A DNA stretch of 64,000 nt from Dudresnaya verticillata. Taxonomy: Eukaryota. The notes under the pieces were generated by a model. That model worked only from the letters and a program-made list of their open reading frames with translations. It searched no databases and was not told where the DNA came from. The position numbers were made by a program, and so were the translations under genes. The stretch covers positions 2,976,001 through 3,040,000 of the forward strand of contig OZ374558.1 of assembly GCA_977862235.1 (NCBI GenBank), read 5' to 3'. Shown here in pieces: positions 1 through 64,000 of this stretch. The number at the start of each line of letters is the position of its first letter. The stretch's first letter is position 1.

Positions 1-612
1 CGTTGGTCCATCTAATAGTGCCTAGGTTATCTTGATGAATCGTAATGGGCAATTGTACAGTAATATCTAGCTCAGTGAGGACATGTCGGCACCATTTCAC
101 CAGTTTCAGACAATCCACGAGAGTATAAAACTCTGCTTCTGGGGTTGAGACTGCAACTGACTGTTGTAACTTTAAAAGTTCCAAAAAACTGGATTTTCCC
201 CAATCGTTAAAACAATGCCTGACCTTGATCGTCTAATGTCTTGTTCCCGATCCCAATCTGCATCATGCCATGCTTCGACGAGTCCATCGCTATCACGGTA
301 GGATAGTCCGTAATATACAGTTCCTTTCAGGTATCTGAATACATTTTTTAGGGCTTTCCGGTGTACTGGCTTCGGTGAAGCGCTGAATGCTCCCAACATA
401 GATACTACTGTTGCGCTTTCAGGCCTTTTCCTTGTACTTAGGTGGATTAAGGTTGCCACCGCGCTGGAAGAAGGTACTGCTTCCATTTTCAATTCCTCTT
501 CTGCTGTTCACATTGTCCTTGGATCTTAGAGTACATGACTTGAAGGTACTGGGGTTGGTAATGGATTGCAATTAGTCATGTTCGTGTCATTGAGAAGTTT
601 TTCAATCAATGG
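1..612 (-). pseudogene. Copia RT C-terminus / RNase H fragment
   Basis: Motifs ALKNVFRYLKGT, WHDADW..RRSRSG and STPEAEF, with frameshifts. Confidence 0.88.
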
Positions 613-1791
613 TGTGGTTCAAGCAACCCGCGTCGCCCCTGATATAAGTTACCGCCGCTGGCGTGTAGACCCTCGACGAGTGGTGTCTACCGCCGTTCGG
701 CGTGGGACACAATTTCGAAAAACGCCCACTGGCGTTGGCGCGAACCCGCTCGCTTCGCAGGAAGAAATCGCCATTGGCGTACAAACCGTGGCCAACTCGC
801 CCGCGGCTCAGGTGCGGCGAAACACCGAGTGTGGGTGAGGTGGCATACTCGGCTGTGCGCCTACAAGTGGTACACGCTGGCTACGCATAGCAGGGCAATG
901 GGATCACACACGTGTACGGTCTAAGCGGGGACCTCTTTGTAAGCCGTAAGCCGTGTCCACGTGTGTGTAAGCAACTCGTACGCACATATCTTTAAGCAAC
1001 GAGTGCGCACGGTTCTATCAGCACATGGCTTCATCGCGACCGTACTTGTCAGACAGACGACGTAACGAAACCTGTCCCGACTTCCCGCGCGTCTGCGTAA
1101 CGCCACTGCCACGCGTCTAGTAGTAGTAGTATAAGCTCCGCGCAAAAGATGAACCAAAGGCACTAATCAGCGCGTAACATCGCTTTACTTAAGCCAATCC
1201 ACTTTTGACGACGCATACGCCCCAAACAAAGCCACCGGAACGTTTCAACGAAGCTACAATATCTCACATGTTAAATTGCTGATTATGTACAGTATGAAAA
1301 CACAGCAAAGGCAGGCAAACAGCATAACGGAGCAATTGCGGACAGAAAAGCGAACGAAATATGTAATTGTTCCACCCAATCTTAGGGGATAATCCGATTA
1401 GCCACCCATATCGACACAGTCCTTAATCCTGCAGCATTGCGTCTCATTGCCCGCGATTTGGACAAACGCTGCACCCTTGCCGGCCTCTCGAGCAGCCAAT
1501 GCTCACGGGCCTTATTTCTCGCACCCTCAGCTTTCCTTGCATTCAAGCGGTCAGTGGCCTGGCGTTCCCAATTTTCACGCCTTTCAGCAGTGTCAACTGC
1601 ACGCACTGCACGCTGTCTCCCTGCATTGTGTGGTGTATGGTAGGAAAAGACGCCTAGCCACGGACTGGATTATGGTGCGAACATCTGTTGACGATCTACA
1701 CCTCCGGACCGTTCGGCATCCGGTGGGTAGCCGCTTGTAGCGGGGTAGCTGTGGCAGAGCAGAGGGGATTCGCCAAGGGCGGACTGTACAC

Positions 1792-2658
1792 TGTGGTGCA
1801 ACACCCGAAGACAACGGCGTTTGCCCCTAACCGTGTTCGAACGGTCTTCCGCGAGGTAGTAGCAGACAGCAAGTGATGAGGCGGGTGTATGTAGCTGGGT
1901 AGAGCGGATGAGGCACGGGGTGTGCCCCGGGTAGTTGAGATGTGGACGCGGTCGACTGTAAACCCCCGGCCCACGTAGAAGTGCTGTAGTGCACGTAGAA
2001 CGATAAAGGCGGTTACGCCGGTGAATGCTGCGAAGACAAGCGACGGAACAGGGTACGTAGGCCCAGGTACCACACGGTGTTGTCACCGGGAGCGAAGTTG
2101 GTGGTATCCTCAGGTTCCAAAGCCAGCTTGGCGCTTTATTGTCAAGGGGGTTCACCCCGTACACTCAGTAGCCCCCGCGGGAGGTGCGTGCCCGTGTGTG
2201 GCGCCGTGCGCACACACTTGTTTTTGGCGCCGTGCGCACACACTTGGCACGCGCGCGCACCGCGAGCTGATTAATATATCGCGCAAAATATCTAGCGTAG
2301 AAATACTACTATGGCACTGTAAACCAGTGTAAACTAAGGGCGCGCATTGCTGGCGCGCACCCGAGCGAGGATTCCCTCGGATATATTCGGCGCACGTGTT
2401 GCGCATGTACACGTGGAGGCGTGTCGCCCGTGCGTGCCGGTGGCGCGTACTGTACGGGCGCGCGCGCACCGTGCCAAGGGCGCGTTGCCCATTGGCCGGA
2501 TTTCGTGCGTGCTGAATCCGCGCACAGGCCCATCCAATCTGCAGGTTATCGGCGTATGCTCCCTTCGCGGTTGATCCGCGTGTGTCGTCGTCTGCTCACC
2601 GTGCGAGTGGGTGTAGCGATATATAAAACAGGGCTTTTCCCCGGGGTCTTGCACCACA
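1792..2658. mobile_element. Solo-LTR-like unit, family G (867 bp)
   Basis: 10-bp inverted termini TGTGGTGCAA/TTGCACCACA. The flanks TACAC and TGAAC are each one change from the family-B site TAAAC. Confidence 0.75.
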
Positions 2659-2801
2659 TGAACGCCCTGGGCGGTAAAGAGAAAAACAAAGGAACAAAAA
2701 GGGAAAAGGGGTAAGGAAACACGTCTCGGACGCAGTGCGGACGCGGAAGCCGGGTAGGTCAGACGCTTGAGCCTCAGGGCTAGCGGGTAGGTACGCGTAG
2801 C

Positions 2802-3468
2802 TGTGGTGTAGTAAAAACCCACGAACTCCGTAACGGACAGCTGGCCTGACTTTCCTACACGGGACGAGAGCGACACTACCTCCACGGGGTAGTAGAGCAG
2901 TTCGCACCGAGACGGGAGAACAGCGAGCGGCTAACCGAAACGGATATTGGGAAGCAACAGACAAGGGGGTGGTACAAGTTCCGGGACGGACTCCGTAACG
3001 GTGGTGGTGGTAGACCGCAACGCGCTCGGCGCCGGGAAAACTGTAAATGAAAGAGCTACGGTGGGATTGAGGCTTAAGGGTTGCTTGCCCGTTTACCCTA
3101 GGAGCCGCTGCGGTGCCGCCCTGATATACAGGTCAGGGTGGCACCGAGCGGTCCGGTCCGTGGGGGCCAGACCGTAGTGGTCTGGTCCTATGGTGGAATC
3201 GGCCCTGCTGGTCCCAGTCTCCGACACGGACATGCGCAGCATTCTCATTGGCTGGCGCACTACCCTACACACTGTACAGATACTCTCTAAAAATAAAGAA
3301 TAAATACTACAAATACTCCGCTACGGTTCGTGCGCTCCACTGCTGCACAGCAATGTACGCCAGCACACAACAATGCACCCAACAGTACACGTGCACACAT
3401 CCCACAACGGTTCAGGCCACACTATATCCATTTCCACCGTTTCGGATGCCGAATCGCACTTCACCACA
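2802..3468. mobile_element. Solo-LTR-like unit, family A (667 bp)
   Basis: Ends TGTGGTG...CACCACA with TSD GTAGC. Inverted copies occur at 19968-20674 and 49480-49878. Confidence 0.9.
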
Positions 3469-4254
3469 GTAGCGCGAGAAGGGTAGTCTGGACCAAGGCT
3501 GGCTTTCCGGGGGTTTACCCTCACGTCTGAGACGGATCACCAAAATAGAGTAGAACAACTACCTAGCGGCGGCGGCGTGCGAGTGCGCGTAGCGCGGGAA
3601 CTCGGGACACGTGTTGTCCCAAGGCGCGTCTGACAAGTTCCGTCCGTCATGTAGCCGCGCGTATGGCAGAGTCATGCATAGCTCGCCACGTGAGTGCTTA
3701 CACGTTTATACCTCCTTACAGCCGCACGCGTCCTGTAGAGCGTGCGATCTCGATTCATACCAATCCCGATCCAATCTGGATTCGGGTCAGCCGTGCGGAT
3801 GCGCCAGGCTTACAGGCGCGTTCCTTACACTCCTCGATCCCGATGTCTGATTTCGATGCGGGATCCCGATTTAATCCGGATTCGGGCCACGCTTACAGCG
3901 GACATTCCCGCCACTGTGCCACGCGCGCACGCGTGGCACCGTACAGTGCTGCGGCGTCGGGCGGGCGGTCTGTACGCCAAGTGAGCCGTTCTGGCCCGGG
4001 TGGCCAGCGGCATGCGTCGGTGTCGTGTTTGCGCCGCGGGCGGGTTGGGCGCGCCGTTGGCGGGTGCCCGTCGGTAGACACGTACTTATCAACCCGCTGA
4101 GAGCGAAAAGAGGGACCCACCCCTGGCACTACACGAATGCTTTGAGTTGGATGGTTGCGGTGGAATAGAACGGCTTCGTGAAGCCTGGGCTTCGCAATTC
4201 TCCTCGACGCTGGAGACACTGTGCGAGGAGAGGGCTAGTAGCCGAAATGGTTTG

Positions 4255-5027
4255 TGTAGTATAGACGTCGGGTCGATCCGACATCTGATACTTGCTGGTC
4301 CGAAGCCGCCACACAGACCCGTCGATGGGTATCTGTTGTGTGTGGTAGAGCGGTGTCGGCCGCGTGCGCCCCACAGGTGCAGATCGACGGCGTTGATGCC
4401 GGAGCGCGCACGGGGCGTACCGTACGCGGGTAGGCAGCGGCCGGATCCCAGCGTCCCTGTCGAATGGCGGCAAGAAGTCGACGGAAAGGAAAACGAAAGG
4501 GGAAAGCCTAGCGAGGCAAGGGAGAAAAGGGAAACCGCCGGCTGGGGTAAGGCAAAGGGATCGAACCCGAAGAGGATGGTGACAAGCTTCAGCCTGAGCT
4601 GTTGCTTTCCCGGTTTACTGAGCTGTCGATGGCAGACGGCCTTAAATACCCTACGCTATGTACACTACGGCTACTCTGCAGTAGGTGCGCCCCACAACAC
4701 CAACGCGGGAGGTGTGCGAGCGCGCGCGCATACACGTGTCGACACGTCCGGGGAACGGATACCCGTGAGCGCGCGCGGGGCGTAACGGGCAGCGGCCCTC
4801 TCAACGGCTCGATGCCGGAGAGTGCCCTGGGGAGCGCCGTGTGCGACACGGCGCGCGGCCGCTGCCGGAAGCAATGCGGTCGACCGCTACTAAAATCAAC
4901 GAAAAAACTAAGTGCACGCTGCCCAACCACGACTCGCCAGCGGGCGTCATCGTGTGCACCATTACAGTGCGGGGCTGCCAACATACCTTACAGCCGCTGC
5001 CGATGGTGTGCTGACAGCTATACTACA
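4255..5027. mobile_element. Solo-LTR-like unit, family H (773 bp)
   Basis: Perfect 10-bp inverted termini TGTAGTATAG/CTATACTACA with TSD GTTTG. Confidence 0.88.
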
Positions 5028-5646
5028 GTTTGCAATGCGAACGCTGGCGGTCCTTCTTCAATCATCGATAATGGGCGTGATGGTTGCAATTTGCGGGTAT
5101 GTAAGGATGTGCTATTGGAGAAAAAGGCGCGCTGAATTCGAATCTGGGGATGGCTCGAAGCACAGGGGAACAGATATTCAGTACGCAGCAAGATAAGTAA
5201 CGGTCAGCAGAGCTACAAGCAATAAACCGCAAAGAAATAATGGAAAAACCGATCCACAATAGGTCGTGATTCACATTTTGGTACCCATATGATACTTAGT
5301 TACTCCGTCTGAAGAGGTCACGATAAACTCGGCTAAGCCGGCCCGGGACTTGAATGCCCTTTTCCGCTTGCGCGTACCACCTACCGCAGCCTGAATCTTA
5401 CACGTCAGTACCTCCGTGCTTCCAAGTTTCCTACCGTCTTCTTAACGTGTTTCCTTTGGTTTTCGTGCCTGTTCTTTTTCCTTTTCCTTTTCCTTTTCCT
5501 TTACCCACTTTCCGCCCGGGGCGTTTACAGTCCGCCCTGTGGCGTTGCCTACCGCTCTACCACCACCGTTGTAAGCCGACACTACCTGCCGGGCCCCGAT
5601 CACCCGAACTTGCTACCCGTCAAGAGACGATTTGCACCACAAATGG

Positions 5647-6428
5647 ACGCTGTGTCATAATTATATCACCACATTCTTTTTCAGTGATGGAAACACCAAG
5701 AAAGTGACCTAGCGGGCCCAGATCCGTGATTGTAAGTACCCTTGAAACTTCTTTTTAACGGTTTGGATGAGTCCTTCGTCACCAAATAGGGCAAGGTCAT
5801 CCACATACGCCAACGATAATATTTGTGAAGTCTTTGACTGCAATCGGAAGAGACATTCACTGCATGATAGATTTTCAAATCCTATCTTCTGCAAGGTTGA
5901 CAGCTATGTTTTATAGCAAGACTTAGGTGCCTCTCTAAGTCCATAAAGTGACTTCCGGAGCTTCACTATTCCTCCATCTGCATCTTTAACGCCATCTATG
6001 TTAGGAAGCTTGAGCCATATTTCCGTATCCTCCGGTAGTAGCGTGTACAAAAAATCACCCTTCACGTCCACTTGATGACGTACCCATTGAAAAATTACTG
6101 ATAGAGCCAGCAGAATTCCCACAAGATCAAAAGATGCTATTGGTGAATATCTACTTTCATATGCATATTCATCAACTGCTTGCATATTTCCGCGCGCCAC
6201 TCGTCTTTCTTTGAAGCGTGCAGGTCGGCCGTTGTTATCAATTTTCAGTCTGAGTACAATACCAGATGCGATAGCCCTTCGTGGAGGGCTATCCTTTTCT
6301 TGGTGCGTTCCATCCTTGATGACTGCGTTGAATTCTTCACTTATGGCTTCCTTCCAAAATTCTGCTTCAACTGGTCCTAGGGCAGTTTCAAGCTGTGGTT
6401 CGTCTTCGGTGGTTATCGATTTAGGCAT
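5647..6428 (-). pseudogene. Copia reverse transcriptase (RVT_2), frameshifted
   Basis: Motifs WKEAISEE, RFKERRVARG, HQVDVKGDFL, LRKSLYGLREAP and AYVDDL. Confidence 0.92.
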
Positions 6429-6644
6429 AGACTTGTTGCTACGAGGCGCAAGTTTTACCCGTGGCTTGTATCGTTTTCTTGTTCCACCCGATACTTTGAT
6501 GGATGCTCTGGAATATATGATAAGTCTTCAAAAGAGATACAAGTTATTGTAGTTATCTGTGACCTGTGGAGTTATTTCTAAGTAAGATTCCGTGTTGCGT
6601 TCCTGGAAAACTGCTGAATCGGAGTCTTCTTTAGTCGACTTTTC

Positions 6645-7440
6645 TTATTCCGTGCGACCATCCAATTCAGAGCTCTCGGAAGATGTAGCATTGTCTGTGT
6701 TACTGTCTGCCTGATTCGCCACTGTATTTGCTGTCTTAAATTGGTCCAGTCCGGGGAATTCTAATTCCTTGAAACGTACATGCTTACTTATTATTACTTT
6801 GTTACCAGTTAGCACCTTATAGCTTCCACTATTAATGTGTCCGATATTGATTCCCTCTGTTAATCGTGCCGCAAATTTCTTCTGCTTCTTCACTGCAAGT
6901 TGAACAAATAGCTCGGCAGCCGAAGGGCGTCATATGTTTTGCATAAGGTGCAGGAGTTTTGAAGAAGCTGACATAATGTGACGATTTCGTTACTGAATGT
7001 GTCGTAGTATTTCTAGCCTGTGATACGTGCTGGATTGCATGAGACCAGTACTCAAGTGGCAGTTTAGACTTAATCAAGCATGTACGAGCTGCTGATAGCA
7101 GAATGCCTTGTGTTCTTTCTACTAAGCCATTGGATTTTGGCGTATAAGGAGCAGAGGTAGATACAGTAATACCTTCATCTTGAAATATTTTCGCAGCTTT
7201 CAAAACTTCTGACCCCCCATCTGTATGCAAAGACTTCAACAGTTCTCCTGTATGTCTCTCGAATCTCTTCATGAAGTTGATCAGTAATTCAGATGCCTCT
7301 GACTTGCCTTCCATTAGATAAACTTCTACATATCGTGACATTTCATCAAGGACTGTCATAAAATATTGATATCCCTCAACAGACTTTGGGTCAACCTTTC
7401 CAACTAAGTCGACATGAATGAATCCAGGCTTCGCTGCTCT
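6645..7440 (-). pseudogene. Copia integrase core, frameshifted
   Basis: Motifs IHVDLVG, VLDEMSRY, LHTDGGSE, PYTPKSNGLVER and PFGCRA. Confidence 0.92.
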
Positions 7441-7867
7441 TGTAATCTTACCTTTAAAGAAGCGCTTAAATTTCCCTTTTTGGCTTCGTTCACGTGGTAA
7501 ATGTCCTTGGAAAGTTGCGGTAGCACTCCGCTCTTGAGAAGGGATTCAATGTCTTTTGTGTTCCCGAGAGGACCTAGTCGGTATTGCCAGTTCTGTACAC
7601 TTACTTGAGTTGCCAGTCTGCTGAGAGGTAGTTTCTAAAATTGGGATAGACGATGTGTCTGTGAGATTTATGGTCTCAGATGCAGCGTCGATTTTGCTTT
7701 CTGTCTCAGAATCACAATCCGAATTGTAACCGAGGTCGTCGCTTTCCGATTCATTACCGTCATCAGCGTTCCACAACTCTGGTATATATTTGATTCAGTA
7801 TCTGATATGTAATCTGACAGTGTGACATGGCTTCTAACTACGACTCGCCTGGCCTGAGTGAGAGGCT

Positions 7868-8096
7868 TTTCGTCTTGTGTAGACCGTGTTTATACAGATG
7901 AAACAAAGTTCCACCAAAATAGCGAGGGTGGCCAGGGAGCTGGCACTGCACGATGTGAACGAATTTACTGATCCAATCACGTGGATTGCGCCGTTTGCTT
8001 CCACCGCCGGTTCGAATTTTTGGCGCGAACACAAGTCTACTTAAGTTCGCCGATGCCGACGAAGCGAAACATTCCCGGCATGCCTCTCTCTTTCCA
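7868..8096 (+). repeat. Direct repeat A1 of the YR element
   Basis: About 228 bp, near-identical to 11967-12194. Confidence 0.95.
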
Positions 8097-8864
8097 GAGA
8101 GTCCCCAAACCTTTGGCGGTAGGCAAATTCAGAGCGGTCAAAAGTTACTACGGTCAAAAGTTACTAGGCCGAACACAATATCAACAAACATGGACATTAG
8201 CAACAACCAGAAGCTTGTCGAAGATTTCGTGGCCAAGGCGAAGCTGGTTAACAAGGGCAAGACTCTCGCAGAGGCTGGCGTCGACACCAAGTGGGTCCGC
8301 GCCTACGGTCAGATCGCCCGGCGCTGCAGGGACGACAAGGACTTTGGCGTCACTCCGTATCCCTAAGAGCAAGGGGCGGGTGTCGCGGCATTTACTGATG
8401 GCTTCTTCGAGCACCGTGACTGGCCTGTACGTCGCCATATGGAGAAACACTCTAGTCTGAGGGCGATCTGCGAGTACGAAGCGAACTAAACTAATGCCGC
8501 AGGTTACTGGATGGCCTTTCACCAGGCAGCCATCGACCTTCGCCACGAGTGTTTCAACAAGAAGGAAGTCGACGACGCGAATGTCTTCGACGTCTGGTCA
8601 ATCGTCGCGATACGCTACGGGCTACGGGTCGTGGGTCTGCGCACGCAGTTCTACAAGATGTCTGCAAGGGACCCAACCCACGCCAAGATGATACTTCCCG
8701 TTCTGGAGCAGAGGAATGAAGTCGCCCCTGCTGATGATCTGACTGGGACCATGGGTAAGCTCGATACCCATATGACGACTCAACTGGTGAAGGCGGTAGC
8801 TACCCTGAACGCCAGCAACGCAACGAAGCGAGCTGGGAAAGGTGGCGCCGCCGGGGATAATTAG
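7972..8864 (+). pseudogene. gag-like ORF1 of the YR element, frameshifted
   Basis: ORF pieces 7986-8366 and 8511-8864 lie upstream of and overlap the RT ORF. The call is positional only. Confidence 0.6.
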
Positions 8865-10430
8865 TTACCATCGACTCGAGGCGCCCGCTTTGGCGCGAGA
8901 CACAAGCACACGTAGAAGCATGGCGCCTCCTGGGCTTTTCGGAGTTCTTATGCCGGGCAATCCAGTTCGGAATCTTCGAGAACCCATCAAACCCTTCGTT
9001 CCTGGGGAGGGGTTCGCAATGGGCGAGATTCCACAGTCGGAGGACGATCGGCGATTTGCATGCAAGGGCCTCAGAGATGGATGCCTTGCCGGGATATACG
9101 AGGAGGTCACCCCGCAAGCCGCCGACATTGCCCTCAAGAATGGATCCATCATCTCTTCCGCCTTCGTCGTGTGGCAGGACCAAGCGGATGGGGAGAAGAA
9201 GGGTCGTTTGGTGGTGAACCTGAGCAAACAATCCAAGCACTGGAGAAAGGGAACAGTGCAGATGGAGTCTCTTTCCGGCTTTGCCACTTCGATTCAGAAA
9301 GGGGATCACTTTTTGTCCATGGACGTGAAGAGCGGATACCGCCACTTCCGCTTGCACCCCAGGATGAGGGACTGGTTCATTTTCCGTTACGATGGTCGCT
9401 ACTACAGATGCGTAGCGCTACCCTTCGGATGGGGGCTGTCGCCCCTGTGGTTTACCCAGCTCATGGCGTTGTTTGTGAGAATCCTCAGGGCGGCCGGCTT
9501 GCGCGTCCTGGCCTACCTGGACGACTTCTTAATCGTTCCATCGCCCCCCGGAACTGTTGCAGGTCCGTCACACTGCCAGGAAGCTCGGGCTTACGTAGAA
9601 GCGCTCCTGTAAACGTTGGGAATAACCAGACATGCTACGAAAGGAGAGTGGGAAGGGAGCACGGTCATCGAGCATCTTGGAGTACAGATCAACAGTGTTT
9701 CGATGCGCTTCATAGTGGCACCTCGCAAGCTGGCGAAGGTGCGCGCGCTGTCCGGGAAACTATTACGACAGTCCATGCTGGGCCGTCGTTGAGTTTCCCG
9801 AAAGGTCGTTTCCCACTTCTGCGGTGTGTGCGTAGCACTATCTCTCGCCATGCCTTGGGCCCGCTTCTATACCTGAGCGTTGTACTGGGACTTGGGTCCG
9901 GCTCGCAAGAGAGACTCGCGCGGGCGAATTCGTCTGAGTCACCAGAGCGTAAGAGACCTAAGGCGTTGGCGAGATCTCTCCCGAGACGAGTTGGAAGGAA
10001 GGCCGATGTTCCCTCACAGTCCGACAGCCGCGATCCATTCGGATGCCGCAGACGTGGGATATGGCGGAACCCTCAACCAGTCCGATCTTCGGCCGGGCGT
10101 CGACGGCCATTGGCGCTCGCAAGGGATCTGGAGTTGTAAGGATCGGACCGAGAGCATCAGATTCCGGGAACGCAAGGCAATTCGGATGATCCTAATGGGA
10201 TCCTTGGGCAAGCGCGTTACAGCCCAAGGACATCGACAGCTTCTGTTGCATGTGGACAACCAAGCCGTGGTTCACATTACCAACGCATTCGTGAGCGCAA
10301 GTCGGCATATGATGGGGGAGCTTCGCCGATTGAAGTTGGTTCTGGATCAGCTTGGGTTGCCAATCCGGTCGGAGTGGATACCATCAGTCGCCAACAAGTT
10401 TGAAGATGGCCTTTCGCGACGATTCCCCGA
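8842..10430 (+). pseudogene. DIRS-type reverse transcriptase + RNase H with premature stops
   Basis: RT motifs SMDVKSGYRHF, LPFGWGLSP and AYLDDFL; RNase H motifs IHSDAADVGYGG, LHVDNQAV and IPSVANK..DGLSR. Stops fall near 9610, 9790 and 9874. Confidence 0.92.
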
Positions 10431-10454
10431 GCAGACTTACAGATCCGCAGGCAT

Positions 10455-10858
10455 TTGCGGCATTCCGGGATGGCTGGTATGCAAGCTCCGAGGGACGCGT
10501 TCCGCTTTCGCCCCGTCGGGGAGCACCCCGTCATACAGCGGCGCCAAGCATACGCAGAGCTAGCGTCGACTTGGGACCCGGAGCAGGTGCGCCTTCTCTG
10601 CCCGCCGATAGACCTGATCCAAGCCACGGTCCACAAGCTTCGGACCTCGAAGTGTCCGGCCGTGCTTCTGATCGCGGACTGGCCGCGCCAGAACTGGCAC
10701 CAGGCGGCGCTGTCGTTGGCACCCTCTGTGAAGCAGCTTCCGCAGACGTCGGACTAAGTATGGGTAGGTCACAGGAAGATCAACCGGCATGGCGCTTGCT
10801 AATGCTGGAGGTCAACTTACCAGCGGGCAAGAACACGGGACCCCTCGAGTGGATCTGA
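10455..10858 (+). pseudogene. DIRS-type adenine methyltransferase-like (MT) domain
   Basis: W...LLCPPIDLI...KL....AVLLIADWPRQNW matches the DIRS MT pattern and sits directly after RNase H. Confidence 0.65.
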
Positions 10859-11903
10859 CACTGGGCTTGGGGGTAGCGCAGAGTTTATCCTCGATGGTAC
10901 CAACAGAGGGCCTGCGCCAGGCCTCAAAACTTATCCAAGAGTATGCCTGGGAGGACCGAACCAAAAGGACGCGCAATTCTCATGGAATTGCTGGGTTAGG
11001 TGTTGCGAATCAGAAGGTCGGGTTCTTCTTCCTGTTACTAAAGCCCACTTCTTGGCTTACATTGGGTGGCTCATGCAAGAACGTCAGGCTGGTAGACGTG
11101 CAGTTAGTGGGTCTTCCATTCCCCAGTACTTGTCGGCCGTCCGACAAATGCAAATGACCTGCCTCTGCGTTCCAGTTCGCTCGTTTGAACTTGTACCTCA
11201 CCTGCTACGGGCATATTCAACGTGGGAGGAAGAGAACTTTCCTCTAACAGCTGTAAGATGCGGCGTATCTGCGTCGGTTGTTCAGCAGATATGGACTCTC
11301 GGAATGCAAACCGAACACGTGTCGTTGCTTCGTGATAGCGCGGCTTGCGTGTTCGCATACTGCACCAATGGTCTCCGAGAAAGTTCTGTCATCAGCGTTG
11401 AAGCAGCCAATGTCACGCTATCCGACTCTTCCATCCTCGTACGCCTATATCGTTGGAAAGGTCTACATGCTAGCCAGCAGCCGCTAGTCTCATACGAACG
11501 ATGGACAACCCCGGCAGCTCCTGTTGATCTTTGGAACCTGTGGAACTCGCGACGGCCAGAACACCCCCGTTTCTTCGCTCTGTCGGGTGATCGGCAAGAT
11601 ATTGCTGTGAAGACGCTCACAGCAGCGTTACAGCGCTGTTTAACCGAGCTTGCCATCTTGGCGCCTGCTGGTGGGAAGTTCACGTCGCACTCTCTTCGAA
11701 TTGGCGCGCATAATGAGCAAGTGTTGCTTGGCATTCCCCTGGAAGTACGCTTGGCTCGCTTCGGATGGGGCCCTTGCAGTTCCAAGATGGCAGCCTTGTA
11801 TTTTGACCGTACCCTGAAGGTTTCAACCGTATCGTTTTGGTTGTTCGGTTGCCAGCCCCTGGTCGGTACCGGCCCCGTTTCCACCGTGGCTTCTGAAGAG
11901 TAG
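10789..11903 (+). CDS. Tyrosine recombinase (5' part frameshifted near 10980)
   Basis: Catalytic motifs NGLRESS (R), FTSHSLRIG (HxxR) and FGW......ALYF (W, Y). Confidence 0.9.
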
Positions 11904-11966
11904 CCCGGCCGTCGGTGCACAAGCGTCCCGCAGACGTCTGTCCGCTGTTGCGGTTGAGGTTGGGAG

Positions 11967-12194
11967 TTTCGTCTTGTGTAGACCGTGTTTATACAGATGA
12001 AACAAAGTTCCACCAAAATAGCGAGGGTGGCCAGGGAGCTGGCACTGCACGATGTGTACGAATTTCCTGATCCAATCACGTGGATCGCGCCGTTTGCTTC
12101 CACCGCCGGTTCGAATTTTTGGCGCGAACACAAGTCTACTTAAGTTCGACGATGCCGACAAAGCGAAGCATTCCCGGCATGCCTCTCTCTTCCA
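11967..12194 (+). repeat. Direct repeat A2 of the YR element
   Basis: Copy of 7868-8096. Confidence 0.95.
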
Positions 12195-12763
12195 CAGCCA
12201 CCCGCCCGTTTTCATGTCTCTCTTTGTTGTTTTGGCAGGGTACGGAAATTCATTTCGGAGGTGGTGATTGGGCAAAAGTTGATTGGCGTTAGCAGGAAGT
12301 CTGGAAGTGGTGCGAATGCAAGTGCAAAAGCGACTGAGGGAAAACCCCCTCACTAGTGCGCATCGCTTACTAACCCCGCGGGGTGTTTTGCTCAACCAAG
12401 TGCGCGTCGTTGACGGGAGACCAAGCCCGTTTCACCCCGAAGTACGCTCTGGTTCCGAGCTATCCGGAGGGGCGCTTCACCGCCAACCCTTTCGGGTCGG
12501 CGGCCCGGTCTGCGGTTACGATGGCAATATGGGGCTATTTATACCAGACCCCCCGGGCGCGAAATTACAGTGCACTTGTTGGCGCAGGTTCGAATCCCAC
12601 GGGAGCACAAAGGGTTCCAAGTTATTTTCTTAGTTATTGTTGATATGTATGGGCTGCTGAAAAGCCCTCGCCCGTAGCTATAGGTGCTTTGGGCGGGCGG
12701 GGGGTGCAGCCTAAACATCCTGCCGGACCATGCGCAGGCCGCGCGTCTGGCAGGTCACCTTTA

Positions 12764-14034
12764 GACCGTAAATGAATTTGTTTCATTCCTTGTAAAGTAC
12801 TTCTTGCACGATGAATCATCTATAGTAATATGAAATAGTCCATCAACTGCTTTGAAAGCAGGGCCAAGTTCCCGGAGGGTATCTTCTATATCCAAAATAA
12901 TTGCCCTTCCTGGCAGTAAAAGGACGCAAAAACCTTTTCTGTCAATGCTGGTATAGATAGTAGCGGCATGGCAAGCTCCGGTGCGACAAGTGTGTCTGAA
13001 ACGTTGACTTCTGTTTCAATGCCGTTAGACTTCCACAAGACTTTGCTAGATCCTCTATGGGTCGCTGTAATCTCCGATTCATCTCCTACAGAGATCGGAA
13101 CTTTGCAGATGGATGTATTCTTCACAGATAGTACGTCATCAGTCATGTCAGTACTTGTCCCAGAATCAAGCATCATCAACTTTTCCTTTTGGGATTTGGC
13201 CAAGTTCACTCGAGCCACGGCGGCCCTTTTCCTTCTTCCATCTTTCTTCTCATCGTTATCATATTTCTGCTGTTGGTGAGATTCTTTCTCACTTCCGTTT
13301 GGTATTTTAACCGTCCTTATTGATATTAAGTCTATTCTGTGGATTATTTGGATTTAACCAACACTTATAAATGGTAATACCAAGCTGTGAACTCTGCAAG
13401 AGTTCACAGCTTTGCTGCATTTGTGAGACACGCTCCTTGATTTTTATCTGTCCTTCCAGGCTCTGATGTTATTCCAATAATCTTGCAGTGATCTTTTCCC
13501 AGGACATGGATTCATATGATATTGTTTTGACTGCAGCTGCAACTGCATTTAGCTCCGGTGTTTACTGGAAGAGACAAGTAATGCAATGGTCAATTCATCC
13601 GGTGTTCGGTTTCGCATGCTTTGTAGTTGCTCAAGAACTGCTGACATCTGATCTATGTGAGAGGGCATACTTTTCGTGATACTTTCATATCGCATGCCGA
13701 TCAACTCGGTCATTTTGGAGATTCCTGGTACTGTGGATTTAGAATCGTACCTTTCATCCAGGTTCAGTATCATCCTAAAAGGTTTACCAATTTCAGCACG
13801 AACAACACGAAGGGCCTTACCGGAGAGCGCAGCCACAATAATATTACTGGATTTCTTCTGATCGGCGTCGAACTTTTCTTGAGTAGTGGTACATTCGCTT
13901 GCCCATTTTTCGTGAGAGAGAACTTCTTCGATCCCCTTACAGTCGCATGCAGCCGAGAGACGAATTCGCCAAAGACGATAATCGTCTTTCTCATCAAGTG
14001 GCTTGATTCGAACCTTCTCCGCATGTTCGGACAT
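12764..14034 (-). pseudogene. Copia gag (UBN2/Retrotran_gag_2-like) and aspartic protease
   Basis: gag motifs DYRLWRIRL and LDERYDSKS; protease motif MLDSGTSTDM. Contains frameshifts. Confidence 0.88.
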
Positions 14035-14083
14035 TTCTTCAGTATTTCAGTTTCGTAAACCAAGTATTCTAGAGGCTTGCATT

Positions 14084-14096
14084 TGGGTCCATAACC
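14084..14096 (-). promoter_or_regulatory. Copia-type primer binding site
   Basis: GGTTATGGACCCA upstream of gag matches the copia-type internal tRNA-iMet PBS (GGTTATGGGCCCA) with one change. Confidence 0.75.
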
Positions 14097-14636
14097 TATC
14101 TGGATACGAGTGTGTCTTCTAACTCGTTCTGTCTTGAATCTCATGGACTTGGTAGTCAACACGCATTTGAGCGATTTCAGAATATGACTTTTAAAACAGA
14201 CTGGAGTCGGATAGCTATTTTCTGGAATTGTTGGAAAGGAGAGCGTCCCCTGAGTACGGTGGTGAAATCGGATTGGCCAACAGACCATCCCTTCCAAAGT
14301 TATGGCGGTTTGCGTGAATTTACCCGACATATTTCCAGGTATTCTGAATTTTAATTTCCTTGCGGCGATTTGGCCCGCGCGGGCCACTCCGCGGTCCGCA
14401 CTGGGCCAATTTGGACATTGCCGGCCCGGAGCAGTCCTCGGGGCGCGCGGCCCTGCAGGCGCGCCGCATTGCCCACCACGCCCGCGCCGCGCGTGCTGGG
14501 CGCCGCATACAGACTACCCCGCTTCCAGTTTTTCGGCTTTCTGGTGCAACGGGTGCACTGTGCTTTGCGCGTCTGTGCACAAATGCGCACGCGACCGCAT
14601 ACAGACTGCCTCCTCTCCAGCTCCCCCGCCCCGTCC

Positions 14637-17012
14637 TTGTTCATTGGATCTGGCCAGTGTCTCCTTCGTGGTCCGCAACTCGGCCTCAACATACTCCTTC
14701 TGACTTCTAACATCGGCCAATCGCTCTTCACCCCGCCTGATCACTCCTTCAACTTCATCAACGTGATAACGAAGGCGGTTAAGCTCGTCGGTCTGGCCAC
14801 ACTTCGTATCACTAAGACGGCCAATGCTCTGGTTCAGCTGACGCAAGATGTTGGCCAAAGACATTTGGTTAACATGGCCACGCACGGAAAGTTCAGCCAC
14901 CACATGCGGATGAGGATGCAGGATGCTGGCCCGCACGATGGAAGCGTCATTGGCCACTTCAATTCCAAAGCTACTGTCATGTCAAAAAGTCACTTGTTTG
15001 TTCCAGTCGAAGCCACAGTACTTCTCATTAATGGCCAGCTCTTCGTTGAAACAAATGGTCGCGGTGCAATACTGTGTCGGCTAACTTCTCATACAACGAT
15101 ACACCATCTGGACAATACACATGATTGAACTGATGATGATGCTCCTGGCTGACGGGAAGGTAAGTGAGATCTTTCACCACCTCAATCCGTCAAGAAATGG
15201 CCTGGGTGGACATCCACCACATCCTCTTCGACGCCTGCGCTTCGTAGCGGAAGAAGATACTGGCCATTACATGCAACTCGACGATGGCAGTCTCCTGAAA
15301 GCATTCAACCCAAGTAGGGTCAAGGGACTGACGACGATATTGGCCAACAAAATACTATGCCAAAGGGCTAAGAAGGCCAGCTTCACCTCTCGATGGCCAC
15401 TCCTTCCAAAGAAATGCGGGAACACTAGGGAAGTATTCGATTGCGGGCCAAACCCCTTGTTGACCACGAATACTTCCTTGGTAGACATAGCTACTTCCCG
15501 TGCGATGGGCCAGCCAATCTTCCGGCGCTATGATGCGACGAAGATCTGTACTGGCCATTTTCGCATTCCGAACGGCCGTCCTTTCCCAGCGATCGAGCAT
15601 CCAAGAATGGGGGAAAGCGTAATACCAAGTGGGGGCGTGAGGGTACACACTGGACTCGCCTTTGAACATCAACCAAGCTCCATGGACAAACATTACGTAT
15701 CGCGCACACAGCAGGAAGGCTCGGTCGCACCCGATATCCGAACCAATCCAATAGAGATGGCCATTCTCGTGCGATTCGCGATATTGATGCCACGCCTCGT
15801 TAAGAGGGCAGTGGCTTTTACGAACTCGAATCATGTCCAACTTGTCACTATTGGCCACCAATTCGGCGTAAGATATGTCCACTCGAGGTAGCTTTGGCCA
15901 GATAGAGGTTCCTGGCAAACGTCCGTCCAAAATCAACTCGGGGCCATCCTGATCTTCTAGGCTCCGAGGGAGGTGGACGCGGAAAGGTACAGAAGCACGA
16001 GTATGAGAATCCGACTCACGATCCTGATGCGCTGGAACAGAACGGCCAGCACTCGAACTCGGTTTATCCTGGCCAGTCTTAGTGACGTCCAAAGTCTCTT
16101 CGCGCGGGATAACTTCCTTCACGCGAGGATCCTCGCTTTGGCCAGATGACTTGGGCGGTGGGCCTGCAGATGGAATGGAAAGATATTGGCCAGCATTGAG
16201 TTCATCAATGTCGGGAAGCAAAGACACAAATCGACGACGGTCGCCGTCCGACATAAGGTTGGCCGGAGGAATAGGTGTAGAAGCATCCACATCAATAATT
16301 CCTGCATGAGAAGACTGACCAGTTTCCTCGCTTGGCAACCGTTGCTTCTTGGGAGGTGGACCTTTCACAGCTGGCTTCCCAATATTCAGTTTGGCCAGTT
16401 GACGCGCCCGGCTCCACTGCCGTCGGCATGAGGGGCGAAGGGACAGAGCGCAACCGCGGGGTGGACTTCCTTGAAGCGCTCGGTGTGGCTGAACGCGACG
16501 TCTTACGCGGCACGGGAATATCGGCAAAAGCATCCGGAGCCTTCTGCTCTGGTCCACTCTCATCCTTCTTCTTCTGGCCAATTATCTCCTCACTGGCCAA
16601 GGCATCTTCTCGAGCAGGGACAAAAGTAGGGGCCAAGTCAGAAGCCATCGGCTGGGCCTCGATTACCTCTTTGGCGGCCTCCACCGTGGCCTGAGCTACA
16701 AGAGGGCGGGCAATAGCTGCCACGGCCTTCGCAATGGGATCGGCCAGAGGCGGGGGAGTAGGATTGATGGCCGCCGGAGCTGAAGTACTTGCGAACGGTG
16801 CCAACTTCGAAGCCGTTGCACTTTGACCAACCTCAGCCGGAGGCCAAGCCGACGATCGGCCCAACCAACAGAAGACACTTGGCCAATGGGGCCGTGACGC
16901 CGGCGTGCGGACGACGGTGAGTGCACACAAGTATGCGACGTGTCCACCGAGTGTACACGTGGCTCACACGAGGCCACCCATGACACCGAAGCGCACCACG
17001 TGGCACGCTATA
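14637..17012 (-). pseudogene. Truncated, internally deleted second copy of the Gypsy-1 accessory ORF and its leader
   Basis: Protein fragments 14514-14957, 15355-16581 and 16292-16930 match the 53252-56650 product, with stops and frameshifts. Confidence 0.92.
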
Positions 17013-17019
17013 CCTTCAG

Positions 17020-17710
17020 TGTAGTATACTATATATCGAGATATATCTCGAAAAGCACCACCGGGTGCGTCGCCAAAACGAGACCCCAAGAAGACCAAAA
17101 AGTCCTATTGGATTTCGTAGTAACTGGCCAGAACGTAGAGCGGACCTGCGCTCCGGTAGCAAGCGTGTTAGAGCGGGAGCGCGCAGACGAAGTCGTGGCC
17201 AGATCTGCGATGAGGGCAGAAAATGACAAAGTCGGGGGTTCAGTTGCTAACTTTACTTCCAACCTCTTTCGGGACGGCTTCGAACCTTTTTCGGCTAAGC
17301 CGTGGTATGTGGCCAGATACGTAGACCCAAAAAGCGGCCATCTGAGCTAATCTAGAGCTATTCTACAGTTAGTGGCCGAGGTTACTCCCCGTCGGCCATA
17401 ATATCTACTTGTGTTCCGGCGTCGGGCCAATGTAAGGCCCTTGCGAGACTAAACCAAGTACTTTTACGTTAGTGGTTGGCCATGCGAGTTAGGGTTTCCC
17501 TTGATTTTTCCACTGTCTTCCCTTTGATTTCGCTTGCGGCCAAATCCAATTTCCATTTTTGCCTGGCCTCAAATAAGCTCACACGTGTACAGCGGGCACG
17601 TGGTGCGCTTCGGTGTTGTGGGTGGCCACGTGTGAGCCTCGTGTACACTCAATGGACACGTCTCATACCTGTGTGCACTCACCGTCGTCCGTGCGCCGGC
17701 GTCACGGCCG
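17020..17710 (-). mobile_element. Gypsy-1 LTR (17020-17367) plus adjacent internal sequence
   Basis: Ends TGTAGTAT...TTCTACA; homologous to 52250-52920. Confidence 0.85.
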
Positions 17711-18897
17711 TACAGTGCGCACCCGATACGAAATCGCTGACACCTTCGTGGTTTTCCCGTTGTTTCCTGCGCGTAACGGCTCCGAGGCCCACGACGCGCG
17801 TGCACCTCCGTATGCATCGCTGGCGCACTTCGTAACCGCGACCATACGTGAGACGACCGTTCGTTGGCACCGATTCCGTTACGAATCATTCGAGTACGAA
17901 CCGCCTCCCGCGTTGAAGTGTATTCGTGCTCACGTAGTAGTACTTAGCCAATCGTCTGGCACGACCTCCGAGGGTTTCCGGGAAGCGACTAGCCCCCGGT
18001 GTGGTGCAAATCCACTGCTGAAAACAAAAAAAGAGGACACACCTCGGGCGTTCGGGACCCGCGGGTAGCGGTAGTAGGGGGTGGTGTGGTAGAGCGTGGG
18101 GAGTGGCCCCGTAGTGCGACTGTAAAACGCCACGAGACGAAAGAAAAAGGGAGGAACCCTAAAATAGTGGAAAAGCAAAGGAAAAGGGGAACACAGGGTT
18201 CTGTATGATGAAGAAGGGGTACGCACGCACTGGAGTCCCTCCTGACGACGAAGATGTCGGTCAAGGGTAGGGAGGTGTGTGTCGTAGAGCCCGAGTTTGT
18301 CTTGTTTACTGAATGAGGGCACGTCCCTAGCTCTAATATACTATGTACACGCGGGTGCGCCGCAAATGAAGTGGGGAAGGTAGCGTGCCATTTGGAGATT
18401 GGTGATACGCGGAAGAGGATTAACTAAAATTAACTGAAATTAAGGGTGGCTGACAGTGCGTACAGTAGCGAAGATCCGCCACCATAATCCGCCACTCGTT
18501 GCCGCCGGCGCGCAGGACTTACAGGCCGGGCGCTTTACAGGGGCAGTCCCCAAGTGCATTGCTGGCGGGGAGTCCGCGATTTGAGGCAAATGAGCACCGG
18601 TGAATTGCACCACACCCGGACCTCGGAGTCTTCGGTAAACCCCTGTTTCTTCGAGTTCGGTGTCCTCGTCTTTGTGACTGCGGATACGGTCGAGTCTCGC
18701 TTTGGATATCCCGCGCACCCGGAGTCATCTCCGGTGATCGATCGCTCGAGTTCTCCCTTCCGCGCACGACTACGTTGACACCGTAATGCGGATTATCATC
18801 GTGGCGCCGCGATCACGGAGTCAGCTCGGGATTCGTATTTCTCGATTATTTTTCACGTAGACCGCGGAGTCGTTTTGCGCGCGGCGTCAATACCACA
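17711..18897. mobile_element. Rearranged family C fragments interrupted by D
   Basis: 17711-17999 and 18615-18785 match 26900-27350. 18785-18897 is an inverted C end finishing ATACCACA. Confidence 0.8.
18000..18614. mobile_element. Solo-LTR-like unit, family D (615 bp)
   Basis: Ends TGTGGTGCAA/TTGCACCACA with TSD CCCGG. Confidence 0.9.
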
Positions 18898-19121
18898 TTA
18901 ACTATTACTGTGCAGTATTAGCTAAGTATTAGCATTAGTGCTCTAACTGAGCGGGTAGCACGTTTTCGGCTCTCGCCGCATTTATGGGCCCCTGAGCAGC
19001 AGGGGCCCGGCACTAAACCGGCAGCGGTGCTTGCCTTGGGGTTTCCCCATTTTTGGATACTTAGAGTGCTACCGCTACAAACCCCATTGGGCCTCTACAA
19101 GTCCCGTCGTCGACGACAAAC

Positions 19122-19897
19122 TGTAGTAGTATGGCACCGGCCAGGAACAGCAAAAGAACAGAAAAAGACAGCTGTCCGATAGCACACGCTAATGGGTGGT
19201 GGCTCGAAGGAGGTTTGGTAGAGTCTTAGAAGGGGTCGAGCCCTGATGGCCCGAAAGGGGGGTTGCGGAAGTACGGTAAATACTCGGCGCGACCTACTGA
19301 GGGAAGATATAGAGGTAGCGACCTGGTGTTTCCCAGAGTACTTGTCGTACGATTTCCAGGCCCGTACTATCCGACCCCTGCAAGCGCGGAGCGTCCGAAC
19401 GACCAAAAGATGAACACTTTCCGAACAACTCCGCTGAGTGTTTATTCTAAGGGGGCCGGCTATTCCGGCGCCCATAAGTAGGGCTTGACAGCCGAAAAGT
19501 CTATCAGCCCGAAAGGGGGTCTAAGTGAGTCTCTGATTATAGTTACTAAGGTTAGTACAGGCAGTACAAAGTAAATAGGAGAATGCCTCCCGGTACAGGG
19601 ACTTGGTGGCGGATGCGCCGGTGCGCAAGCCGGGGTCTCGGCTGCATTGTCGATACCCTGAGAGGCGCTCCCCGTCCGTGAGCAGGAGCGCAGCGGCGCG
19701 TCATAAATCAGCCACTACGAGGCGTCCAGTTCGCGCTATTGTAATTCCACGTGTAACCGACGTGTCATCCACGTCTCATCCACGTGTACAGAGATGAAGG
19801 GGCAGCTGTCCTGATTAAGGGACACAGGGACAGTATGTCCGGCAAAAAGAGATGCGCTCCTGTAAGCGCTCCTGCTGACAGCGTCCATTCTGCCATA
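19122..19897. mobile_element. Solo-LTR-like unit, family F
   Basis: Inverted copy of 23069-23880 with TSD CAAAC. Confidence 0.88.
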
Positions 19898-19967
19898 CAA
19901 ACTGCTCTACAGCGCTGGGTTCGCCTTCCCTTTTCCCCTCTTCTTAGAGCTTTAACCCCTATCAAGG

Positions 19968-20674
19968 TGTGGTGAAGTGAGCCGTGGCGCGCATGCGGCG
20001 CACCGACGGCGAGCCAACCGTAACGGATGATGTGGCAATACGCCATGCTGATGATCTGGCAATGTGGAACCGTGTCGGTTGTGTGCGCATTACTGTGCAT
20101 TGGTACGCATCGCTGTACTTTACGTGGAGCGCACCAACCGTTGCGGAGTATTTGTGGTATTTGTGGTATTCTTTAATTTTAGTGAGTATCTGTACAGTGT
20201 GTAGAGCATTGCGCCAGCTAATGAGATTGCTGCGCATGTCCGTGTCGGAGATTGGGATCAGCAGGGCCGATTCCACCATAGGACCAGACCACTAGGGTCT
20301 GGCCCCCACGGACCGGACCGCTCGGTGCCACCCCGAGTTGTATATCAGGGCGGCACCGCAGCGGCTCACAGGGTAAGCGGGCAAGCAAATCTTGAGCCTC
20401 AATCCCACTGTAGCTCTTTCCTTTACGGTTTTCCTCGCGCCGAGCCCGTTGCGGTCTACCACCACCACCACCGCTACGGAGTCCGTCCCGGCACTTGTAC
20501 CATCCCTGTGCTTGTCTGGTGCTTTCCAATATCCGTTTCGGTTAGCCGCTCGCTGTTCTTCCGTCTCGGTGCAAACTTCTCTACCACCCCGTGGAGGTAG
20601 TGTTGCTCTCGTCCCGTGTAAAAAAGTCAGGCCAGCTGTCCGTTACGAAGTTCGTGGGTTTTCACTACACAACA
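19968..20674. mobile_element. Solo-LTR-like unit, family A
   Basis: Inverted copy of 2802-3468 with TSD CAAGG. Confidence 0.9.
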
Positions 20675-21068
20675 CAAGGCTCTACCAACGCGTTATCGAG
20701 CTACCATCCACGCAGTGTAATATCAATTCTAAGCCAGCTGTCGAGCTTTGTTGTGGTCCTTTCCGATTTCGATGTCATTCTACTACAGGTACCTCGTGCC
20801 ATACCCCTTTCTGAGTTTGTGCCCTTTTCAGAATCAAGCGTTCCGGAAAGAATGGCGCTTTCCCCGATATAATACCTCACACGAACGTCCTATCGCCGTC
20901 GTAATCAATAGATATCTTTGGGTGGTATTATATTGCGATTTTAGTCTCTTAGAATAGATTCGCCCCTGTAGAGATTGGAAATTCTATCTATCCCGAAACA
21001 TCGCATATGGTTACTGAATAGAGAACCGGCAGAGATGCTTTTAGAGTAGAAACAGAAGGCGAGAATGT

Positions 21069-21455
21069 TGTAGTAGAATGACTTCTAAGTCAACGAGGAC
21101 AACAACACAACAAGACAGCTGTCTTAGAAGATACTCCACTGCGTGGATGGTAGCTCGGTAAAAGGGGTTGGTAGAGACTTGATAGGGCTTAAAGCCCTAA
21201 GAAGAGGGGAAAAGGGAAGGCGAACCCAGCCGTGTAGAGCAGTTCTTCGTAGACGACGGGGCTTGTAGACGCCCAAGGGGGTTTGTAGCGGTAGCACCGT
21301 AAGTGTCCAAAAAGGGGAAAACCCAAGGCACAGACCGCTGCCGGTTTAGTGCCGGGCCCCTGCTACTCAAGGGCCCCATAAATACGGCGAGAGCCGAAAA
21401 GGTGCTACTCGCTCAGTTAGAGCTCTATTGCTAATACTTAGCTAATACTGTACAA
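21069..21455 (-). mobile_element. LTR-like unit, family E (inverted copy)
   Basis: Starts TGTAGTAGAA and is reverse-complement similar to the 18905-20787 pieces. Confidence 0.7.
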
Positions 21456-22503
21456 TACAGGTATGATATGTCCTTAGATAGGAATGAGTGGTCAGGCCAC
21501 AAGGCGAGCGCGGCGCCACTGTCAGGCGCCGCGGGGCAAACATCCGCCAGCAATGCAGGGCGCGATGATGCGGTCATAGTTAATCCCCAAATGGCATAGT
21601 GCCATATCACCTGAAGCCGTGCGCCTTACAGATTAAAGCTGTACCCGTGTTGCCTTACAGCGCAGGAGCGCTCCAGCAATTAAATCAATCTGAGAGCCAG
21701 CCATATCACCCGGGCGGTTGTGCGCCTGCCATTACTTACAGAGGACTCGTGTCCACGTGGCTCCTTACAGGGCGTCAACGTCCGTTGTACCGCAAATGTT
21801 TTAGGGAAGTCAGAGGTGCTGGGGTGAGCTGGTGGAACGGAAGAACTTTCGTGGACTGTCTGAGATCAGAAAGGTCGAAGACTGATGTACCCGTCAATTG
21901 GAAGAACTCTCCTGGTTGGCCTCTTCTCTATGTACATTAATCTTTTCTTAGCGTTGCGGCGAGAGAGTGGGTTTAACACTGGATACTGATGCATATTGTT
22001 CTGTTAGCATTGTGCCCAGAGCGTTGACACGTGAACTGATTACTGCTGCTACACTGGTATTGCCTTACTATTAGGCTGGCGAAGCAGGTTGATGCGATTT
22101 CCGAGGGGTGCAATGGTCCTGCCGCAGAAGCATGGTCGTCCCTGCGATGGTTTCTGTAACTCGGCGGTTATTTGCGTTCCGGTAATATTACACATCATTC
22201 ATAAAAATAGATGTATTTTTCAGAAATAGATTACATTTTGCACTCGTCCGTGCTCCTCTCGTGTTGAGACATTCTCAACGGGGTCGGGCGATCTCCTTGG
22301 AAATGATTCACCCTTTTAGCGGGAACTCATTCCCACCCAAACCGTTGCGCACCAAACGCGAATGCGACCTTATCAGCTGTTTGCGCGCGCTTTCGCTGCC
22401 GTATGCAGGCGGCATCATTACAAGAAGGCCATTCAAAGCTGCGACTTCAGCTCCACTCAGCGCCCACACCCGCCAGACGCACGAACAGCGCAGACCCTCC
22501 AGC

Positions 22504-24647
22504 ATGCCGCCGAAGACGTCCACCACAGCCCCTGTGAAAGGCCATAACCCCTCCCTCGATACCGCTGCTGCTCTGAGGACCTTAGGTGAAGAAATCGCTC
22601 GCCGTGAAGAGGAACTACAGCGCTACGATCAGGCCCCGTCCGTTTCAGAGAGCGATGAAGAAGCGGATGGAGAAAACCCAGTTGTCACTCGTTTTACGGA
22701 AGAGGATGGCAATCGCGCCATTATGAGCATGACAAACTTCTCTTATAACGAGTTTACGGCCGCTTGGAATCACTTTGCAGACAACATCGAGAATTACAAC
22801 ACCGGACGTGGCAGTAAGTCACCGCTCAAGGCAAAGGATATCTTCTTTATTACCTTAGCAGTTCTCAAGCACGGGACTAAGTGGGACTTGATGGCTCACC
22901 TCTTCAAGATTAAAGCTCCTACATTCGAGAAAAGAGTAACAAGTATGATTGACATCCTCTCAGATTACGCATACAACAAGTTTATGTCTCGCTATCAGGA
23001 AAGATATACGACGCACAAGCTTATTGAGTCTAAGAAGACTTTCCGAACGTACGCGATCTGTCGCTACGTGTGGCAGTATGGACACTGTCAGCAGAAGGGC
23101 TTACAGGAGCGCACTTCTTTTCGCGGGACAGACTGTTCCTTAATCAAGACACCTGTCCTTTCATCGCTGTACACGTGGATGACACGTAGGATACACGTGT
23201 GTACACGTGTATACACGTGGCCCTACAGCTGTACACGTGGCGTACACGTGGCATTGCAATGACGCCAGTTGGACAACTCGTATTTGCTGATTTATGACGC
23301 GCCGCTGCGCTCCTACTCACGAACGAGGGGCACCTCTGCGCTCACGGTATCGACAATGCAGCCGAGACCCTAGTCTGGACACCTGCGCATCCGCCAACAA
23401 GTCCTCTAACTGGAACGCATTCCCCTATTTACATTACACTGACTGTACTAATCTTTGTAACTATAATCACAGACTAGCTTAGACCCCTTTTCGGGCTGAT
23501 AGAGTTTTCGGCTGTCAAACCCTACTAACGGGCGCCGGAATAGCCGGCGCCCTCAGAATAAACACTCAGCGGAGTTGTTCGGAAAGCCTTCACTTTTTAG
23601 TCGTTCGGACGCTCCGAGCCTGCAGGGGTCGCCCAGTACAGGCCCGGACATCGTACGACAAGTACTCTACGAAATACCGGGTCGCAACCTCTATATCTTC
23701 CTTCAGTCGGTCGCGCCGAGTCTTTACCGTGCTTCCGCACCCCCCCTTTCGGGTCATCAGGGCCCGCCTCTTTCCAAGCCTCTACCAAACCCCCTTCGAG
23801 CTACCACCAATTAGCGTGTGATATCGGACAGCTGTCTTTTCTTGTTCTTTGCTGTTTTTGGCCGGTGCCATACTGCTACACTGCGCTTGTGATGTGACGT
23901 TCCAACAAAGGTTTCGTCCAGGTGGGTCCCTGGAGGAGGCAAAAGGGATGTTTTCCGGCAAGCACAAACTGTACGGATTCAAGGTAAAAGTGAGTGTGCT
24001 TCCGAACGGTTTTGCAGTTGGAGTAAGCAAGCACTACCCCGGGTCCGTTGATGATATCGAGATTATGCGGCGTCGCATTGGGTTTCACCTCAATGCTCTG
24101 CAAAAGCGTGGCGCGGAATGCGCAGTCGTGGATGTTGGAAATGGAGCCAGCGCGCATGAGGGGAGTTGGGCAGCACTGTTGGACAAGGGGTACACTGGTA
24201 TTGAGGATGAAGTTCGTGCCGTTGTGCCGAAAAAAGCCACAGAGGGGAATGTTATCTTTGGCTGATAGGATGGACAACGAAGCTAAAGCCTCCGATCGGG
24301 TGATAGTGGAAAACTTTTTCGGGCGGCAGGGAACGGTATGGGCGGTTGTCAGTTCAAAGTTTCCCTGGGCTGAACAGCTGTATGATCCTTTTTTTCGTCT
24401 AACAGTTGCGTTGACGAGCATACATTTGCGCTGGCACCCCCTCCGCGATGCATACTGGAAAGCTTACGAGCGTTATGGAAAAAGGCTGGCGGTAATCGCC
24501 GAAACCGGTATCAATAAGCGCAAGCAGGCTCAGGCGTCTTATCGTAGGCGTAGGCGTCGCACGATGGAGCGAACTGTTCGCGGCCATGTGGAGGAGGAGG
24601 GGGCCGGGGCCTTGCTGAACGATGATGATTACGACGGCAGCGAGTAA
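22504..24647 (+). pseudogene. PIF/Harbinger-ISL2EU-type DDE transposase (DDE_Tnp_4-like), interrupted at 23069-23880 and frameshifted near 24245
   Basis: HTH segment FITLAVLKHG..LF; motifs YA|CDVTFQ, FSGKHKLYGFK, LLDKGY and DRVIVENFFGR. Confidence 0.88.
23069..23880. mobile_element. Solo-LTR-like unit, family F (812 bp)
   Basis: 13-bp inverted termini TGTGGCAGTATGG/CCATACTGCTACA with TSD CTACG/CTGCG. Confidence 0.9.
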
Positions 24648-26746
24648 ACGTACTGTAGCAGGTCGGGGAGGGGGGGTACTTTGAGAGTAGCTACTTGATG
24701 ATTAAATGCGTTGTTTTTGTGGCGTTCATTTATGGCTTCGCAGTAACCGAGACGTCGGCCTCATCAAGTACAGTAGCGAAAGACCGTCTAAACTTACAGA
24801 CACTCACTCTCCTCCAAAAAGCCGTTAACTGCTTGGCAGACCTATTACAAGTTTCTTCAAGTGGTTTTCGGCCGTTCCGCAAGGTCACTACCTTCCAGAA
24901 AAGGGATTTTGCGGACAGATAGCGAAATTATTAAAAACTAAACACAAAGCCTTTACCAAATGCCAAACCAGAGCCCGTCACTGGACTCAGCGTGGAAAGT
25001 ACCTATAGAAAGCACCCTCTCCATATCGATTGAAAATGACTCGGCTCCAGCCACTCAGGTGCCGTCAGGAGCGCCATTCTTGCCCGTCGCAGGAGGGCAG
25101 GTAAATTGCGGACAAAAGGAGTGTGGGCGCGTCGCACTGTGCAGAAGCTCCCAAGCCAGTTCTGCACCCACCGCGAACGCGGCAAGGCGCGGCTTGCCCC
25201 TTTGCTTGAACCGCCCCGTCGTGCCCGACACAGACGCCTTCCCACGGGCGAAGAAAGACTCCCATGAGGCGTGTACCGAGCGAGCCATTGTACGTATTTC
25301 GCTTCGCCGCTCGATTCGTGCCCGCTTTGCGCGCTGCACCTCCTCGCGCTGAACGCGAGCCTCTTTCTGTTCACTAACCTGCCTTGCTCTTGCTGCCTTC
25401 CTATCTTCCGCTGCAGTAATCTTACGCGTCCTGTCCATCATGCGCTGCAGGCCTTTCATGGCTTTTTCGGCAGCTTTGGATGCTGCCGCTTCCTGACGCT
25501 GCTACTCGCGGGCTACTTTGGCAGCATCACGTTCTGTCTTTCGCTGCGCTTCTGCAGCATCCCTGGCGAGCTTGGCCGTCTTCCGCTGCTCGGCTTCGGC
25601 GTCGCGTTCGAGCTGCTGCTGAGCGGCTTCAGCTTCAATTGCCTTTCGGCGTTTTAGAGCCTCACCTATCGTGACGCACTCTGCCGCCGCCCCACAGTCG
25701 AGGGCAATGCGTCGCCGCGAAGGAATGCCGGGCTCTACAGCGCGGCTTGAGGGGGGCGCTTGAGGATTGACGACGTCCGTTCTTGCGGATAGAATCCTGT
25801 TGACCGTCTCAGTATTAGCGAGCAACATGCTTAGACTTTGTAAAGCTTTTGAGTGACCTCCACTTCGCGTTCCTTCGAGTATCTCTTTAGCCTCCAAGAA
25901 GGTGCTTGTGTCTGCGCGACGACGGCGTACGCTCGGTAACCGCGACGCAACTCCGGCATTTTCGAGTCGCTCCATCTCACCCACGGCGGATTCAATGCGA
26001 ATGTATCTGGCGGTTGTGAATCGTGTGGCAAACTGAGCATCGAAGGGAAAAATTCCTGTGTTCTTGAACTACTGCTTGATGTCGTTGATTGTGATGCTCT
26101 CAAACGCGAACACTCCACACGCCAAGTTGAAGGACACCTGTCTTGTGTCCATAGCCATCACCCTGCAGAAGTCATCCCTTACTTGCTTTAAAGCCTTTTT
26201 AAACCCTTTGTTAACGTGCTGGTCGCATGACTGGAGGAAGTGGGACGTGTTGGCAGCGGATACGACTGCCTCACATTTGTTTGCTTGGCACGTCTCGATC
26301 CATTGCGTTCCTTTACTAGAACTATGACCATCAAGGACAAGAACATAGTGCAAATCAGCCCGCACGACTTCACGGACAGACTTATTGATATGCGTCATCA
26401 GTGCGGGCATAACAGACATCTCCATAGAACCGTTTTCAGTCACCTTGACCACTCCATCTGCGGGAAACCAGTCGCTATTATAGAACTTCTTGCAAGTCAA
26501 CGGCACTTCCTCCTCTCGCATTACAGCTGTAGCTGCTAACGCATCTGTCCAGTTGCTCATCACGCGCTTTCCGGAGACGATGAAGAACGGGGGCGTCTTA
26601 CGCCCAGAGCCGGAAACGGCTACCACAGCTGTTATATGCTTGTTAGTTCCCTGAGCACCAGAACATGATGCAATGCCCCCGTGATGGCCCGTTGATGAGC
26701 AAAAAACCTTTCGCACCGCGCCTGTGGGGGCGTCTACAGCCGTTTC

Positions 26747-27499
26747 TGTGGTATAGACGCTATCCTCGAAACGACTCCGTGGTCTACGTGAAAACAATCG
26801 AGAAATGCGAATTTCGAAGTGACTCCGTGAATGCGCGCGCCACGATGGCAAACGTATTACAGTGCGCATACTGTGCGCGCGCTACGATGGCATTCGCATT
26901 ACAGCCCGCACGCGATACGAAATCGCTGACACCTTCGTGACTTTCCCGTTGTTTCCCGCGCATAACGGCACCGGGGCCCACGAGACACGCGCACCTCCGT
27001 ATGCATCGCTGGCGCACTTCGCAACCACCACCATACGTGAGGCGACCGTTCGTTGGCACCGAGGCCGTTACGAATCATTCGAGCACGAACCGTCTCCCGA
27101 GTTGACGTGCATTCGTGCTCGTGCAGTATTACTTAGCCAGTCGTCTGGCACAACCTCCGAGGGTTTCCGGCAAGCGACTAGCGCCCGGACCTCGGAGTCT
27201 TCGGTAAACGCCTGTTTCTTCGAGTTCGGTGTCTTCGTCTTCGTGACCGCGGATACGGTCGAGCCTCGCTTTCGATAGCCCCGCGCACCCGGAGTCATCC
27301 CCGGTAATCGATCGCTCGAGTTCTCTCTTCCGCACACGAATACGTTGACACCGTGGTCCTTCGTGTTGGTCGCTCCGCTCTACCACGCTACCACCCCTTT
27401 TCGTTTCTCCGTTAGGCTACGAGGCCATTTGTTAGGCTCCGAGGCCATTCCTTACAGTGCGAGACTTTCCCGCGTCACCGTGGACTTCGTTATACCACA
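26747..27499. mobile_element. Solo-LTR-like unit, family C (753 bp)
   Basis: Ends TGTGGTATA/TATACCACA with TSD GTTTC. Confidence 0.92.
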
Positions 27500-27819
27500 G
27501 TTTCATCTACATTCCATACGCGGTACACGTCTAGAAGAGTTCCAGGATGCTTTGCTTCCACTTGTTCCAGTGCAGTAAATAGCGTTTGGACATGCATGCG
27601 GTCTTCGGCCCGGAGCTTCGCGGCCTCCTTATTTTCCACCTTGCGAAATGTTATCTCCCTGTGGCGGGCGCGAAAGGCCCTAGTAGTGTCATCGCAGGGC
27701 ACGCCGTTACGCCAGCCATCCCTTCCATCTGCTGCTATGCGAGACATTAGATGCTTTATACCATCGTGATCGATTGCAAAGCCCCTTGCCGCAACGAAGC
27801 GGATACGGTCTAGAATCAT

Positions 27820-28721
27820 TGTGGTGCAAACGTCTGAGACGATAGACCGCCGAACAGTTCGGGGCTCGGTGGGTAGCTGCGCCCTAGGCGGTGAGTAGTC
27901 CCGCCTTGGGCGACTTGTTGGTAGAGCAAAGGACACGCCTTGGGCGGACTGTAAACGCCCGAGGCGGAAAGGAAGGGAAAAGGGAACAGAAAGGGAACAC
28001 GTCAAGGATGATGGTAGACGTGGAAGCACGGGAGGTAGACGCTTGAGCCGTAGGCAGCGGTAGGATACGCGCGTGCGGAACGGGGAAGTCTGGACCAAGG
28101 CCGGCTTGCCCGGGCGTTTACTGTTACGTCTGGGACGGCTTACCTAAGTATAGTACGGCGATGCGGCGGCGGCGGTGCGTGTGCGTAGCGCGGGAACTTG
28201 GGACAGGTGTCGTCCCGAGGTGCGTCTGACAGGTCACCCATCGCATGCAGCCGCGCGCCTGACAGATTGCTGTACAACCCCCTGTGTGGGTGCTTACACG
28301 CACACGTGGACGCGTGTGCCTTATAGCCGTGCGCGCGCGCATACTGTAGAGCGTGCGCCTTGGATCTAATCCGATACTTGTCCGATCCCGATCCCATCCG
28401 GATCGGGCCAGCAATGCGAATGCCCGCAGCCTTACAGGCGCGGATCTTACAGCTTAGGCGATCCGGATAGCCAATCGGGATACCGGATCCGGATCCCATC
28501 TGGATCCGTATTACAGTGCCCCGGGGCGCCACGTCGGCCCATCACCGTACAGTGCCCGCGTGGCGCGCGGCGCGCAGTGTGCGCGCGCGCCCCAGTGAGC
28601 CGTCGATGACGTGTTCGCGCGCCAACGGCGGTGGTGAGCGCCGGTGGCAGTTTCTCCGTCGGTCGACGTATTTGGTCTGCCCGCTTTCAGCGAAAAAGGG
28701 CTCACCTCCCCTTGAACCACA
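27820..28721. mobile_element. Solo-LTR-like unit, family B (902 bp)
   Basis: Ends TGTGGTGCAA/TTGAACCACA with TSD ATCAT. Confidence 0.92.
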
Positions 28722-30632
28722 ATCATGCCCTCCTCCCCATCTGTGAGAACAGTCGGACGACCGGGCCCGCGGCTTTCTAACATCTTAGAAATTCGTTCTC
28801 CATCTTGGCGACGCAACAGTTCCTTCAAGTCCCCAACAACGGTCTTAGGGACACCAGTGGAGGCCGATATGTTCCGGATAGAATGCGTCGTAGAGCACAG
28901 TGGGTCAAGGGCTTGTTCGCGCCCTTGACGCCGCATCTCTGACCTTTCGTGGCTTCGGTTGCGTTGTAGTGCCTGTCGCCGCATCGTGGGAGCCATCAGA
29001 ACTTGTCTCGAGCGTGCCTGCCGGTGTTCTCAATATGTCTGCATGACCGGGTGGCCAAGAGTCCGTGGGCAGGTGATGGCTCACTTCGCTGACCGTATGG
29101 GTGCCAGGATGGGCTATGTTTCGGTTTAGTGTTTGGCGCGAAGTTGCCTCGGAGGCATTGGCATTGGCGAATGGCTCTCGGACAAATGGCGGTGCACTAA
29201 CGGAGTGTTGAAAGGGCTGGGGCGCCTTGGTGACGGTGGTACTGTTTTGTCCGCAATTTACCGCATGTCCACAATATCCCTTTTCTGGAAGGTATCTACT
29301 GTGTACCTTTTCAACCATGTAAAGAACCTTTGACACTCCATGAAAATGTTGTTGGTTCGGCCATGGTGAAGAGGATGGGCCTTTGTGGGGTTGTGCCTGC
29401 CCACAAGGCGAGGCGAGGATGATACGCCTTCCTGCTCGCGCCAGCTCAAGCTATTCTGGTGGACAATACACCCTTTCATACGTGTATGACGTTTCACGCA
29501 AAATCAATCTAATGTGAAAATCATTTCTGTTGCGTAATCTCTGTAATGGTCCAATAGACAGTAGCCATAAAGAGTTTTGCCATTGATGGGTATCGCAACT
29601 CACCCTTCGACATCGAGCCATATTGTTCATTCGTTTGACCTTGTGTCACAGCGGACTTTCATCGAAAAGTAACCACACTTGATGTATCCAATGGACAGCA
29701 AATCGATCTTGACGGTTTCTTTCAATGCGACGAGGAAGGCGGCGTTAAAGTTATTTCGGGCACCGTCGTAGTCCTGGCATGCGTACAGCTTTTGAAAGCC
29801 GCAAAGAGCATCTAATATACTCCATTGGCTGAATAGCGATTGACAAGTTTGGCGTCAGGTTGGTTGCCGGGGCCGAAATGCAGCTACAGCGCCCAAGATC
29901 GGGGAGACCAGTAGCCCATTTTTCCAGGCGCTTGCATTGCTCGCGAAGAGAATATTCTTTTATAGCCCAATGACTGCGGAGTTATCAGTTAGTCATAATT
30001 GTAAACGAGTATCTTCATGTCCTTGAAGACTGATTAAATGCACTGGTGGTAACTATCTCATTCCATTGCCCACCTGCAATAATATTATCCATGCACCGTA
30101 GCTAAGAGAATATGCATTTCTCCTTTTCCTTGATGTGTTGTTCAAACTGTTATCCGTCAAACGATTATCCGCCTCCAGTACATAGTTTAGTTGTGCAAGC
30201 ACAGAATTGACACTCTTGTTCAGCGTTGTGTGGTACACGAAAAACGACAGTCAAAAAGAACCAGTCTCGAATGCCTATGAGTGCTGCATTGTCCAGCGCC
30301 GCATTTTCTAAGTCATTCGTGCCATGCAATGTATTATACAGCGGCTGAGGGATCGGCTTTTATTTCGGTAAGTCTACGCAGAACAGATCAGTTTCTATCA
30401 AGGCACAGGATGTGTCTTTGACGTTACGACTTGAGCGCCTTATGGATTTCACTTTAGCACGCCTTATGGGCTTTCTCTCAATCCGAGTACAAGAGTCGAA
30501 AAGTTCTTTCCAACAAAGGATTGATTATTTTTGATTCTGCTCCCTCCCCTCTTTGTAAGAACTATCAATTGTTTTAACAAGCACAGTACCCCCACAAAAG
30601 ATCATCTACTCACCATTACCCCCAACTTCGCT

Positions 30633-31592
30633 TTAGATTGTGAAAGCTGCAGATCCCTTGAAGCTAAGATCGCCTGGAGTATAAGTACCCGTTTTGGTTA
30701 AGATTACGTTGTCGTTCCAAATGACAGTCAGCGTGTATGCGTACGAGAGCTCAGGCGTCTCCTCGAAACTTGACATCCGGTAGCTCATTGGCCAATACCA
30801 GGCGCAGTGTGGATACATTGTGCGATGACTGAACGGAATCACTCCTCGCTTTTCTCCCATCCGAATAGACGCACGTTTGAAGTGGTTTTCGTAAGAGATC
30901 CTGTACGTTCCGGAAGTAGGTTTGTAGAATACAACGCTTTCCTGACCACCGGTGCAACCGCTGAAACAAACCCTGTTGATTGTTTCGCCCTTAATACCGC
31001 CAGGACCATCGACAAAAACGTCAAGGTCTTCTGCAGAAGCCCATGTCAAATCGACAATCAGCGGAGGCGTTCTGATTGTGAATGCCACGCAATCTCTTGC
31101 AGAATTAGTACGAACCAGTGGTAGAAATCGTCGGTTTGCCCTGTCCATGGTTTCGTACGACGTGATGGGAAGTACAACACACTTGCTTGTGAGAGAGCTT
31201 CGCTGGACCCCACTCATACTGCGACGCAAGTCCACTCCTTCCCGTCCAGTTGAGTGTGAAATTCGGCGGGCACTAAACCCACGTCTCCAAACGCTTTGTG
31301 AAACTCTACGCCCTTTTTTCGTTGCAAAGCTTGAGAACTGTCTCTCTCCGTCGAAAGCCCTGATCTCACCGGTTGAATGAATCCTGAACAGTTCTTCGTT
31401 CTTTCCAAAACGTCGGCAAATGTAGGGAAAACCAGATACTTCATTGGGGCGAACAAACACATCGGCTGCCGTTCCTAACACTTTTCCGTCCGGTCTACAG
31501 AGTCGAAACAAGCATCTCTTTCCGCACTTGAAACCTTGAGCGGGAGTCACCGCAACAAGTAATGAAAGGAGCAAAGCGAGAAAGCGTAGCAT
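30633..31592 (-). CDS. Putative secreted protein of unknown function
   Basis: Intact ORF with signal peptide MLRFLALLLSLLVAVTPAQG. The motif LTWASAEDLDVFVDGPGG resembles the YfaP/DUF2135-type L.W....DLDL.V..P.G. Confidence 0.75.
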   Translation of the reverse strand: MLRFLALLLSLLVAVTPAQGFKCGKRCLFRLCRPDGKVLGTAADVFVRPNEVSGFPYICRRFGKNEELFRIHSTGEIRAFDGERQFSSFATKKGRRVSQSVWRRGFSARRISHSTGREGVDLRRSMSGVQRSSLTSKCVVLPITSYETMDRANRRFLPLVRTNSARDCVAFTIRTPPLIVDLTWASAEDLDVFVDGPGGIKGETINRVCFSGCTGGQESVVFYKPTSGTYRISYENHFKRASIRMGEKRGVIPFSHRTMYPHCAWYWPMSYRMSSFEETPELSYAYTLTVIWNDNVILTKTGTYTPGDLSFKGSAAFTI

Positions 31593-32974
31593 GGTAGGAT
31601 TGGGAAATGGTTGCACGAACAGAGGGAGAGAAAGCAGTACTGCTGAGAGTTGCTCCCAGAAGAATTACCAGGTGGTGCAACGATGCGCTATTTAAAGTCT
31701 TACAATTCGAGGAAAGTTGTGGGTGCTCGAAGCTTGTTGAGAGGAGTTTCTTTGCCTCCACAGGAGATGATTCGCGTCACTTTCGCTGAGAAAGAGGTGA
31801 TCACAATCACATGTGCAGATGAGTACGAACACGATGCGGGCTCCAATATGCAGGAAGAGTGATTCCAACAGTACGGAAAATGTTGTTCCTACGCTTAGCA
31901 AAGTGAAGAGAGAGATGCTTTATACTTTGTGTGGTGTAGGGGTAGCAGGAGCACCTCCTTGCGTTGCATGCGATTGGATGACAATATCTCTGTGAGCTTG
32001 TTGGTCCATTTGCCCTCGGATAGATGCTCACAAGGTACAGATCCACACCCGCGGCCTCTGTGTAAGGCAAGACAATTAACTGCTTCTACACGAGCTGCAT
32101 TATTACGCCATTGCAGAGTACGTGAATGACGTTCCGCATGACTCCCAAGTGTCTGGCGCCGTGGGGGGATCGGACTTGAAGGAAACGGGATGCGGTCAAT
32201 GCACTGGAAAGCAAGGAGAAATCTGCTGAAGAGGCTTACCGAGGCCAAGCTACACATTCGCTTTTAGCCGCCGCGGTGGAATTTTTGGAAGCACTTGAAG
32301 AAAGGACCAAAGCAATGCAAGAGCCGGATGCAATTGGGCTCGAAACTCGGAAAGAAAGGAGGGATCAACCGGGCTCTGGAGGCTTTCGTTCCTGAAGTTG
32401 GACAGTTTGCCCGCAGAGTTACAGGTCACGTGAAAGGGTCATCGACAATCCGTGCCCTTGCATCGTCCCACAGCATCGTCTTCTGACTGCTGCACACATG
32501 ACAAACTCACCGCTGAGCCATACTTGCGCGGGACACTGGGACAGGCTGTTCCTGGCCATTTGGGAGTTGCCCTTCGACCGTAGGACAGGCCGCGCCAACA
32601 CCAATGTTTTGTATCTATCCTTCTCAACCGTTTACACTTAAACCGCCTTGGCCAGGAAGGCGCTGAATTGAGGTACAGTTGAGCAGCTTTACGAGAGCAT
32701 TCCCACTCTGGACTGCAGGAGCCGAGGCTACGTGTAGTGTAGTGCATACACGTTGTCTTCATAGGCCCGTCCTTCTTTCCTGGCCGTGCTTTTATTATCG
32801 TCCTAAGCAGTCAAAACGTTTTATAACATCAACCTCGTGTGAGAGCAGCACTTGTCTGAACGAGCTGTTGTGACACTAACATGACCCCTTTGTATAACCG
32901 AAGAGTGGAATAGCCCTCGCTCGATGCTTCGACGTGGCGCTCTCCCTACCTCGTAACAGACGCTGCTTCTCGGC

Positions 32975-34282
32975 ATGACCCTGTTTGGAGTGTTGCTATG
33001 GATGAACCTTCTACTCCCCCTCGCCCGCTCCGAGTCGCCCTCCCCGCCTCCACTTTTGCTCTCGTTCGACAACTGCACCCAAAAAACCGCGTGCAAGCCC
33101 CCGGCCCTGTGTCGCTCATCGCCAGGCAACAACTGCACAACATCGAGCGAGCTCTGCCTTTGTCTGCCCCCGTCGCCGACCCCATGTTCCGCCGACACCA
33201 CCTGCCCGGTCGGCGAGGAATGCGCCACGACATACTCCCTACCAGAACCTGCCGTGTGTGCTTCTCGTACCGCCATCCCACGGCTTAGGTTTCTTGTCCC
33301 TTACGTCTCGCAAAGCCCAGCGTCAGTTCCGGATGGCTATGCAACTTCTCCATGCACGTCCGATTCGCAGTGTGAGCTAAACCGCCCCTGCTTGTCAATC
33401 TACTTTGCTAGGTTGCGTCGAGTCTCACTCTGTGGAAAGCCTCCATGTGTGTGCTTATCGTGGATACCTGTGACATGCCTTACGGCAAGCGACTGTCACC
33501 CTGAGGAAACATGTGCGGAGACGCCACTCATAAGGAATGGACTACCGATGTGCGTGTCACGACGCGAGGTCAGACATCCAACGTTTCGAGTGCTGCCTCC
33601 CCCGCGACAAAACATGGGCAACACGTTAGACAATTGTACCGACTCAAGCCAATGCTTGGGCTCTCGCATATGTGTGCGCTACGGTTTCGACCGATACGAC
33701 CTTTCATGTCGCCCCGGCTTTCCATGCTGGTGTGTTCCGCCAAAGCAACCGGATTTCTGCGATGACGGAACGAGATGCGAGGGGAACGAGATGTGCGCGA
33801 GGGTTTTCCTATTGGAACGGCCTCTTTGTGTTTCAAAAGAGGTTGTCAAACGTTTCCGATTCATCATACAGGTTCCGGAGCAAGACCTTCTCAGAGAATC
33901 GCCCCCACCCAACTTTCAGTTTCCAACGGAAGAGCCAACACCTCAACCCACGTCACGAGCTGTGTGTGTAGATGCGCGATTGGTAATGGGGGAGCGTGTA
34001 TTTGAGAGAGATGTTTGGGCGATGGTGCTGTGCGATAAGGGCGGGAGCTGCGCAACCGCGGGACATGTTGTGATCTTTAACGGGACGGCGATGTTGATGA
34101 GGAGCTATTGCCGCATTGTCAGCTGCAGGCGTAGCGCAATGTGGGTCAACAGCCCTCGGCTAAGGCGGATGGTCCGAATGAGCACCCGCACAGATGGGTT
34201 AACGTTTACCGCGCTCGCAGCAAGGTTTGAAAGTACCCTCGAGGAGGTTTTTCTCACTGGCCTGGTTCGAGCGGGGTTCTGA
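32975..34282 (+). CDS. Putative secreted cysteine-rich repeat protein
   Basis: 435-aa intact ORF with a hydrophobic N-terminus, three Cys-rich modules and a C-terminal CVD..VLCD..GSCAT.GH..SYC..VNSP domain. Confidence 0.85.
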   Translation: MTLFGVLLWMNLLLPLARSESPSPPPLLLSFDNCTQKTACKPPALCRSSPGNNCTTSSELCLCLPPSPTPCSADTTCPVGEECATTYSLPEPAVCASRTAIPRLRFLVPYVSQSPASVPDGYATSPCTSDSQCELNRPCLSIYFARLRRVSLCGKPPCVCLSWIPVTCLTASDCHPEETCAETPLIRNGLPMCVSRREVRHPTFRVLPPPRQNMGNTLDNCTDSSQCLGSRICVRYGFDRYDLSCRPGFPCWCVPPKQPDFCDDGTRCEGNEMCARVFLLERPLCVSKEVVKRFRFIIQVPEQDLLRESPPPNFQFPTEEPTPQPTSRAVCVDARLVMGERVFERDVWAMVLCDKGGSCATAGHVVIFNGTAMLMRSYCRIVSCRRSAMWVNSPRLRRMVRMSTRTDGLTFTALAARFESTLEEVFLTGLVRAGF

Positions 34283-35729
34283 GCGTGGTCAGCTATGAGG
34301 AGGCTATGTACCTGATCCAGTGGTACCTACAATGACCAGGGATATAGACCGTTTCATTAGATGTAACTGTAGTTGAGGTAAAGCATTGTGTACAGAACGA
34401 TACCTTTGCGCGAAGGTGACGGCGGAAAACAATAACAGTCTTGAGCGTTGCTGCAAAATAGTGTCCCCTCTTATACTGCGGTGAAACGGCTTGTAACAAA
34501 GTGGGGCGCGTGGGAACATCACTTGAACCAACGCGTAAAAGGGGTCCATAAGGGTTTTGTAACAAACGAGACGCGCACTATCGCAGGACAAGACTCGCCA
34601 AAGTCTCATATCTATAGAGCTGCAATGTCACTAAGGGTGGCCATTTTCTCTTACCCCTCGCAGTCGGCCCTGACACCACTCGGCACCAGCGCTGAGTTAT
34701 CGAGGAAACACGTCGATGACTGGCTCGGTGAGATGGTGTTTTGGAAGGAGGTCACTTTTCGGGTGGTTCATCTTTTCGTTTATGTCGCGGCTCCAGCAGT
34801 TTGACAGCCATCCCACTGCTGAGAAAGTCATCGGGCTCACTCGCCTTGCTTCGCTCCTTCCCCGAAGCGTTGCAGAAGCTCCCAACCAGCGCAGGCTACT
34901 GGACAGTACATCCGTAGTGTTCGTCGTCGAGATGTGCCACACACACCAACATGTTATGGCTTTCCTAATAACTCTTTGAACTTTGTTCACGTCGGGACGA
35001 GCCGTGTGAAAATTCAAGTGCCTCTCGGTGGGGCCGTGTAGGGCTGCGTGTAGGGTTGCTCCTCACCGTCCCCCGCACCCTCTTTCTACCTCGGCAAAGC
35101 TCACAATCAGACTGGAACAGGTGTGTTGCTTGCTCCCGTGCAGTCGCTGCGGTAGTTCAGCAGTAAGTGCTGGCGCGCCATTGGAGACAGCCATGCCTCC
35201 ATGCCCGTGTAGTGGGTATGGCAGAACGCTCGGGCTGTGGTGCACTTTGCGACGGTCCCACGGTTTGTGCACAGTGTAATAGCGTGGCACTCACACACAG
35301 TGCAGTTTACGACACTTTGGACATTTTTGCAGTGCTCCTCTGCTCCCGCCTGCAACACGTGCGTAGCTGGTGCCGTAGCAGCGCGGTAAGCCTTTCCGTG
35401 AATGTGCCGACATCTCAGCGCTGCAGGCAGGCACGGGCCGACTGGCGATCTCCGGCTGTTTCGGCCCGCGGCTCGGGAGTGAGTTCCATAGGCCGCAGGT
35501 CTCGCTATTGAATTGTTGGAGATGGAGTAGTGTCTCGTGCAAGTGTCACTGCGCAGAGCTGCGCGGATGCAGTCGTCCGAGTCAGCGGAATCGCGTCTTC
35601 ATTAGCAATATACGTTGCGGATGCGCAATAAAAACACCCTTCCGCTGAGCTGCCACGGGCGGCACGGAACCTTTGCGTCAATTGCCCCACAAAGACGGTC
35701 AAAGCACGTCGCTCGACCGCTCGCCCCGC

Positions 35730-37244
35730 ATGGACGACCCGAGAATTGCATACACGACCTCCCCCTCCTCTCTCCACCGCTCCAGCAACCGCCGACGCCC
35801 CAACCAGATGATATCTCCGTCGGGCGAGCTGTCGTACACCAACGCCCCATCCCCTTGGCGCACCGCCGAGCAGTCCGCCCCGCTCCTCACAACCTTCCTC
35901 CTCGCCGCCCTCGCCACACTCATCTCCTACCAACTAACATCCTTCGTCACCGACATTCTGCTAGGCGCCAAGCCCCGTCGCGAGTCCCCCATTCCATCTC
36001 TTCAAACCCTCCTCCTCGTCCGCCAGGCTTCCCCCATCGCAGTCTTGGCCAACCTACTGCGCCTCGATCCTCTAACACGAGCATACTACAGCCCAGTCCT
36101 GGGCAAGGGCACAACTATTGCGAGAGACCCTACACACATCCGCCCTCAAGTCGCCGCTCGTCTGCTTTTGCTCTTGCTCGCCGCCCCTGCTATCAATGTC
36201 CTCTCCATCATCCTTCCGCTCGAGTCGTCACAAACCCTGTCCTTCTCCGCTGCTGGCACTGGCGGCTTCTCGCTGAGCACCTCCCCGCGGCCGTTCCGCT
36301 CCGCCTCTATTCGTGTCAATGGACACTGCGAGCGGCAGTCCATCGCCTTGTTCCCGGGCGACACCGCTATCGCCGAACTCGACCTATGTGCCCCACCTTC
36401 ATCCTTTGAACGTGTCTGGCTTTCACAGGGATCCGTCAGCGTTATCGTCATCCGTGAATCTGTCATCATGCTCGCTGTTCAGGTCGGTCGCGTTCGCCGT
36501 AATCTTTTCAAGCAGGCCACGCTGAAGACAGGTGAAGACACGTATGTTCTCCGCGTTAATGTCGGGGAGGATACCGTTGCGGGAATAATGGAGGAAGGCA
36601 TGAAACTCATGGCAAGCATTTGCATGCGGAATATCAGCGACGCTAATCGCATCAAAGTTGGTCTCTTTGACCGCTATTTCGAGCATATCGAAACGCGGGG
36701 GATGGAATGTGACGTTGATACTGAGGTTGGGCAGTGGGCAAGTAGATATATTCTAACCCGCCTGTCCAGGTTTGTTACTGTTGTTGATGCAAAAGTGATG
36801 GAGCTGGGGCAGTTTGAGCAATTCGCAGTTGGCGGTGTAGCTGCAGAAGCTGAATGGTTAAACGGCAAGGATTTACCGTTTCTGGCTCGCCGACGACGGA
36901 ATCTAGGCCTGCGATTGATGGCAATTGCAGCGATCTTTGCGGTCTCGCTTCGTATTCTCTCCGCCATCATTTGGAATAACGATATTGACGAGGGCATCGA
37001 TCTCATCATCAAGCAGACGGTCAAATTGGGTTGCTGCGATAGCCTAGTGCGGGACGGAAATGAGAAGATAGTATACAACCACATGCACCAAATTGGAAAC
37101 GTGGCCAGATTCGGGCTGATCGAACAGGGGATGCCTGAAGTCACCCGATTTGAAGGAGCTGAAGTTGGGGCCGACGTATCATGCTTTGATCTTGCTGCAA
37201 GAGATTTGGACGGGATAGAACATTCTTGCAGCGACAGCCTATAG
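35730..37244 (+). CDS. Putative membrane protein of unknown function; paralogue of the next gene
   Basis: Long intact ORF with about three hydrophobic segments and motifs shared with 37331-38731. Confidence 0.85.
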   Translation: MDDPRIAYTTSPSSLHRSSNRRRPNQMISPSGELSYTNAPSPWRTAEQSAPLLTTFLLAALATLISYQLTSFVTDILLGAKPRRESPIPSLQTLLLVRQASPIAVLANLLRLDPLTRAYYSPVLGKGTTIARDPTHIRPQVAARLLLLLLAAPAINVLSIILPLESSQTLSFSAAGTGGFSLSTSPRPFRSASIRVNGHCERQSIALFPGDTAIAELDLCAPPSSFERVWLSQGSVSVIVIRESVIMLAVQVGRVRRNLFKQATLKTGEDTYVLRVNVGEDTVAGIMEEGMKLMASICMRNISDANRIKVGLFDRYFEHIETRGMECDVDTEVGQWASRYILTRLSRFVTVVDAKVMELGQFEQFAVGGVAAEAEWLNGKDLPFLARRRRNLGLRLMAIAAIFAVSLRILSAIIWNNDIDEGIDLIIKQTVKLGCCDSLVRDGNEKIVYNHMHQIGNVARFGLIEQGMPEVTRFEGAEVGADVSCFDLAARDLDGIEHSCSDSL

Positions 37245-37330
37245 TTTCGGAAAGTTTCTGGTGCCAATCGAGGGACTCCAACACTATGTCCGCACACTAA
37301 CATAGTGTGGTATCTGTAACTTACCTGGTG

Positions 37331-38731
37331 CTAGTCCCGGTCCGTTGCAATGTGGTTTATCTTTTCCAGATCGAAGCCTTCGGGCTCTGTGATCACATCC
37401 TCATATCTCAAGGTGCCTCTGCTTTGTAACATCGAGTCGCAGCTCTTCATATTCAGGTGGTGTTTCATGATTAACTCGACACCTTTGTGCAGATCATTAT
37501 TCGTCAAAGCTCGTACAATGATCCGCAGGAGTACTGCACCTCCGGCCAAAATAGCCAACGGAATAACATTCAAGAGGCCCCTTCTTCTCCGTAACAATGG
37601 CAGGGATCCGCCAGAAACAATTTTTCTCTTCTTACTACTCAGTTGGAGGAGGTCAATTCTGGGTGATTCAACGAGAGCTATTGGAGCGGTAATGGCCTGA
37701 ATGACTTGGCCAATAAGGGCTTCCTCCATGGCTGGGGCTGTGCAAGTCAAAGGCTTGTAAATCTCCCACTGGGTTGAGGTGGGGTTACCGCCGATGTTGG
37801 TAACCAACAGGTCGGCATCATCAGCCGCTCCTGGACATGAGGTTTCCAGCAGGTTGAGGCCACGAGTTATCAATTCTTTGCCCTGTTCAACGGTGATATT
37901 GGGCTGGACACGGAAGATCTCGCCGTCCGTGAAGATGTCTGAATAGATATCAAAAGAATGGGCAGTGGTGCCGTTGTGAAAGACGCCGGTTACCGCTCTG
38001 ACAGGCTTTTCTTCGGCTGGGACATTGACAGAAAGGTTGAGGCCCGCGTTGACACCTGCACCGATAAAGGGGACTGCTCCTTCCCAGCGCAAACCGTAAC
38101 TACATGTAAAAAAGTCTGCAATCTTGATCTCCTCTGCTCCATAACGTGTCGGGTGCTGGTGGCAGGCTCTGTAAGCGTCCCTGTGGTTGCGGGGGAGGAA
38201 GTTATCGACGCCAAGTACGAGGCCACCAAAGTTTGCGTCGTTGAAGGACAAGGTGGAGTCGCGCTCTAAACTAATAATGACGCCGACGAGATTGATGACC
38301 GGCGCGGCGGCCAGCATGGCAACAAACTTGAGTAGAACTGGGAATTTTATTCTTCCGTCGTTCTCTCTCCTCGGCGTGCGGGTGCAGCGTTTTCGGGTGA
38401 CGCCGTGGTGCTTCCAGTTGGCGACGGTTCGCCTCGGGAACAGAGAAGCAATGACGGAAGGCGGGGAGGCCTCTTCGGAGAGGAGGATGGAGGCGATGTC
38501 CGAGACTTTTGCCTCGCCGACTCGCTTGAGTCCAACAGCGATGTCGTAGACGATGACGGTGAGTTGGTAGGTGAGCAGGGTTGTGAGAACGCCGATGAGA
38601 AAGGCGTTGAGGACGGGACTTTCCGGTTGCCACGAGAGCGAGGACGTGGCGCCTGGGTAGGTCAAGGTTTGATTGTCAATCATGGCGATGTCCCGGACAC
38701 AGGCGGACAGTAGTAACTCGGCTCGGGCCAT
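37331..38731 (-). CDS. Putative membrane protein of unknown function (ORF open to 39049)
   Basis: Shares YQLT..V.DI..G.K, ASP..V.A.L, AAP.IN, LP.L.RRR..L and NND...G..LI.K with the convergent neighbour. Confidence 0.85.
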   Translation of the reverse strand: MARAELLLSACVRDIAMIDNQTLTYPGATSSLSWQPESPVLNAFLIGVLTTLLTYQLTVIVYDIAVGLKRVGEAKVSDIASILLSEEASPPSVIASLFPRRTVANWKHHGVTRKRCTRTPRRENDGRIKFPVLLKFVAMLAAAPVINLVGVIISLERDSTLSFNDANFGGLVLGVDNFLPRNHRDAYRACHQHPTRYGAEEIKIADFFTCSYGLRWEGAVPFIGAGVNAGLNLSVNVPAEEKPVRAVTGVFHNGTTAHSFDIYSDIFTDGEIFRVQPNITVEQGKELITRGLNLLETSCPGAADDADLLVTNIGGNPTSTQWEIYKPLTCTAPAMEEALIGQVIQAITAPIALVESPRIDLLQLSSKKRKIVSGGSLPLLRRRRGLLNVIPLAILAGGAVLLRIIVRALTNNDLHKGVELIMKHHLNMKSCDSMLQSRGTLRYEDVITEPEGFDLEKINHIATDRD

Positions 38732-40029
38732 GCGTCGCGTGGTCAGGCTGGCATTTTGGCGGCTGGGAGGTGGCAAGTCGCGCAAGGGGGGTAGGGGTGA
38801 GGTTGGATGCGTTCGAAGCTCGCGCTCAAGACGAGCGGGGCGGAGCTCGTAGCGGCTCGCCGAAACCAGGACTGGGTAGGCAACTCGAGAGGCAGATAGA
38901 AGTAGACGGAATGGAGTAATGTCGGACGGACTGGACTGTGGACTGTGGACTGTGGTCCGGCGTGGAGTGCTAAGAGGAAAGGATAGGGAAGAGTGGAGAG
39001 TGTAGCAAGAAACTTTTGAAGAAGGTATGTGCTGTTTCTCGGGAGACATACAGTGCTGACCTCACGCTTGATTCAGCCGTAGTGTATGCGCGTGTCTAAT
39101 TGCCGATGGAGAAAAGGCTCGACCAAAACGACGGTGGTACCGTCTGCCTGCGTGCCTGCCTGCTGCTCAATGAGTTGTTCGTGTTGCCGGCAGCCTGGCA
39201 TGAGGACCGGGGGCCTTGATGCGGTATCTCACTGCGGGGCTCCGGCTACGCCACAGTTCCGAACGAAGGGCACTTCGGCCGGGCACGCATTGGAAACACG
39301 CTGGCAGTCAACGTGTAAAGCGCCTCCTCGCACCTCGCAACAATGCGTACAAGGAAAGAAGAATTGGCGCCTGCCGGCTTTGCTGTCCCTCGTCAACAGT
39401 CTCCTCGTTCCCTCAGCCATGATCCTCGATACATCTAACAACGATACAGGCAACAAGCTCTCAAACATTCCCCGATGCCCACAACACCTTTGCCAAAATG
39501 TGCCAACAATCAATATTCAGTGAGTACACTCATATTCCGATTCAATCAAATGTTAGTCAACTTGTACTCACCCAATAGCCGCTGATTACTGGGCACTACT
39601 GTGCAGATCCTGTGCAGATCCTGTCGATCCGCGCTACTTGAAGCGCGATAAGTGTATTACAGTGATCCCTCGATTAGCGGTTACCTTCTTGAAGGAATTC
39701 CTTGATCTAAGAAACTCCAAACGGTCCCCCGCAACGCTACTCTTCAACGGGCCGTGCTATCCACGTTTCCTTTCTTCCTCGATGTAGGGAAGAACCTTGA
39801 TACAAAGCCAAGCCAGAACCCTTAAGTTTAGTTAAAATTTAGGCCATTCTATGTTTATTCAAGAAATTACTGAACGGTAATATAATGTGTATGTAATGGC
39901 ACCTTAAGTCACGGCATTCACATAACCGTTCAGTAACAGCGGTACGATACTTGAGATTGCAAACGAAGAAAACACAGAATCCCAACATAAAAGACATCAT
40001 CAGGGAGACACTTGCGACTCGTCGCACTA

Positions 40030-40709
40030 TCGTCTTATCGAGTTCGCCTCCTCCCTAAACCCACCATGACCAGGAACTTCTTGACAAATCGCCAAAAACT
40101 GGCCATCCAGAGGGGTATTCAAAAAGCCTCCAGAATGGACGATTCTGTCCACTATCATTCCAGGTAGAAAGAAGGCAAAGAAGCGGCTCACCCTTCTCGT
40201 GTATGCAAACGCATCAGGATCCGAAAACGTCCCCTTTTCTTCGTTGTAAATGCCATGCGGCCAAGGTGCTTCTACAAAAATTCTGGAAGCGAGTGGTTTC
40301 TGATTACACTGATAACAAGAAGGCGTGGCTGACGATGCAAATCTTTTTTTGAATATCTACCGCGTTTCGATGATCACATTTGTCAGATTCATGGTCGAAA
40401 GGTTCTGCTATTGCTTGGCAATTTTTATTGTCATGTATCTGCTGGTTTACTGCGGCCGCTATCTTCCTTACGCGTATAGTTCTTTACACCTAACACCACT
40501 TCCCAATTGAAGCCTCTGGATACTGGAATTATTGCATCTTTGAAGCAGCGCTATCGCACTGCTCAGTACAATCGTTATTAGGATGCGATAGACGCCAATG
40601 GGGAACATATTTCCGCTATTGACCAGCTTACGGCTATGGAATATTTTACAGCAGTGTGGTAAAGCGTTCCAGAATATTTGGTTCAGAATTGCTGGAAAGC
40701 AACCGGTTT
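40030..40709 (+). pseudogene. Heavily decayed Tigger/pogo DDE_1 transposase; appears to continue at 48779-49035
   Basis: Remnants RLTLLVYANASGSE, MRPRCF and NKKAWLT; split by C2 with TSD GGTTT. Confidence 0.65.
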
Positions 40710-41637
40710 TGTGGTATAACGAAGTCCACCGTGACGCAACGAAGTCTCGCACTGTAAGGAATGGCCTCGGAGCCTAACGAATGGCCTCGTCGCCTAACGG
40801 AGAAAGGAAAAGGGGTCGTAACGTGGTAGAGCGGAGCAACCAACACGAAGAACCACGGTACCACCGTATTCGTGCGCGTAAGGGAGAACGCGAGCTATCT
40901 ATCACCGGGGATGACTCCTTGTGCGCGGGGCTATCGAAAGCGAGGCTCGACCGTATCCGCGTTCACAAAGACGAAGACAGACAACTCGAAGGAACAGGCG
41001 TTTATCGAAGACTCCGAGGTGAGGGCGCTAGTCGCTTACCGGTAAACTCTCGAAGGTGTTGCCGGACTGTGGTGCAAAGGTCTGAAGACCGAACACCGCC
41101 GAGCAGTTCGGGGCTCGGTGGGTAGCCGCGCCCGTGGCGGTAAGTAGCCTTGCCTTGCCCGGCTTGTGGTAGAGCAGTGGACACGTCTTGGGCGGACTGT
41201 AGACGCCCGAGGCGGAAAGGAAGGAAAAAGGGAACAGAAAGTAAACACGTCAATATCGGTGATAGACGTGGAAGCACGGGAGGTAGATTCTTGCTGTAGG
41301 CAGCGGGAGGGTACGCGCGTGCGGAACGGGGAAATCTGGACCAAGGCCGGCTTGCTCGGGCGTTTACTGCTACGTCTGGGACGGCTTACCTAAGTATAGT
41401 ACGGCGGTGCGGCGGCGGCGGTGCGTGTGCGTAGCGCGGGAACTCTGGACACGTGTCGTCCCGAGGCGCGTCTGACAGATCACCCATTGCATGCAGCCGC
41501 GCGCCTGACAGGTTGCCGCGCAAACCCCTGCGTGGGCGCTTACAGACACACGTGGACGCGTGTTCCTTACAGCTGTGCGCGCGCGTGTACTGTAGAGCGT
41601 TCGCCTTGGGTCTAATCCGATACTTGTCCGATCGCGA

Positions 41638-42170
41638 TGTAATACAGTGAAAGGCTTACAGAACTGGGCCCTCTGCCCGCGTGTATGCGCGGAAATAGTG
41701 TTACCTATAGGGCGCCAGCAGGGACAAGATGGATAGCCTATGATTGGTCCAAGTGTCACCCTGCAGGACAGTAGCTTACTATCTGTCTATCTGTTTTAGA
41801 AGTTATAGCTTAGGATAGGGGGCGTGTATATAGCCCAGTATGAGGGGTGCTGCCTGAAAGTCGGAGTACCAAATAAGGGTATCTCCCGTACCGGTCACTG
41901 AACAGTAAAGGCAAGCACCTTCCGGCCCCAACTACGTCTCCAAGCTATCGGCACCGCAGCACACTTGTCACCCGTGCCCGGTTAACCGCCCGCCCAGTGA
42001 ACTACCTTCAGTATCGTGCTTTCAATCAGGTTACGTGCCCTCGTCTACCCTCTGGGTTCCTCCCGCTCTATCACCGCTACCAGGTACCCGCTCTGTGGTT
42101 TTCTCATTGAGTGCACTCTTTGAGTTCACAAGAGACCTAAAAGGTACTTCCTTACATCTGGTCTCCCGAC
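41638..42170 (+). mobile_element. 5' LTR (41638-42156) and PBS of another LTR family
   Basis: Ends TGTAA...TTACA with a TATA-like TATATA at ~41827. TGGTCTCCCGAC begins 2 nt after the LTR end. Confidence 0.75.
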
Positions 42171-42634
42171 CTAGAAGTTCTAGGTTGGTGAGCCGTTAAG
42201 AGGACGACGAATATCGTAACCCAATTGGATACTGAAGAAAATCAACCCACCAAGGCCCCTGCTACTCCAAGATGTCAACTCACTCTCAAAGTAGTTCCCG
42301 TCGTGGTCAGAAGGCGGGGCAGACCCATTGGTCCCCCCAGTTGAGGACCCGGAGTCTTTGCTCCACCCTCCGAGAACTCCTGGAGTAGAACAAGAGGAAC
42401 CGCCTGGTCAAGCATCCACCAATCCCGTAACAGGTAAACCCTTAGTAGGTCCTTCGAAATAAGTCGCAAGGCAACCCCCACTACATTCCAACCGTAACCA
42501 TTGGGTCAATACTGATCTAATGCCCCGTCTGATCAACTGGTTACATGATGAGTTGACCCTTCGGTTACCTCAAACGGTTGAACCACTAGTGGGACACTTT
42601 CTAGAAGAACAAGGTCCAAGGACATTCTCAGAGT

Positions 42635-43230
42635 TTGCCGTGCGGAGGAATCAGTCCGGCGCGATGTGTCCGCGAGCGTAACATTGGTGACATACCAGCT
42701 GCCGACGCGCGTCTTGACGGGGCGGACCTCTGTCCTGCCATCCGGGCCTTGCCCGGTGAACGTGAGGGGCATACTCGGAATATGGAACGCGTGGTGCGGG
42801 TACGACCGAGCGCCCAAAGGCGAGAGCGGGGTCCATGCCCCTTGTCTCTTCGTCATCGACGTAGCTGTCCGTCGATAGAGCCGAAGTTGGCACCGACGCT
42901 TGCTCGTCTGCCAAGTAGAGATCGCCATCGGCGTGTGTTTCCATGCCATCGACAGGGCGGCTAACGTCTCGGAACTCGACAGAGGACTCCGCTATCATAG
43001 CGCGCGCTGCAGGCTTTGAGCCTCTCGTCTGTGGACGCAGTACACCTCGGGCATCCCCGATGGCGGGTCGCGATGTGCGTACGGCTTGACCCGGTGTCAG
43101 TAGGTCACGTCGTGCTGACGCGGAACCGGCCCTGCCGTGTCGTGCGTGGTTGGCGTCTCCTTCGTCCTGCGCGAAGTGAACCAGCCGCTCGAATGGCAAT
43201 TCCGCCCTTGGCGTTTCTTCTCGGAAGCGA
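42635..43230 (-). pseudogene. Gypsy gag C-terminal fragment with zinc knuckle
   Basis: Knuckle CHQCYARGHIAPD. FERLVHFAQDEGD resembles FSTVRRIAIAEGE of the Gypsy-1 gag. Confidence 0.7.
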
Positions 43231-43234
43231 GCGA

Positions 43235-43949
43235 CCAGGGATGTCGGATTTCGTAGCAAACGGACGAACGTAGAACGGACCTGCGCACCGGTAGCAAGCG
43301 TGGTAGAACGGGGGCGCACAGACGAAGTCGCGGCCAAAATCCTGGATGAGCAGTGGAAAATGGCCGAGTTGGGAGAAGGTTGCAAAACTTTACTCCCAAC
43401 CTCTGGCGGGACGGCTTCGTACCTATTCTGGCCGAGCCGTGGTTTGTGGCCGTCTAAGTAGACCCAAAATCGGCCACTAGAGCTAATCTAGAGCTATTCT
43501 ACAGTTAGTGGCCGAGGTTACTCCCCGTCGGCCATAATATCTACTTGTGTTCCGGCGTCGGGCCAATGTTATACCCTTACCAGACTAAACCAAGTACTTG
43601 TCTGTTAGTGGTTGGCTTAATGAGTCAGATTTTCTCTTGATTTTTCTGCTGTCTTCTGCTTGATATCACCTGCGGCCAAATCCAATTTCCTTTTTGCACT
43701 TGCTCCAGATCCGATCACACAAATCATACGTGTACAGCGGGCCACGTGATGCGCTCGGGTGCCGTAGGTGGCCACGTGTGACACACTTGTACGCTTGATG
43801 GACGCGTGTGTCTCTTTGCGCGTGTTCACCGGCGTCCGCTCGGCCGCACTGTCGTCGCTTGGCCAAACATATCTTTCTGATTGGGCTGACTGTCCCACTT
43901 GGCCCGGCCGGTTGCGCTCGTTTCGGAGGCCCCTTGGCGTTGCACCACA
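43235..43949 (-). mobile_element. Partial Gypsy-1-family LTR (to 43503) and adjacent internal sequence
   Basis: Homologous to 52320-53010. Confidence 0.85.
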
Positions 43950-44704
43950 TGTAGAGCGTGCGCCTTGGGTCTAATCCGATACTTGTCCGGTCCCGATCCC
44001 ACCCGGATCCGGGCCAGCAATGCGAACACTCGCAGCCTTATAGGCCCGTATCTTACAGTTCAGGCGATCCGGATAGCCAATCTGGATACCGGATCCGGAT
44101 CCCATCCCATCTGGATCCGTATTACAGTGCCCCGGGGCGCCATGTCGGCCCATCACCGTACAGTGCCCGCGTGGCGCGCGGCGCGCAGCGTGCGCGCGCG
44201 CCCCAGTGAGCCGTCGATGATGTGTTCGTGCGCCACCGGCGGTGGTGAGCGCCGGTGGCGGTTTCTCCGTCGGTCGACGTATTTGTTGTTGCCCGCTTTC
44301 AGCGAAAAAGGGCTCACCTCCCCTTGCACCACACAGACGACTGGCTAAGTAATACTACGTGTAACGGGTAGTGTAAGTTATGTACTGTAAGATAGGCTAG
44401 CGCCGTCGGTACGGACGACGCCGGATCCCTCGACGAGTGTGGGACCGAACCCTATATCAAGGGACACAGTACCCGCGCCACTCCGCTATCATATTCATCA
44501 TATTCTCTTACCAATAAACCTCTGTGTCACCCACATGGTAGCATCGACTAGTCAACGTTTCTCGTTCTAGCCGCTGTTGATTCCTTGGCTGAGCCATCGC
44601 TCGCCTTTGGAACAGCTCACTGCCGTCGGTATTGAGTCACAAGAAGCTGAGGCACCGCTCGCGACTTGTTTACCGGCTTCACCGCACCCTCCCAGCCTCC
44701 CACT

Positions 44705-46700
44705 ATGGCAGAGTCTCACAACTCAGCCGGTCCGATGCTGAACCGCCCTCAAGAAGACCACATCTCCGATGAGCATCGTGCTCAGACCAAGGACATTTGG
44801 CACTTCTTCCGCCGCCCCCAAGACCTCAACGACGACGAACCATGGCCGTGCACAAAAATCTGCCTCGTCACCTCACAGCTCATCCCTGAGCACAACCCGG
44901 ACGCCGGTCCGATTCCAGCTACCCTCGCCGCAGCTTTGGAGTTCGACTTCCGTTCCTACACCAACATCATCGAACACTGTGACCATTTCTCCTTCTACAT
45001 CTCTGCCACAGCAGTCCGCAAGATGAAGCCCTTCTGGTTAAAAACTCTACACCACATCCTCATCAACTTCACCAAGTGTTCTCGCCCCCGCACGCGTAAC
45101 GTGAGCCCGATTGATTGTATCATATCCAACCTAGACGGCTACGACTGTATCGACGACAACGACCAGACTGCCCAACTTCGTCCAGAAGACTCGCCTTCTT
45201 CTACCGACTCTTCTCCCATCACTGCGATCAAGACGCAAGATTACGACCATCGCATGGACCTGAGCAGTGCTATCAAGGTTATCACCTCCATTTTTGACAA
45301 GTCAGATCCCATTACTGGCGATGAAGAAGAACCATTCTTCCACCGCTTGCAGCCGTTTCTGGACTACATGGATGCATCAAAGATACCCGATGAGCACAAG
45401 GTTCCGACACTCTTCTCTGTCTTAACTGTTTGTGCCAAAGACGCTGCGCAACGCATCCGGTCTAACTCGGCCACCATCGATGACTTTGTTGAAGGTCTTT
45501 CCAACATTCTTGTCAAGGAACACAACATCCAACAACGCAAGATGAACCGTTGGAACGCTCTCCAGTATGCTGACTTTCGCAACAAGGTTAGTTCAGAGCA
45601 TGAAGCCACTGGTAATTGTCTTGACTACCTCACGGCTCATTGCAAAGACCCTCCGCTCACATGAACAACAATGCGACCCTTCTCGAACGCATCCGTGCGA
45701 TATTCAAGGATCTCCCGTGGTGTATGACTCTCTATGAGCGCACGACTCCGAACCAAGACCCTCTCTCACTTGGACAACTTCTGAAGACTGCCGCTTCCAA
45801 CCACGATGACCACAACAAACGCAAGAAGCAACCCGGTACTCCCATGTTTCCTGTCAACCCCGACAACGGACATGACCCGATACCCGATCTAGTCGCCACC
45901 TTCTTCGCCAAAACAAGGCCGCTGCCTCAACACCGTCGACCGCAGAGGTACCAGAATCGAGGCTTCCCACGTTGTTACCAGAATCATGGTCATAACGGGC
46001 GATACAACAACTACCGTGGTAACTCACGATACGGTAACTCTTCTCGTTGGAATAGCCGCGTTCCGTCTCAACTTCGTACTCGCCGCTGCTTCGCATGCAA
46101 CATGGAAGGTCACATTGCTCGAAACTGTCCAGAGAGACGCAAGTACGAGAACCGTCTACATAACCTGAAGCAAGTTGGATCTGCAGCTGTTATGCTCATC
46201 GAAGCCATTTAGCAGGACCCTACCGATGATCTGGAAGAGATCGCAACATACCTTGCCAATTTTGAAGCCGACATCAGTGACAGCATGGATACCTCCGACT
46301 TCGACAACTGGATATGCGAACTCCTATACGTCATCGATACCAGTTACGACAACAACCCGTCTCCTTCTCATCACTTCCTCGTACCTATGCTTCCGTGGTC
46401 AAATGATGAGACCATGACTCACAGCGTCATCTCCGTATTCAGGCACATCCTGCTTGATACAGGCGCCCCGAAGAGCATTTGCAGCCTACCATGGCTAGCC
46501 CAGGCGAACTGGCAACCTGTTCCGAATTATGTCAAGCCGTTTCGCTTCGCAGGTACTCGAGTCTCCGCACTACATGCCGCATGCCTAATTGCAAACGTTG
46601 AAGATATTCATGGGCAGCAGCACATCTTCCGGCAAGTCGTACTTGTCCTACCCCCAACCCCGATACCGTTCTTGGTTGGCCTTCAGACATTCCAACAGCA
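44705..46700 (+). pseudogene. gag (CCHC knuckle) and aspartic protease of the GalEa-type element
   Basis: Motifs CFACNMEGHIARNC and LLDTGAPKSIC. There is a frameshift near 45650 and a stop at 46210. Confidence 0.85.
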
Positions 46701-46738
46701 ACTGTTCCCATGCCCCGAGCAACAGCTGAGAACAAGAA

Positions 46739-47656
46739 TTAACTACGTCTACGCTTCCCCAATAATTGTACCTTCAAATCATACACTTCTCCCACATGCA
46801 ATTTCTTGGAAGCATTACCGGCACACATGTTAAAGGTAACCTTGGACAACTTCACGGGTCACTCTTCTTCCGAGTCCCAGATGAGACTTCTTCCTGCATC
46901 GACTACAACGCAATGATCCATCGACGGAGGATCACACAACCTCACAAGCCACACACCCCTGTCTTGGTTAGTTATCCAACTAAACCCATCCTTCCTCATT
47001 TCCTTCTTCACCTTCTTGGATAAGCCCACAATAGTGAGCCCTTCACACAACTGGTGAATCAATGGACCAAGCTGACCCAGCTTGCAAATATGCTGTGGCA
47101 TGTCCTTCAATTTCTCCTGCACCTTGAGACCCATCTCAATCCCGCCGAGACAAGTAACAGCATTCACGACTGAAGCCCGAGCACAGGACATGAGATTGCG
47201 CCGCGCAAATACTCGGTTTGCCTCTCGGTAATGATTCTGAGCCAACGATGCGTTCTTATTACGCGCACCGGGACCGCCAAGCAGAACTGCAAGGCCCTTA
47301 TTGCGTCTGCAGAAGCACAGCAGACAGTCGACAAGATTGTTGTCCCACTCCTGTCCGACATTCCAGTCAAGGTCCTCTTCGGTTAGGACACACTGTCTTG
47401 GATAATTATTCCGCGACCTTTCCAACGCCAGCGATGGGAACTTGAAGCCAACTTCTCCGCGATACGACAGCAAAATCGACTCTGGATCGATGGTGTGGGA
47501 ATTTTCGTGACCACCTGTCATCTTCGCAGAAGCGTACACGCAACCGTCAAGCAAGCGTTTTCCGTTTTCCCCACTGCCCTTGGAGCCATCACCCACAAGG
47601 ATTGCTTCGAACTCCCACGGGACACCAGGCACGCTTTCCACAGTGCCCTGCGCCAT
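46739..47656 (-). CDS. Antisense accessory ORF, papain-fold cysteine-peptidase-like; one in-frame TGA at 46859-46861
   Basis: SCARASVVNAV...DHCVVVD....IWDSEE gives a Cys-His-Asp order. The frame stays open for 39 more codons after the TGA. Confidence 0.55.
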
Positions 47657-49036
47657 CGCTGTCGGTTACTGTAATGCAGATCGCGCGTCCTCCTCAGGGT
47701 TGGTTGTTCCCCCTTACAGAAGCCCAATATCGTCCGAAGAACATAAGGGATACTGACCAGGTTCACGAAGTAGCCTCTGGGCTCCGCCACGCAGCACAAA
47801 AATGGCGCACGCTACCGGGAATTCGGTACAGTAATTTACGCAGTGTACAAGCGCACCGCACAGTAACCCGTAAGAGCAACGGCGCTCCGGCGCACTCCAG
47901 TGCGCAGTTGACACCGTACTCGGGACACGGCTGCACACCAACGGGAACGAGGGACGCAGACGCAGCAACACGGCTCCAGAGTGATGACCAGGCTGCGCTC
48001 GAGCGGTTTAGGCGGGCAGCTATGGTCATATATACAGTATGTGCAAGAACTCACACACTCCTCGGCCACCGTAGGCGAATTTGCCGGTACTGCACGCATT
48101 GGCCTATTTTTCCTAAGTTTGGGAGGGGTGACTGTAACGGGTAGTGTAAGTTATGTACTGTAAGATAGGCTAGCGCCGTCGGTACGGACGACGCCGGATC
48201 CCTCGACGAGTGTGGGACCGAACCCTATATCAAGGGACACAGTACCCGCGCCACTCCGCTATCATAGTCATCATATTCTCTTACCAATAAACCTCTGTGT
48301 CACCCACACTACGTGAGCACGAAAACACGTCAACGCGGGAGACGGTTCGTACTCGAATGATTCGTAACGGCGTCGGTGCCAACGAACGGTCGTCTCACGT
48401 ATCGTGACGGTTACGAAGTGCGCCAGCATGCATACGGAGGTGCACCCGCGTCGTGGGCCGCGGTGCCGTTACGCACAGGAAACAACGGGAAGATCATGAA
48501 GGTTTCAGCGATTTCGTATCGGGTGCGCACTGTAATGCGAATGCCATCGTGGCGCGCGCGATCACGAAGTCCGCTCGGAATTCGTCCGGAGGTGTCAGCG
48601 ATTTCGTATCGCGTGCGTGCTGTAATGCGAATGCCATCGTGGCACGCGCAGAGTATGCGCACTGTAATACGTTTGCCATCGTGGCGTGCGCATTCACGGA
48701 GTCACTTCGAAATTCGTATTTCTCGATTATTTTTCACGTAGACCACGGAGTCGTTTTGCGCATAGCGTCTATACCACAGGTTTACTTGGCTTTGAATGTG
48801 AGGATATGAGTCAGGGGGCTGAAGCTGTTGGCAGAGAGCGCAGTGAATTGGGGATGTAATGAGAGCTCTAGTCAGTGCGCTCAATAGGATGTCAGTTGAC
48901 AACATTTTAAATGCAGATGACAAGGACATTTTTGAAGTAGTGGACGACAGTGAGATGGCTCGCGCCATTGCGTTGGATTTATGTCCCTCTATTGGGCAGG
49001 GTAGTTTTGACAAGGAAGGAACTTGTGGTATACCGA

Positions 49037-49878
49037 ATGTCCACGGAGACGCGGGGAAGTCTCGCACTGTACGTGATGGCCTCCGAGCCGAACGTGTGGC
49101 CTCGTAGCCTAAGGGAAATCGATGAAAGAAAAAGCCGTGGTAGCATGGTAGAGCCGAGCGACCAACACGAAAGACCACGGTGTCAACGTATTCGTGTGCG
49201 GAAGGGAGAACTCGAGCAATCAATCACCGGGGATGACTCCGCTAGCGAAAGCCAGGCTCGACCGTATCCGCGGTCACGAACACGAAGACACCGAACTCGA
49301 AGAAACAGGAGTTTACAGAAGACTCCGAGGTCGGGGCGCTAGTCGCTTACCGAAAACCCCTCGGAGGTCGAGCCAGACGACTGGCTAAGTACTACGTGAG
49401 CACGAATACACGTCAACGCGGGAGACGGCTCGTACTCGAATGATTCTTAACGGCCTCGGTGCCAACGAACGGTCGTCTCTGTGGTGAAGTGAGCCGTGGC
49501 GCGCGTGCGGCGCGCCGACGGCGAGCCAACCGTAACGGATGATGCGGCAATACGCCACGCTGATGATCTGGCAACGTGTAACCGTGTCGGGTGTGTGCGC
49601 ATTACTGTGCACTGGTACGCATCGCTGTACTGTAAGTGGAGCGCATCAACCGTAGCGGGGTATTTGTAGTACTTATTCTTTATTTTCAGTGAGTATCTGT
49701 ACAGTGTGTAGAGTAGCGCGCCAGCCAATGAGAATGCTACGCATGTCCGTGTCGGAGATTGGGACCAGCAGGGCCGATTCTACCATAGGACCAGACCACT
49801 AGGGTCTGGCCCGCACGGACCGGATCGCTCGGTGCCACCTTGACTTGTATATCAGGGCGGCACCACAGCGGCTCCTAG
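49037..49878. mobile_element. Truncated family C (49037-49479) and family A (49480-49878) pieces
   Basis: Match 40725-41060 and 19968-20368 respectively. Confidence 0.85.
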
Positions 49879-50126
49879 TGTCTATTCGACCGGCTTTTTG
49901 CCTCACCTGAGGCCAGAGTTGGCCTCACTTGAGGCCAGGGTGCTCCGCAGGGCAGTTCAGGGGGTATGCAGTAAACGGTGGTGTAAAAACGTAAATATTT
50001 TAGAAATAGCGAGGCAGGGTGAATGACCAGGCCAAACAAATCACCTAGTATTTTCGCGGTGTAAGCCGCTTCCTTACTACGCAATTATCTACGCAATCGA
50101 CCCTCCATCGACCCTTTATATAGAAT

Positions 50127-50195
50127 GAAGTTCAGGAAAGTTGGCGGACTTGCAGCTTCACTCTGAGGTTGCGGGTTCAATCCTCGCTGAGTTCA
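50127..50195 (+). pseudogene. Degenerate tRNA-like sequence
   Basis: T arm GCGGG-TTCAATC-CTCGC, D-like arm AAGT-TGGCGG-ACTT, a bulged acceptor stem and a short anticodon stem. Confidence 0.35.
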
Positions 50196-50552
50196 TAACA
50201 ACTTGAAAACTCCTTCGGGAGCTCGACGGTTTAATTATTCTCTTACCACAGGAAGCCACAAGGCGCTCTCTTGAACACTGGACAGAACACGCTAACATCC
50301 AGTAAAGGAGTATTCCGACAGGTAAGTAGCCAATCCAGCTAGTCAAATAACACGGATACTAAACTTAGGGGGCTTAAGGATTCTTTTTTTCTTTTGTACA
50401 TGGAAAGGCCTGTCACGCTTATAGTTTACTTCTTTTGCGGGTCAGTACCCATAAGAGATTGCACTTTTATATTATCAAGACCCATGTTTAAACTTACTTA
50501 AGACAAAATCCATGAACTTGGTCATAATGCTTTTTAAAGCAACCCCGTTTCG

Positions 50553-51109
50553 TGTCACTGTGACAGATGAAAAGGAAATGATTACTTTATTGGAGAAGTA
50601 GTAATCATCAGTAACCATGACTAACCAAGGAAGGCGTAAATGCTAGAACAATTGCAGAGATTGGAGGCGTTAATGCCAAGTAGAATGGTGTAACGAAGGA
50701 AAGAATTTGAAGAGAAAGAGCAGGGCGGGAGGGTGGGAGAACGAAGCAAAGAACTTGCCGAGTAGGGCAGTGAGCTACTGTAGGGTGAGTCTTATATACA
50801 GCTTGGCCGAGTTAAAACTCGGTCATGGGATCGCTGCTTGTGTGAAGAAGCCACCCACAAAATTGCGCGACCTAGCATCATCCAGAAGCTGTGTATCAAA
50901 CCACCCAAAAACTGCTCGACCTAGCATCATCCAGAAGCTGGGGTGCAACTAACAGTCCCGATTTGGAGCTGCAATTCAAACAGCGTACCCAAAAAGGGTG
51001 TGAGTTGTGGGACGCTCGGCCTATGCTCGCTACCCTTGGCATGTCTTTTCAGAAGTGTAAAGCGATTAGGACACCCTCTGTAAACCTCTTCTTTAAAGGC
51101 CCGCAAACA
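50553..51109 (-). mobile_element. LTR-like segment truncating the piggyBac gene
   Basis: On the minus strand: a TG start, a ~50-bp tandem repeat (50850-50941), TATATAA (~50792), AATAAA (~50586) and a GTGACA end. No TSD was found. Confidence 0.45.
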
Positions 51110-52249
51110 GCATCCAGTACAGACATACTTTGACTTCTTCGTACCTTTGCAAATATTGCACCGGGCTTGGTATTTGCATTTTGTCGGACTTCCATCCCTC
51201 TTTAAGCTCATGCGACTAGTGGAAACAAGGTTCATGCCTGTTCCAACATAAACATCAGCACAAAAGTCTTCTTCCTCATCCGATGATTCCTGAGACGGTC
51301 CCCGTTGACGCAACCTTATTTCGTCGTATTTGTTCTCGATGAGACCCTCAGGCAGTTGCGAATGGAATTGATGCGGTGTCATCGCCGACCGGTTTCCTTG
51401 ACAACCCTTGTAGACATTCCATGAATGGACAACACAAATGCCAAAAAGTGTAGTGTTGACGCGTGTTGCCCAATCCTTCACTTCAATTTTCTTCTCAAGA
51501 GCAAGGTCATCCTGTCGGCACCTGTTGTGTATGTCAACCTGAGCACAAGTGTTGTAGTAGGACTGACATACAGTTGGAATGTTGACTTCCAATTGCTCCA
51601 ATCTAGTGGCTCCATTACTGATTCCCCAGCGTTCACGGTAGATTGACGTAGTGTTGACTGATGTCGATGCCGTACTGATAAAGTAGCGTCGATTTCTGTC
51701 AACCAACATTAGTGCCATCATTTCAAGGTTCCCAGAAGATGAGACAAGAGAAACATGATCACCCTCATTTGGCATCTCAACATTGGAAAGGTAATCCATG
51801 GGATACTTTTTGGTATATGTCGTGACAACTCCCGTAAATCGTAGCCCTCTCTCATGGAGTGCTTCGGCTCCCTCCACAGAAGCAAAGAAAGAATCGGCAC
51901 AAACCAATCGGTTTGTGCTAAACCAAGGCTCCACTAGTCGTAACATAACAGCTGTTCCATGTCGTAATTCCCTTTCATGCATCCTCTGGGAACTTTGTTC
52001 TGCATAAACAGTCAGTTCCAGTTGTAACATGATTCCACTTCTCCCGCATGCAGCGGACTTCATCTCACACCCATTCTCCGGCTTCCTGTCCATAGCCACA
52101 TAATGAGGAAGACCCTTATTGATCCAGTCCCCACACAGCCCATACCATCGTGACATACTCTCGTCAACACAGATTGCTTCAGATGGTCGTATGAACGTCT
52201 TTCGATGCTCATTTATGTCATTCACAAAAGCTGCCACGTCACTCCACCG
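51110..52249 (-). pseudogene. piggyBac-type transposase (DDE_Tnp_1_7), 5' part cut by the Gypsy LTR
   Basis: Motifs ICVDESM, RKPENG, VCADSFFASV and YYNTCAQVDIHNRCRQ, with a C-terminal CxxC..CxxC. Confidence 0.88.
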
Positions 52250-52577
52250 TGTAGTATCTCTAGAGCACCACCGCGTACGGCAGCCAAACGAGACCCCAAG
52301 AAGACCAAGAAGACCTGTCGGATTTAACCAGAACTGGCCAGAACGTAGAACGAACCTGCGCGCCGGTAGCAAGCGTGGTAGAGCGGGAGCGCGCAGACGA
52401 AGTCGTGGCCAGAATGTGTGATGAGGACAGAAAATGGCCAAGTCGAGGGTTCAGTTGCTAACTTTACTCCGAACCTCTGGCGGGACGGCTTCGTACCCTT
52501 TTCGGCTTAGCCGTAGTGTGTGGCCAGCTAAGTAGGCCCAAAATCGGCCATCTGAGCTAATCTAGAGCTATTCTACA
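52250..52577 (-). repeat. 3' LTR of Gypsy-1
   Basis: TGTAG...CTACA termini, with copies at 17020-17367 and ending at 43503. It begins exactly where the piggyBac homology breaks. Confidence 0.75.
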
Positions 52578-53251
52578 GTTAGTGGCCGAGGTTACTCCGG
52601 TCGGCCATAATATCTACTTGTGTTCCGGCGTCGGGCCAATGTAAGGCCCTTGCGAGACTAAACCAAGTACTTGTGCGTTAATGGTTGGCTCTGCGAGTTA
52701 GATTTTCCCTTGATTTTTCCACTGTCTTCCCATTGACTCACCGTGCGGCCAAATCCAATTTCGATTTGTGTCTGGCCGCAAAATCAGATCATGCGTGTAC
52801 AGCGGGCCACGTGGTGCGCTTCGGTGTCGTAGGTGGCCACGTGTGAGCCACGTGTACAGTCGGTGGCCACGTTTCATACTTGCGCGCGCTCACCGCCGTC
52901 CGCGCGCCGACGGCACGACTTCATTGGCCAAGTGTCTTCGTTTGGTTGGGCCGATCGTACAGTTGGCCCGTCGAGTTGCTTCCTTGTGGTGGCCCCCTTG
53001 CCGTTGCACCACAGAGCCCCCTTCGCAAGCGTGGACTCCTGGCCGCGAGGGTTTCATCTGGCCATATCAGCGCGCGTGATCCGCGCCGCTACCCCTCTCC
53101 CTGCACCCGGCCATCACCATCTCACTCACACCAAGTTTCCTCTTACCAACACTTGCCAAAACATCGCGCGGACGTTCTCGCTCCTTGCCAACTTGCGCGC
53201 GCCTTCCCTTGCTTCGGTCTCCAACGTGTGCGTCTGGCCAGTTCGCTCTCG

Positions 53252-56200
53252 ATGGCGGGTGGCCCTGCGAAAGCGCGTCCGCGCCGCACCGCATCGGCCA
53301 AGAAGAAGACTGTACGGCCGACCGTTTCTTCTAGTTCATCATCTACACCGCTGTCGAGCGACGAAGAAGTCGCTGTGGCCAAAGTGAAGGCGACCACGAA
53401 GAAGACTGGCCAGAGTTCGAGGCCGCGTGCGATGAAGGCGCCCAGGGCATCTTCCGCCCCAGCACCCAAGACCCCAAGTCGTGCATCTAACGATCCGTTG
53501 GGTGCTGCGAAGGCTACCGCAGTGGAGAAGCCCATCAAGACTGGCCAGAAGAAGAATGTTGCTGCCTCTGCAACTCCGGCCATGGTGCTAACTACGCCCG
53601 ATGTTGGCACCGACGAGTTAATGCAGGAGATCGCGGCCAGTCAGAAGAGACGCGAGGCTGAGGAGCAGCAACTGGCCAGCTTAAAGAAGAAGCTTGTCGA
53701 TGCGCAGAAGGCCAAGGTGGCGCGCAGCGTGACTATCGTCGCATCATCCTCGTCGGAGGAGGTAGCGGCTGCAACAGGCCAACTTGGAAGGGGCAAGCCG
53801 ACTGCATCCTCTGTTGTCGGCCCGCTAGCGAAGGAGACTCCAACAACTGGCCAGAAGGTAGCAGAAGCGCCTGAGGAAGGGTTGGTGCAGGCCGAAGTGA
53901 AGCGCCTCGAGGCGAAGAAGTTGATGCCGGCCGCAAGCACTTCGGTGCCAACGGCCATTAATCCTACTCCACCGCCGTTGGACAGCGCTGTTGAGAAGGC
54001 TGTTTTTGCCATCTCTCGTCCACTGGTTACTCAAGCTACTACTGCGGCAGCCGAAGAAGTAGCTTCGGTTCAGCCCGAGGTTTCCGATTCGGCCATGGTA
54101 TTTGTGCCCGCTCGAGAAGAACCGCTGGCCAGTAAGGAAGAGTTACCTGGAAGAGTTGAGAAGATTGGGTCAGAGCAGAAGAAAGGAGATAAGCCGGAGC
54201 AGAAGGCCCCAGAAGCTTTGGCCAATATTCCCGTGCCACGCAAGTCTTCACGTTCGGCGACACCAAGTGCTTCGAGGAAATCTACGCCGCGACTGCGCTC
54301 GGCTCCTTCGCCTTTCATGCTGACGGCTGCGAGCCGTGCGCGTGAGCTGGCCAAATTAAACATCGGCAAGCCCGCTGTTCAGGGTCCTCCCGCGAAGAAG
54401 CAGCGGCTGCCTCCTAAGGACGTTGGCCAGATATCTCGCGACGAAGTTATTGACGTCGATGCTTCCACACCGATCCCGCTGGCCAACCTCATGTCTGACG
54501 GCGATCGGCGTCGGTTTGTGGCTTTGCTCCCCGACGCCGATGAGCTTAAAACTGGTCATTCTTCGTCTACGCCTCCTGCAGGCATGCCGCCCAAGTCATC
54601 TGGCCAGAGTGAAGATCCTCGCGTGAAGGAATTTATTCCGCGCGAAGAGGCTTTGGATATCACCAAAGCTGGCCAGGATGTCCCAAGTTCAAGTGCTGGC
54701 CCCTCTGCTCCAACTCATCCAGATCGTGAACCAGCTTCGCACACTCGTGCTGCTGTCCCTTTCCGTCCCGACCTCCCACCGGGCCTAGAAGATCAGGATG
54801 GCCCCCAGTTGGTTTTGGACGAACGGTTGCCCGGTACTTCTATCTGGCCAAAGCTTCCTCGAGTGGATATTCTCTATACCGCGTTGGTGCCCGATAGTGA
54901 CAAACTGGACATGATTCGCGTGCGGGAAAGCCATTGCCCTCTCAATGAGGCGTGGCACCAATATCGCGAGTTGCATGAAAATGGCCATCTCTATTGGATC
55001 CCTTCGGAGATTGAGTGCGACCGTGCCTTCTTGCTGTGCGCGCGGGATGTGATGTTCGTCCACGGAGCTTGGTTGATGTTCAAGGGCAAGTCTAGTGTGT
55101 ACCCTCATACTTCCACATGGTATTACGCCTTCCCTCACTCGTGGATGCTTGAGCGCTGGGAGCAGACGACCGTGCGAAACGCAAAAATGGCCAGTACAGA
55201 TCTTCGTCGCATCATAGCGGCGGGAGATTGGTTGGCCCATCGCACAGGTGGTAGCTATGTCTACCATGGCAACACTCGCGGCCAGGAAGGGTTTTGGCCC
55301 CCTGTCGAGTACTTCCCTAGCGTTCCCGCTTTTCTTTGGAAGGAGTGGCCATCGAGAGGAGAAGCTTGTCTACTTAGCCCCCTGGCTTATTATTTTGTTG
55401 GCCAGTATCGTCGTCATGCGCTCGACCCCACTTGGGTTGAGTGCTTCCAGGAAACCTCTGTCGTGGAGTTACACGTAATGGTCAGTATCTTCTTCTGCTA
55501 CGAAGTGCAAGCGTCGAAGAGGATGTGGTGGATGTCTTCTCAGACCATTGCTCGACGAATTGAAGTGGTGAAAGGCATTATTTATCTCCCCGCCAGCCAG
55601 GAGCACCAGCATCAGTTCAACCATGTGTATTGGCCAGATATTGTATCGTTGTACGAGAAACTGGCCGATACAGTGCTTCACCGCGACCATTTGTTCCAAC
55701 GTCGAGCGGGCCATGATGAGAAGTATTGCGGCTTCGACTGGAACAAGCAAGTGACTTTTCGGCACGGTAGTAGCTTTGGAGTTGAGGTGGCCAATGACGC
55801 TTCCATCGTGCGGGCCAGCATCTTGCATCCTCATCCGCATGTGGTGGCCGAACTTTCTGTACGTGGCCATGTTAACCAAATGTCTTTGGCTAACGTCTTG
55901 CGGCAGCTGAACCAAAGCCTTGGCCGTCTTAGCGACACGAAGCGTGGCCAGACCGATGAACTCAACCGCCTTCGTCACCATGTTGATGAAGTGGAAGGAG
56001 TTATCAGGCGGGGCGAAGAGCGGCTGGTCAATGTTAGGAGTCAGAAGGATCAGATTGAGGCCGAGTTGCGAGCTGCAAAGGAGTCACTGGCCAGGTCCAA
56101 CGAGCAATGTCTCGAGTGGAAGAGGCAGCGCGACCGTTGGTGCGACGAAACCCATAACCAACAGGCCTTACTCGACTTGGAGCGTAACCGTGGATTTCAT

Positions 56201-56650
56201 CAGCTGGCCAGTTTGCGTGCAGTTTATGCACCGTCTGTCTTTGGCCAGGTGCCTCAGTTTCCGCTGTCTTCCCTGCCAACGCCTGCGCCGGCTCCAACCA
56301 TGCCGCAATATCCTGGGGTCTCAGTGGCACCGGCCACAACCCCCACGCTGTCTTACGCTGGTGATGTCTCTGGTCATCCGCGCGCGCCGTCTCGACCGGC
56401 TGATTATCAGCCAGAGCCAACTCGTCCGGTGGTGTCGGCTCTACCTACTCCTGTGGCCAATGTTGCTCAAACTGGCCATGTTCCCGGCCGTTTGGCTCTG
56501 CCGATCACTTCGCCCTTCGTGACGCCGCCAACTGTTCCCGCGACGGCCCCACGTGCGCCTGCGACAGCGCCTCAGGCGCCTTCACAGGCAAGGAGCAGAG
56601 AGCCCTATGCTTCGGGTTATCCTCGCTCGCCAAGTCCTTATGGCCGTTAG
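53252..56650 (+). CDS. Accessory protein of unknown function (1132 aa), antisense to gag-pol
   Basis: Uninterrupted ORF with a basic low-complexity N-terminus, a Trp/His/Tyr-rich core, a coiled coil and a Pro-rich tail. The second copy shows synonymous changes. Confidence 0.88.
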   Translation: MAGGPAKARPRRTASAKKKTVRPTVSSSSSSTPLSSDEEVAVAKVKATTKKTGQSSRPRAMKAPRASSAPAPKTPSRASNDPLGAAKATAVEKPIKTGQKKNVAASATPAMVLTTPDVGTDELMQEIAASQKRREAEEQQLASLKKKLVDAQKAKVARSVTIVASSSSEEVAAATGQLGRGKPTASSVVGPLAKETPTTGQKVAEAPEEGLVQAEVKRLEAKKLMPAASTSVPTAINPTPPPLDSAVEKAVFAISRPLVTQATTAAAEEVASVQPEVSDSAMVFVPAREEPLASKEELPGRVEKIGSEQKKGDKPEQKAPEALANIPVPRKSSRSATPSASRKSTPRLRSAPSPFMLTAASRARELAKLNIGKPAVQGPPAKKQRLPPKDVGQISRDEVIDVDASTPIPLANLMSDGDRRRFVALLPDADELKTGHSSSTPPAGMPPKSSGQSEDPRVKEFIPREEALDITKAGQDVPSSSAGPSAPTHPDREPASHTRAAVPFRPDLPPGLEDQDGPQLVLDERLPGTSIWPKLPRVDILYTALVPDSDKLDMIRVRESHCPLNEAWHQYRELHENGHLYWIPSEIECDRAFLLCARDVMFVHGAWLMFKGKSSVYPHTSTWYYAFPHSWMLERWEQTTVRNAKMASTDLRRIIAAGDWLAHRTGGSYVYHGNTRGQEGFWPPVEYFPSVPAFLWKEWPSRGEACLLSPLAYYFVGQYRRHALDPTWVECFQETSVVELHVMVSIFFCYEVQASKRMWWMSSQTIARRIEVVKGIIYLPASQEHQHQFNHVYWPDIVSLYEKLADTVLHRDHLFQRRAGHDEKYCGFDWNKQVTFRHGSSFGVEVANDASIVRASILHPHPHVVAELSVRGHVNQMSLANVLRQLNQSLGRLSDTKRGQTDELNRLRHHVDEVEGVIRRGEERLVNVRSQKDQIEAELRAAKESLARSNEQCLEWKRQRDRWCDETHNQQALLDLERNRGFHQLASLRAVYAPSVFGQVPQFPLSSLPTPAPAPTMPQYPGVSVAPATTPTLSYAGDVSGHPRAPSRPADYQPEPTRPVVSALPTPVANVAQTGHVPGRLALPITSPFVTPPTVPATAPRAPATAPQAPSQARSREPYASGYPRSPSPYGR

Positions 56651-57570
56651 TTGTCAAGGTCTTGGATTAGTAGTTGGCCAGCTCGTCTTGTGCTCTTATG
56701 CTGGCCAATGAGATGTTGTTAGTCTTGTGATTTCCTGTGTCTTGTGTTTGCGTTGTCAAAATTTGGTGGCCAAGTTAGTGCGTCTAAGGTTGGACAGACC
56801 CCCCCTTGTCCTTGGGGGTTAATGAGTCTGTCCGGCCAGTCTTGAGTTAAAGTGCACTGGTTACCTTCAAAAATGTTGCGTGTTATCGTGGCCAGTTACT
56901 AGTCAAATGGGGCTGTAAGGCCTTTGTTAGTTCGGGTCAGTAGGTCTTGCTTCTGGCCAATGCTCATGAGCACAGCTGGAAAAACGGGGTTAAGGGAGTC
57001 AGTGGTTAAGTCAAAGCAAAAAAATGGCCAGTGCGAGTGGTGGGGTGGAGTGGCCTTGGTGTGGGGCTACCTTCTTCAAGGCGCCGAAGGAAGAGTAATG
57101 GCCAGCTATTGTCTTCTTCTCACCGGCTTCAAGCACCTCATCTGGCCATGTCTTCTTCTCTGGCCAATTTCCTTCTTGTTGTCGGTAGGGGCTATCGTCG
57201 TTTCCCCTGTTCTCTCACTCTGCGCAAACCCCCCGCTCGGGAGCACGACGCGTGGGAATTAGAGTTACCTGGAAAAGGCAACAAAAGATGAGGTAGTTTC
57301 TACCGTCCATTTACACCCACTGAATTTCGGCGTACACCGGGAGATTTGCTGGCCGCGACTTTCTCACACATGATTGGTCAGCTTACATTATTCTGGGTTA
57401 ACCCTAAACACCGCCGTCTTGTTTTTGGTGACGGGGTTCCAGCCGGGGTTATTTTGTCACCCAGCATCTCCTTCCTCCGTCCACAACCACCCCGCATCTC
57501 CGTCTTCACAAGTTTTTGGCCAGACTCTGACTCCTCTCGCTTGACTTCCCTGGCCATGTCGAGGTTGACC

Positions 57571-60500
57571 TCACGAACTGTTTTGGCCCGGCGTAGCTCG
57601 GCGCTTCATGCGCGCGAAGAAGCGGGACACCAACGTGGCCGGCAGAAGAGCCTCGGGTTCCCAGGTTCGGCCATTATACCCATACCACTTGACCTGAAAC
57701 CACCGCTGGCCAGTTGAATCCTCGCGCATATCCGTGAGCTTGTCAATGACATATTCCTCGGCCGACGCAGCGACTCCTTCTGGAAGGGTTCCCAATGCGG
57801 CGCTGACTATTGTCTCCGTAGCCATCGGTTGCCCTTGTGGCCTGGGCGCGGCTACTACTCGGTCCGAGCTAACACGCTCTAGTTGGCCAGCTCCGTCTAT
57901 GACGAACGTACGGCCATCATTGCTTATAATTTTGTATGGCCCCTGGGCATGATGCTCTAGTTTCTTTGGCTGCTTTTCGGGGTTGTCCAGGAAGACAAAT
58001 CCCCCAGCGGCCAGCATATTATTCCCCGTTCTAACCGAGCGGTCAAAGTCCTTCTTGTAGCGCGCTTGTGTGCGAGTTAAACTGGCCGAAGCTTTATCCA
58101 CGGCCTCTGATAATCGGCGTAAGAACGCTTCTTTGACAGTCCCTGTTGGCTTTGGCCGGTTTAACGTAGCTTCAAGTGAGAATTGACTCGGCGGCCGACT
58201 GAGAACCAAGTCAAACGGCGTGGTTCCAGTTGAGCGATTTATATGGCAATTATAAGCATACGTCAATGCCGCAGCGTACTCATCCCAGTCAGTCTGATGT
58301 TCATTCACGTAGCTCCTCAGCATTGCGGCCAATGTTCGATTGTACCTTTCCACTTGGCCATTTGTTTGTGGATGATATGTTGTTGTGAAGATGTTGGCCA
58401 CCTGTAATTGTCGGCAGACTGCCTGGAAGAACTTGGCCGCAAACTGCCCTCCGTTATCGGTAAGAACTGTCTTTAGTGCGCCGTACTTGAAAATCTAGTG
58501 AACGCAAAACCCCGTGGCCACATTATAGGCGGTTATCTTCGTCAAAGGCACCACCTGAGTCAGCTTCGAGAAGCGACATTTCATGACTAATATGTGCTAG
58601 AACCCCTTCTTAGTTCTGGGGAGTGGCCCGAGGAGGTCCATGGCCACACTCTCTAATGGTTTACTGGCCGGGAACAGCTGTAACTTCGATGTATGTCGGA
58701 GACGACGAATCCGGTTTTTGGCGCAATGGCCACAGTTCCGAACTGTTGCTAGGCAATCAGCGGCCATGTGGGGCCAATAGTATGTCCGTCGAAGAGTCTG
58801 ATACATTCGATTCTGGCCAGGGTGACCTGCCAGAACGGTATGGTGACACAACCGAAGAATGCGGCCATGTAACAAGGCTGGAAGCACTATTTGTTTCTGG
58901 CCATCTGTCGGACAACGCCTGTAGAGGACCCCATCGACTCCTTCGAAGAAGAGAGGTTTCTTGGGTCGTCCCAGGCCAGTTCGCGTGGCGAGAATGGTCT
59001 GGCAGAAGTCATCGCTTTTCTGGCCTTCTATTATTTCAGTCTGTGTTACTGGTGTTGGGAGGATCTCTGCTGTCTTCCCTTCCATTTGTGCACGACTGAA
59101 GACTTCCGCCCGGCCATAGTCCGTATAATCGGCCATCAAATGTTCCTCTTCCCATGCGTCGACTCCATCGTCTCTTTCTCTCCTGTCGGCCATATTAATT
59201 TCTCGATTTCTCCGGGCCCGCGTGGTCGTGAGAATAGAGGGGGTACCGTCCAATACAGGTACATTATCATCTATTGGCCGTGCATCTCCGCTCTCTTGCG
59301 AGGCCACCAAGCGGGACAAGGCATCGGGTACTTGGTTCTTACGCCCCGTTTTATACTCAATCACAAAGTCGAACTCGGCCAGACGTAGTCTCCATCTTGT
59401 AAGACGGCGAGACGAATCAGTGAGCGACATCAACCAACGGAGGGCATCATGGTCCGTACGAACTGTGAACTTTGTACCTTCAACATATGGCCGTAATGAT
59501 GTAATTTGCCCACACCACAGACAAACACTCGCGCTCCGTGGCCGAATAGTTTTTCTCGGCCGACGTCAGGGAACGAGACCAATATCCCACGGGATGGTAC
59601 GACTCGTCCTCTTGTTCTTGGAGCAGAACGCATCCAATCTGATATGCGCTGGCATCGGTCTCAATCACATATGGCCGACCGTATCTAGGTAAGGCCAGAA
59701 TCGGCGGCGAGACGAGAGCGGCCTTCAGTTTCTCGAAGCTATGACATTGTTCCTCCGTTGGCCGTTCGAAGTCTGGCTCGGCATCCTTGCACAACATGCG
59801 CGTAAGTGGCCGTGCGATGGTGGAGAATTTGGCCACAAACCTTCGGTAGACATTGCAAGCGCCCAAGAAGGACCGGAGTTCCGTAAGAGATCCTGGAAAC
59901 TCGGCCTCTTGTATTGCCTTGGTACCCTGCATGGCCATACTTAGTTTTCCGGGGGTCACTACATGGCCCAGATAATCTACTTTGGCCTGAAAGAAGGAAC
60001 ACTTCTTCAACTTCAACGTAATGCCGGCCGCCTTCAACAAGGTTAGGACCTCGTCTAGATGGCCAAGATGATCCTCCACACTTTTGGAGAACACGATGAC
60101 ATCGTCCAGATAGATGAGGCAGATCTGCCATCGGACGCCAGAGAGAACTATGTCAAGCGCGCGCTGAAATGTGGCCGGTGCGTTCTTCAAGCCAAACGGC
60201 ATTCGATTGTACCTGAATGTCCCCAAGTGAGAGGTGAAAGCCGTCTTATCCTTGTCCTCCTCGGCCACTGGTATTTGCCAATATCCGGAGTTGCAGTCCA
60301 AGGTTGAAAACTCGGCCGCATCCCCAAGGGAGTCTATACAATCTTCCATGCGCGGGAGCGGGTATGCGTCACCAACTGTCTTCGCATTGAGTCGGCGGTA
60401 ATCGACGCAGAAACGATGCCTTCCTTTTTCGGTACCATCACAATTGGCGAGGCCCATTCTCCTTGCGATGGCTCTATCACTCCGGCCTCAAACTGCTTCC

Positions 60501-62000
60501 TAATGTCGGCCTCTGCGATCGCGCGTAACGTTGGTCCCTGTCGGCAGGGCATCGCTATTATTGGCCGGGTTCCATCTTCCAAGTCTATCCGATGTTCGGT
60601 GGCCATGATCTGTCCCAGGGAACCGTCCCACATTGCAATGTGTTTCTCTAGAATGGCCATTATCTTTTCGCGTTGTTTCTTGTCCGGAATATGATCAATC
60701 TTGATCTTATCCCGCCATTCTTGTGCCTCTTGTCTGGGTACCTTTGGTTCTGAAGGCTCACCTGTTTCTTGGCCAGATTCTTCTACTTCTACTTGACTAC
60801 TATCCTGACCCACAGGTGGAGTAAGCCCAAGTACACTGGCCATATTCTCCACACTCCGTCGGTGTGGCGTCAGGATTTCCATGGGGTGGCGGACAGCATA
60901 GCCGACCACGGTACCATTTGGCAGTAAGACATCCTTTCTTCCCCAGTTGGCCAGCATTACCTGGAATGGTTTCTGCGGCCGAACTTCGGCAACTCCATTG
61001 GCCATCCGCGTATGGTGCCGAAAGCTCAAAGAATGTTTGGGCTCCAACACACATAATCCTCGGCCATCGCTGCGAACAGACACGGTGGCCTGTTGGCCTG
61101 CCTGTATGGTTAGACCTTTCGTCAATCGTACAGTGGCCGCGTAGTGTCGCGGGGTCTTGCGTTCCGTACTGGCCGAATTGGAATTACCCGGAGGCCGGGC
61201 CCCCTTCGCAGCGGTTGGCTCTGGCCCCAGAGCCATCGAAGTGCTGTCGGGTAACAAAGGAAGGACGTCACCGCGCACTAAGTGCACGGTCTGTGCACGG
61301 CACTGGATGCTATCCACGTGCGTGTTCAGAAATTTCGTACCCAACAAAACGGGTACGGCAAAGCGAAGGTCAGCGATAAGGAACGGCACTCGATATGAGT
61401 GACGGCCTAAGCGTACGACCAAGGAAACGGCCCCTCGAAAATGAATCGGCCGTTGGTTGGCGTCCCCCAGAAGGGGTGGGGACGTCAACGCAAGTGCGTT
61501 GTCCTTCCAGTTGGGAGGCAACGCATCCAACCGGATGATGTTTCAACCCGAGCACGTGTCTAAGACAATTGGCCCGGGTAACAAGGCGGACATCGTGAGT
61601 CCAAATGAACCCGAAAGGGTATAGTTGGCCCCACCCAGGATGCAGACCATACCTTGTGATGAAACACTGGCCAGTTGGGATTCCTCTTGCTGTTCGTCGT
61701 TCGATGATTTGCGGCCACTCTTTGGCAACGAACCCCCGTTTGTGGTGGGGGTGGATGATGATGTAGTATGGCCAGATCTCCAGGGCGGTGACCACACCAG
61801 AGCGTTAGATGAAAATGGGCAGTGGTAGGTCAAATCATGGGTTGACCAAACCTGGATTGGCGTTGCCAAACGCCATGCAATGGCTAACAAAGAATATAAA
61901 TGGAGATGACTAAAAGGAAATAACTTAACTGAAACGAGACTATCCGGTTTTGGGACGTGTACGGGCAACGGGATCACGACCGAAGATCTCGGCCCGGCTA
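57571..62000 (-). pseudogene. Gypsy pol (PR, RT, RNase H, integrase, chromodomain) with several frameshifts and stops
   Basis: Motifs VLDTCSG, MPFGLKNAPATFQ, YLDD, ETDASAYQIG, HHCC zinc finger, YHPQTNGQVERYN, GPY and EEYVIDKL..VKWYGY..TWEP. Confidence 0.95.
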
Positions 62001-62007
62001 GTTTCCC
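61962..62007 (-). promoter_or_regulatory. Putative -1 ribosomal frameshift signal (gag-pol)
   Basis: G GGA AAC lies immediately before the gag TAG. The -1 frame is open into the protease and a GC-rich stem follows. Confidence 0.7.
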
Positions 62008-64000
62008 GACGCTAACGAAGAATTATCGGACTCCACATCGGCCACCACCTCATCCAATGGATGTTCTTGCGTAGTGACTAACGTGGCCTGCCGATTCCCA
62101 CGGTTCGAAGATGATTGTTGTGGCCGTCGGAGTATTCCCTGAGGGGGAGGGCGTCCCCTTCCATCCCCAAAGGAGACATTCCTTTGGTATGGGCGGTAAC
62201 CGCGACCACCTCGGCCAGCAAACTGTTCAGGGTGCCATCTAGGGAATTCATCTCGGAAGCGGAAGTTACGTATGGCAAACAAGTTCCTGATGGCCATTGG
62301 TAAGTACACACAAGTGTACAAATCATGGCCCCATTCGCGACAACCCCAACAACGGGCACTGGTTTTGTCACTGCGTAGCATAATAGCGACTTTGGCCAGC
62401 TCATCCGATGTTAACGTCGGAGGTTTTCGGAGTGGGTCCGGGGTATTACCCCCGGACACCGACCCTGCCGGTGACGGCGTGGTCGGCGTCATCTTCGGTG
62501 TTTGCTGAGCACCATTCTGGCCAGGGGTAATGGCCATAACCAGTATGGTGTCAAACGGATCATCATAGTTGGCCTCTATATCCTCCGGCTCTGCCTGCCA
62601 AGCAGGTTCGGCCGCAAGGGTAGGGATGTCCAACGCACTTCGAGAACTGGCCGACCCTGTTTTGGGTCGTGCAGAAGCCAAGTAGGCTCTGTGTGTCTCC
62701 CCCTCGGCGATGGCGATACGGCGCACCGTCGAGAAGTCCTTCTCCTCCGGCCGCATCTGCATAAGCTTCTCAGCTACGGCCGAACGAGTAGTCGAAGGTA
62801 AACCCCTCACATAATTGTTGATCAGGGTGTTCTCCGAGAAGACATCGGCGCACGACAGCGCCGCGTCCCCTAACCGGTCAGCGAATTCCGCTTCTGTCTC
62901 GGTATCTTTCTGTTTGCTTCTGGCCACTTTGTCGAACGCAGCGGCCAGAACATCTTCGGTGCAGTAGCGTTTGATGAGAGCGTGGACTAATTGTGGCCAG
63001 CTGATTTGTGAAAATCCACTCATCGGAAAGATGGAGTGTACTAACCTTATACCACGGGAAATTCGGCCAGAATAGAACCTCTTCGCATCACCGGCCGTAA
63101 ACAAGGCCAGTAGACGCAAAGCGGCCCCTTCATGGACGTTTTTCCCATCACAGGCGTCCTTGAACGCCTTGAGGAAGGACAGGAGCTCGATCGGACGTCG
63201 GCCATCAAATGGGTTCATCTGCGGGAACAAGTTCCGGATTTGGCGAGTCATCCGGGACAAGCGCCGCGCATCCTCCATAGTCATCGTTGGCCGAGTATCC
63301 AAAAGGCGGTGGGTCCGGTAATCCACCACCCGCCGGAAGGGTTCTTGGAGGGTCTTGAGAGGCTCTAGACCTGGTTCCATTGGCCCCATCATCGCGACAG
63401 GAAGACCTGTTTCATCCAACTGGCCAGTGTATCCCATGGAAGGGTCCCCTGCATCAACTGGCCCCGAAGGTCCAACTAAAGCAGGCCGTGGGGCGGCACC
63501 ACTGTTCTGAGTGTTGCCCTCTTGCGGTGGTACCCCTTCTTCAGGAATTTTTGGCCGAGCCTTGTCAGGATGCGACAAGGCTGTTATCTCATCTTGCAAC
63601 TTATCCAGTTGCTTCTGCACTGCTGCTACCGGTTCACCCACCTGCGGTGCCAAGACTGGTAGGTTGGCCGGTGTTATCCGAGCGGACTCGGACCTTGTCT
63701 GGCCAGGGAGATCAGGGAGTTTTACCTTCCCGTCGGAAGAGAAGACGGCCTTCTCAACCTTTTCCAGACGCTCATCATAACGTTCCGCTATGGCCGTAAG
63801 TGCACCGTCTAGGATGACGGAGTGTATCTCCTGGCGAAGCTGTTGGTCCCTAATCAGAGCCGTGGTGGAAATCTTGACTTGCATCTCGCCAAACTGGTTC
63901 TTCACCTCTTGTTGCCACTCGGCTGTACGTCGCTTATACTGGTAGAACTCTTGCCGGCCCAACCAAACGTCGTGTTCTGGCTGGGAATCATCATCAACTG
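61998..64000 (-). CDS. Gypsy gag (5' partial)
   Basis: The frame is open to the window edge, with a capsid-like region and the knuckle CWGCREWGHDLYTC. Confidence 0.9.
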   Translation of the reverse strand, partial: VDDDSQPEHDVWLGRQEFYQYKRRTAEWQQEVKNQFGEMQVKISTTALIRDQQLRQEIHSVILDGALTAIAERYDERLEKVEKAVFSSDGKVKLPDLPGQTRSESARITPANLPVLAPQVGEPVAAVQKQLDKLQDEITALSHPDKARPKIPEEGVPPQEGNTQNSGAAPRPALVGPSGPVDAGDPSMGYTGQLDETGLPVAMMGPMEPGLEPLKTLQEPFRRVVDYRTHRLLDTRPTMTMEDARRLSRMTRQIRNLFPQMNPFDGRRPIELLSFLKAFKDACDGKNVHEGAALRLLALFTAGDAKRFYSGRISRGIRLVHSIFPMSGFSQISWPQLVHALIKRYCTEDVLAAAFDKVARSKQKDTETEAEFADRLGDAALSCADVFSENTLINNYVRGLPSTTRSAVAEKLMQMRPEEKDFSTVRRIAIAEGETHRAYLASARPKTGSASSRSALDIPTLAAEPAWQAEPEDIEANYDDPFDTILVMAITPGQNGAQQTPKMTPTTPSPAGSVSGGNTPDPLRKPPTLTSDELAKVAIMLRSDKTSARCWGCREWGHDLYTCVYLPMAIRNLFAIRNFRFRDEFPRWHPEQFAGRGGRGYRPYQRNVSFGDGRGRPPPQGILRRPQQSSSNRGNRQATLVTTQEHPLDEVVADVESDNSSLASGN

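Follow-up and report, generated by a model that had tools for sequence, protein, structure and literature searches.

A recent Copia-derived LTR retrotransposon copy carrying an antisense gene of a predicted papain-fold Cys-His-Asp family

The window, that is, the whole 64-kb stretch of DNA that was analysed, contains a single, broken copy of an LTR retrotransposon, which is 3949 bp long and carries an additional gene on its minus strand. The copy is delimited by two direct LTRs of 176 nt with TG...CA ends, the 5' LTR at 44360..44535 and the 3' LTR at 48133..48308 (both on the plus strand), and is flanked by the 5-bp target-site duplication CTACG on its left (44355..44359) and right (48309..48313). 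A primer-binding site (PBS), TGGTAGCATCGAC, abuts the 5' LTR at 44536..44548, and a polypurine tract (PPT), GGGAGGGG, lies beside the 3' LTR at 48121..48128, both on the plus strand. Direct LTRs with these ends, a 5-bp duplication, a PBS and a PPT are the features of an LTR retrotransposon, and each was found as an earlier reading made from the letters of the DNA (the sequence-only reading) had described it. This includes the LTR pair, which is identical at 175 of 176 positions with one mismatch, T at 44494 and G at 48267. The insertion of the element is thus recent. We take the PBS to be a match to the initiator tRNA-Met; a tRNA scan of the 64-kb window found no tRNA gene to compare with it, and an Rfam scan of the window gave no matches. 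Reading a PBS as an initiator tRNA-Met match follows the accessible text of PMC3587641.

Inside the element, the region from the gag start through the protease (44714-46683) is collinear with residues 2-682 of P0006, a Copia polyprotein of 1729 aa. The first part of gag (44705..45655, plus strand, with its ATG at 44705) aligns with P0006 residues 2-346 at 36% identity (E 2e-66). After a frameshift at 45656..45657, homology resumes in another frame from 45658 with the second part of gag (45658..46209, plus strand; P0006 from residue 349), which contains a CCHC zinc knuckle at about 46084-46134 (PF00098, E 6.1e-5). An in-frame TAG at 46210..46212 lies between nucleocapsid and protease, where P0006 is open, and the aspartic protease region (46213..46683, plus strand), with its DTG at 46456-46464, extends the alignment to P0006 residue 682; no Pfam protease model gave a match in this region. 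As had been proposed, gag-protease is disabled, namely by the one frameshift and the one TAG.

Past 46707, none of the 13 related polyproteins aligns (E<=1e-5), and integrase (IN), reverse transcriptase (RT) and RNase H (RH) are therefore absent, also as proposed. The protease homology ends at an out-of-frame internal deletion junction (46684..46688, plus strand), where about 1035 codons are missing relative to P0006. Directly after it, in a different frame, follows a remnant of the pol C-terminus, IPTATVPMPRATAENKN, with a TAA stop at 46740-46742 (together 46689..46742, plus strand). The remnant reads IPTATVPMP...stop, which matches the very end of Copia polyproteins related to it. In P0006, P0008, P0009 and P0012 the IPT..VPM motif falls within the final 13 residues, in P0010 (1701 residues) it occupies 1647-1660, and in the related element L001 it is found where pol ends. 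The loss of IN-RT-RH is an internal deletion and an event separate from the antisense gene. The sequence-only reading had put the gene in place of IN/RT, which is wrong, because the pol tail with its stop survives between protease and gene, and the gene sits behind the pol stop.

The 13 polyproteins related to the gag-protease, which is collinear with them, measure 1458-1887 aa, and 10 of them contain RVT_2; in P0006 this domain occupies residues 1225-1451, with about 540 residues intervening after the protease. Identity to the gag-protease of the window is 33-40% for 11 of the 13, and the other two are partial matches at 48% and 52%. A Copia-type RT (RVT_2) preceded by integrase is not present in the copy itself, which has neither enzyme. 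Because IN and RT are gone, the copy is Copia-derived and no complete member of the superfamily, and its assignment rests on gag-protease homology; judged by this homology, it derives from a divergent Copia-superfamily LTR retrotransposon. Membership of GalEa, to which the element had been assigned, is doubtful. According to the accessible text of PMC3587641, GalEa1 and CoRex1-2 have the PBS TGGTAGCAGAGC and the LTR termini TGTTA...TATCA, features that are descriptive and not defining; the first 8 of 12 nt are common to that PBS and the one found here, whereas the LTR termini differ, being TGTAA...CCACA in the window. Furthermore, polyproteins of the length of the 13 relatives are too long for the whole CoRex1 element of 4949 bp.

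Behind the pol stop lies the antisense ORF (46739..47656, minus strand), which spans 305 codons from an ATG at 47654-47656 to a TAA at 46739-46741 and is predicted to encode a papain-fold Cys-His-Asp enzyme. The ORF stands tail-to-tail with pol, at a distance of 23 nt from the final residue conserved in pol: beyond the conserved pol motif the plus frame continues for only 9 codons before it stops, and the TAA of the ORF (minus strand) and that of pol (46740-46742, plus strand) overlap by 2 nt in a TTAA, an overlap that could have arisen by chance. A piggyBac-type cargo insertion at this TTAA was considered and rejected, as there is no second TTAA and there are no terminal repeats at the other end. 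The motifs SCARASVVNAV, DHCVVVD and IWDS, to which the sequence-only reading had drawn attention, are present in the ORF. An in-frame TGA (46859..46861, minus strand) falls 39 codons ahead of the natural end, and the proposed continuation past it to a C-terminal GKRRRS holds up well: relatives align across the TGA in one piece, all 62 other proteins aligned at this column of an alignment of 65 rows (A2) have a sense residue there, and columns that follow are conserved in A2 (P270 in 50/63, L273 in 55/62, C281 in 52/61 and G283 in 57/61). Decoding of TGA as a sense codon is unlikely, since under the standard code frames in the window stay open for up to 1267 codons. Upstream of the ORF lies a spacer (47657..48120, unstranded) that is presumed to be its promoter region, with a GC content of 0.567 over 47657-48132; this latter interval showed no pol similarity at E<=10 beyond chance-level rows, and the spacer showed no similarity to N-terminal extensions of ORF relatives.

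A phmmer search placed the ORF in a family of 156 proteins (representative clusters) at E<=1e-3, with 57 at <=1e-10 and 9 at <=1e-30. Searches of Pfam, NCBIfam, PHROGs and PDB sequences gave no informative profile match for this family, and no Pfam peptidase family, C39, Josephin, OTU and Ulp1 included, matched the window ORF or any of the 65 proteins in A2. Among the sequence profiles, weak rows for mL43 and Tudor (E 0.009-2) were judged to be chance. Scans of metagenome, genome and viral contigs for the cargo returned no matches, and a protein atlas offered weak leads only (0.92 at best, to unnamed clusters, and 0.90 to IpaJ protease). In A2, Cys161 is conserved in 63/65 rows, His251 in 60/64, Asp264 in 64/64 and Arg135 in 64/65. 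When 152 family proteins were aligned with hmmalign and aligned residues only were counted, the corresponding figures were 127/130 for Cys, 112/117 for His and 103/107 for Asp, and of the 94 proteins in which all three sites were aligned, 85 have the full triad. Homologues thus keep the three residues nearly invariantly. Among the exceptions, Gln replaces the triad His in P0001, the closest homologue, Tyr occupies the same site in P0034, P0046 and P0075, and the Cys is missing in P0038 and P0056. No oxyanion-hole Gln is conserved in the 11 columns (150-160) before the Cys, and this role may be taken by another residue or by a backbone amide. At the N-terminus the family also shares a conserved domain of about 115 residues (17-130), which contains a GGPGAR loop that is invariant-like.

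The structure prediction that the sequence-only reading had called for yielded an AlphaFold model of the antisense ORF protein with a pLDDT of 90.3 and a pTM of 0.82; a model built from a 4-sequence alignment (pLDDT 37) was unusable. In the model, Cys161 begins a helix (161-174), His251 lies in a strand (249-256) and Asp264 follows a strand (261-263), so that a papain-like fold is predicted with Cys, His and Asp in their canonical places by secondary structure. A fold search against 48,161 chains gave about 11-14 entries with a Z of at least 8, led by the C39 peptidase of PCAT1, whose Z of 9.5 (rmsd 3.5, 130 residues aligned) is slightly above the 7-8 typical of models without a clear match. 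AvrPphB (9.3), ComA C39 (8.9) and a tegument-like DUB (8.8) came next, Josephin-2 reached 7.5, and nearly all of the 50 fold matches listed are cysteine peptidases, DUBs or papain-like toxins. Foldseek against the PDB likewise ranked Josephin-2, PCAT1 and AvrPphB first, with a best E of 9.1e-3 and none at <=1e-3. The structure-search rows cover residues 131-303 and hence lie outside the N-terminal domain. By the alignment ranges, Cys161, His251 and Asp264 fall at most a few positions away from the catalytic residues of ComA and AvrPphB. The helix-Cys, strand-His, strand-Asp order that had been likened to the papain fold is supported by the model and by the near-invariance of the residues, and the suggested kinship with C39 and Josephin finds a structural echo, as both appear among the best matches. 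The ORF family is therefore predicted, from the model, to be a papain-fold Cys-His-Asp (clan CA-like) thiol peptidase family.

We consider it somewhat probable that the locus holds a recent 3949-bp Copia copy that underwent one IN-RT-RH deletion and bears, in antisense, a TGA-broken gene of the papain-fold family that is likely an accessory of its lineage. In intact relatives the protein would be an active thiol (iso)peptidase, and the antisense gene would be transcribed from its own promoter within the 476-bp spacer (47657-48132). The target of the enzyme would be a host or an element protein, possibly a ubiquitin-like modifier or another substrate of the Gly-Gly type, and the cargo may, as had been suggested, have DUB- or deSUMOylase-like activity. 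Unless the deletion followed insertion, the copy, being without enzymes, would have been propagated by the proteins of a partner, and its mobilisation in trans, also suggested earlier, is plausible. The sole related element with readable DNA, L001, has a gag-protease 38% identical to that of the window and TGGTAGCACCG at the PBS position. In L001 the pol stop and the PPT are about 250 nt apart with no trace of the antisense gene, and the genome that contains L001 gave no cargo match. A stronger reading, in which the whole family of 156 clusters is a retrotransposon-borne, antisense, two-domain isopeptidase that strips ubiquitin-like marks and protects retrotransposition, seems to us decidedly unlikely.

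The gene might also have no role in the element, being a decaying passenger that originated when a cellular gene and its upstream region were taken once into the interval between pol and PPT. A single copy in the 64-kb window, the lack of the gene in L001 and the TGA that interrupts the ORF would all suit such an event, as would the relatives, which are mostly found on short contigs of 1.3-4.4 kb and whose proteins contain no Pfam domain of retroelements; in the accessible text of PMC7264820, transduction-like cases occur as one or few copies. However, the CDS is complete with its own ATG and adjoins pol at so short a distance with neither ORF cut, it is placed and oriented as family-wide antisense ORFs are (PMC7264820, accessible text), and the triad substitutions in 9 of the 94 relatives that were aligned at each of the three sites form a pattern also expected of mobile-element genes. 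We regard a one-off capture as possible, but on the whole doubtful.

Two further alternatives leave the position of the gene aside and concern its product and the history of the copy. A papain-like fold may serve a purpose other than Ubl hydrolysis: the protein could be a general protease or a transglutaminase-like enzyme, or it could act as a deamidase or transfer acyl or acetyl groups. Besides peptidases, the fold search returned SpvD, a 'CD lyase', a phytochelatin-synthase-like protein and papain-like toxins, and the BFVD rows contain a 'papain fold toxin 1, glutamine deamidase'; the oxyanion Gln is not conserved and no peptidase-family sequence profile matches. Nevertheless, the highest Z scores belong to peptidases whose cleavage site follows Gly-Gly or whose targets are Ubls (C39, tegument-like DUBs, Josephins and UfSP), and we hold another activity to be unlikely. 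As to history, the IN-RT-RH deletion, and perhaps the arrival of the gene too, could postdate insertion, in which case the copy was autonomous when it inserted and was never mobilised in trans. The order of events has left no record in the window, and LTR dating on one mismatch gives an estimate of about 10 internal substitutions since insertion that ranges from <1 to >50. A large deletion, a frameshift and two nonsense codons nonetheless exceed the expectation, which for new stops is estimated at about 0.4, and we give this course of events only a slim chance.

Plant and fungal LTR retrotransposons were recognised decades ago to carry additional antisense ORFs behind pol. If the model is right, the antisense gene here would be the first of its class in which an enzyme fold can be recognised; in the accessible text of the literature searched, most of it outside subscription journals, no papain-fold antisense gene in a Copia-type element was found. 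The family, its papain-like model and its conserved triad together provide a concrete and testable biochemical hypothesis for an antisense ORF. Even without the link to Copia, the family may qualify for entry as a new family of peptidases, and should that link be borne out in further genomes, retrotransposons would be added to DNA transposons and many viruses as carriers of their own thiol (iso)peptidases.

The class aORF-3R comprises antisense ORFs that lie between pol and the 3' LTR; maize Grande gene23, rice RIRE2, Silene Retand, Phaseolus PvRetro13 and fungal Boty are examples, and the class is distinguished by presence in all or most copies of an element family (PMC7264820, here and below in its accessible text). 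The window gene has the position of this class, as it lies on the minus strand with the pol stop (46740-46742) on one side and the PPT (48121) on the other, and it resembles aORF-3R further in its antisense orientation, its own start codon and a spacer with a possible promoter (PMC7264820). It differs in its host, which is Copia-like, whereas those elements are Ty3/gypsy of plants and fungi, and neither a clear resemblance to other proteins nor a recognisable function is described there for any aORF-3R (PMC7264820). The window protein, unlike these, has a confidently predicted papain-like model and a conserved Cys-His-Asp. Were the family-wide antisense isopeptidase to prove true, an enzymatic mechanism could for the first time be assigned to an antisense ORF of an LTR element.

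In the accessible text of PMC2836005, thiol peptidases of DNA transposons comprise OTU and Ulp1 in Ginger1 transposases, Ulp1 in Mutator, OTU in Helitrons and a C19 domain fused to transposase in Trichomonas, and they have been proposed to take part in transposition or to help deal with the host response. What the window element has in common with them is a thiol peptidase of the type that hydrolyses ubiquitin or SUMO linkages, here a predicted one, on a mobile element, whereas the OTU, Ulp1 and C19 domains belong to known Pfam families and are mostly transposase-fused (PMC2836005). The window gene is separate, antisense and located in a retrotransposon, has the order Cys-His-Asp and has no Pfam match. 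In Ulp1 the catalytic order is His-Asp-Cys. The Cys-His-Asp order is that of C39 (PCAT1, ComA), C58 AvrPphB and Josephin, to which residues ~140-303 of the model were matched; unlike them, the family does not match their sequence profiles and has the extra conserved N-terminal domain. Bdelloid rotifer LTR retrotransposons have captured enzymatic ORF3s, a GDSL esterase and a DEDDy exonuclease; these are other enzymes, and antisense orientation is unmentioned in the accessible text (PMC5408684). As in those elements, an LTR retrotransposon has gained a gene for an enzyme, here a predicted one, downstream of pol (PMC5408684), and a family-wide antisense isopeptidase, if true, would be the retroelement counterpart of the OTU and Ulp1 domains of DNA transposons and of viral DUBs.

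The element is bounded by two LTRs of 176 nt that start with TG and end with CA (5' LTR, 44360-44535; 3' LTR, 48133-48308), and across the 176 nt compared the pair showed a single difference, 44494 T versus 48267 G. The target-site duplication CTACG was present as an identical 5-mer on both sides of the LTRs (44355-44359 and 48309-48313), the PBS TGGTAGCATCGAC adjoins the 5' LTR, and the PPT, a purine run GGGAGGGG at 48121-48128, lies 4 nt upstream of the 3' LTR. This confirms the near-identical LTRs and the intact TSD, PBS and PPT described in the sequence-only reading. No further copies of the element or of its LTR were found elsewhere in the 64-kb window. To the right of the element, at a distance of some 190 nt, a 60-nt unit occurs three times (48500-48691), the other two copies being 92% and 67% identical to the first.

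Gag-protease occupies three open stretches on the plus strand, at 44651-45664, at 45625-46212, where a zinc knuckle of the CCHC type was matched (PF00098, E 6.1e-5), and at 46213-46833, where the motif DTG is found at 46456-46464. When longer relatives were sought, 13 related polyproteins of 738-1887 aa were retrieved, 11 of which were 33-40% identical to the query while two were partial matches at 48% and 52%; RVT_2, the Copia-type RT family, was present in 10 of the 13. P0006, a polyprotein of 1729 aa, has its zinc knuckle at residues 476-492 and RVT_2 at 1225-1451, and gag-protease aligned collinearly with residues 2-346 and 349-682 of it. Thus, gag-protease is full in extent, yet two lesions on the plus strand interrupt it, a frameshift (45656-45657) and a TAG (46210-46212), which bears out the claim that it is disabled. 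Furthermore, none of the 13 polyproteins aligned past 46707 at E≤1e-5, so integrase, RT and RNase H are missing, as had been claimed for integrase and RT.

A lax search behind the protease gave small matches that all fell at one spot and all came from the extreme ends of polyproteins. At this spot (46689-46742) the third frame encodes a C-terminal remnant of pol, IPTATVPMPRATAENKN, that is closed by a stop codon. Its IPT..VPM motif falls inside the last 13 residues of four polyproteins (P0006, P0008, P0009 and P0012), at 1647-1660 of 1701 in P0010, and at the pol end of L001, a related Copia element read as DNA; it was not seen at the ends of the other eight polyproteins, several of which are fragments. 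The position of this motif behind the protease indicates that one internal deletion, of about 1035 codons relative to P0006, fused the protease to the last ~17 pol codons, with an out-of-frame junction at 46684-46688. The TAA that ends pol (46740-46742) and the one that ends the minus-strand ORF (46739-46741) overlap in the tetranucleotide TTAA, no more than 23 nt from the last conserved pol residue. This overlap may be due to chance; only nine codons follow the motif in the plus frame before a stop. Since the pol tail and its stop are retained, the extra gene lies between pol and the PPT, and not in place of IN/RT as the sequence-only reading had proposed.

L001 is a 7118-bp contig with a PBS, TGGTAGCACCG, at 491; its pol is broken into several frames and ends at 6582 with the same IPT..VPM motif, and about 250 nt lie between the pol stop and a PPT-like run. 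Neither tblastn nor an unfiltered profile search detected a trace of the extra gene in L001, and the genome holding L001 gave no match to it. Thus, the gene is not general to this Copia lineage and, judged from these sequences, was gained in a sublineage or in this element alone. Although the metagenome bin that contains it is labelled bacterial (Chlamydiota), L001 is plainly a eukaryotic Copia-type retrotransposon, and is presumably a mis-binned contig. Scans of metagenome, genome and viral contigs found no loci encoding relatives of the ORF; most members of the ORF family come from contigs 1.3-4.4 kb long, and P0002, P0026 and P0037 from ones of 6.6, 14.9 and 20 kb, respectively. Linkage of the gene to LTR elements elsewhere is the least secure part of the case.

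The minus-strand ORF runs from an ATG at 47654-47656 to a TAA at 46739-46741 (305 codons), is interrupted by an in-frame TGA at 46859-46861, 39 codons upstream of its end, and contains all the motifs previously quoted from it. A word-based search with its protein found three homologues, 30-52% identical, and HMMER, run in full over 1.84 billion representatives, brought the family to 156 members at E≤1e-3, of which 57 reached ≤1e-10 and 9 reached ≤1e-30. No sequence profile from Pfam, NCBIfam, PHROGs or PDB matched the family; this is an uncatalogued protein family, brought to light here. In A2, an alignment of 65 rows that joins the ORF protein to 64 longer hits chosen among the 156-plus, the TGA column holds a sense residue in 62 of 62 other aligned proteins. 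The alignment of the relatives is unbroken across the TGA and the columns beyond it are conserved, in agreement with the natural-looking continuation past the TGA noticed earlier. It is thus a conserved frame that the TGA interrupts.

The proposed catalytic residues are nearly invariant. In A2, Cys161 was kept in 63 of 65 proteins, His251 in 60 of 64 and Asp264 in 64 of 64, as were Arg135 (64/65) and Gly124 (62/65); in an hmmalign of 152 proteins, which takes in fragments and was counted over aligned residues only, the triad figures were 127/130, 112/117 and 103/107, respectively. Among 94 proteins whose alignment covers all three sites, Cys-His-Asp was complete in 85, and the window's copy retains all five residues. 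Intact homologues that keep the triad include P0002 and P0020. In P0001, the closest homologue, the His is replaced by Gln, P0034, P0046 and P0075 have Tyr at the His position, and P0038 and P0056 are without the Cys. P0034, P0046, P0075 and P0056 (431-439 aa) form a subgroup that is extended at the N-terminus by ~135-150 residues and has Tyr for the catalytic His or Arg for the Cys; they may be inactive enzyme derivatives.

A first structural model, from four sequences, was useless (pLDDT 37); a second, from 65 sequences, reached pLDDT 90.3 and pTM 0.82. In it, Cys161 starts a helix (161-174), His251 lies in a strand (249-256) and Asp264 directly follows a strand (261-263), and the TGA takes away one helix and the last strand. 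This predicted layout is that of the papain fold, so that, judged by topology alone, the model brings Cys, His and Asp together. Foldseek found no match in PDB at E≤1e-3, its top rows being Josephin-2 (9.1e-3), the PCAT1 C39 domain and AvrPphB; in BFVD, one unnamed protein (6.8e-4) and a phage C39-domain protein (8.4e-3) were matched. A second fold search, independent of Foldseek, aligned 48,161 chains, of which 11 scored Z≥8. PCAT1 (Z 9.5, rmsd 3.5 Å, 130 aligned residues), AvrPphB (Z 9.3, 3.9 Å, 144), ComA (Z 8.9, 3.4 Å, 124), a tegument-like DUB (Z 8.8, 3.4 Å, 140) and Josephin-2 (Z 7.5, 4.4 Å, 126) were matched, and the best 50 rows were almost all cysteine peptidases, DUBs or papain-like toxins, with YopQ, a 'CD lyase' and CtaG as rows of unplaced title. 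Because Z 7-8 is common for models without a clear match, Z by itself does not make the case, which leans on the uniformity of this list together with conservation of the triad. The structural matches span residues 131-303, outside the N-terminal domain (17-130). Together, the model layout, the list and the triad support the earlier reading of a papain-fold peptidase-like protein.

This copy of the element is dead in all its genes. Scaled from the one LTR mismatch, the internal region would have gained ~10 substitutions since insertion, an estimate with very wide limits. This predicts less damage than the two stops, the frameshift and the 3-kb deletion that are present; at least some lesions are therefore probably older than the insertion, and proteins of a partner element probably moved the copy.

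The surrounding window looks, from its sequence matches, like a transposon-rich region, and its 64 kb yielded neither a cellular gene nor a tRNA nor an Rfam family. A second, unrelated and broken Copia element lies on the minus strand at 5907-14046, with RVT_2 (5907-6527), integrase core (6835-7545), a Pol beta-barrel domain (12889-13353) and copia-type gag (13552-14046); at the DNA level it is not similar to the studied element, and none of the 13 polyproteins matches it at E≤1e-5. A minus-strand Gypsy-type element (57574-63998) extends past the window end and carries RNase H with an integrase zinc-binding domain (58600-59565), RVT_1 with RNase H (59483-60487) and Retrotrans_gag (61998-63998). 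Other remains are a piggyBac-type transposase ORF of 507 aa (50927-52450, minus; DDE_Tnp_1_7, E 1.9e-24), a Harbinger-type DDE_Tnp_4 remnant (23822-24262, plus), a DDE_1 remnant (26072-26881, minus) and an RVT_1 fragment (8809-9609, plus). Beside the piggyBac-like ORF, a stop-free frame of 1267 codons (52847-56650, plus) matched no Pfam family and no PDB sequence at E≤0.01, and two long frames, of 576 aa (37331-39061) and 531 aa (35649-37244), had no Pfam match.

The element is a derivative of a divergent Copia-superfamily lineage. The GalEa label is not established: RT/RNase H trees decide membership of that clade, an RT is missing from this copy, and three descriptive features speak against it, since the printed PBS of GalEa1/CoRex1 shares 8 of 12 nt with the element's PBS, its LTR termini are unlike those of the element, and GalEa-like elements, at ~4.9 kb, are too short for related polyproteins of 1458-1887 aa. 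The ORF product would have two domains, the C-terminal one a predicted papain-fold thiol enzyme, and intact relatives would be active (iso)peptidases. Because C39, DUB and UfSP enzymes top the fold list, the substrate may be a Gly-Gly-type tail, for instance of a ubiquitin-like modifier; DUB activity of the modelled product is not established. Such roles have been proposed for the OTU, Ulp1 and C19 domains that DNA transposons bear (PMC2836005). The extra gene would be transcribed on the minus strand from a 476-bp spacer (47657-48132), in the manner shown for Grande gene23 (PMC7264820). In position and orientation it is the same as the antisense additional ORFs between pol and the 3' LTR (aORF-3R) of Grande, RIRE2, Retand, PvRetro13 and Boty, as described in PMC7264820. 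The element joins two known kinds, the antisense extra ORFs of LTR elements and the peptidases borne by mobile elements.

What the first reader, a model, noticed from the sequence alone, without database searches (positions are those of the whole stretch)
52250..64000. Gypsy-1 is enriched in GGCC/TGGCCA across LTR, UTR, accessory ORF and gag-pol
Seen: by hand count there are 18 GGCC in 58621-59460 against 3 in the equally long, GC-rich host gene stretch 35821-36660, with about 4 expected from composition. The excess is visible in oppositely oriented ORFs and in non-coding parts, and recurs in the family copies at 14637-17710 and 43235-43949, so simple codon bias is an unlikely cause. Inference: the motif may be a family-specific recognition code bound by the element's own accessory protein, as in VANC/VANDAL anti-silencing. 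It could instead be a methylation, nucleosome or packaging signal.
Basis: partly seen in the sequence, partly recalled or inferred. Interest (0 to 1): 0.82.

Follow-up and report, generated by a model that had tools for sequence, protein, structure and literature searches.

The report
Retrotransposon family saturated with TGGCCA palindromes
One Ty3/Gypsy retrotransposon family in this window carries the short palindrome GGCC (mostly TGGCCA) five to twenty times more densely than the DNA around it, evenly spread through its LTR, spacers and every gene and kept even at silent codon positions, which likely makes it a family-specific recognition signal whose reader is still unknown.

Summary
In 52250-64000 GGCC occurs 211 times, against 66±8 in dinucleotide shuffles. 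TGGCCA occurs 74 times, against 4±2. The motif is YGGCCR with symmetric flanks. Every compartment is enriched: LTR, spacers, the antisense accessory ORF and gag-pol, plus the two other family copies. The abutting piggyBac and all other repeats in the window are not enriched.

The excess survives synonymous-codon shuffling in all 6 ORF pieces and falls in all three codon phases. Four-fold silent sites inside the motif are conserved in 25 of 29 cases between two copies that are 82% identical. Comparable sites outside are conserved in 35 of 63 (p≈0.004). Spacing is more even than random. Eighty related elements from metagenomes (RT 52-59% identical) show no excess (pooled O/E 1.00) and no other motif of similar strength.

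The accessory ORF is a real gene (dN/dS 0.12), but it is an orphan in which only a coiled coil is recognisable. Best reading: a selected, dense palindromic "self label", likely read on duplex DNA by a dimeric factor. The element's own accessory protein is the leading candidate, and this is untested.

The parts
52250..53013 (-). 3' LTR of the element (sense strand is the minus strand). On the + strand it runs TGTAG...CACCACA. It has the highest GGCC density (25 per kb) and G-box-like CACGTGGCC boxes near 52805-52875.
   Evidence: Matches LTR copies at 17044-17706 (87.6%) and 43242-43949 (80%). Termini and an adjacent purine-rich tract were read. GGCC 19 vs 4.1 in shuffles.
53014..53251 (.). Non-coding stretch between the LTR and the accessory ORF. 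It holds the polypurine-like tract for the sense strand and the leader of the antisense ORF.
   Evidence: GGCC 4 vs 1.5, TGGCCA 2 vs 0.1 in shuffles. Sequence read.
53252..56650 (+). Accessory ORF of 1132 aa, antisense to gag-pol. It has a basic, disordered N-terminal half, a Trp/Tyr/His-rich middle part and a long coiled coil at about residues 900-990.
   Evidence: Open frame. dN/dS 0.116 over 633 codons against the copy at 14637-16552. No Pfam family at E<=0.001 and only coiled-coil noise at E<=5. One weak relative in 1.84 billion representatives. GGCC 57 vs 34.9±3.6 in synonymous shuffles.
56651..57570 (.). Non-coding spacer between the convergent ends of the accessory ORF and pol. It has the highest TGGCCA density (12 per kb).
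   Evidence: GGCC 15 vs 4.5, TGGCCA 11 vs 0.4 in shuffles.
57571..58494 (-). Integrase C-terminal piece with chromodomain.
   Evidence: PF00385 Chromo, E 8.9e-5. Frame map. GGCC 17 vs 7.1±2.0 in synonymous shuffles.
58597..59565 (-). Integrase N-terminal piece (H2C2 zinc finger).
   Evidence: PF17921, E 6.8e-17. GGCC 18 vs 9.6±1.8.
59480..60487 (-). Reverse transcriptase and RNase H.
   Evidence: PF00078 E 7.6e-33 and PF17919 E 3.7e-30. GGCC 19 vs 8.2±2.2, with 13 of 19 as xxG|GCC.
60334..61542 (-). Segment between gag and RT (protease region expected; no family matched).
   Evidence: Open frame. 0 Pfam families. GGCC 22 vs 10.0±2.3.
61998..63998 (-). gag. The frame runs off the window end. 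The 5' LTR lies outside the window.
   Evidence: PF03732 Retrotrans_gag, E 4.7e-5. GGCC 33 vs 17.4±3.1.
14637..17013 (-). Second, degenerate family copy in the opposite orientation: an accessory-ORF fragment (82% identical to 54194-56107) plus part of an LTR.
   Evidence: Relative to the main copy it has 2 single-base indels and 3 stops. 21 of the main copy's 29 GGCC sites are shared in register.
17020..17706 (-). LTR copy abutting the previous fragment head-to-head (likely a nested insertion within the family).
   Evidence: 87.6% identical to 52255-52917. Junction read. 11 of 15 GGCC shared.
43235..43949 (-). Third, more diverged LTR copy.
   Evidence: 80% identical to 52316-53013. GGCC 16 vs 3.9 in shuffles. 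12 of 19 GGCC shared.

Best explanation
The GGCC/TGGCCA excess is a real, family-specific array of about one YGGCCR palindrome per 55 bp written through the whole element. It is likely kept by selection as a density-coded 'self' label that would be read on double-stranded DNA by a dimeric factor; the element's own antisense-encoded coiled-coil protein is the leading but untested candidate. Shown directly: the excess itself, its presence in all compartments and all codon phases, its restriction to this family, the extra conservation of silent sites inside the motif, the over-even spacing, the strand symmetry, and purifying selection on the accessory gene. A 6-bp site occurs by chance about every 3 kb in the background, so only site density could give specificity. 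That would explain why sites cover the whole element at a near-constant density and avoid lying within about 18 bp of each other, which is roughly one footprint.
For: The excess is real and not compositional. It survives synonymous shuffles in 6 of 6 ORF pieces and falls in all three phases. It has left a mark on the proteins. In the accessory protein Gly-His/Gln dipeptides number 17 vs 4.1 expected, and [LMV]-Ala-[IMTNKSR] tripeptides 16 vs 7.3. Density is similar in the most constrained domain (RT-RNase H, 19 in 978 nt) and in non-coding DNA, which suggests a set-point rather than mutation pressure opposed by protein constraint. Four-fold sites inside GGCC are conserved in 25/29 and 25/27 cases, against 35/63 and 31/51 for non-CpG G/C four-fold sites outside (p 0.005 and 0.003). 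Whole motifs stay intact in 21/29, 11/15 and 12/19 cases, against 47%, 62% and 50% for any 4-mer. All six classes of one-step neighbours are mildly depleted (0.71-0.94 of background) and no single mutation class is drained. Spacing CV is 0.737 against 0.928±0.062 in 2000 random placements (minimum 0.748). Gaps under 18 bp number 14 against 49±5. Every 200-bp bin holds at least one site. The flanks are symmetric: T 61%/C 27% before the core and A 55%/G 23% after it, with TGGCCG 29 vs CGGCCA 30. Wobble-tolerant and wobble-intolerant variants are equally common on each strand. Adjacent motifs show almost no extra complementarity: mean 0.64 vs 0.51 bases. The excess is family-specific: no other repeat in the window has it, and 80 relatives have median O/E 1.0, maximum 1.51 and pooled 1.00. 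The accessory gene is under purifying selection (dN/dS 0.116). It contains a confidently predicted long helix or coiled coil (pLDDT up to 95; coiled-coil-only matches). It is unrelated to the antisense ORFs of motif-free sisters.
Against: No DNA-binding domain, fold or informative relative was found for the accessory protein. Both structure models are unusable (mean pLDDT 42 and 32). Co-occurrence of motif and protein rests on a single lineage. Sister lineages with other conserved antisense ORFs carry no motif of their own, so nothing shows that antisense proteins of this clade use DNA codes. Extra conservation of motif sites would also arise from a motif-directed repair bias. Keeping about 200 sites of small individual effect by selection is demanding. 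The copy in the window has a broken gag-pol (at least 2 frameshifts and 2 in-frame stops), so nothing here shows current activity. No expression, methylation or binding data could be obtained.
Confidence: 0.3

Rival explanations
1. RNA-level palindrome. UGGCCA copies along the genomic RNA would pair between molecules, like a many-site version of the retroviral dimerisation palindrome, or would serve as dispersed packaging contacts for Gag, promoting dimerisation, packaging or condensation of the element's RNA.
For: Every part of the element, LTR included, lies in the genomic RNA, and the motif covers all of it. A GC-rich 6-nt palindrome is the kind of sequence that retroviral dimer initiation sites use (recalled knowledge, not from a call). 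Quasi-regular spacing would suit repeated capsid contacts.
Against: No strand asymmetry was found. On the + strand the wobble-compatible variants GGCT+GGTC number 78 and AGCC+GACC number 67; TGGCCG numbers 29 and CGGCCA 30. An RNA duplex should tolerate G·U pairs but not A·C pairs. Adjacent motifs show no extended hairpin complementarity. A motif read on single-stranded RNA by a protein has no need to be palindromic.
Confidence: 0.17
2. Host-factor or epigenetic mark. A host protein would read or modify the sites, and the element would benefit. Candidates are a DNA methyltransferase with GGCC/YGGCCR specificity, a chromatin or centromere protein, or a transcription factor.
For: Palindromic 4-6-bp sites at high density resemble targets of modification enzymes; YGGCCR is the specificity of known bacterial type II systems (recalled, not from a call). 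The closest pattern known, HIP1 in cyanobacteria, is linked to orphan methyltransferases (abstracts of PMC4390886 and PMC13756078 in the listing). The LTR joins the motif to G-box-like CACGTGGCC boxes. The element carries a chromodomain.
Against: If a host silencer read the sites, variants that lose sites should win, yet the sites are conserved. Background DNA and other repeats show no bias (O/E 0.85). Neither CpG nor GGCC shows methylation-type decay between copies: CpG four-fold sites are as conserved as others, and transitions at lost motifs (12 of 17) match the overall transition share (233 of 342). No methyltransferase gene was seen in the window.
Confidence: 0.2
3. Neutral, directional process. 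A motif-directed repair or gene-conversion bias, or a context-specific error of this lineage's reverse transcriptase, would keep creating and restoring YGGCCR without any function.
For: About 200 weakly selected sites are hard to keep by selection alone. Biased repair would also mimic conservation of the motif. The process would be lineage-specific if tied to this family's replication machinery. Very-short-patch-type repair is a known source of motif excess in bacteria (recalled; discussed as the alternative in PMC5861425, abstract and section 18 read).
Against: No precursor class is drained. All six one-step neighbours sit at 0.71-0.94 of background, and transitions are not affected more than transversions. 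No other doubled-dinucleotide word is enriched (CCGG 53). A mutational drive does not predict the over-even spacing and the roughly 18-bp exclusion zone. It also does not predict equal density in RT and non-coding DNA.
Confidence: 0.15
4. Landing pads for self-insertion. The family's integrase would prefer the palindrome as its target, so copies rich in it would attract new insertions into old copies rather than into host genes.
For: Integrase multimers tend to choose weakly palindromic targets, and Ty3/Gypsy families show autoinsertion (PMC6911290, passages read). Two family fragments abut head-to-head at 17013/17020.
Against: The one junction readable in the window lies beside a GTGGCCCG word, not in one. 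The benefit is indirect and group-level. The palindrome preference reported in that paper is slight. The idea does not explain silent-site conservation within an active lineage better than direct benefits do.
Confidence: 0.05
5. Chance, amino-acid composition or codon usage.
For: GCC and GGC are common codons in a 55% GC element. GGCC prefers phases xxG|GCC and GGC|Cxx.
Against: In all 6 ORF pieces the observed count exceeds every one of 300 synonymous shuffles and every one of 300 codon-order shuffles. Non-coding parts are equally or more enriched. The closest RT proteins (62-70% identical, 21 proteins) show no dipeptide imprint: G[HQ] 26 vs 22.9.
Confidence: 0.01

Closest known systems
VANC/VANDAL sequence-specific anti-silencing (Arabidopsis Mutator-like elements; PMC5735166, abstract and two Results sections read)
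   Same: A short motif is highly enriched in one TE family and rare elsewhere. In that paper motif density, not single sites, sets the protein's localisation. The element encodes a fast-evolving accessory protein. Related families differ.
   Different: VANC targets are 9-bp non-palindromic words arrayed in one orientation, mainly in non-coding DNA and often as tandem repeats. Here the motif is a 6-bp palindrome with no tandem repeats, spread through coding sequence in all frames. The element is an LTR retrotransposon, not a DNA transposon. The accessory protein shows no similarity to any Pfam family. Binding and loss of methylation are untested.
HIP1, the highly iterated palindrome GCGATCGC of cyanobacteria (PMC5861425, abstract and section 18 read)
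   Same: A short GC-rich palindrome is over-represented by an order of magnitude (15-300-fold there, about 18-fold for TGGCCA here). It is found within and between ORFs in all reading frames. It is more conserved than control words and than the same codons outside the motif. Its function is unknown.
   Different: HIP1 is a chromosome-wide property of a bacterium, with site density around one per gene and periodicity at 10-90 kb. Here the palindrome is confined to one mobile-element family of a eukaryote, at one site per 55 bp, with short-range even spacing.
Antisense ORFs between pol and the 3' LTR in plant Retand (Tat) elements (PMC11963269, passages read)
   Same: A long pol-to-3'LTR region carries a conserved ORF antisense to gag-pol. 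Authors propose regulatory, DNA-binding roles for it.
   Different: Retand elements are non-chromoviruses whose antisense proteins mostly carry the TRP28 domain (PF04195). This element has a chromodomain and its protein matches no Pfam family. No element-wide motif excess is described in the passages read.
Retroviral dimer-initiation palindromes (recalled knowledge, no call)
   Same: A 6-nt GC-rich self-complementary word in a retroelement genome.
   Different: Those are single sites in a 5'-leader hairpin loop. Here there are about 210 dispersed sites with no hairpin context and no RNA-type strand asymmetry.

Membership tests
Ty3/Gypsy chromovirus (the carrier element) | gag, then RT and RNase H upstream of integrase, on one strand | tested here: met
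   PF03732 at 61998-63998, PF00078/PF17919 at 59480-60457 and PF17921 at 58597-59433, all on the minus strand.
Ty3/Gypsy chromovirus (the carrier element) | Chromodomain at the integrase C-terminus | tested here: met
   PF00385, E 8.9e-5, 22.8 bits, in 57571-58401. This is just under Pfam's 25.1-bit cut-off.
Ty3/Gypsy chromovirus (the carrier element) | Two LTRs flanking the internal region | not testable with these tools
   Only the 3' LTR (52250-53013) lies in the window; gag runs off at 64000. LTR identity is supported by two other copies.
VANC-type anti-silencing system | Accessory protein homologous to VANC | tested here: not met
   No Pfam family at E<=0.001 and only coiled-coil noise at E<=5. 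One weak unnamed relative in 1.84 billion representatives.
VANC-type anti-silencing system | Motif enriched in the cognate family and rare in other TEs | tested here: met
VANC-type anti-silencing system | Motifs concentrated in non-coding regions as same-orientation, often tandem, arrays | tested here: not met
   The motif is a palindrome. Density is 16-25 per kb in coding and non-coding parts alike. No tandem arrays.
VANC-type anti-silencing system | Protein binds the motif and causes loss of DNA methylation | not testable with these tools
   Needs EMSA or ChIP and a methylome. No sequencing runs were listed.
HIP1-like highly iterated palindrome | Short palindrome over-represented by an order of magnitude or more | tested here: met
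   TGGCCA 74 vs 4.1. O/E is 17.8 on a dinucleotide model.
HIP1-like highly iterated palindrome | Present in all reading frames and between ORFs | tested here: met
HIP1-like highly iterated palindrome | Sites conserved beyond codon and general conservation | tested here: met
   Four-fold sites conserved 25/29 inside vs 35/63 outside. GCC and GGC codons conserved 39/52 inside the motif vs 11/22 outside (summed). This rests on one pair of copies.
HIP1-like highly iterated palindrome | Chromosome-wide property of a cyanobacterial genome | tested here: not met
   Confined to one retrotransposon family. Background O/E is 0.85.
Retand-type antisense ORF | Antisense ORF between pol and the 3' LTR | tested here: met
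   53252-56650 on the + strand, between pol's end (57571) and the LTR (53013).
Retand-type antisense ORF | TRP28 (PF04195) domain | tested here: not met
   Absent from the Pfam scans.

The most novel reading that the evidence does not exclude
A eukaryotic LTR retrotransposon lineage has written a dense, evenly spaced palindromic bar-code (YGGCCR every ~55 bp) through its LTR and all of its genes, bending its own protein sequences to do so. Its orphan antisense-encoded coiled-coil protein reads that code to coat family copies as 'self'. This would be a retrotransposon-borne, sequence-specific self-recognition (anti-silencing) system that evolved independently of VANC, and a eukaryotic, element-scale counterpart of cyanobacterial HIP1.
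Probability: 0.25. Interest if true: 0.9.

Novelty: new variant of a known kind. Interest (0 to 1): 0.72.

Why it matters
Family-specific motif arrays read by TE-encoded proteins are so far known from one system: VANC in Arabidopsis DNA transposons, where the motifs sit in non-coding DNA. Hyper-abundant palindromes kept at silent sites are known from cyanobacterial chromosomes (HIP1), and their function is still unsettled. Here a comparable signal is confined to one retrotransposon family, is strong enough to shape the element's proteins, and sits beside an orphan gene under purifying selection. If the sites are a selected label, the element offers a compact, testable case of how a mobile element marks itself apart from the host genome. 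It would also give a 6-bp code that could be removed by synonymous recoding to test function. If instead a repair or reverse-transcription bias made the sites, that would be an unusually sharp mutational signature in a eukaryotic element. Two literature searches listed no paper describing such an excess in a retrotransposon; I judged this from titles and abstract openings only.

Tried and rejected
- **Whole genome:** none is held for this window, so family-wide copy counts, ages and target sites could not be studied.
- **Sequencing runs:** none was listed for 53252-58400 ('no RNA holder listed'), so expression, editing and methylation could not be examined and read laying was not used.
- **Earlier findings of the scan:** nothing by place, sequence or words.
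- **Accessory protein, sequence searches:**
  - The word-index search of residues 480-1000 gave no hit.
  - The full phmmer search of 1.84 billion representatives gave one hit, P0122 (E 1.2e-4, 27% identity over about 150 residues). Its cluster has one unnamed member.
  - The Atlas feature search gave a best score of 0.80, which is within the noise.
  - The PDB sequence search gave only coiled-coil matches at E>=0.08.
- **Accessory protein, structure:** two AlphaFold runs gave mean pLDDT of 42 and 32. No fold search was run, because the models are meaningless outside one long helix.
- **Homology to sister antisense ORFs:** tblastn found none. hhalign probability was below 1% against two sister families.
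- **Organism:** a non-TE ORF (37331-39049) had no relatives, and ten other long ORFs had no Pfam family except one DDE_1. The only taxonomic hint is that the named RT relatives are from red algae: Chondrus crispus 58% and Agarophyton chilense 53%.
- **Closer relatives' DNA:** the RT proteins at 62-70% identity could not be fetched as DNA. Their proteins show no dipeptide imprint, which is only weak evidence that they lack the motif.
- **Precursor-word depletion** (editing or deamination signatures such as TAG/CTA, CpG, GGTC/GACC): none found.
- **Helical or longer periodicity of spacing:** only the 3-nt codon period stands out.
- **Hairpins between neighbouring motifs:** not supported.


Full report
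**1. Observation.**
There are 18 GGCC in 58621-59460 and 3 in 35821-36660, with 4.2 and 5.5 expected from base composition. Over the whole stretch 52250-64000 there are 211 GGCC. In 200 dinucleotide-preserving shuffles the count is 66.4±7.6, with a maximum of 88. There are 74 TGGCCA, against 4.1±2.0 and a maximum of 10. A second-order Markov model, which already knows the GGC, GCC and GC counts, still expects only 128.6. For comparison I used the 47 kb of the window that does not belong to this family. There, GGCC is 4.8-fold rarer per base, and TGGCCA is about 18-20-fold rarer (15 occurrences against 74). That background DNA has an ordinary GGCC O/E of 0.85.

**2. Anatomy.**
- The carrier is a chromodomain-bearing Ty3/Gypsy element whose sense strand is the minus strand.
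- Its parts are gag (61998-63998, running off the window), an unassigned protease-region frame, RT-RNase H (59480-60457), an integrase zinc finger (58597-59433), and an integrase C-terminus with chromodomain (57571-58401).
- The gag-pol of this copy is interrupted by at least two frameshifts and two in-frame stops, beyond a possible gag-pol shift.
- The 3' LTR is 52250-53013. It runs TGTAG...CACCACA on the + strand, with a purine-rich tract beside it.
- Between pol and the LTR, on the opposite strand, lies an intact 1132-codon ORF at 53252-56650.
- Three other pieces of the family are in the window:
  - 14637-17013, inverted, carrying an accessory-ORF fragment 82% identical to the main copy plus part of an LTR;
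  - 17020-17706, an LTR 88% identical;
  - 43235-43949, an LTR 80% identical.

**3. What the motif is.**
- The position before the core is T in 61% and C in 27% of sites. The position after it is A in 55% and G in 23%.
- 147 of the 211 sites are YGGCCR. TGGCCA is the commonest form (74), and CTGGCCAG is the commonest octamer (17).
- The flanks mirror each other.
- TGGC and GCCA are enriched only as parts of the motif.
- Apart from GGCC (4.8-fold) and TGGC/GCCA (2.7-fold), the element's word usage resembles the background. No word is strongly depleted.

**4. It is not composition, codons or repeats.**
- Every compartment is enriched against its own dinucleotide shuffles: LTR 19 vs 4.1, accessory ORF 57 vs 19.9, ORF-pol spacer 15 vs 4.5, gag-pol 116 vs 35.0, second copy 57 vs 15.6, third copy 16 vs 3.9.
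- The abutting piggyBac-like sequence has 2 vs 2.8.
- In each of the six ORF pieces the observed count exceeds the maximum of 300 synonymous-codon shuffles and of 300 codon-order shuffles. Examples are accessory ORF 57 vs 34.9±3.6 and RT-RNase H 19 vs 8.2±2.2.
- The motif falls in all three phases, with xxG|GCC and GGC|Cxx preferred.
- The motif has left a mark on the proteins. The accessory protein has 17 Gly-His/Gln dipeptides against 4.1 expected. It has 16 [LMV]-Ala-[IMTNKSR] tripeptides against 7.3.
- In the conserved RT the motif mostly uses conserved Ala, Pro or Gly residues, or variable positions. Residues touched by the motif match the majority of 15 homologues in 23 of 35 cases, against 226 of 316 overall.
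- Tandem Repeats Finder found one 20-bp array in 11.7 kb.

**5. It is specific to this family.**
- A sliding scan of the window for locally over-used 4-mers and 6-mers highlights GGCC-type words only over the family's copies. No other repeat family has a comparable word of its own.
- From a metagenome collection I fetched 80 loci that encode RT-RNase H 52-59% identical to this one.
- Their GGCC O/E has a median of 1.0 and a maximum of 1.51.
- Pooled over 677,794 bases, GGCC is 5950 vs 5927 expected. TGGCCA has O/E 1.54, no more than other palindromes such as CAGCTG (1.59) or GGTACC (1.58).
- Among the loci of at least 5 kb, no 4-mer or 6-mer approaches the window's signal. The highest values there come from AT microsatellites and GCC triplet runs, against z 34 for TGGCCA here.
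- Many of these sisters also carry a conserved ORF antisense to pol just downstream of it. These ORFs fall into at least three families:
  - L001, L031, L017, L032, L027, L041 and L037;
  - L007 and L065;
  - L042, L057, L052 and L029.
- None of the 11 such elements examined at k=4-8 has a motif of its own. The top z is about 10, against 36-43 here.
- Those ORFs are not detectably related to the window's accessory protein. tblastn found nothing, and hhalign probability was below 1%.
- The closest RT proteins in the protein collection (62-70% identical, 21 proteins) could not be fetched as DNA. They show no dipeptide imprint: G[HQ] 26 vs 22.9.

**6. The sites are conserved.**
- The main copy and the second copy differ at 18% of positions across 1.9 kb of the accessory ORF.
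- Between them dN/dS is 0.116 over 633 codons, so the ORF is a real gene that diverged under purifying selection.
- Of the main copy's 29 GGCC sites in this stretch, 21 are intact in register in the other copy. For all 4-mers the figure is 47%.
- In the two LTR comparisons the figures are 11/15 against 62% and 12/19 against 50%.
- At four-fold degenerate sites, which are silent for the protein, bases inside the motif are conserved in 25 of 29 cases. With the other copy as reference the figure is 25 of 27.
- Non-CpG G/C four-fold sites outside the motif are conserved in 35 of 63 and 31 of 51 cases (Fisher p 0.005 and 0.003).
- CpG sites are not hypermutable here.
- GCC and GGC codons are kept more often inside the motif than outside: 39/52 against 11/22, summed.
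- This is the test used for HIP1 in cyanobacteria (PMC5861425, section 18).
- Caveat: the result rests on one pair of copies. A motif-directed repair bias would also look like conservation.

**7. Spacing and symmetry.**
- The mean gap between sites is 55 bp.
- The coefficient of variation of the gaps is 0.737. In 2000 random placements it is 0.928±0.062, with a minimum of 0.748.
- Gaps under 18 bp number 14, against 49±5 expected. This holds in each of the four compartments.
- Every 200-bp bin has at least one site, and the variance/mean ratio of counts per bin is 0.57-0.59.
- No other frequent 4-mer outside the motif behaves this way.
- Apart from the 3-nt codon period there is no helical or longer periodicity.
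- Density is nearly the same in the most constrained domain and in non-coding DNA. This looks like a set-point rather than mutation pressure held back by protein constraint.
- The six classes of one-step neighbours of GGCC are all mildly depleted (0.71-0.94 of background), with no single class drained. This argues against one particular substitution process.
- Variants that an RNA duplex would tolerate through G·U pairs are no commoner on either strand than those it would not. On the + strand GGCT+GGTC number 78 and AGCC+GACC number 67. TGGCCG numbers 29 and CGGCCA 30.
- Neighbouring motifs have almost no extra flanking complementarity: 0.64 vs 0.51 bases.
- Together these results favour a strand-symmetric reading, meaning duplex DNA. 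The evidence for that is indirect.

**8. The accessory protein.**
- It has a basic, Ser/Thr/Pro/Ala-rich N-terminal half and a Trp/Tyr/His-rich middle region.
- Near residues 900-990 it has a long helix, predicted with pLDDT up to 95, that matches only coiled-coil entries. A Pro-rich tail follows.
- No Pfam family matches it.
- One weak relative, P0122, was found among 1.84 billion representatives.
- Nothing useful came from the word-index search or the Atlas.
- Both structure predictions are unusable outside the helix.
- A coiled coil would suit a dimer reading a palindrome, but nothing shows that this protein binds nucleic acid.

**9. Mechanism.**
I commit to this reading. The sites are a selected, density-coded label of the family, likely read on duplex DNA by a dimeric and perhaps cooperative factor. 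The element's own accessory protein is the first candidate, and the benefit to the element would be protection from silencing or promotion of expression.
- My confidence that the excess is real and family-specific is near 1.
- That it is maintained by selection: about 0.7.
- The rivals are RNA-RNA pairing or packaging (0.17), a host factor or modification mark (0.2), a repair or reverse-transcription bias (0.15), integrase landing pads (0.05), and codon or chance effects (0.01).

**10. Comparison with what is known.**
- The logic is closest to VANC/VANDAL. There a 9-bp motif is enriched only in the cognate family and its density directs the protein (PMC5735166).
- Membership in that system fails on protein homology and on motif anatomy. 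VANC motifs are non-palindromic, lie in one orientation in non-coding DNA, and are often tandem.
- The pattern is closest to HIP1: a palindrome in all frames, conserved beyond codon constraints (PMC5861425). HIP1, however, is a whole-chromosome trait of bacteria.
- The position of the gene resembles the antisense ORFs of plant Retand elements (PMC11963269). Those carry TRP28, and Retand elements lack chromodomains.
- Two literature searches found no description of a retrotransposon family saturated with a short palindrome. The term sets were TGGCCA + retrotransposon, and GGCC / overrepresented / transposable element / palindrome. I looked only at the titles and abstract openings of the listed papers.

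**11. Verdict.**
The interpretation as a family-specific recognition code is plausible and partly supported. The link to the accessory protein is untested. I rate it a new variant of known kinds (TE family motif arrays and highly iterated palindromes), with interest 0.72.

Noticed in passing
window 50927-52441 (-): A piggyBac-type transposase ORF (PF13843, E 1.8e-24) runs up to and into the Gypsy LTR boundary at 52250. The Gypsy element appears to have landed in or beside a piggyBac copy. The GGCC density changes sharply at the junction.
   Followed up: partly
L001 6754-9000, L031 7261-9492, L017 7011-8774, L007 8209-10740, L042 3572-5728 and others (minus strand of the loci): Related Gypsy elements from metagenome contigs carry conserved ORFs antisense to pol just downstream of it. 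They fall into at least three families with little or no mutual similarity (one weak hhalign match, E 7e-4). The antisense slot seems to be a recurrent trait of this clade, filled by different proteins.
   Followed up: partly
window 52805-52875 (LTR, U3 side): There are three to four closely spaced CACGTGGCC(A/C)C boxes, each a G-box-like CACGTG fused to the family palindrome. They are likely promoter elements of the LTR.
   Followed up: no
window 17009-17045: Two fragments of the same family abut head-to-head. An inverted LTR piece ends near 17009 and a second LTR starts with TGTAGTAT at 17020, followed by an AT-rich 26-bp insert. This looks like a nested insertion within the family.
   Followed up: partly
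window 41591-41638 and 43950-43997: A 48-bp stretch of another repeat family (contiguous at 27820-28721) is duplicated on both sides of a 2.3-kb insert that ends with the third Gypsy LTR copy. This is far longer than an LTR-element target duplication.
   Followed up: no
window 1-52000: The rest of the window is a mosaic of at least half a dozen other repeat families with copies 80-99% identical. It includes a pogo-like DDE_1 ORF at 26069-26869. Ten of the eleven other long ORFs tested have no Pfam family, and the 572-aa ORF at 37331-39049 has no relatives.
   Followed up: partly
L040, L052, L070, L044, L026 and other loci: Many of the related metagenome elements over-use CAAG/CTTG (up to 217 vs 108 expected, z 10.5 in L040). 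This is a milder, clade-wide word bias of unknown cause, probably codon-related.
   Followed up: no
window 53252-56650 vs 57571-64000: In this copy the 3.4-kb accessory ORF is intact while the 6.4-kb gag-pol has at least four disruptions. With so few events this is not statistically remarkable (roughly 1 in 8 by chance). It would be worth checking genome-wide whether the accessory gene outlives gag-pol.
   Followed up: partly

What the first reader, a model, noticed from the sequence alone, without database searches (positions are those of the whole stretch)
53252..56650. Intact 1132-aa antisense accessory gene inside a chromodomain Gypsy, apparently under purifying selection
Seen: an uninterrupted ORF lies between pol and the 3' LTR on the opposite strand, while pol itself carries several disablements. 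A diverged second copy (14637-16930) keeps the Trp-rich core. In IVRASILHPHPHVVAELSVRGH all four nucleotide differences are synonymous (CTG/TTG, GCT/GCC, TCC/TCT, GTG/GTA). Known: antisense extra ORFs occur in plant Tat/Retand Gypsy elements, and VANDAL transposons encode VANC anti-silencing proteins. Inference: this may be an uncharacterised nuclear or chromatin-acting accessory protein; I recognise no domain in it.
Basis: partly seen in the sequence, partly recalled or inferred. Interest (0 to 1): 0.85.

Follow-up and report, generated by a model that had tools for sequence, protein, structure and literature searches.

The report
Antisense accessory gene in Gypsy retrotransposon
A decayed Gypsy-type jumping element carries, backwards between its polymerase gene and its end repeat, an intact 1132-codon gene kept by selection on its protein, which has no known domain and likely makes a nuclear regulator of the element, a kind of extra gene already known from plant and fungal elements.

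Summary
An ATG-to-stop ORF of 1132 codons lies at 53252-56650 (+). It sits tail-to-tail with a minus-strand Gypsy gag-pol that has 3 in-frame stops and 2 frameshifts. A 764-bp LTR lies 240 bp upstream of the ORF. A second, dead copy (16813-14637, minus) is 80% identical in DNA. dN/dS between the copies is 0.12 over 589 codons, and 196 of 313 differences are at third positions. So this is a real, selected gene.

A palindrome, YGGCCR (mostly TGGCCA), occurs at 12-17 per kb in the LTR, ORF, spacer and gag-pol, against 1 per kb in the rest of the window. This marks them as one element.

The protein has no Pfam domain. HMMER against 1.84 billion proteins gave only 3 weak, unnamed relatives with the same layout (core domain plus coiled coil). 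AlphaFold failed on the core.

Best reading: a new protein family in the known slot of antisense additional ORFs (aORF-3R; Grande, RIRE2, Retand, Boty). It is not a member of the Retand TRP28 family. Function is inferred only: a nuclear, self-associating factor, possibly binding the element's own palindromes.

No genome, RNA data or context of relatives could be obtained.

The parts
52250..53013 (-). 3' LTR of the Gypsy element (764 bp, TGTAG...CCACA on the + strand)
   Evidence: Both ends are shared with two other copies in the window, about 17025-17706 (87%) and 43266-43949 (79%). The right end is uncertain by about 4 nt. The 5' LTR lies beyond the window and was not seen.
52800..52880 (.). 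G-box-like block in the LTR: three CACGTG (52808, 52838, 52849), most within (T)GGCCACGTG. Candidate antisense promoter or enhancer for the ORF (inferred).
   Evidence: This is the LTR piece that copy 2 keeps next to its ORF (16852-17013, 87% identical).
53014..53026 (-). Polypurine-tract-like run (GAAGGGGG on the minus strand) beside the LTR. It sets the LTR's orientation as that of the minus-strand Gypsy.
   Evidence: Read from the sequence. No TGG-type primer binding site follows the LTR on the + strand.
53252..56650 (+). Antisense additional ORF (aORF), 1132 aa, intact
   Evidence: dN/dS 0.12 against copy 2.
53252..54811 (+). aa 1-520: low-complexity, basic, Ala/Ser/Pro/Lys-rich half with no Trp or Cys, carrying NLS-like clusters (KKK 17, KRR 132, KKK 145, PAKKQR 380, RRR 419). 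Predicted disordered.
   Evidence: aa 221-359 still have dN/dS 0.19. aa 1-220 are absent from copy 2.
54800..55600 (+). aa 517-783: conserved core domain of unknown fold. The aromatic-rich region extends to about aa 870 (55861).
   Evidence: An HMM built only from the three outside relatives hits it with 102 bits. dN/dS is 0.06-0.10 in 60-codon windows. No Pfam hit.
55880..56107 (+). aa 877-952: predicted coiled coil
   Evidence: Best heptad run in a crude scan. It is the only part of the AlphaFold model with pLDDT 60-81, and it is helical. The weak PDB and Pfam matches here are to coiled-coil proteins only. The relatives also match here, 17.5 bits.
56132..56647 (+). aa 961-1132: Pro/Ala-rich tail
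56651..57570 (.). 920-bp spacer between the two convergent stop codons, with 11 TGGCCA and 13 YGGCCR
   Evidence: No tandem repeat found by TRF.
57571..64000 (-). Gypsy gag-pol with chromodomain, running off the window. At least 5 lesions in pol.
14637..16813 (-). Dead second copy of the aORF (aa 221-952): 3 in-frame stops, 2 frameshifts, cut by a Copia at 14637
   Evidence: 73.8 bits to the HMM of the outside relatives.
16852..17013 (-). LTR fragment attached to copy 2, in the same orientation relative to the ORF as in copy 1
   Evidence: 87% to 52958-52797.

Best explanation
The ORF at 53252-56650 is a real, selected protein-coding gene that most likely belongs to the minus-strand chromodomain Gypsy element as an antisense additional ORF between pol and the 3' LTR, and its product is predicted to be a nuclear, coiled-coil, self-associating protein that would act in trans on copies of the element.

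Shown:
- The ORF, its position and its strand.
- Strong coding constraint between two diverged copies.
- A DNA signature (YGGCCR palindromes) shared by the LTR, ORF, spacer and gag-pol and absent from the rest of the window.
- A core-plus-coiled-coil module conserved in three distant, unnamed relatives.

Inferred:
- Transcription on the + strand starts in or just inside the 3' LTR, where a conserved block of CACGTG boxes lies, as for HTLV-1 HBZ or maize Grande gene23.
- The basic N-terminal half brings the protein to the nucleus and to nucleic acid.
- The coiled coil pairs two chains.
- The ~270-350-aa core is the working part. It helps the element's expression or a nuclear step of its cycle, so active lineages keep it.

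The most specific form of this reading is that the paired protein reads the element's own TGGCCA palindromes. That is a guess (see the section on the most novel reading).
For: - ORF intact over 1132 codons.
- Nei-Gojobori comparison with copy 2: 589 codons, pS 0.48, pN 0.086, dN/dS 0.12. Every 60-codon window is at or below 0.25. Differences by codon position are 80/37/196, p = 7e-29. The disordered part, aa 221-359, has dN/dS 0.19.
- LTR with defined ends in three copies, and a purine tract on the Gypsy strand beside it.
- Copy 2 keeps an LTR piece next to its ORF in the same relative orientation.
- TGGCCA: 74 seen against 4.1 expected in 52250-64000, and 25 against 1.0 in 14637-17706. The top hexamer of the other four regions reaches only 3.3-5.1 fold.
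- YGGCCR: 11.8-17.5 per kb in the LTR, leader, aORF, spacer, gag-pol, copy 2 and both extra LTR copies, against 1.0 per kb in the other 47 kb.
- With the protein held fixed, synonymous-codon shuffles give 6.2 +/- 2.3 TGGCCA in the aORF (most 13 in 300) against 26 seen. GGCC exceeds every one of 300 shuffles in the aORF and in all five gag-pol segments, but in none of the three control ORFs.
- Relatives: 3 of 1.84 billion representatives, E 1e-7 to 1e-3. An HMM made from them alone scores 106 bits on the ORF.
- One relative's 90% cluster has 9 members on short contigs, two of them with frameshifted tails, as expected of a multi-copy, decaying gene.
- No orthologue series of the kind a host gene would have.
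Against: - The 5' LTR lies outside the window, so the element is not closed.
- The ORF is seen next to pol in only one copy.
- Copy 2's surroundings are rearranged: an inverted LTR copy abuts its LTR fragment.
- LTR pieces are 87% identical while synonymous sites of the ORF are only 52% identical. The two copies therefore have a mosaic history, and the LTR pieces may not be cognate.
- No RNA evidence of any kind exists.
- No fold was obtained, so nuclear location, pairing and nucleic-acid binding rest on composition and a heptad pattern.
- The genomic context of the three relatives is unknown.
- Intactness of the ORF beside a dead pol is only weakly unusual (P = 0.02-0.07).
Confidence: 0.72

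Rival explanations
1. Domesticated or free-riding gene. The ORF began as an element gene but is now kept for the host, or as a trans-acting supplier for other copies, in a copy whose gag-pol is dead.
For: The ORF is intact over 3.4 kb, while pol has 5 lesions in 4.4 kb and copy 2 has 5 in 2.2 kb. Poisson P of no lesion is 0.022 at pol's rate.
Against: P rises to 0.07 if the intact 2-kb gag is counted. A single copy cannot show host-level selection. The measured dN/dS covers the whole path between two element-borne copies, one of them dead, and does not isolate the recent branch. The locus is a nest of transposons, not a typical place for a host gene.
Confidence: 0.1
2. A host gene, or a gene captured once, that merely lies between a solo LTR and a 3'-truncated Gypsy.
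For: The element cannot be closed within the window. The N-terminal 220 codons are absent from copy 2.
Against: Two diverged copies in one 64-kb window, each beside the same LTR family. The YGGCCR signature is shared with gag-pol and the LTR beyond what the protein sequence requires. A purine tract lies at the LTR edge. Only 3 distant, unnamed relatives exist among 1.84 billion representatives, one of them multi-copy with frameshifted members.
Confidence: 0.08
3. A separate mobile element, for example a non-autonomous LTR element read on the + strand whose only gene is this ORF, adjacent to or nested in the Gypsy.
For: The LTR lies directly upstream of the ORF, as a 5' LTR would. Copy 2 has no pol beside it.
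Against: No TGG-type primer binding site follows the LTR on the + strand; instead a purine tract lies there on the minus strand. No repeat boundary lies between 56650 and 57571. The motif density is continuous across the junction. Copy 2's far side is cut off by a Copia insertion, so its lack of pol says nothing.
Confidence: 0.06
4. What matters is the antisense RNA (a source of double-stranded RNA or a regulator), and the ORF is incidental.
For: Antisense transcripts without coding role are known in other elements (PMC7264820, passages read).
Against: dN/dS of 0.12 and the third-position excess show selection on the protein. The protein module is conserved at 23-27% identity in distant relatives.
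Confidence: 0.03

Closest known systems
Antisense additional ORFs between pol and the 3' LTR (aORF-3R) of LTR retrotransposons: maize Grande gene23, rice RIRE2, Silene Retand, Phaseolus PvRetro13 (review PMC7264820, passages read)
   Same: Same slot, same opposite strand, and no similarity to proteins of known function. Grande's product is nuclear and has its own upstream promoter. PvRetro13's ORF2 has an SMC-like coiled-coil region. The pol-to-LTR interval here is about 4.56 kb, within the 2.9-6.6 kb given for Retand elements.
   Different: No sequence relative among them appeared in a search of 1.84 billion proteins. This element carries a chromodomain, whereas Retand is a non-chromovirus lineage. 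The ORF is long (1132 aa). The spacer has no tandem-repeat array.
TRP28 (Transposase_28, PF04195) antisense proteins of Retand elements (PMC11963269, abstract and passages read)
   Same: [quoted passage not shown]
   Different: PF04195 does not match this ORF even at E <= 1. According to that paper, TRP28 appears to be confined to flowering plants.
brtn, the antisense gene of Boty-like chromodomain Gypsy elements of Botrytis (Zhao et al. 2011: citation seen in PMC7264820 and PMC8365987; paper itself not read)
   Same: An antisense extra gene in a chromodomain Gypsy, between pol and the 3' LTR.
   Different: No brtn sequence was at hand, so no direct comparison was made. Earlier notes of this scan, which I did not check, describe brtn-like genes as small, spliced and cysteine-rich. 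This ORF is unspliced, 1132 aa and poor in cysteine (0-2%).
HBZ of HTLV-1, an antisense gene driven from the 3' LTR (mentioned in PMC7264820 and PMC11963269, passages read)
   Same: Antisense to gag-pol, a promoter at the 3' LTR, and a nuclear protein that pairs through a helical zipper (the bZIP nature of HBZ is recalled, not from a call).
   Different: No bZIP or other Pfam domain here. A retrotransposon, not an infectious retrovirus.
VANC anti-silencing proteins of Arabidopsis VANDAL DNA transposons (PMC5735166, abstract read)
   Same: A transposon-encoded accessory protein paired with short target motifs that pile up in its own family. Here an accessory protein of unknown function coexists with a family-specific short motif.
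   Different: A different class of element. VANC targets lie in non-coding regions and often form tandem repeats (abstract), whereas YGGCCR is scattered through coding and non-coding DNA alike. No binding has been shown here, and no sequence similarity was found.

Membership tests
aORF-3R (antisense additional ORF of an LTR retrotransposon) | Lies between the end of pol and the 3' LTR | tested here: met
   Pol stop at 57571-57573, ORF 53252-56650, LTR 52250-53013 with a purine tract at 53014-53026. Caveat: the 5' LTR is outside the window.
aORF-3R (antisense additional ORF of an LTR retrotransposon) | Read on the strand opposite to gag-pol | tested here: met
   ORF on +, gag-pol on -.
aORF-3R (antisense additional ORF of an LTR retrotransposon) | Present in all or most copies of the family, not a one-off transduction | tested here: inconclusive
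   Both stretches in the window that cover this part of the element have it (2 of 2), and they are deeply diverged (dS 0.76). No genome was available for a census.
aORF-3R (antisense additional ORF of an LTR retrotransposon) | Belongs to the element rather than to a neighbour | tested here: met
   Shared YGGCCR excess in the LTR, ORF, spacer and gag-pol, 12-17 per kb against 1.0 per kb, beyond codon-shuffle expectation. No repeat boundary lies between the ORF and pol.
aORF-3R (antisense additional ORF of an LTR retrotransposon) | Transcribed from its own antisense promoter | not testable with these tools
   No sequencing run was listed for the stretch.
Retand/Tat TRP28 aORF | Transposase_28 domain (PF04195) | tested here: not met
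   A Pfam scan at E <= 1 lists only Prominin (14.3 bits) and DUF1664 (10.3 bits), both on the coiled coil and far below cut-off.
Retand/Tat TRP28 aORF | Non-chromovirus Gypsy lineage | tested here: not met
   A chromodomain-like end of the integrase, PF00385 at E 1.1e-4 and 22.5 bits (cut-off 25.1).
env-like sense aORF | Same strand as pol, with a signal peptide or transmembrane segments | tested here: not met
   Opposite strand. The N-terminus is basic and low-complexity, and I saw no hydrophobic signal or transmembrane stretch when reading the sequence.
Boty brtn | Sequence similarity to brtn | not tested
The broad HMMER search gave no named hit.
VANC-like sequence-specific anti-silencing factor | Binds short motifs enriched in its own element and removes silencing marks | not testable with these tools
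   Only the coexistence of an accessory protein and a family-specific motif is shown.

The most novel reading that the evidence does not exclude
The element encodes its own reader. The retrotransposon family thus marks its own DNA (or cDNA) for a VANC-like escape from silencing or for a nuclear step of its cycle. This would be a self-recognition system spread over an entire retroelement.
Probability: 0.12. Interest if true: 0.85.

Novelty: new variant of a known kind. Interest (0 to 1): 0.55.

Why it matters
Antisense extra genes of LTR retrotransposons have been known for about 25 years, and none has an established function (PMC7264820). This one offers unusually clean material:

- It is long and intact.
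- It has dN/dS 0.12.
- Its core-plus-coiled-coil module is also found in three very distant unnamed relatives, so it is a family rather than an orphan.

It also comes with a sharp, testable lead. A six-base palindrome is kept throughout the element at 12-17 times the density of the rest of the window. If protein and motif belong together, this would show how a retroelement recognises its own copies. If they do not, the motif is still an unexplained constraint on a whole retroelement, and it gives a cheap way to recognise fragments of this family.

Tried and rejected
- **Whole genome:** none held, so no copy census, no LTR-pair dating and no tree-based dN/dS.
- **Sequencing runs:** none was listed, and no RNA holder was listed.
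- **Word-indexed protein searches:** near lengths, shorter and a 4-sequence alignment gave nothing beyond P0001.
- **ESM Atlas:** no usable hit for the core. For P0001 the best score was 0.76, below use.
- **PDB by sequence:** only coiled-coil proteins, E >= 0.57.
- **AlphaFold2:**
  - The single sequence of aa 521-872 gave mean pLDDT 31.8.
  - The 4-sequence alignment of aa 500-960 gave 39.4, with only the coiled coil above 60.
  - I therefore ran no fold search, because the core model carries no information.
- **Context of the relatives:**
  - Metagenome contig scans with P0011 and with the core found no confirmed locus.
  - Viral contig scans with P0011 and P0001 found none.
  - The look-up of encoding contigs is closed.
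No verdict.
- **Earlier findings of this scan:** nothing by place, sequence or 'TGGCCA'.
- **Literature:** 'TGGCCA' plus 'retrotransposon' gave 29 papers. None of the 15 listed looked relevant by title or abstract start.
- **RNA-level test of the motif:**
  - Predicted unpaired probability of TGGCCA is lower than for GC-matched hexamers: 0.20 against 0.33 on the genomic strand, and 0.14 against 0.34 on the ORF strand.
  - This follows trivially from many self-complementary copies lying within reach of each other. It does not separate a DNA role from an RNA role.
- **Rejected reading, Trp-rich core as a side effect of the motif:** only 3 of the 26 TGGCCA in the ORF encode Trp-Pro, so the core's Trp content (4.6%) is not explained by the motif.
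- **Tandem repeats in the pol-LTR interval, as in Retand:** none in the spacer.
Full report
**1. The observation**

An ATG-to-TAG ORF of 1132 codons lies at 53252-56650 on the + strand. A Gypsy gag-pol lies downstream of it on the minus strand (Pfam):
- gag: 62001-63998, still open at the window's end
- RT and RNase H: 59483-60487
- RNase H and the integrase zinc domain: 58600-59565
- integrase end with a chromodomain-like tail: 57574-58494 (PF00385, E 1.1e-4, 22.5 bits, just under the 25.1 cut-off)

The two genes converge, and their stop codons are 920 bp apart.

Pol is dead. It has an in-frame stop in protease (61543-61545), a frameshift in RT near 60420, a frameshift in RNase H near 59540, and two in-frame stops in the integrase core (58495-58599).

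The second copy exists on the minus strand at 16813->14637:
- DNA identity is 79.6% over 2195 nt.
- Protein identity is 81% for aa 361-821, 84% for aa 815-952 and 65% for aa 221-359.
- It is a pseudogene with 3 in-frame stops and 2 frameshifts.
- It lacks the first 220 codons.
- It is cut at 14637 by a minus-strand Copia.

**2. It is a real gene under selection**

Nei-Gojobori counts over 589 aligned codons give pS 0.48, pN 0.086, dS 0.76, dN 0.091 and dN/dS 0.12. Each of ten 60-codon windows lies between 0.06 and 0.25. Of 313 differences, 80, 37 and 196 fall at codon positions 1, 2 and 3, chi-square p = 7e-29. The low-complexity stretch aa 221-359 is also constrained (dN/dS 0.19 over 132 codons). 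Because one of the two copies is dead, 0.12 is an upper bound for the time when both were alive.

**3. Does it belong to the Gypsy?**

*The LTR.*
- A 764-bp repeat (52250-53013, TGTAG...CCACA) lies 240 bp upstream of the ATG.
- Its two ends are shared with copies at about 17025-17706 (87%) and 43266-43949 (79%).
- Directly beside it, on the minus strand, is a purine run (GAAGGGGG, within 53014-53026).
- No TGG-type primer binding site follows the repeat on the + strand.
- So the repeat reads as the 3' LTR of the minus-strand element.
- Copy 2 keeps a 162-bp LTR piece (16852-17013, 87%) beside its ORF in the same relative orientation.

*The sequence signature.* This is a second, independent line of evidence, and I did not expect it.
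- TGGCCA occurs 117 times in the window. All but 18 occurrences lie in 14.2-17.7 kb, 43.7-43.9 kb and 52.3-64 kb.
- In 52250-64000 there are 74 against 4.1 expected (18-fold), and in 14637-17706 there are 25 against 1.0.
- The most enriched hexamer of the four other regions reaches only 3.3-5.1 fold.
- The full motif is YGGCCR: 147 of the 211 GGCC in the element fit it, and 74 are TGGCCA.
- Its density is 15.7 per kb in the LTR, 16.8 in the leader, 11.8 in the ORF, 14.1 in the spacer, 12.1 in gag-pol, 11.9 in copy 2, and 13.2 and 17.5 in the two extra LTR copies. In the remaining 47 kb it is 1.0 per kb.
- It sits in all three codon phases of the ORF (TGGCCA 3/11/12) and of gag-pol (YGGCCR 17/42/21).
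- With the protein held fixed and synonymous codons shuffled, the ORF would hold 6.2 +/- 2.3 TGGCCA (most 13 in 300 shuffles) against 26 seen. GGCC exceeds all 300 shuffles in the ORF and in each of five gag-pol segments. It does not in the three control ORFs. The three TGGCCA counted in the piggyBac control ORF fall in its overlap with the LTR.
- Between the two copies, 12 of 15 TGGCCA of copy 1 are kept, against 34% of all hexamer positions (binomial p = 3e-4).

The ORF therefore shares a nucleotide-level constraint with the LTR and gag-pol. This is hard to explain unless they evolve as one unit.

*Weak points.*
- The 5' LTR is outside the window.
- Only one copy shows the ORF next to pol.
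- Copy 2's LTR region is rearranged, with an inverted LTR copy abutting it.
- LTR pieces are more alike (87%) than the ORF's synonymous sites (52%), which implies recombination among subfamilies.

**4. What the protein is**

Layout:
- aa 1-520: basic and Ala/Ser/Pro/Lys-rich, without Trp or Cys, with KKK, KRR, PAKKQR and RRR clusters.
- aa 521-870: aromatic-rich (Trp 4.6%).
- aa 871-960: Arg/Leu/Glu/Gln-rich.
- aa 961-1132: Pro/Ala-rich.

The stretch aa 877-952 is the best heptad run in a crude scan. It is also the only helical part that AlphaFold models with pLDDT 60-81.

Pfam gives nothing. Only Prominin and DUF1664 appear, far below cut-off, on the coiled coil. In particular there is no Transposase_28, the domain of Retand antisense ORFs (PMC11963269, abstract and passages).

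HMMER over 1.84 billion representatives found 3 proteins:
- P0001, 587 aa, E 1.1e-7
- P0002, 234 aa, E 2.3e-5
- P0003, 502 aa, E 9.5e-4

All three are unnamed, without Pfam domains, and from short contigs.

The homology is real. An HMM built from the three outside proteins alone scores 106 bits on the window's ORF: core aa 517-783 at 102 bits, and aa 865-969 at 17.5 bits. It scores 74 bits on copy 2.

P0001 and the longest member of P0003's cluster (P0011, 685 aa) show the same order: a disordered head, the core, a coiled coil, and an Arg/Pro-rich tail. P0003's 90% cluster has 9 members, two of them with frameshifted ends, which suggests a multi-copy, decaying gene there too.

Invariant columns across the four sequences show no evident catalytic set, so the alignment gives no sign of an enzyme (W33, I84-P85, R92, L95-L96, G113, D160, W260 and others). 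No fold could be obtained.

**5. How it most likely works**

Shown: an extra, selected gene in the pol-3'LTR slot on the opposite strand.

Inferred:
- Transcription starts in or next to the 3' LTR. There a block with three CACGTG boxes (52808, 52838, 52849) is the part of the LTR that copy 2 retains.
- The basic head mediates nuclear import and loose nucleic-acid binding.
- The coiled coil mediates pairing.
- The conserved core mediates action on the element's own expression or on a nuclear step of its cycle.

The palindromic, family-specific motif invites the idea that the paired protein reads it, by analogy with VANC proteins and their motifs (PMC5735166, abstract). Nothing here tests that idea. 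The motif could equally serve a host factor, or RNA-RNA pairing between self-complementary sites (one search does not discriminate).

**6. Comparison and novelty**

The slot and strand are those of the known aORF-3R class: Grande gene23, RIRE2, Retand, PvRetro13 and Boty brtn (PMC7264820, passages). Earlier notes of this scan report several fungal cases (I did not check them). It is not a member of the TRP28 family, which I tested, and it is not env-like. The protein family is new to the libraries searched.

I rate it a new variant of a known kind. The anatomy is ordinary for aORFs. What is unusual is the size of the ORF, the clean selection signal and, above all, the element-wide palindrome.

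The intact-ORF-beside-dead-pol contrast is only weakly significant (P = 0.02-0.07). I do not claim domestication.

**7. What could not be done**

There was no genome, no run listed, no context for the relatives, no usable fold and no complex prediction (tool unavailable).

Supplementary files of the cited papers were not opened. They may hold aORF sequences that would allow a direct comparison.

Noticed in passing
window 52250-64000, 14637-17706, 43266-43949: A palindrome, YGGCCR (mostly TGGCCA; top 8-mer CTGGCCAG), is kept at 12-17 per kb through the LTR, non-coding spacer and all coding parts of this Gypsy family, against 1 per kb elsewhere. It exceeds what the encoded proteins require and is conserved between diverged copies (12 of 15). 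I know of no described counterpart. A literature search for the motif with 'retrotransposon' listed nothing relevant.
   Followed up: partly
window 52800-52880 (also 16956-17002, 17582-17632, 43743-43778): Each LTR copy holds 2-3 CACGTG boxes close together, mostly within (T)GGCCACGTG. This may be a two-way promoter or enhancer block. CACGTG is twice as frequent in the whole window as in shuffles (40 against 20), with another cluster of six at 23172-23250.
   Followed up: partly
window 35730-37244 (+) and 37331-39049 (-): Two long intronless ORFs (504 and 572 aa) lie tail to tail. They look like paralogues of each other (similar hydrophobic segments and a shared C-terminal ...NND..G.(D/E)LI(I/M)K...CDS(L/M) stretch). 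Neither has a Pfam domain.
   Followed up: no
window 30633-31592 (-) and 32975-34282 (+): Two intronless ORFs with signal-peptide-like starts. The second (435 aa) is built of cysteine-rich repeats. Pfam gives nothing but a sub-threshold PPC hit on the first. They look like secreted host proteins in a sea of transposons.
   Followed up: no
window 44360-48308: A young 3.9-kb LTR element with 176-bp LTRs 99.4% identical. It has a gag with a CCHC knuckle (45625-46209), but no RT was detected. It also holds a 265-aa ORF on the opposite strand (46859-47656) with no Pfam hit, possibly another antisense ORF in a non-autonomous element.
   Followed up: no
window 5907-14513, with 7868-12191 inside: A minus-strand Copia (gag, Pol_BBD, rve, RVT_2) is interrupted by an RVT_1-bearing element bounded by 225-bp LTRs that are 97% identical. 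The Copia in turn truncates the second aORF copy at 14637.
   Followed up: no
window 50930-52249 (-): A piggyBac-type transposase ORF (DDE_Tnp_1_7, E 1.9e-24) abuts the outer end of the Gypsy LTR at 52250.
   Followed up: no
window 52958-53917 versus 16808-16852: Copy 2 lacks about 900 bp present in copy 1: the inner end of the LTR, the purine tract, the leader and the first 220 codons. Either copy 2 has a deletion, or the N-terminal 220 codons are a later addition in copy 1's lineage.
   Followed up: no
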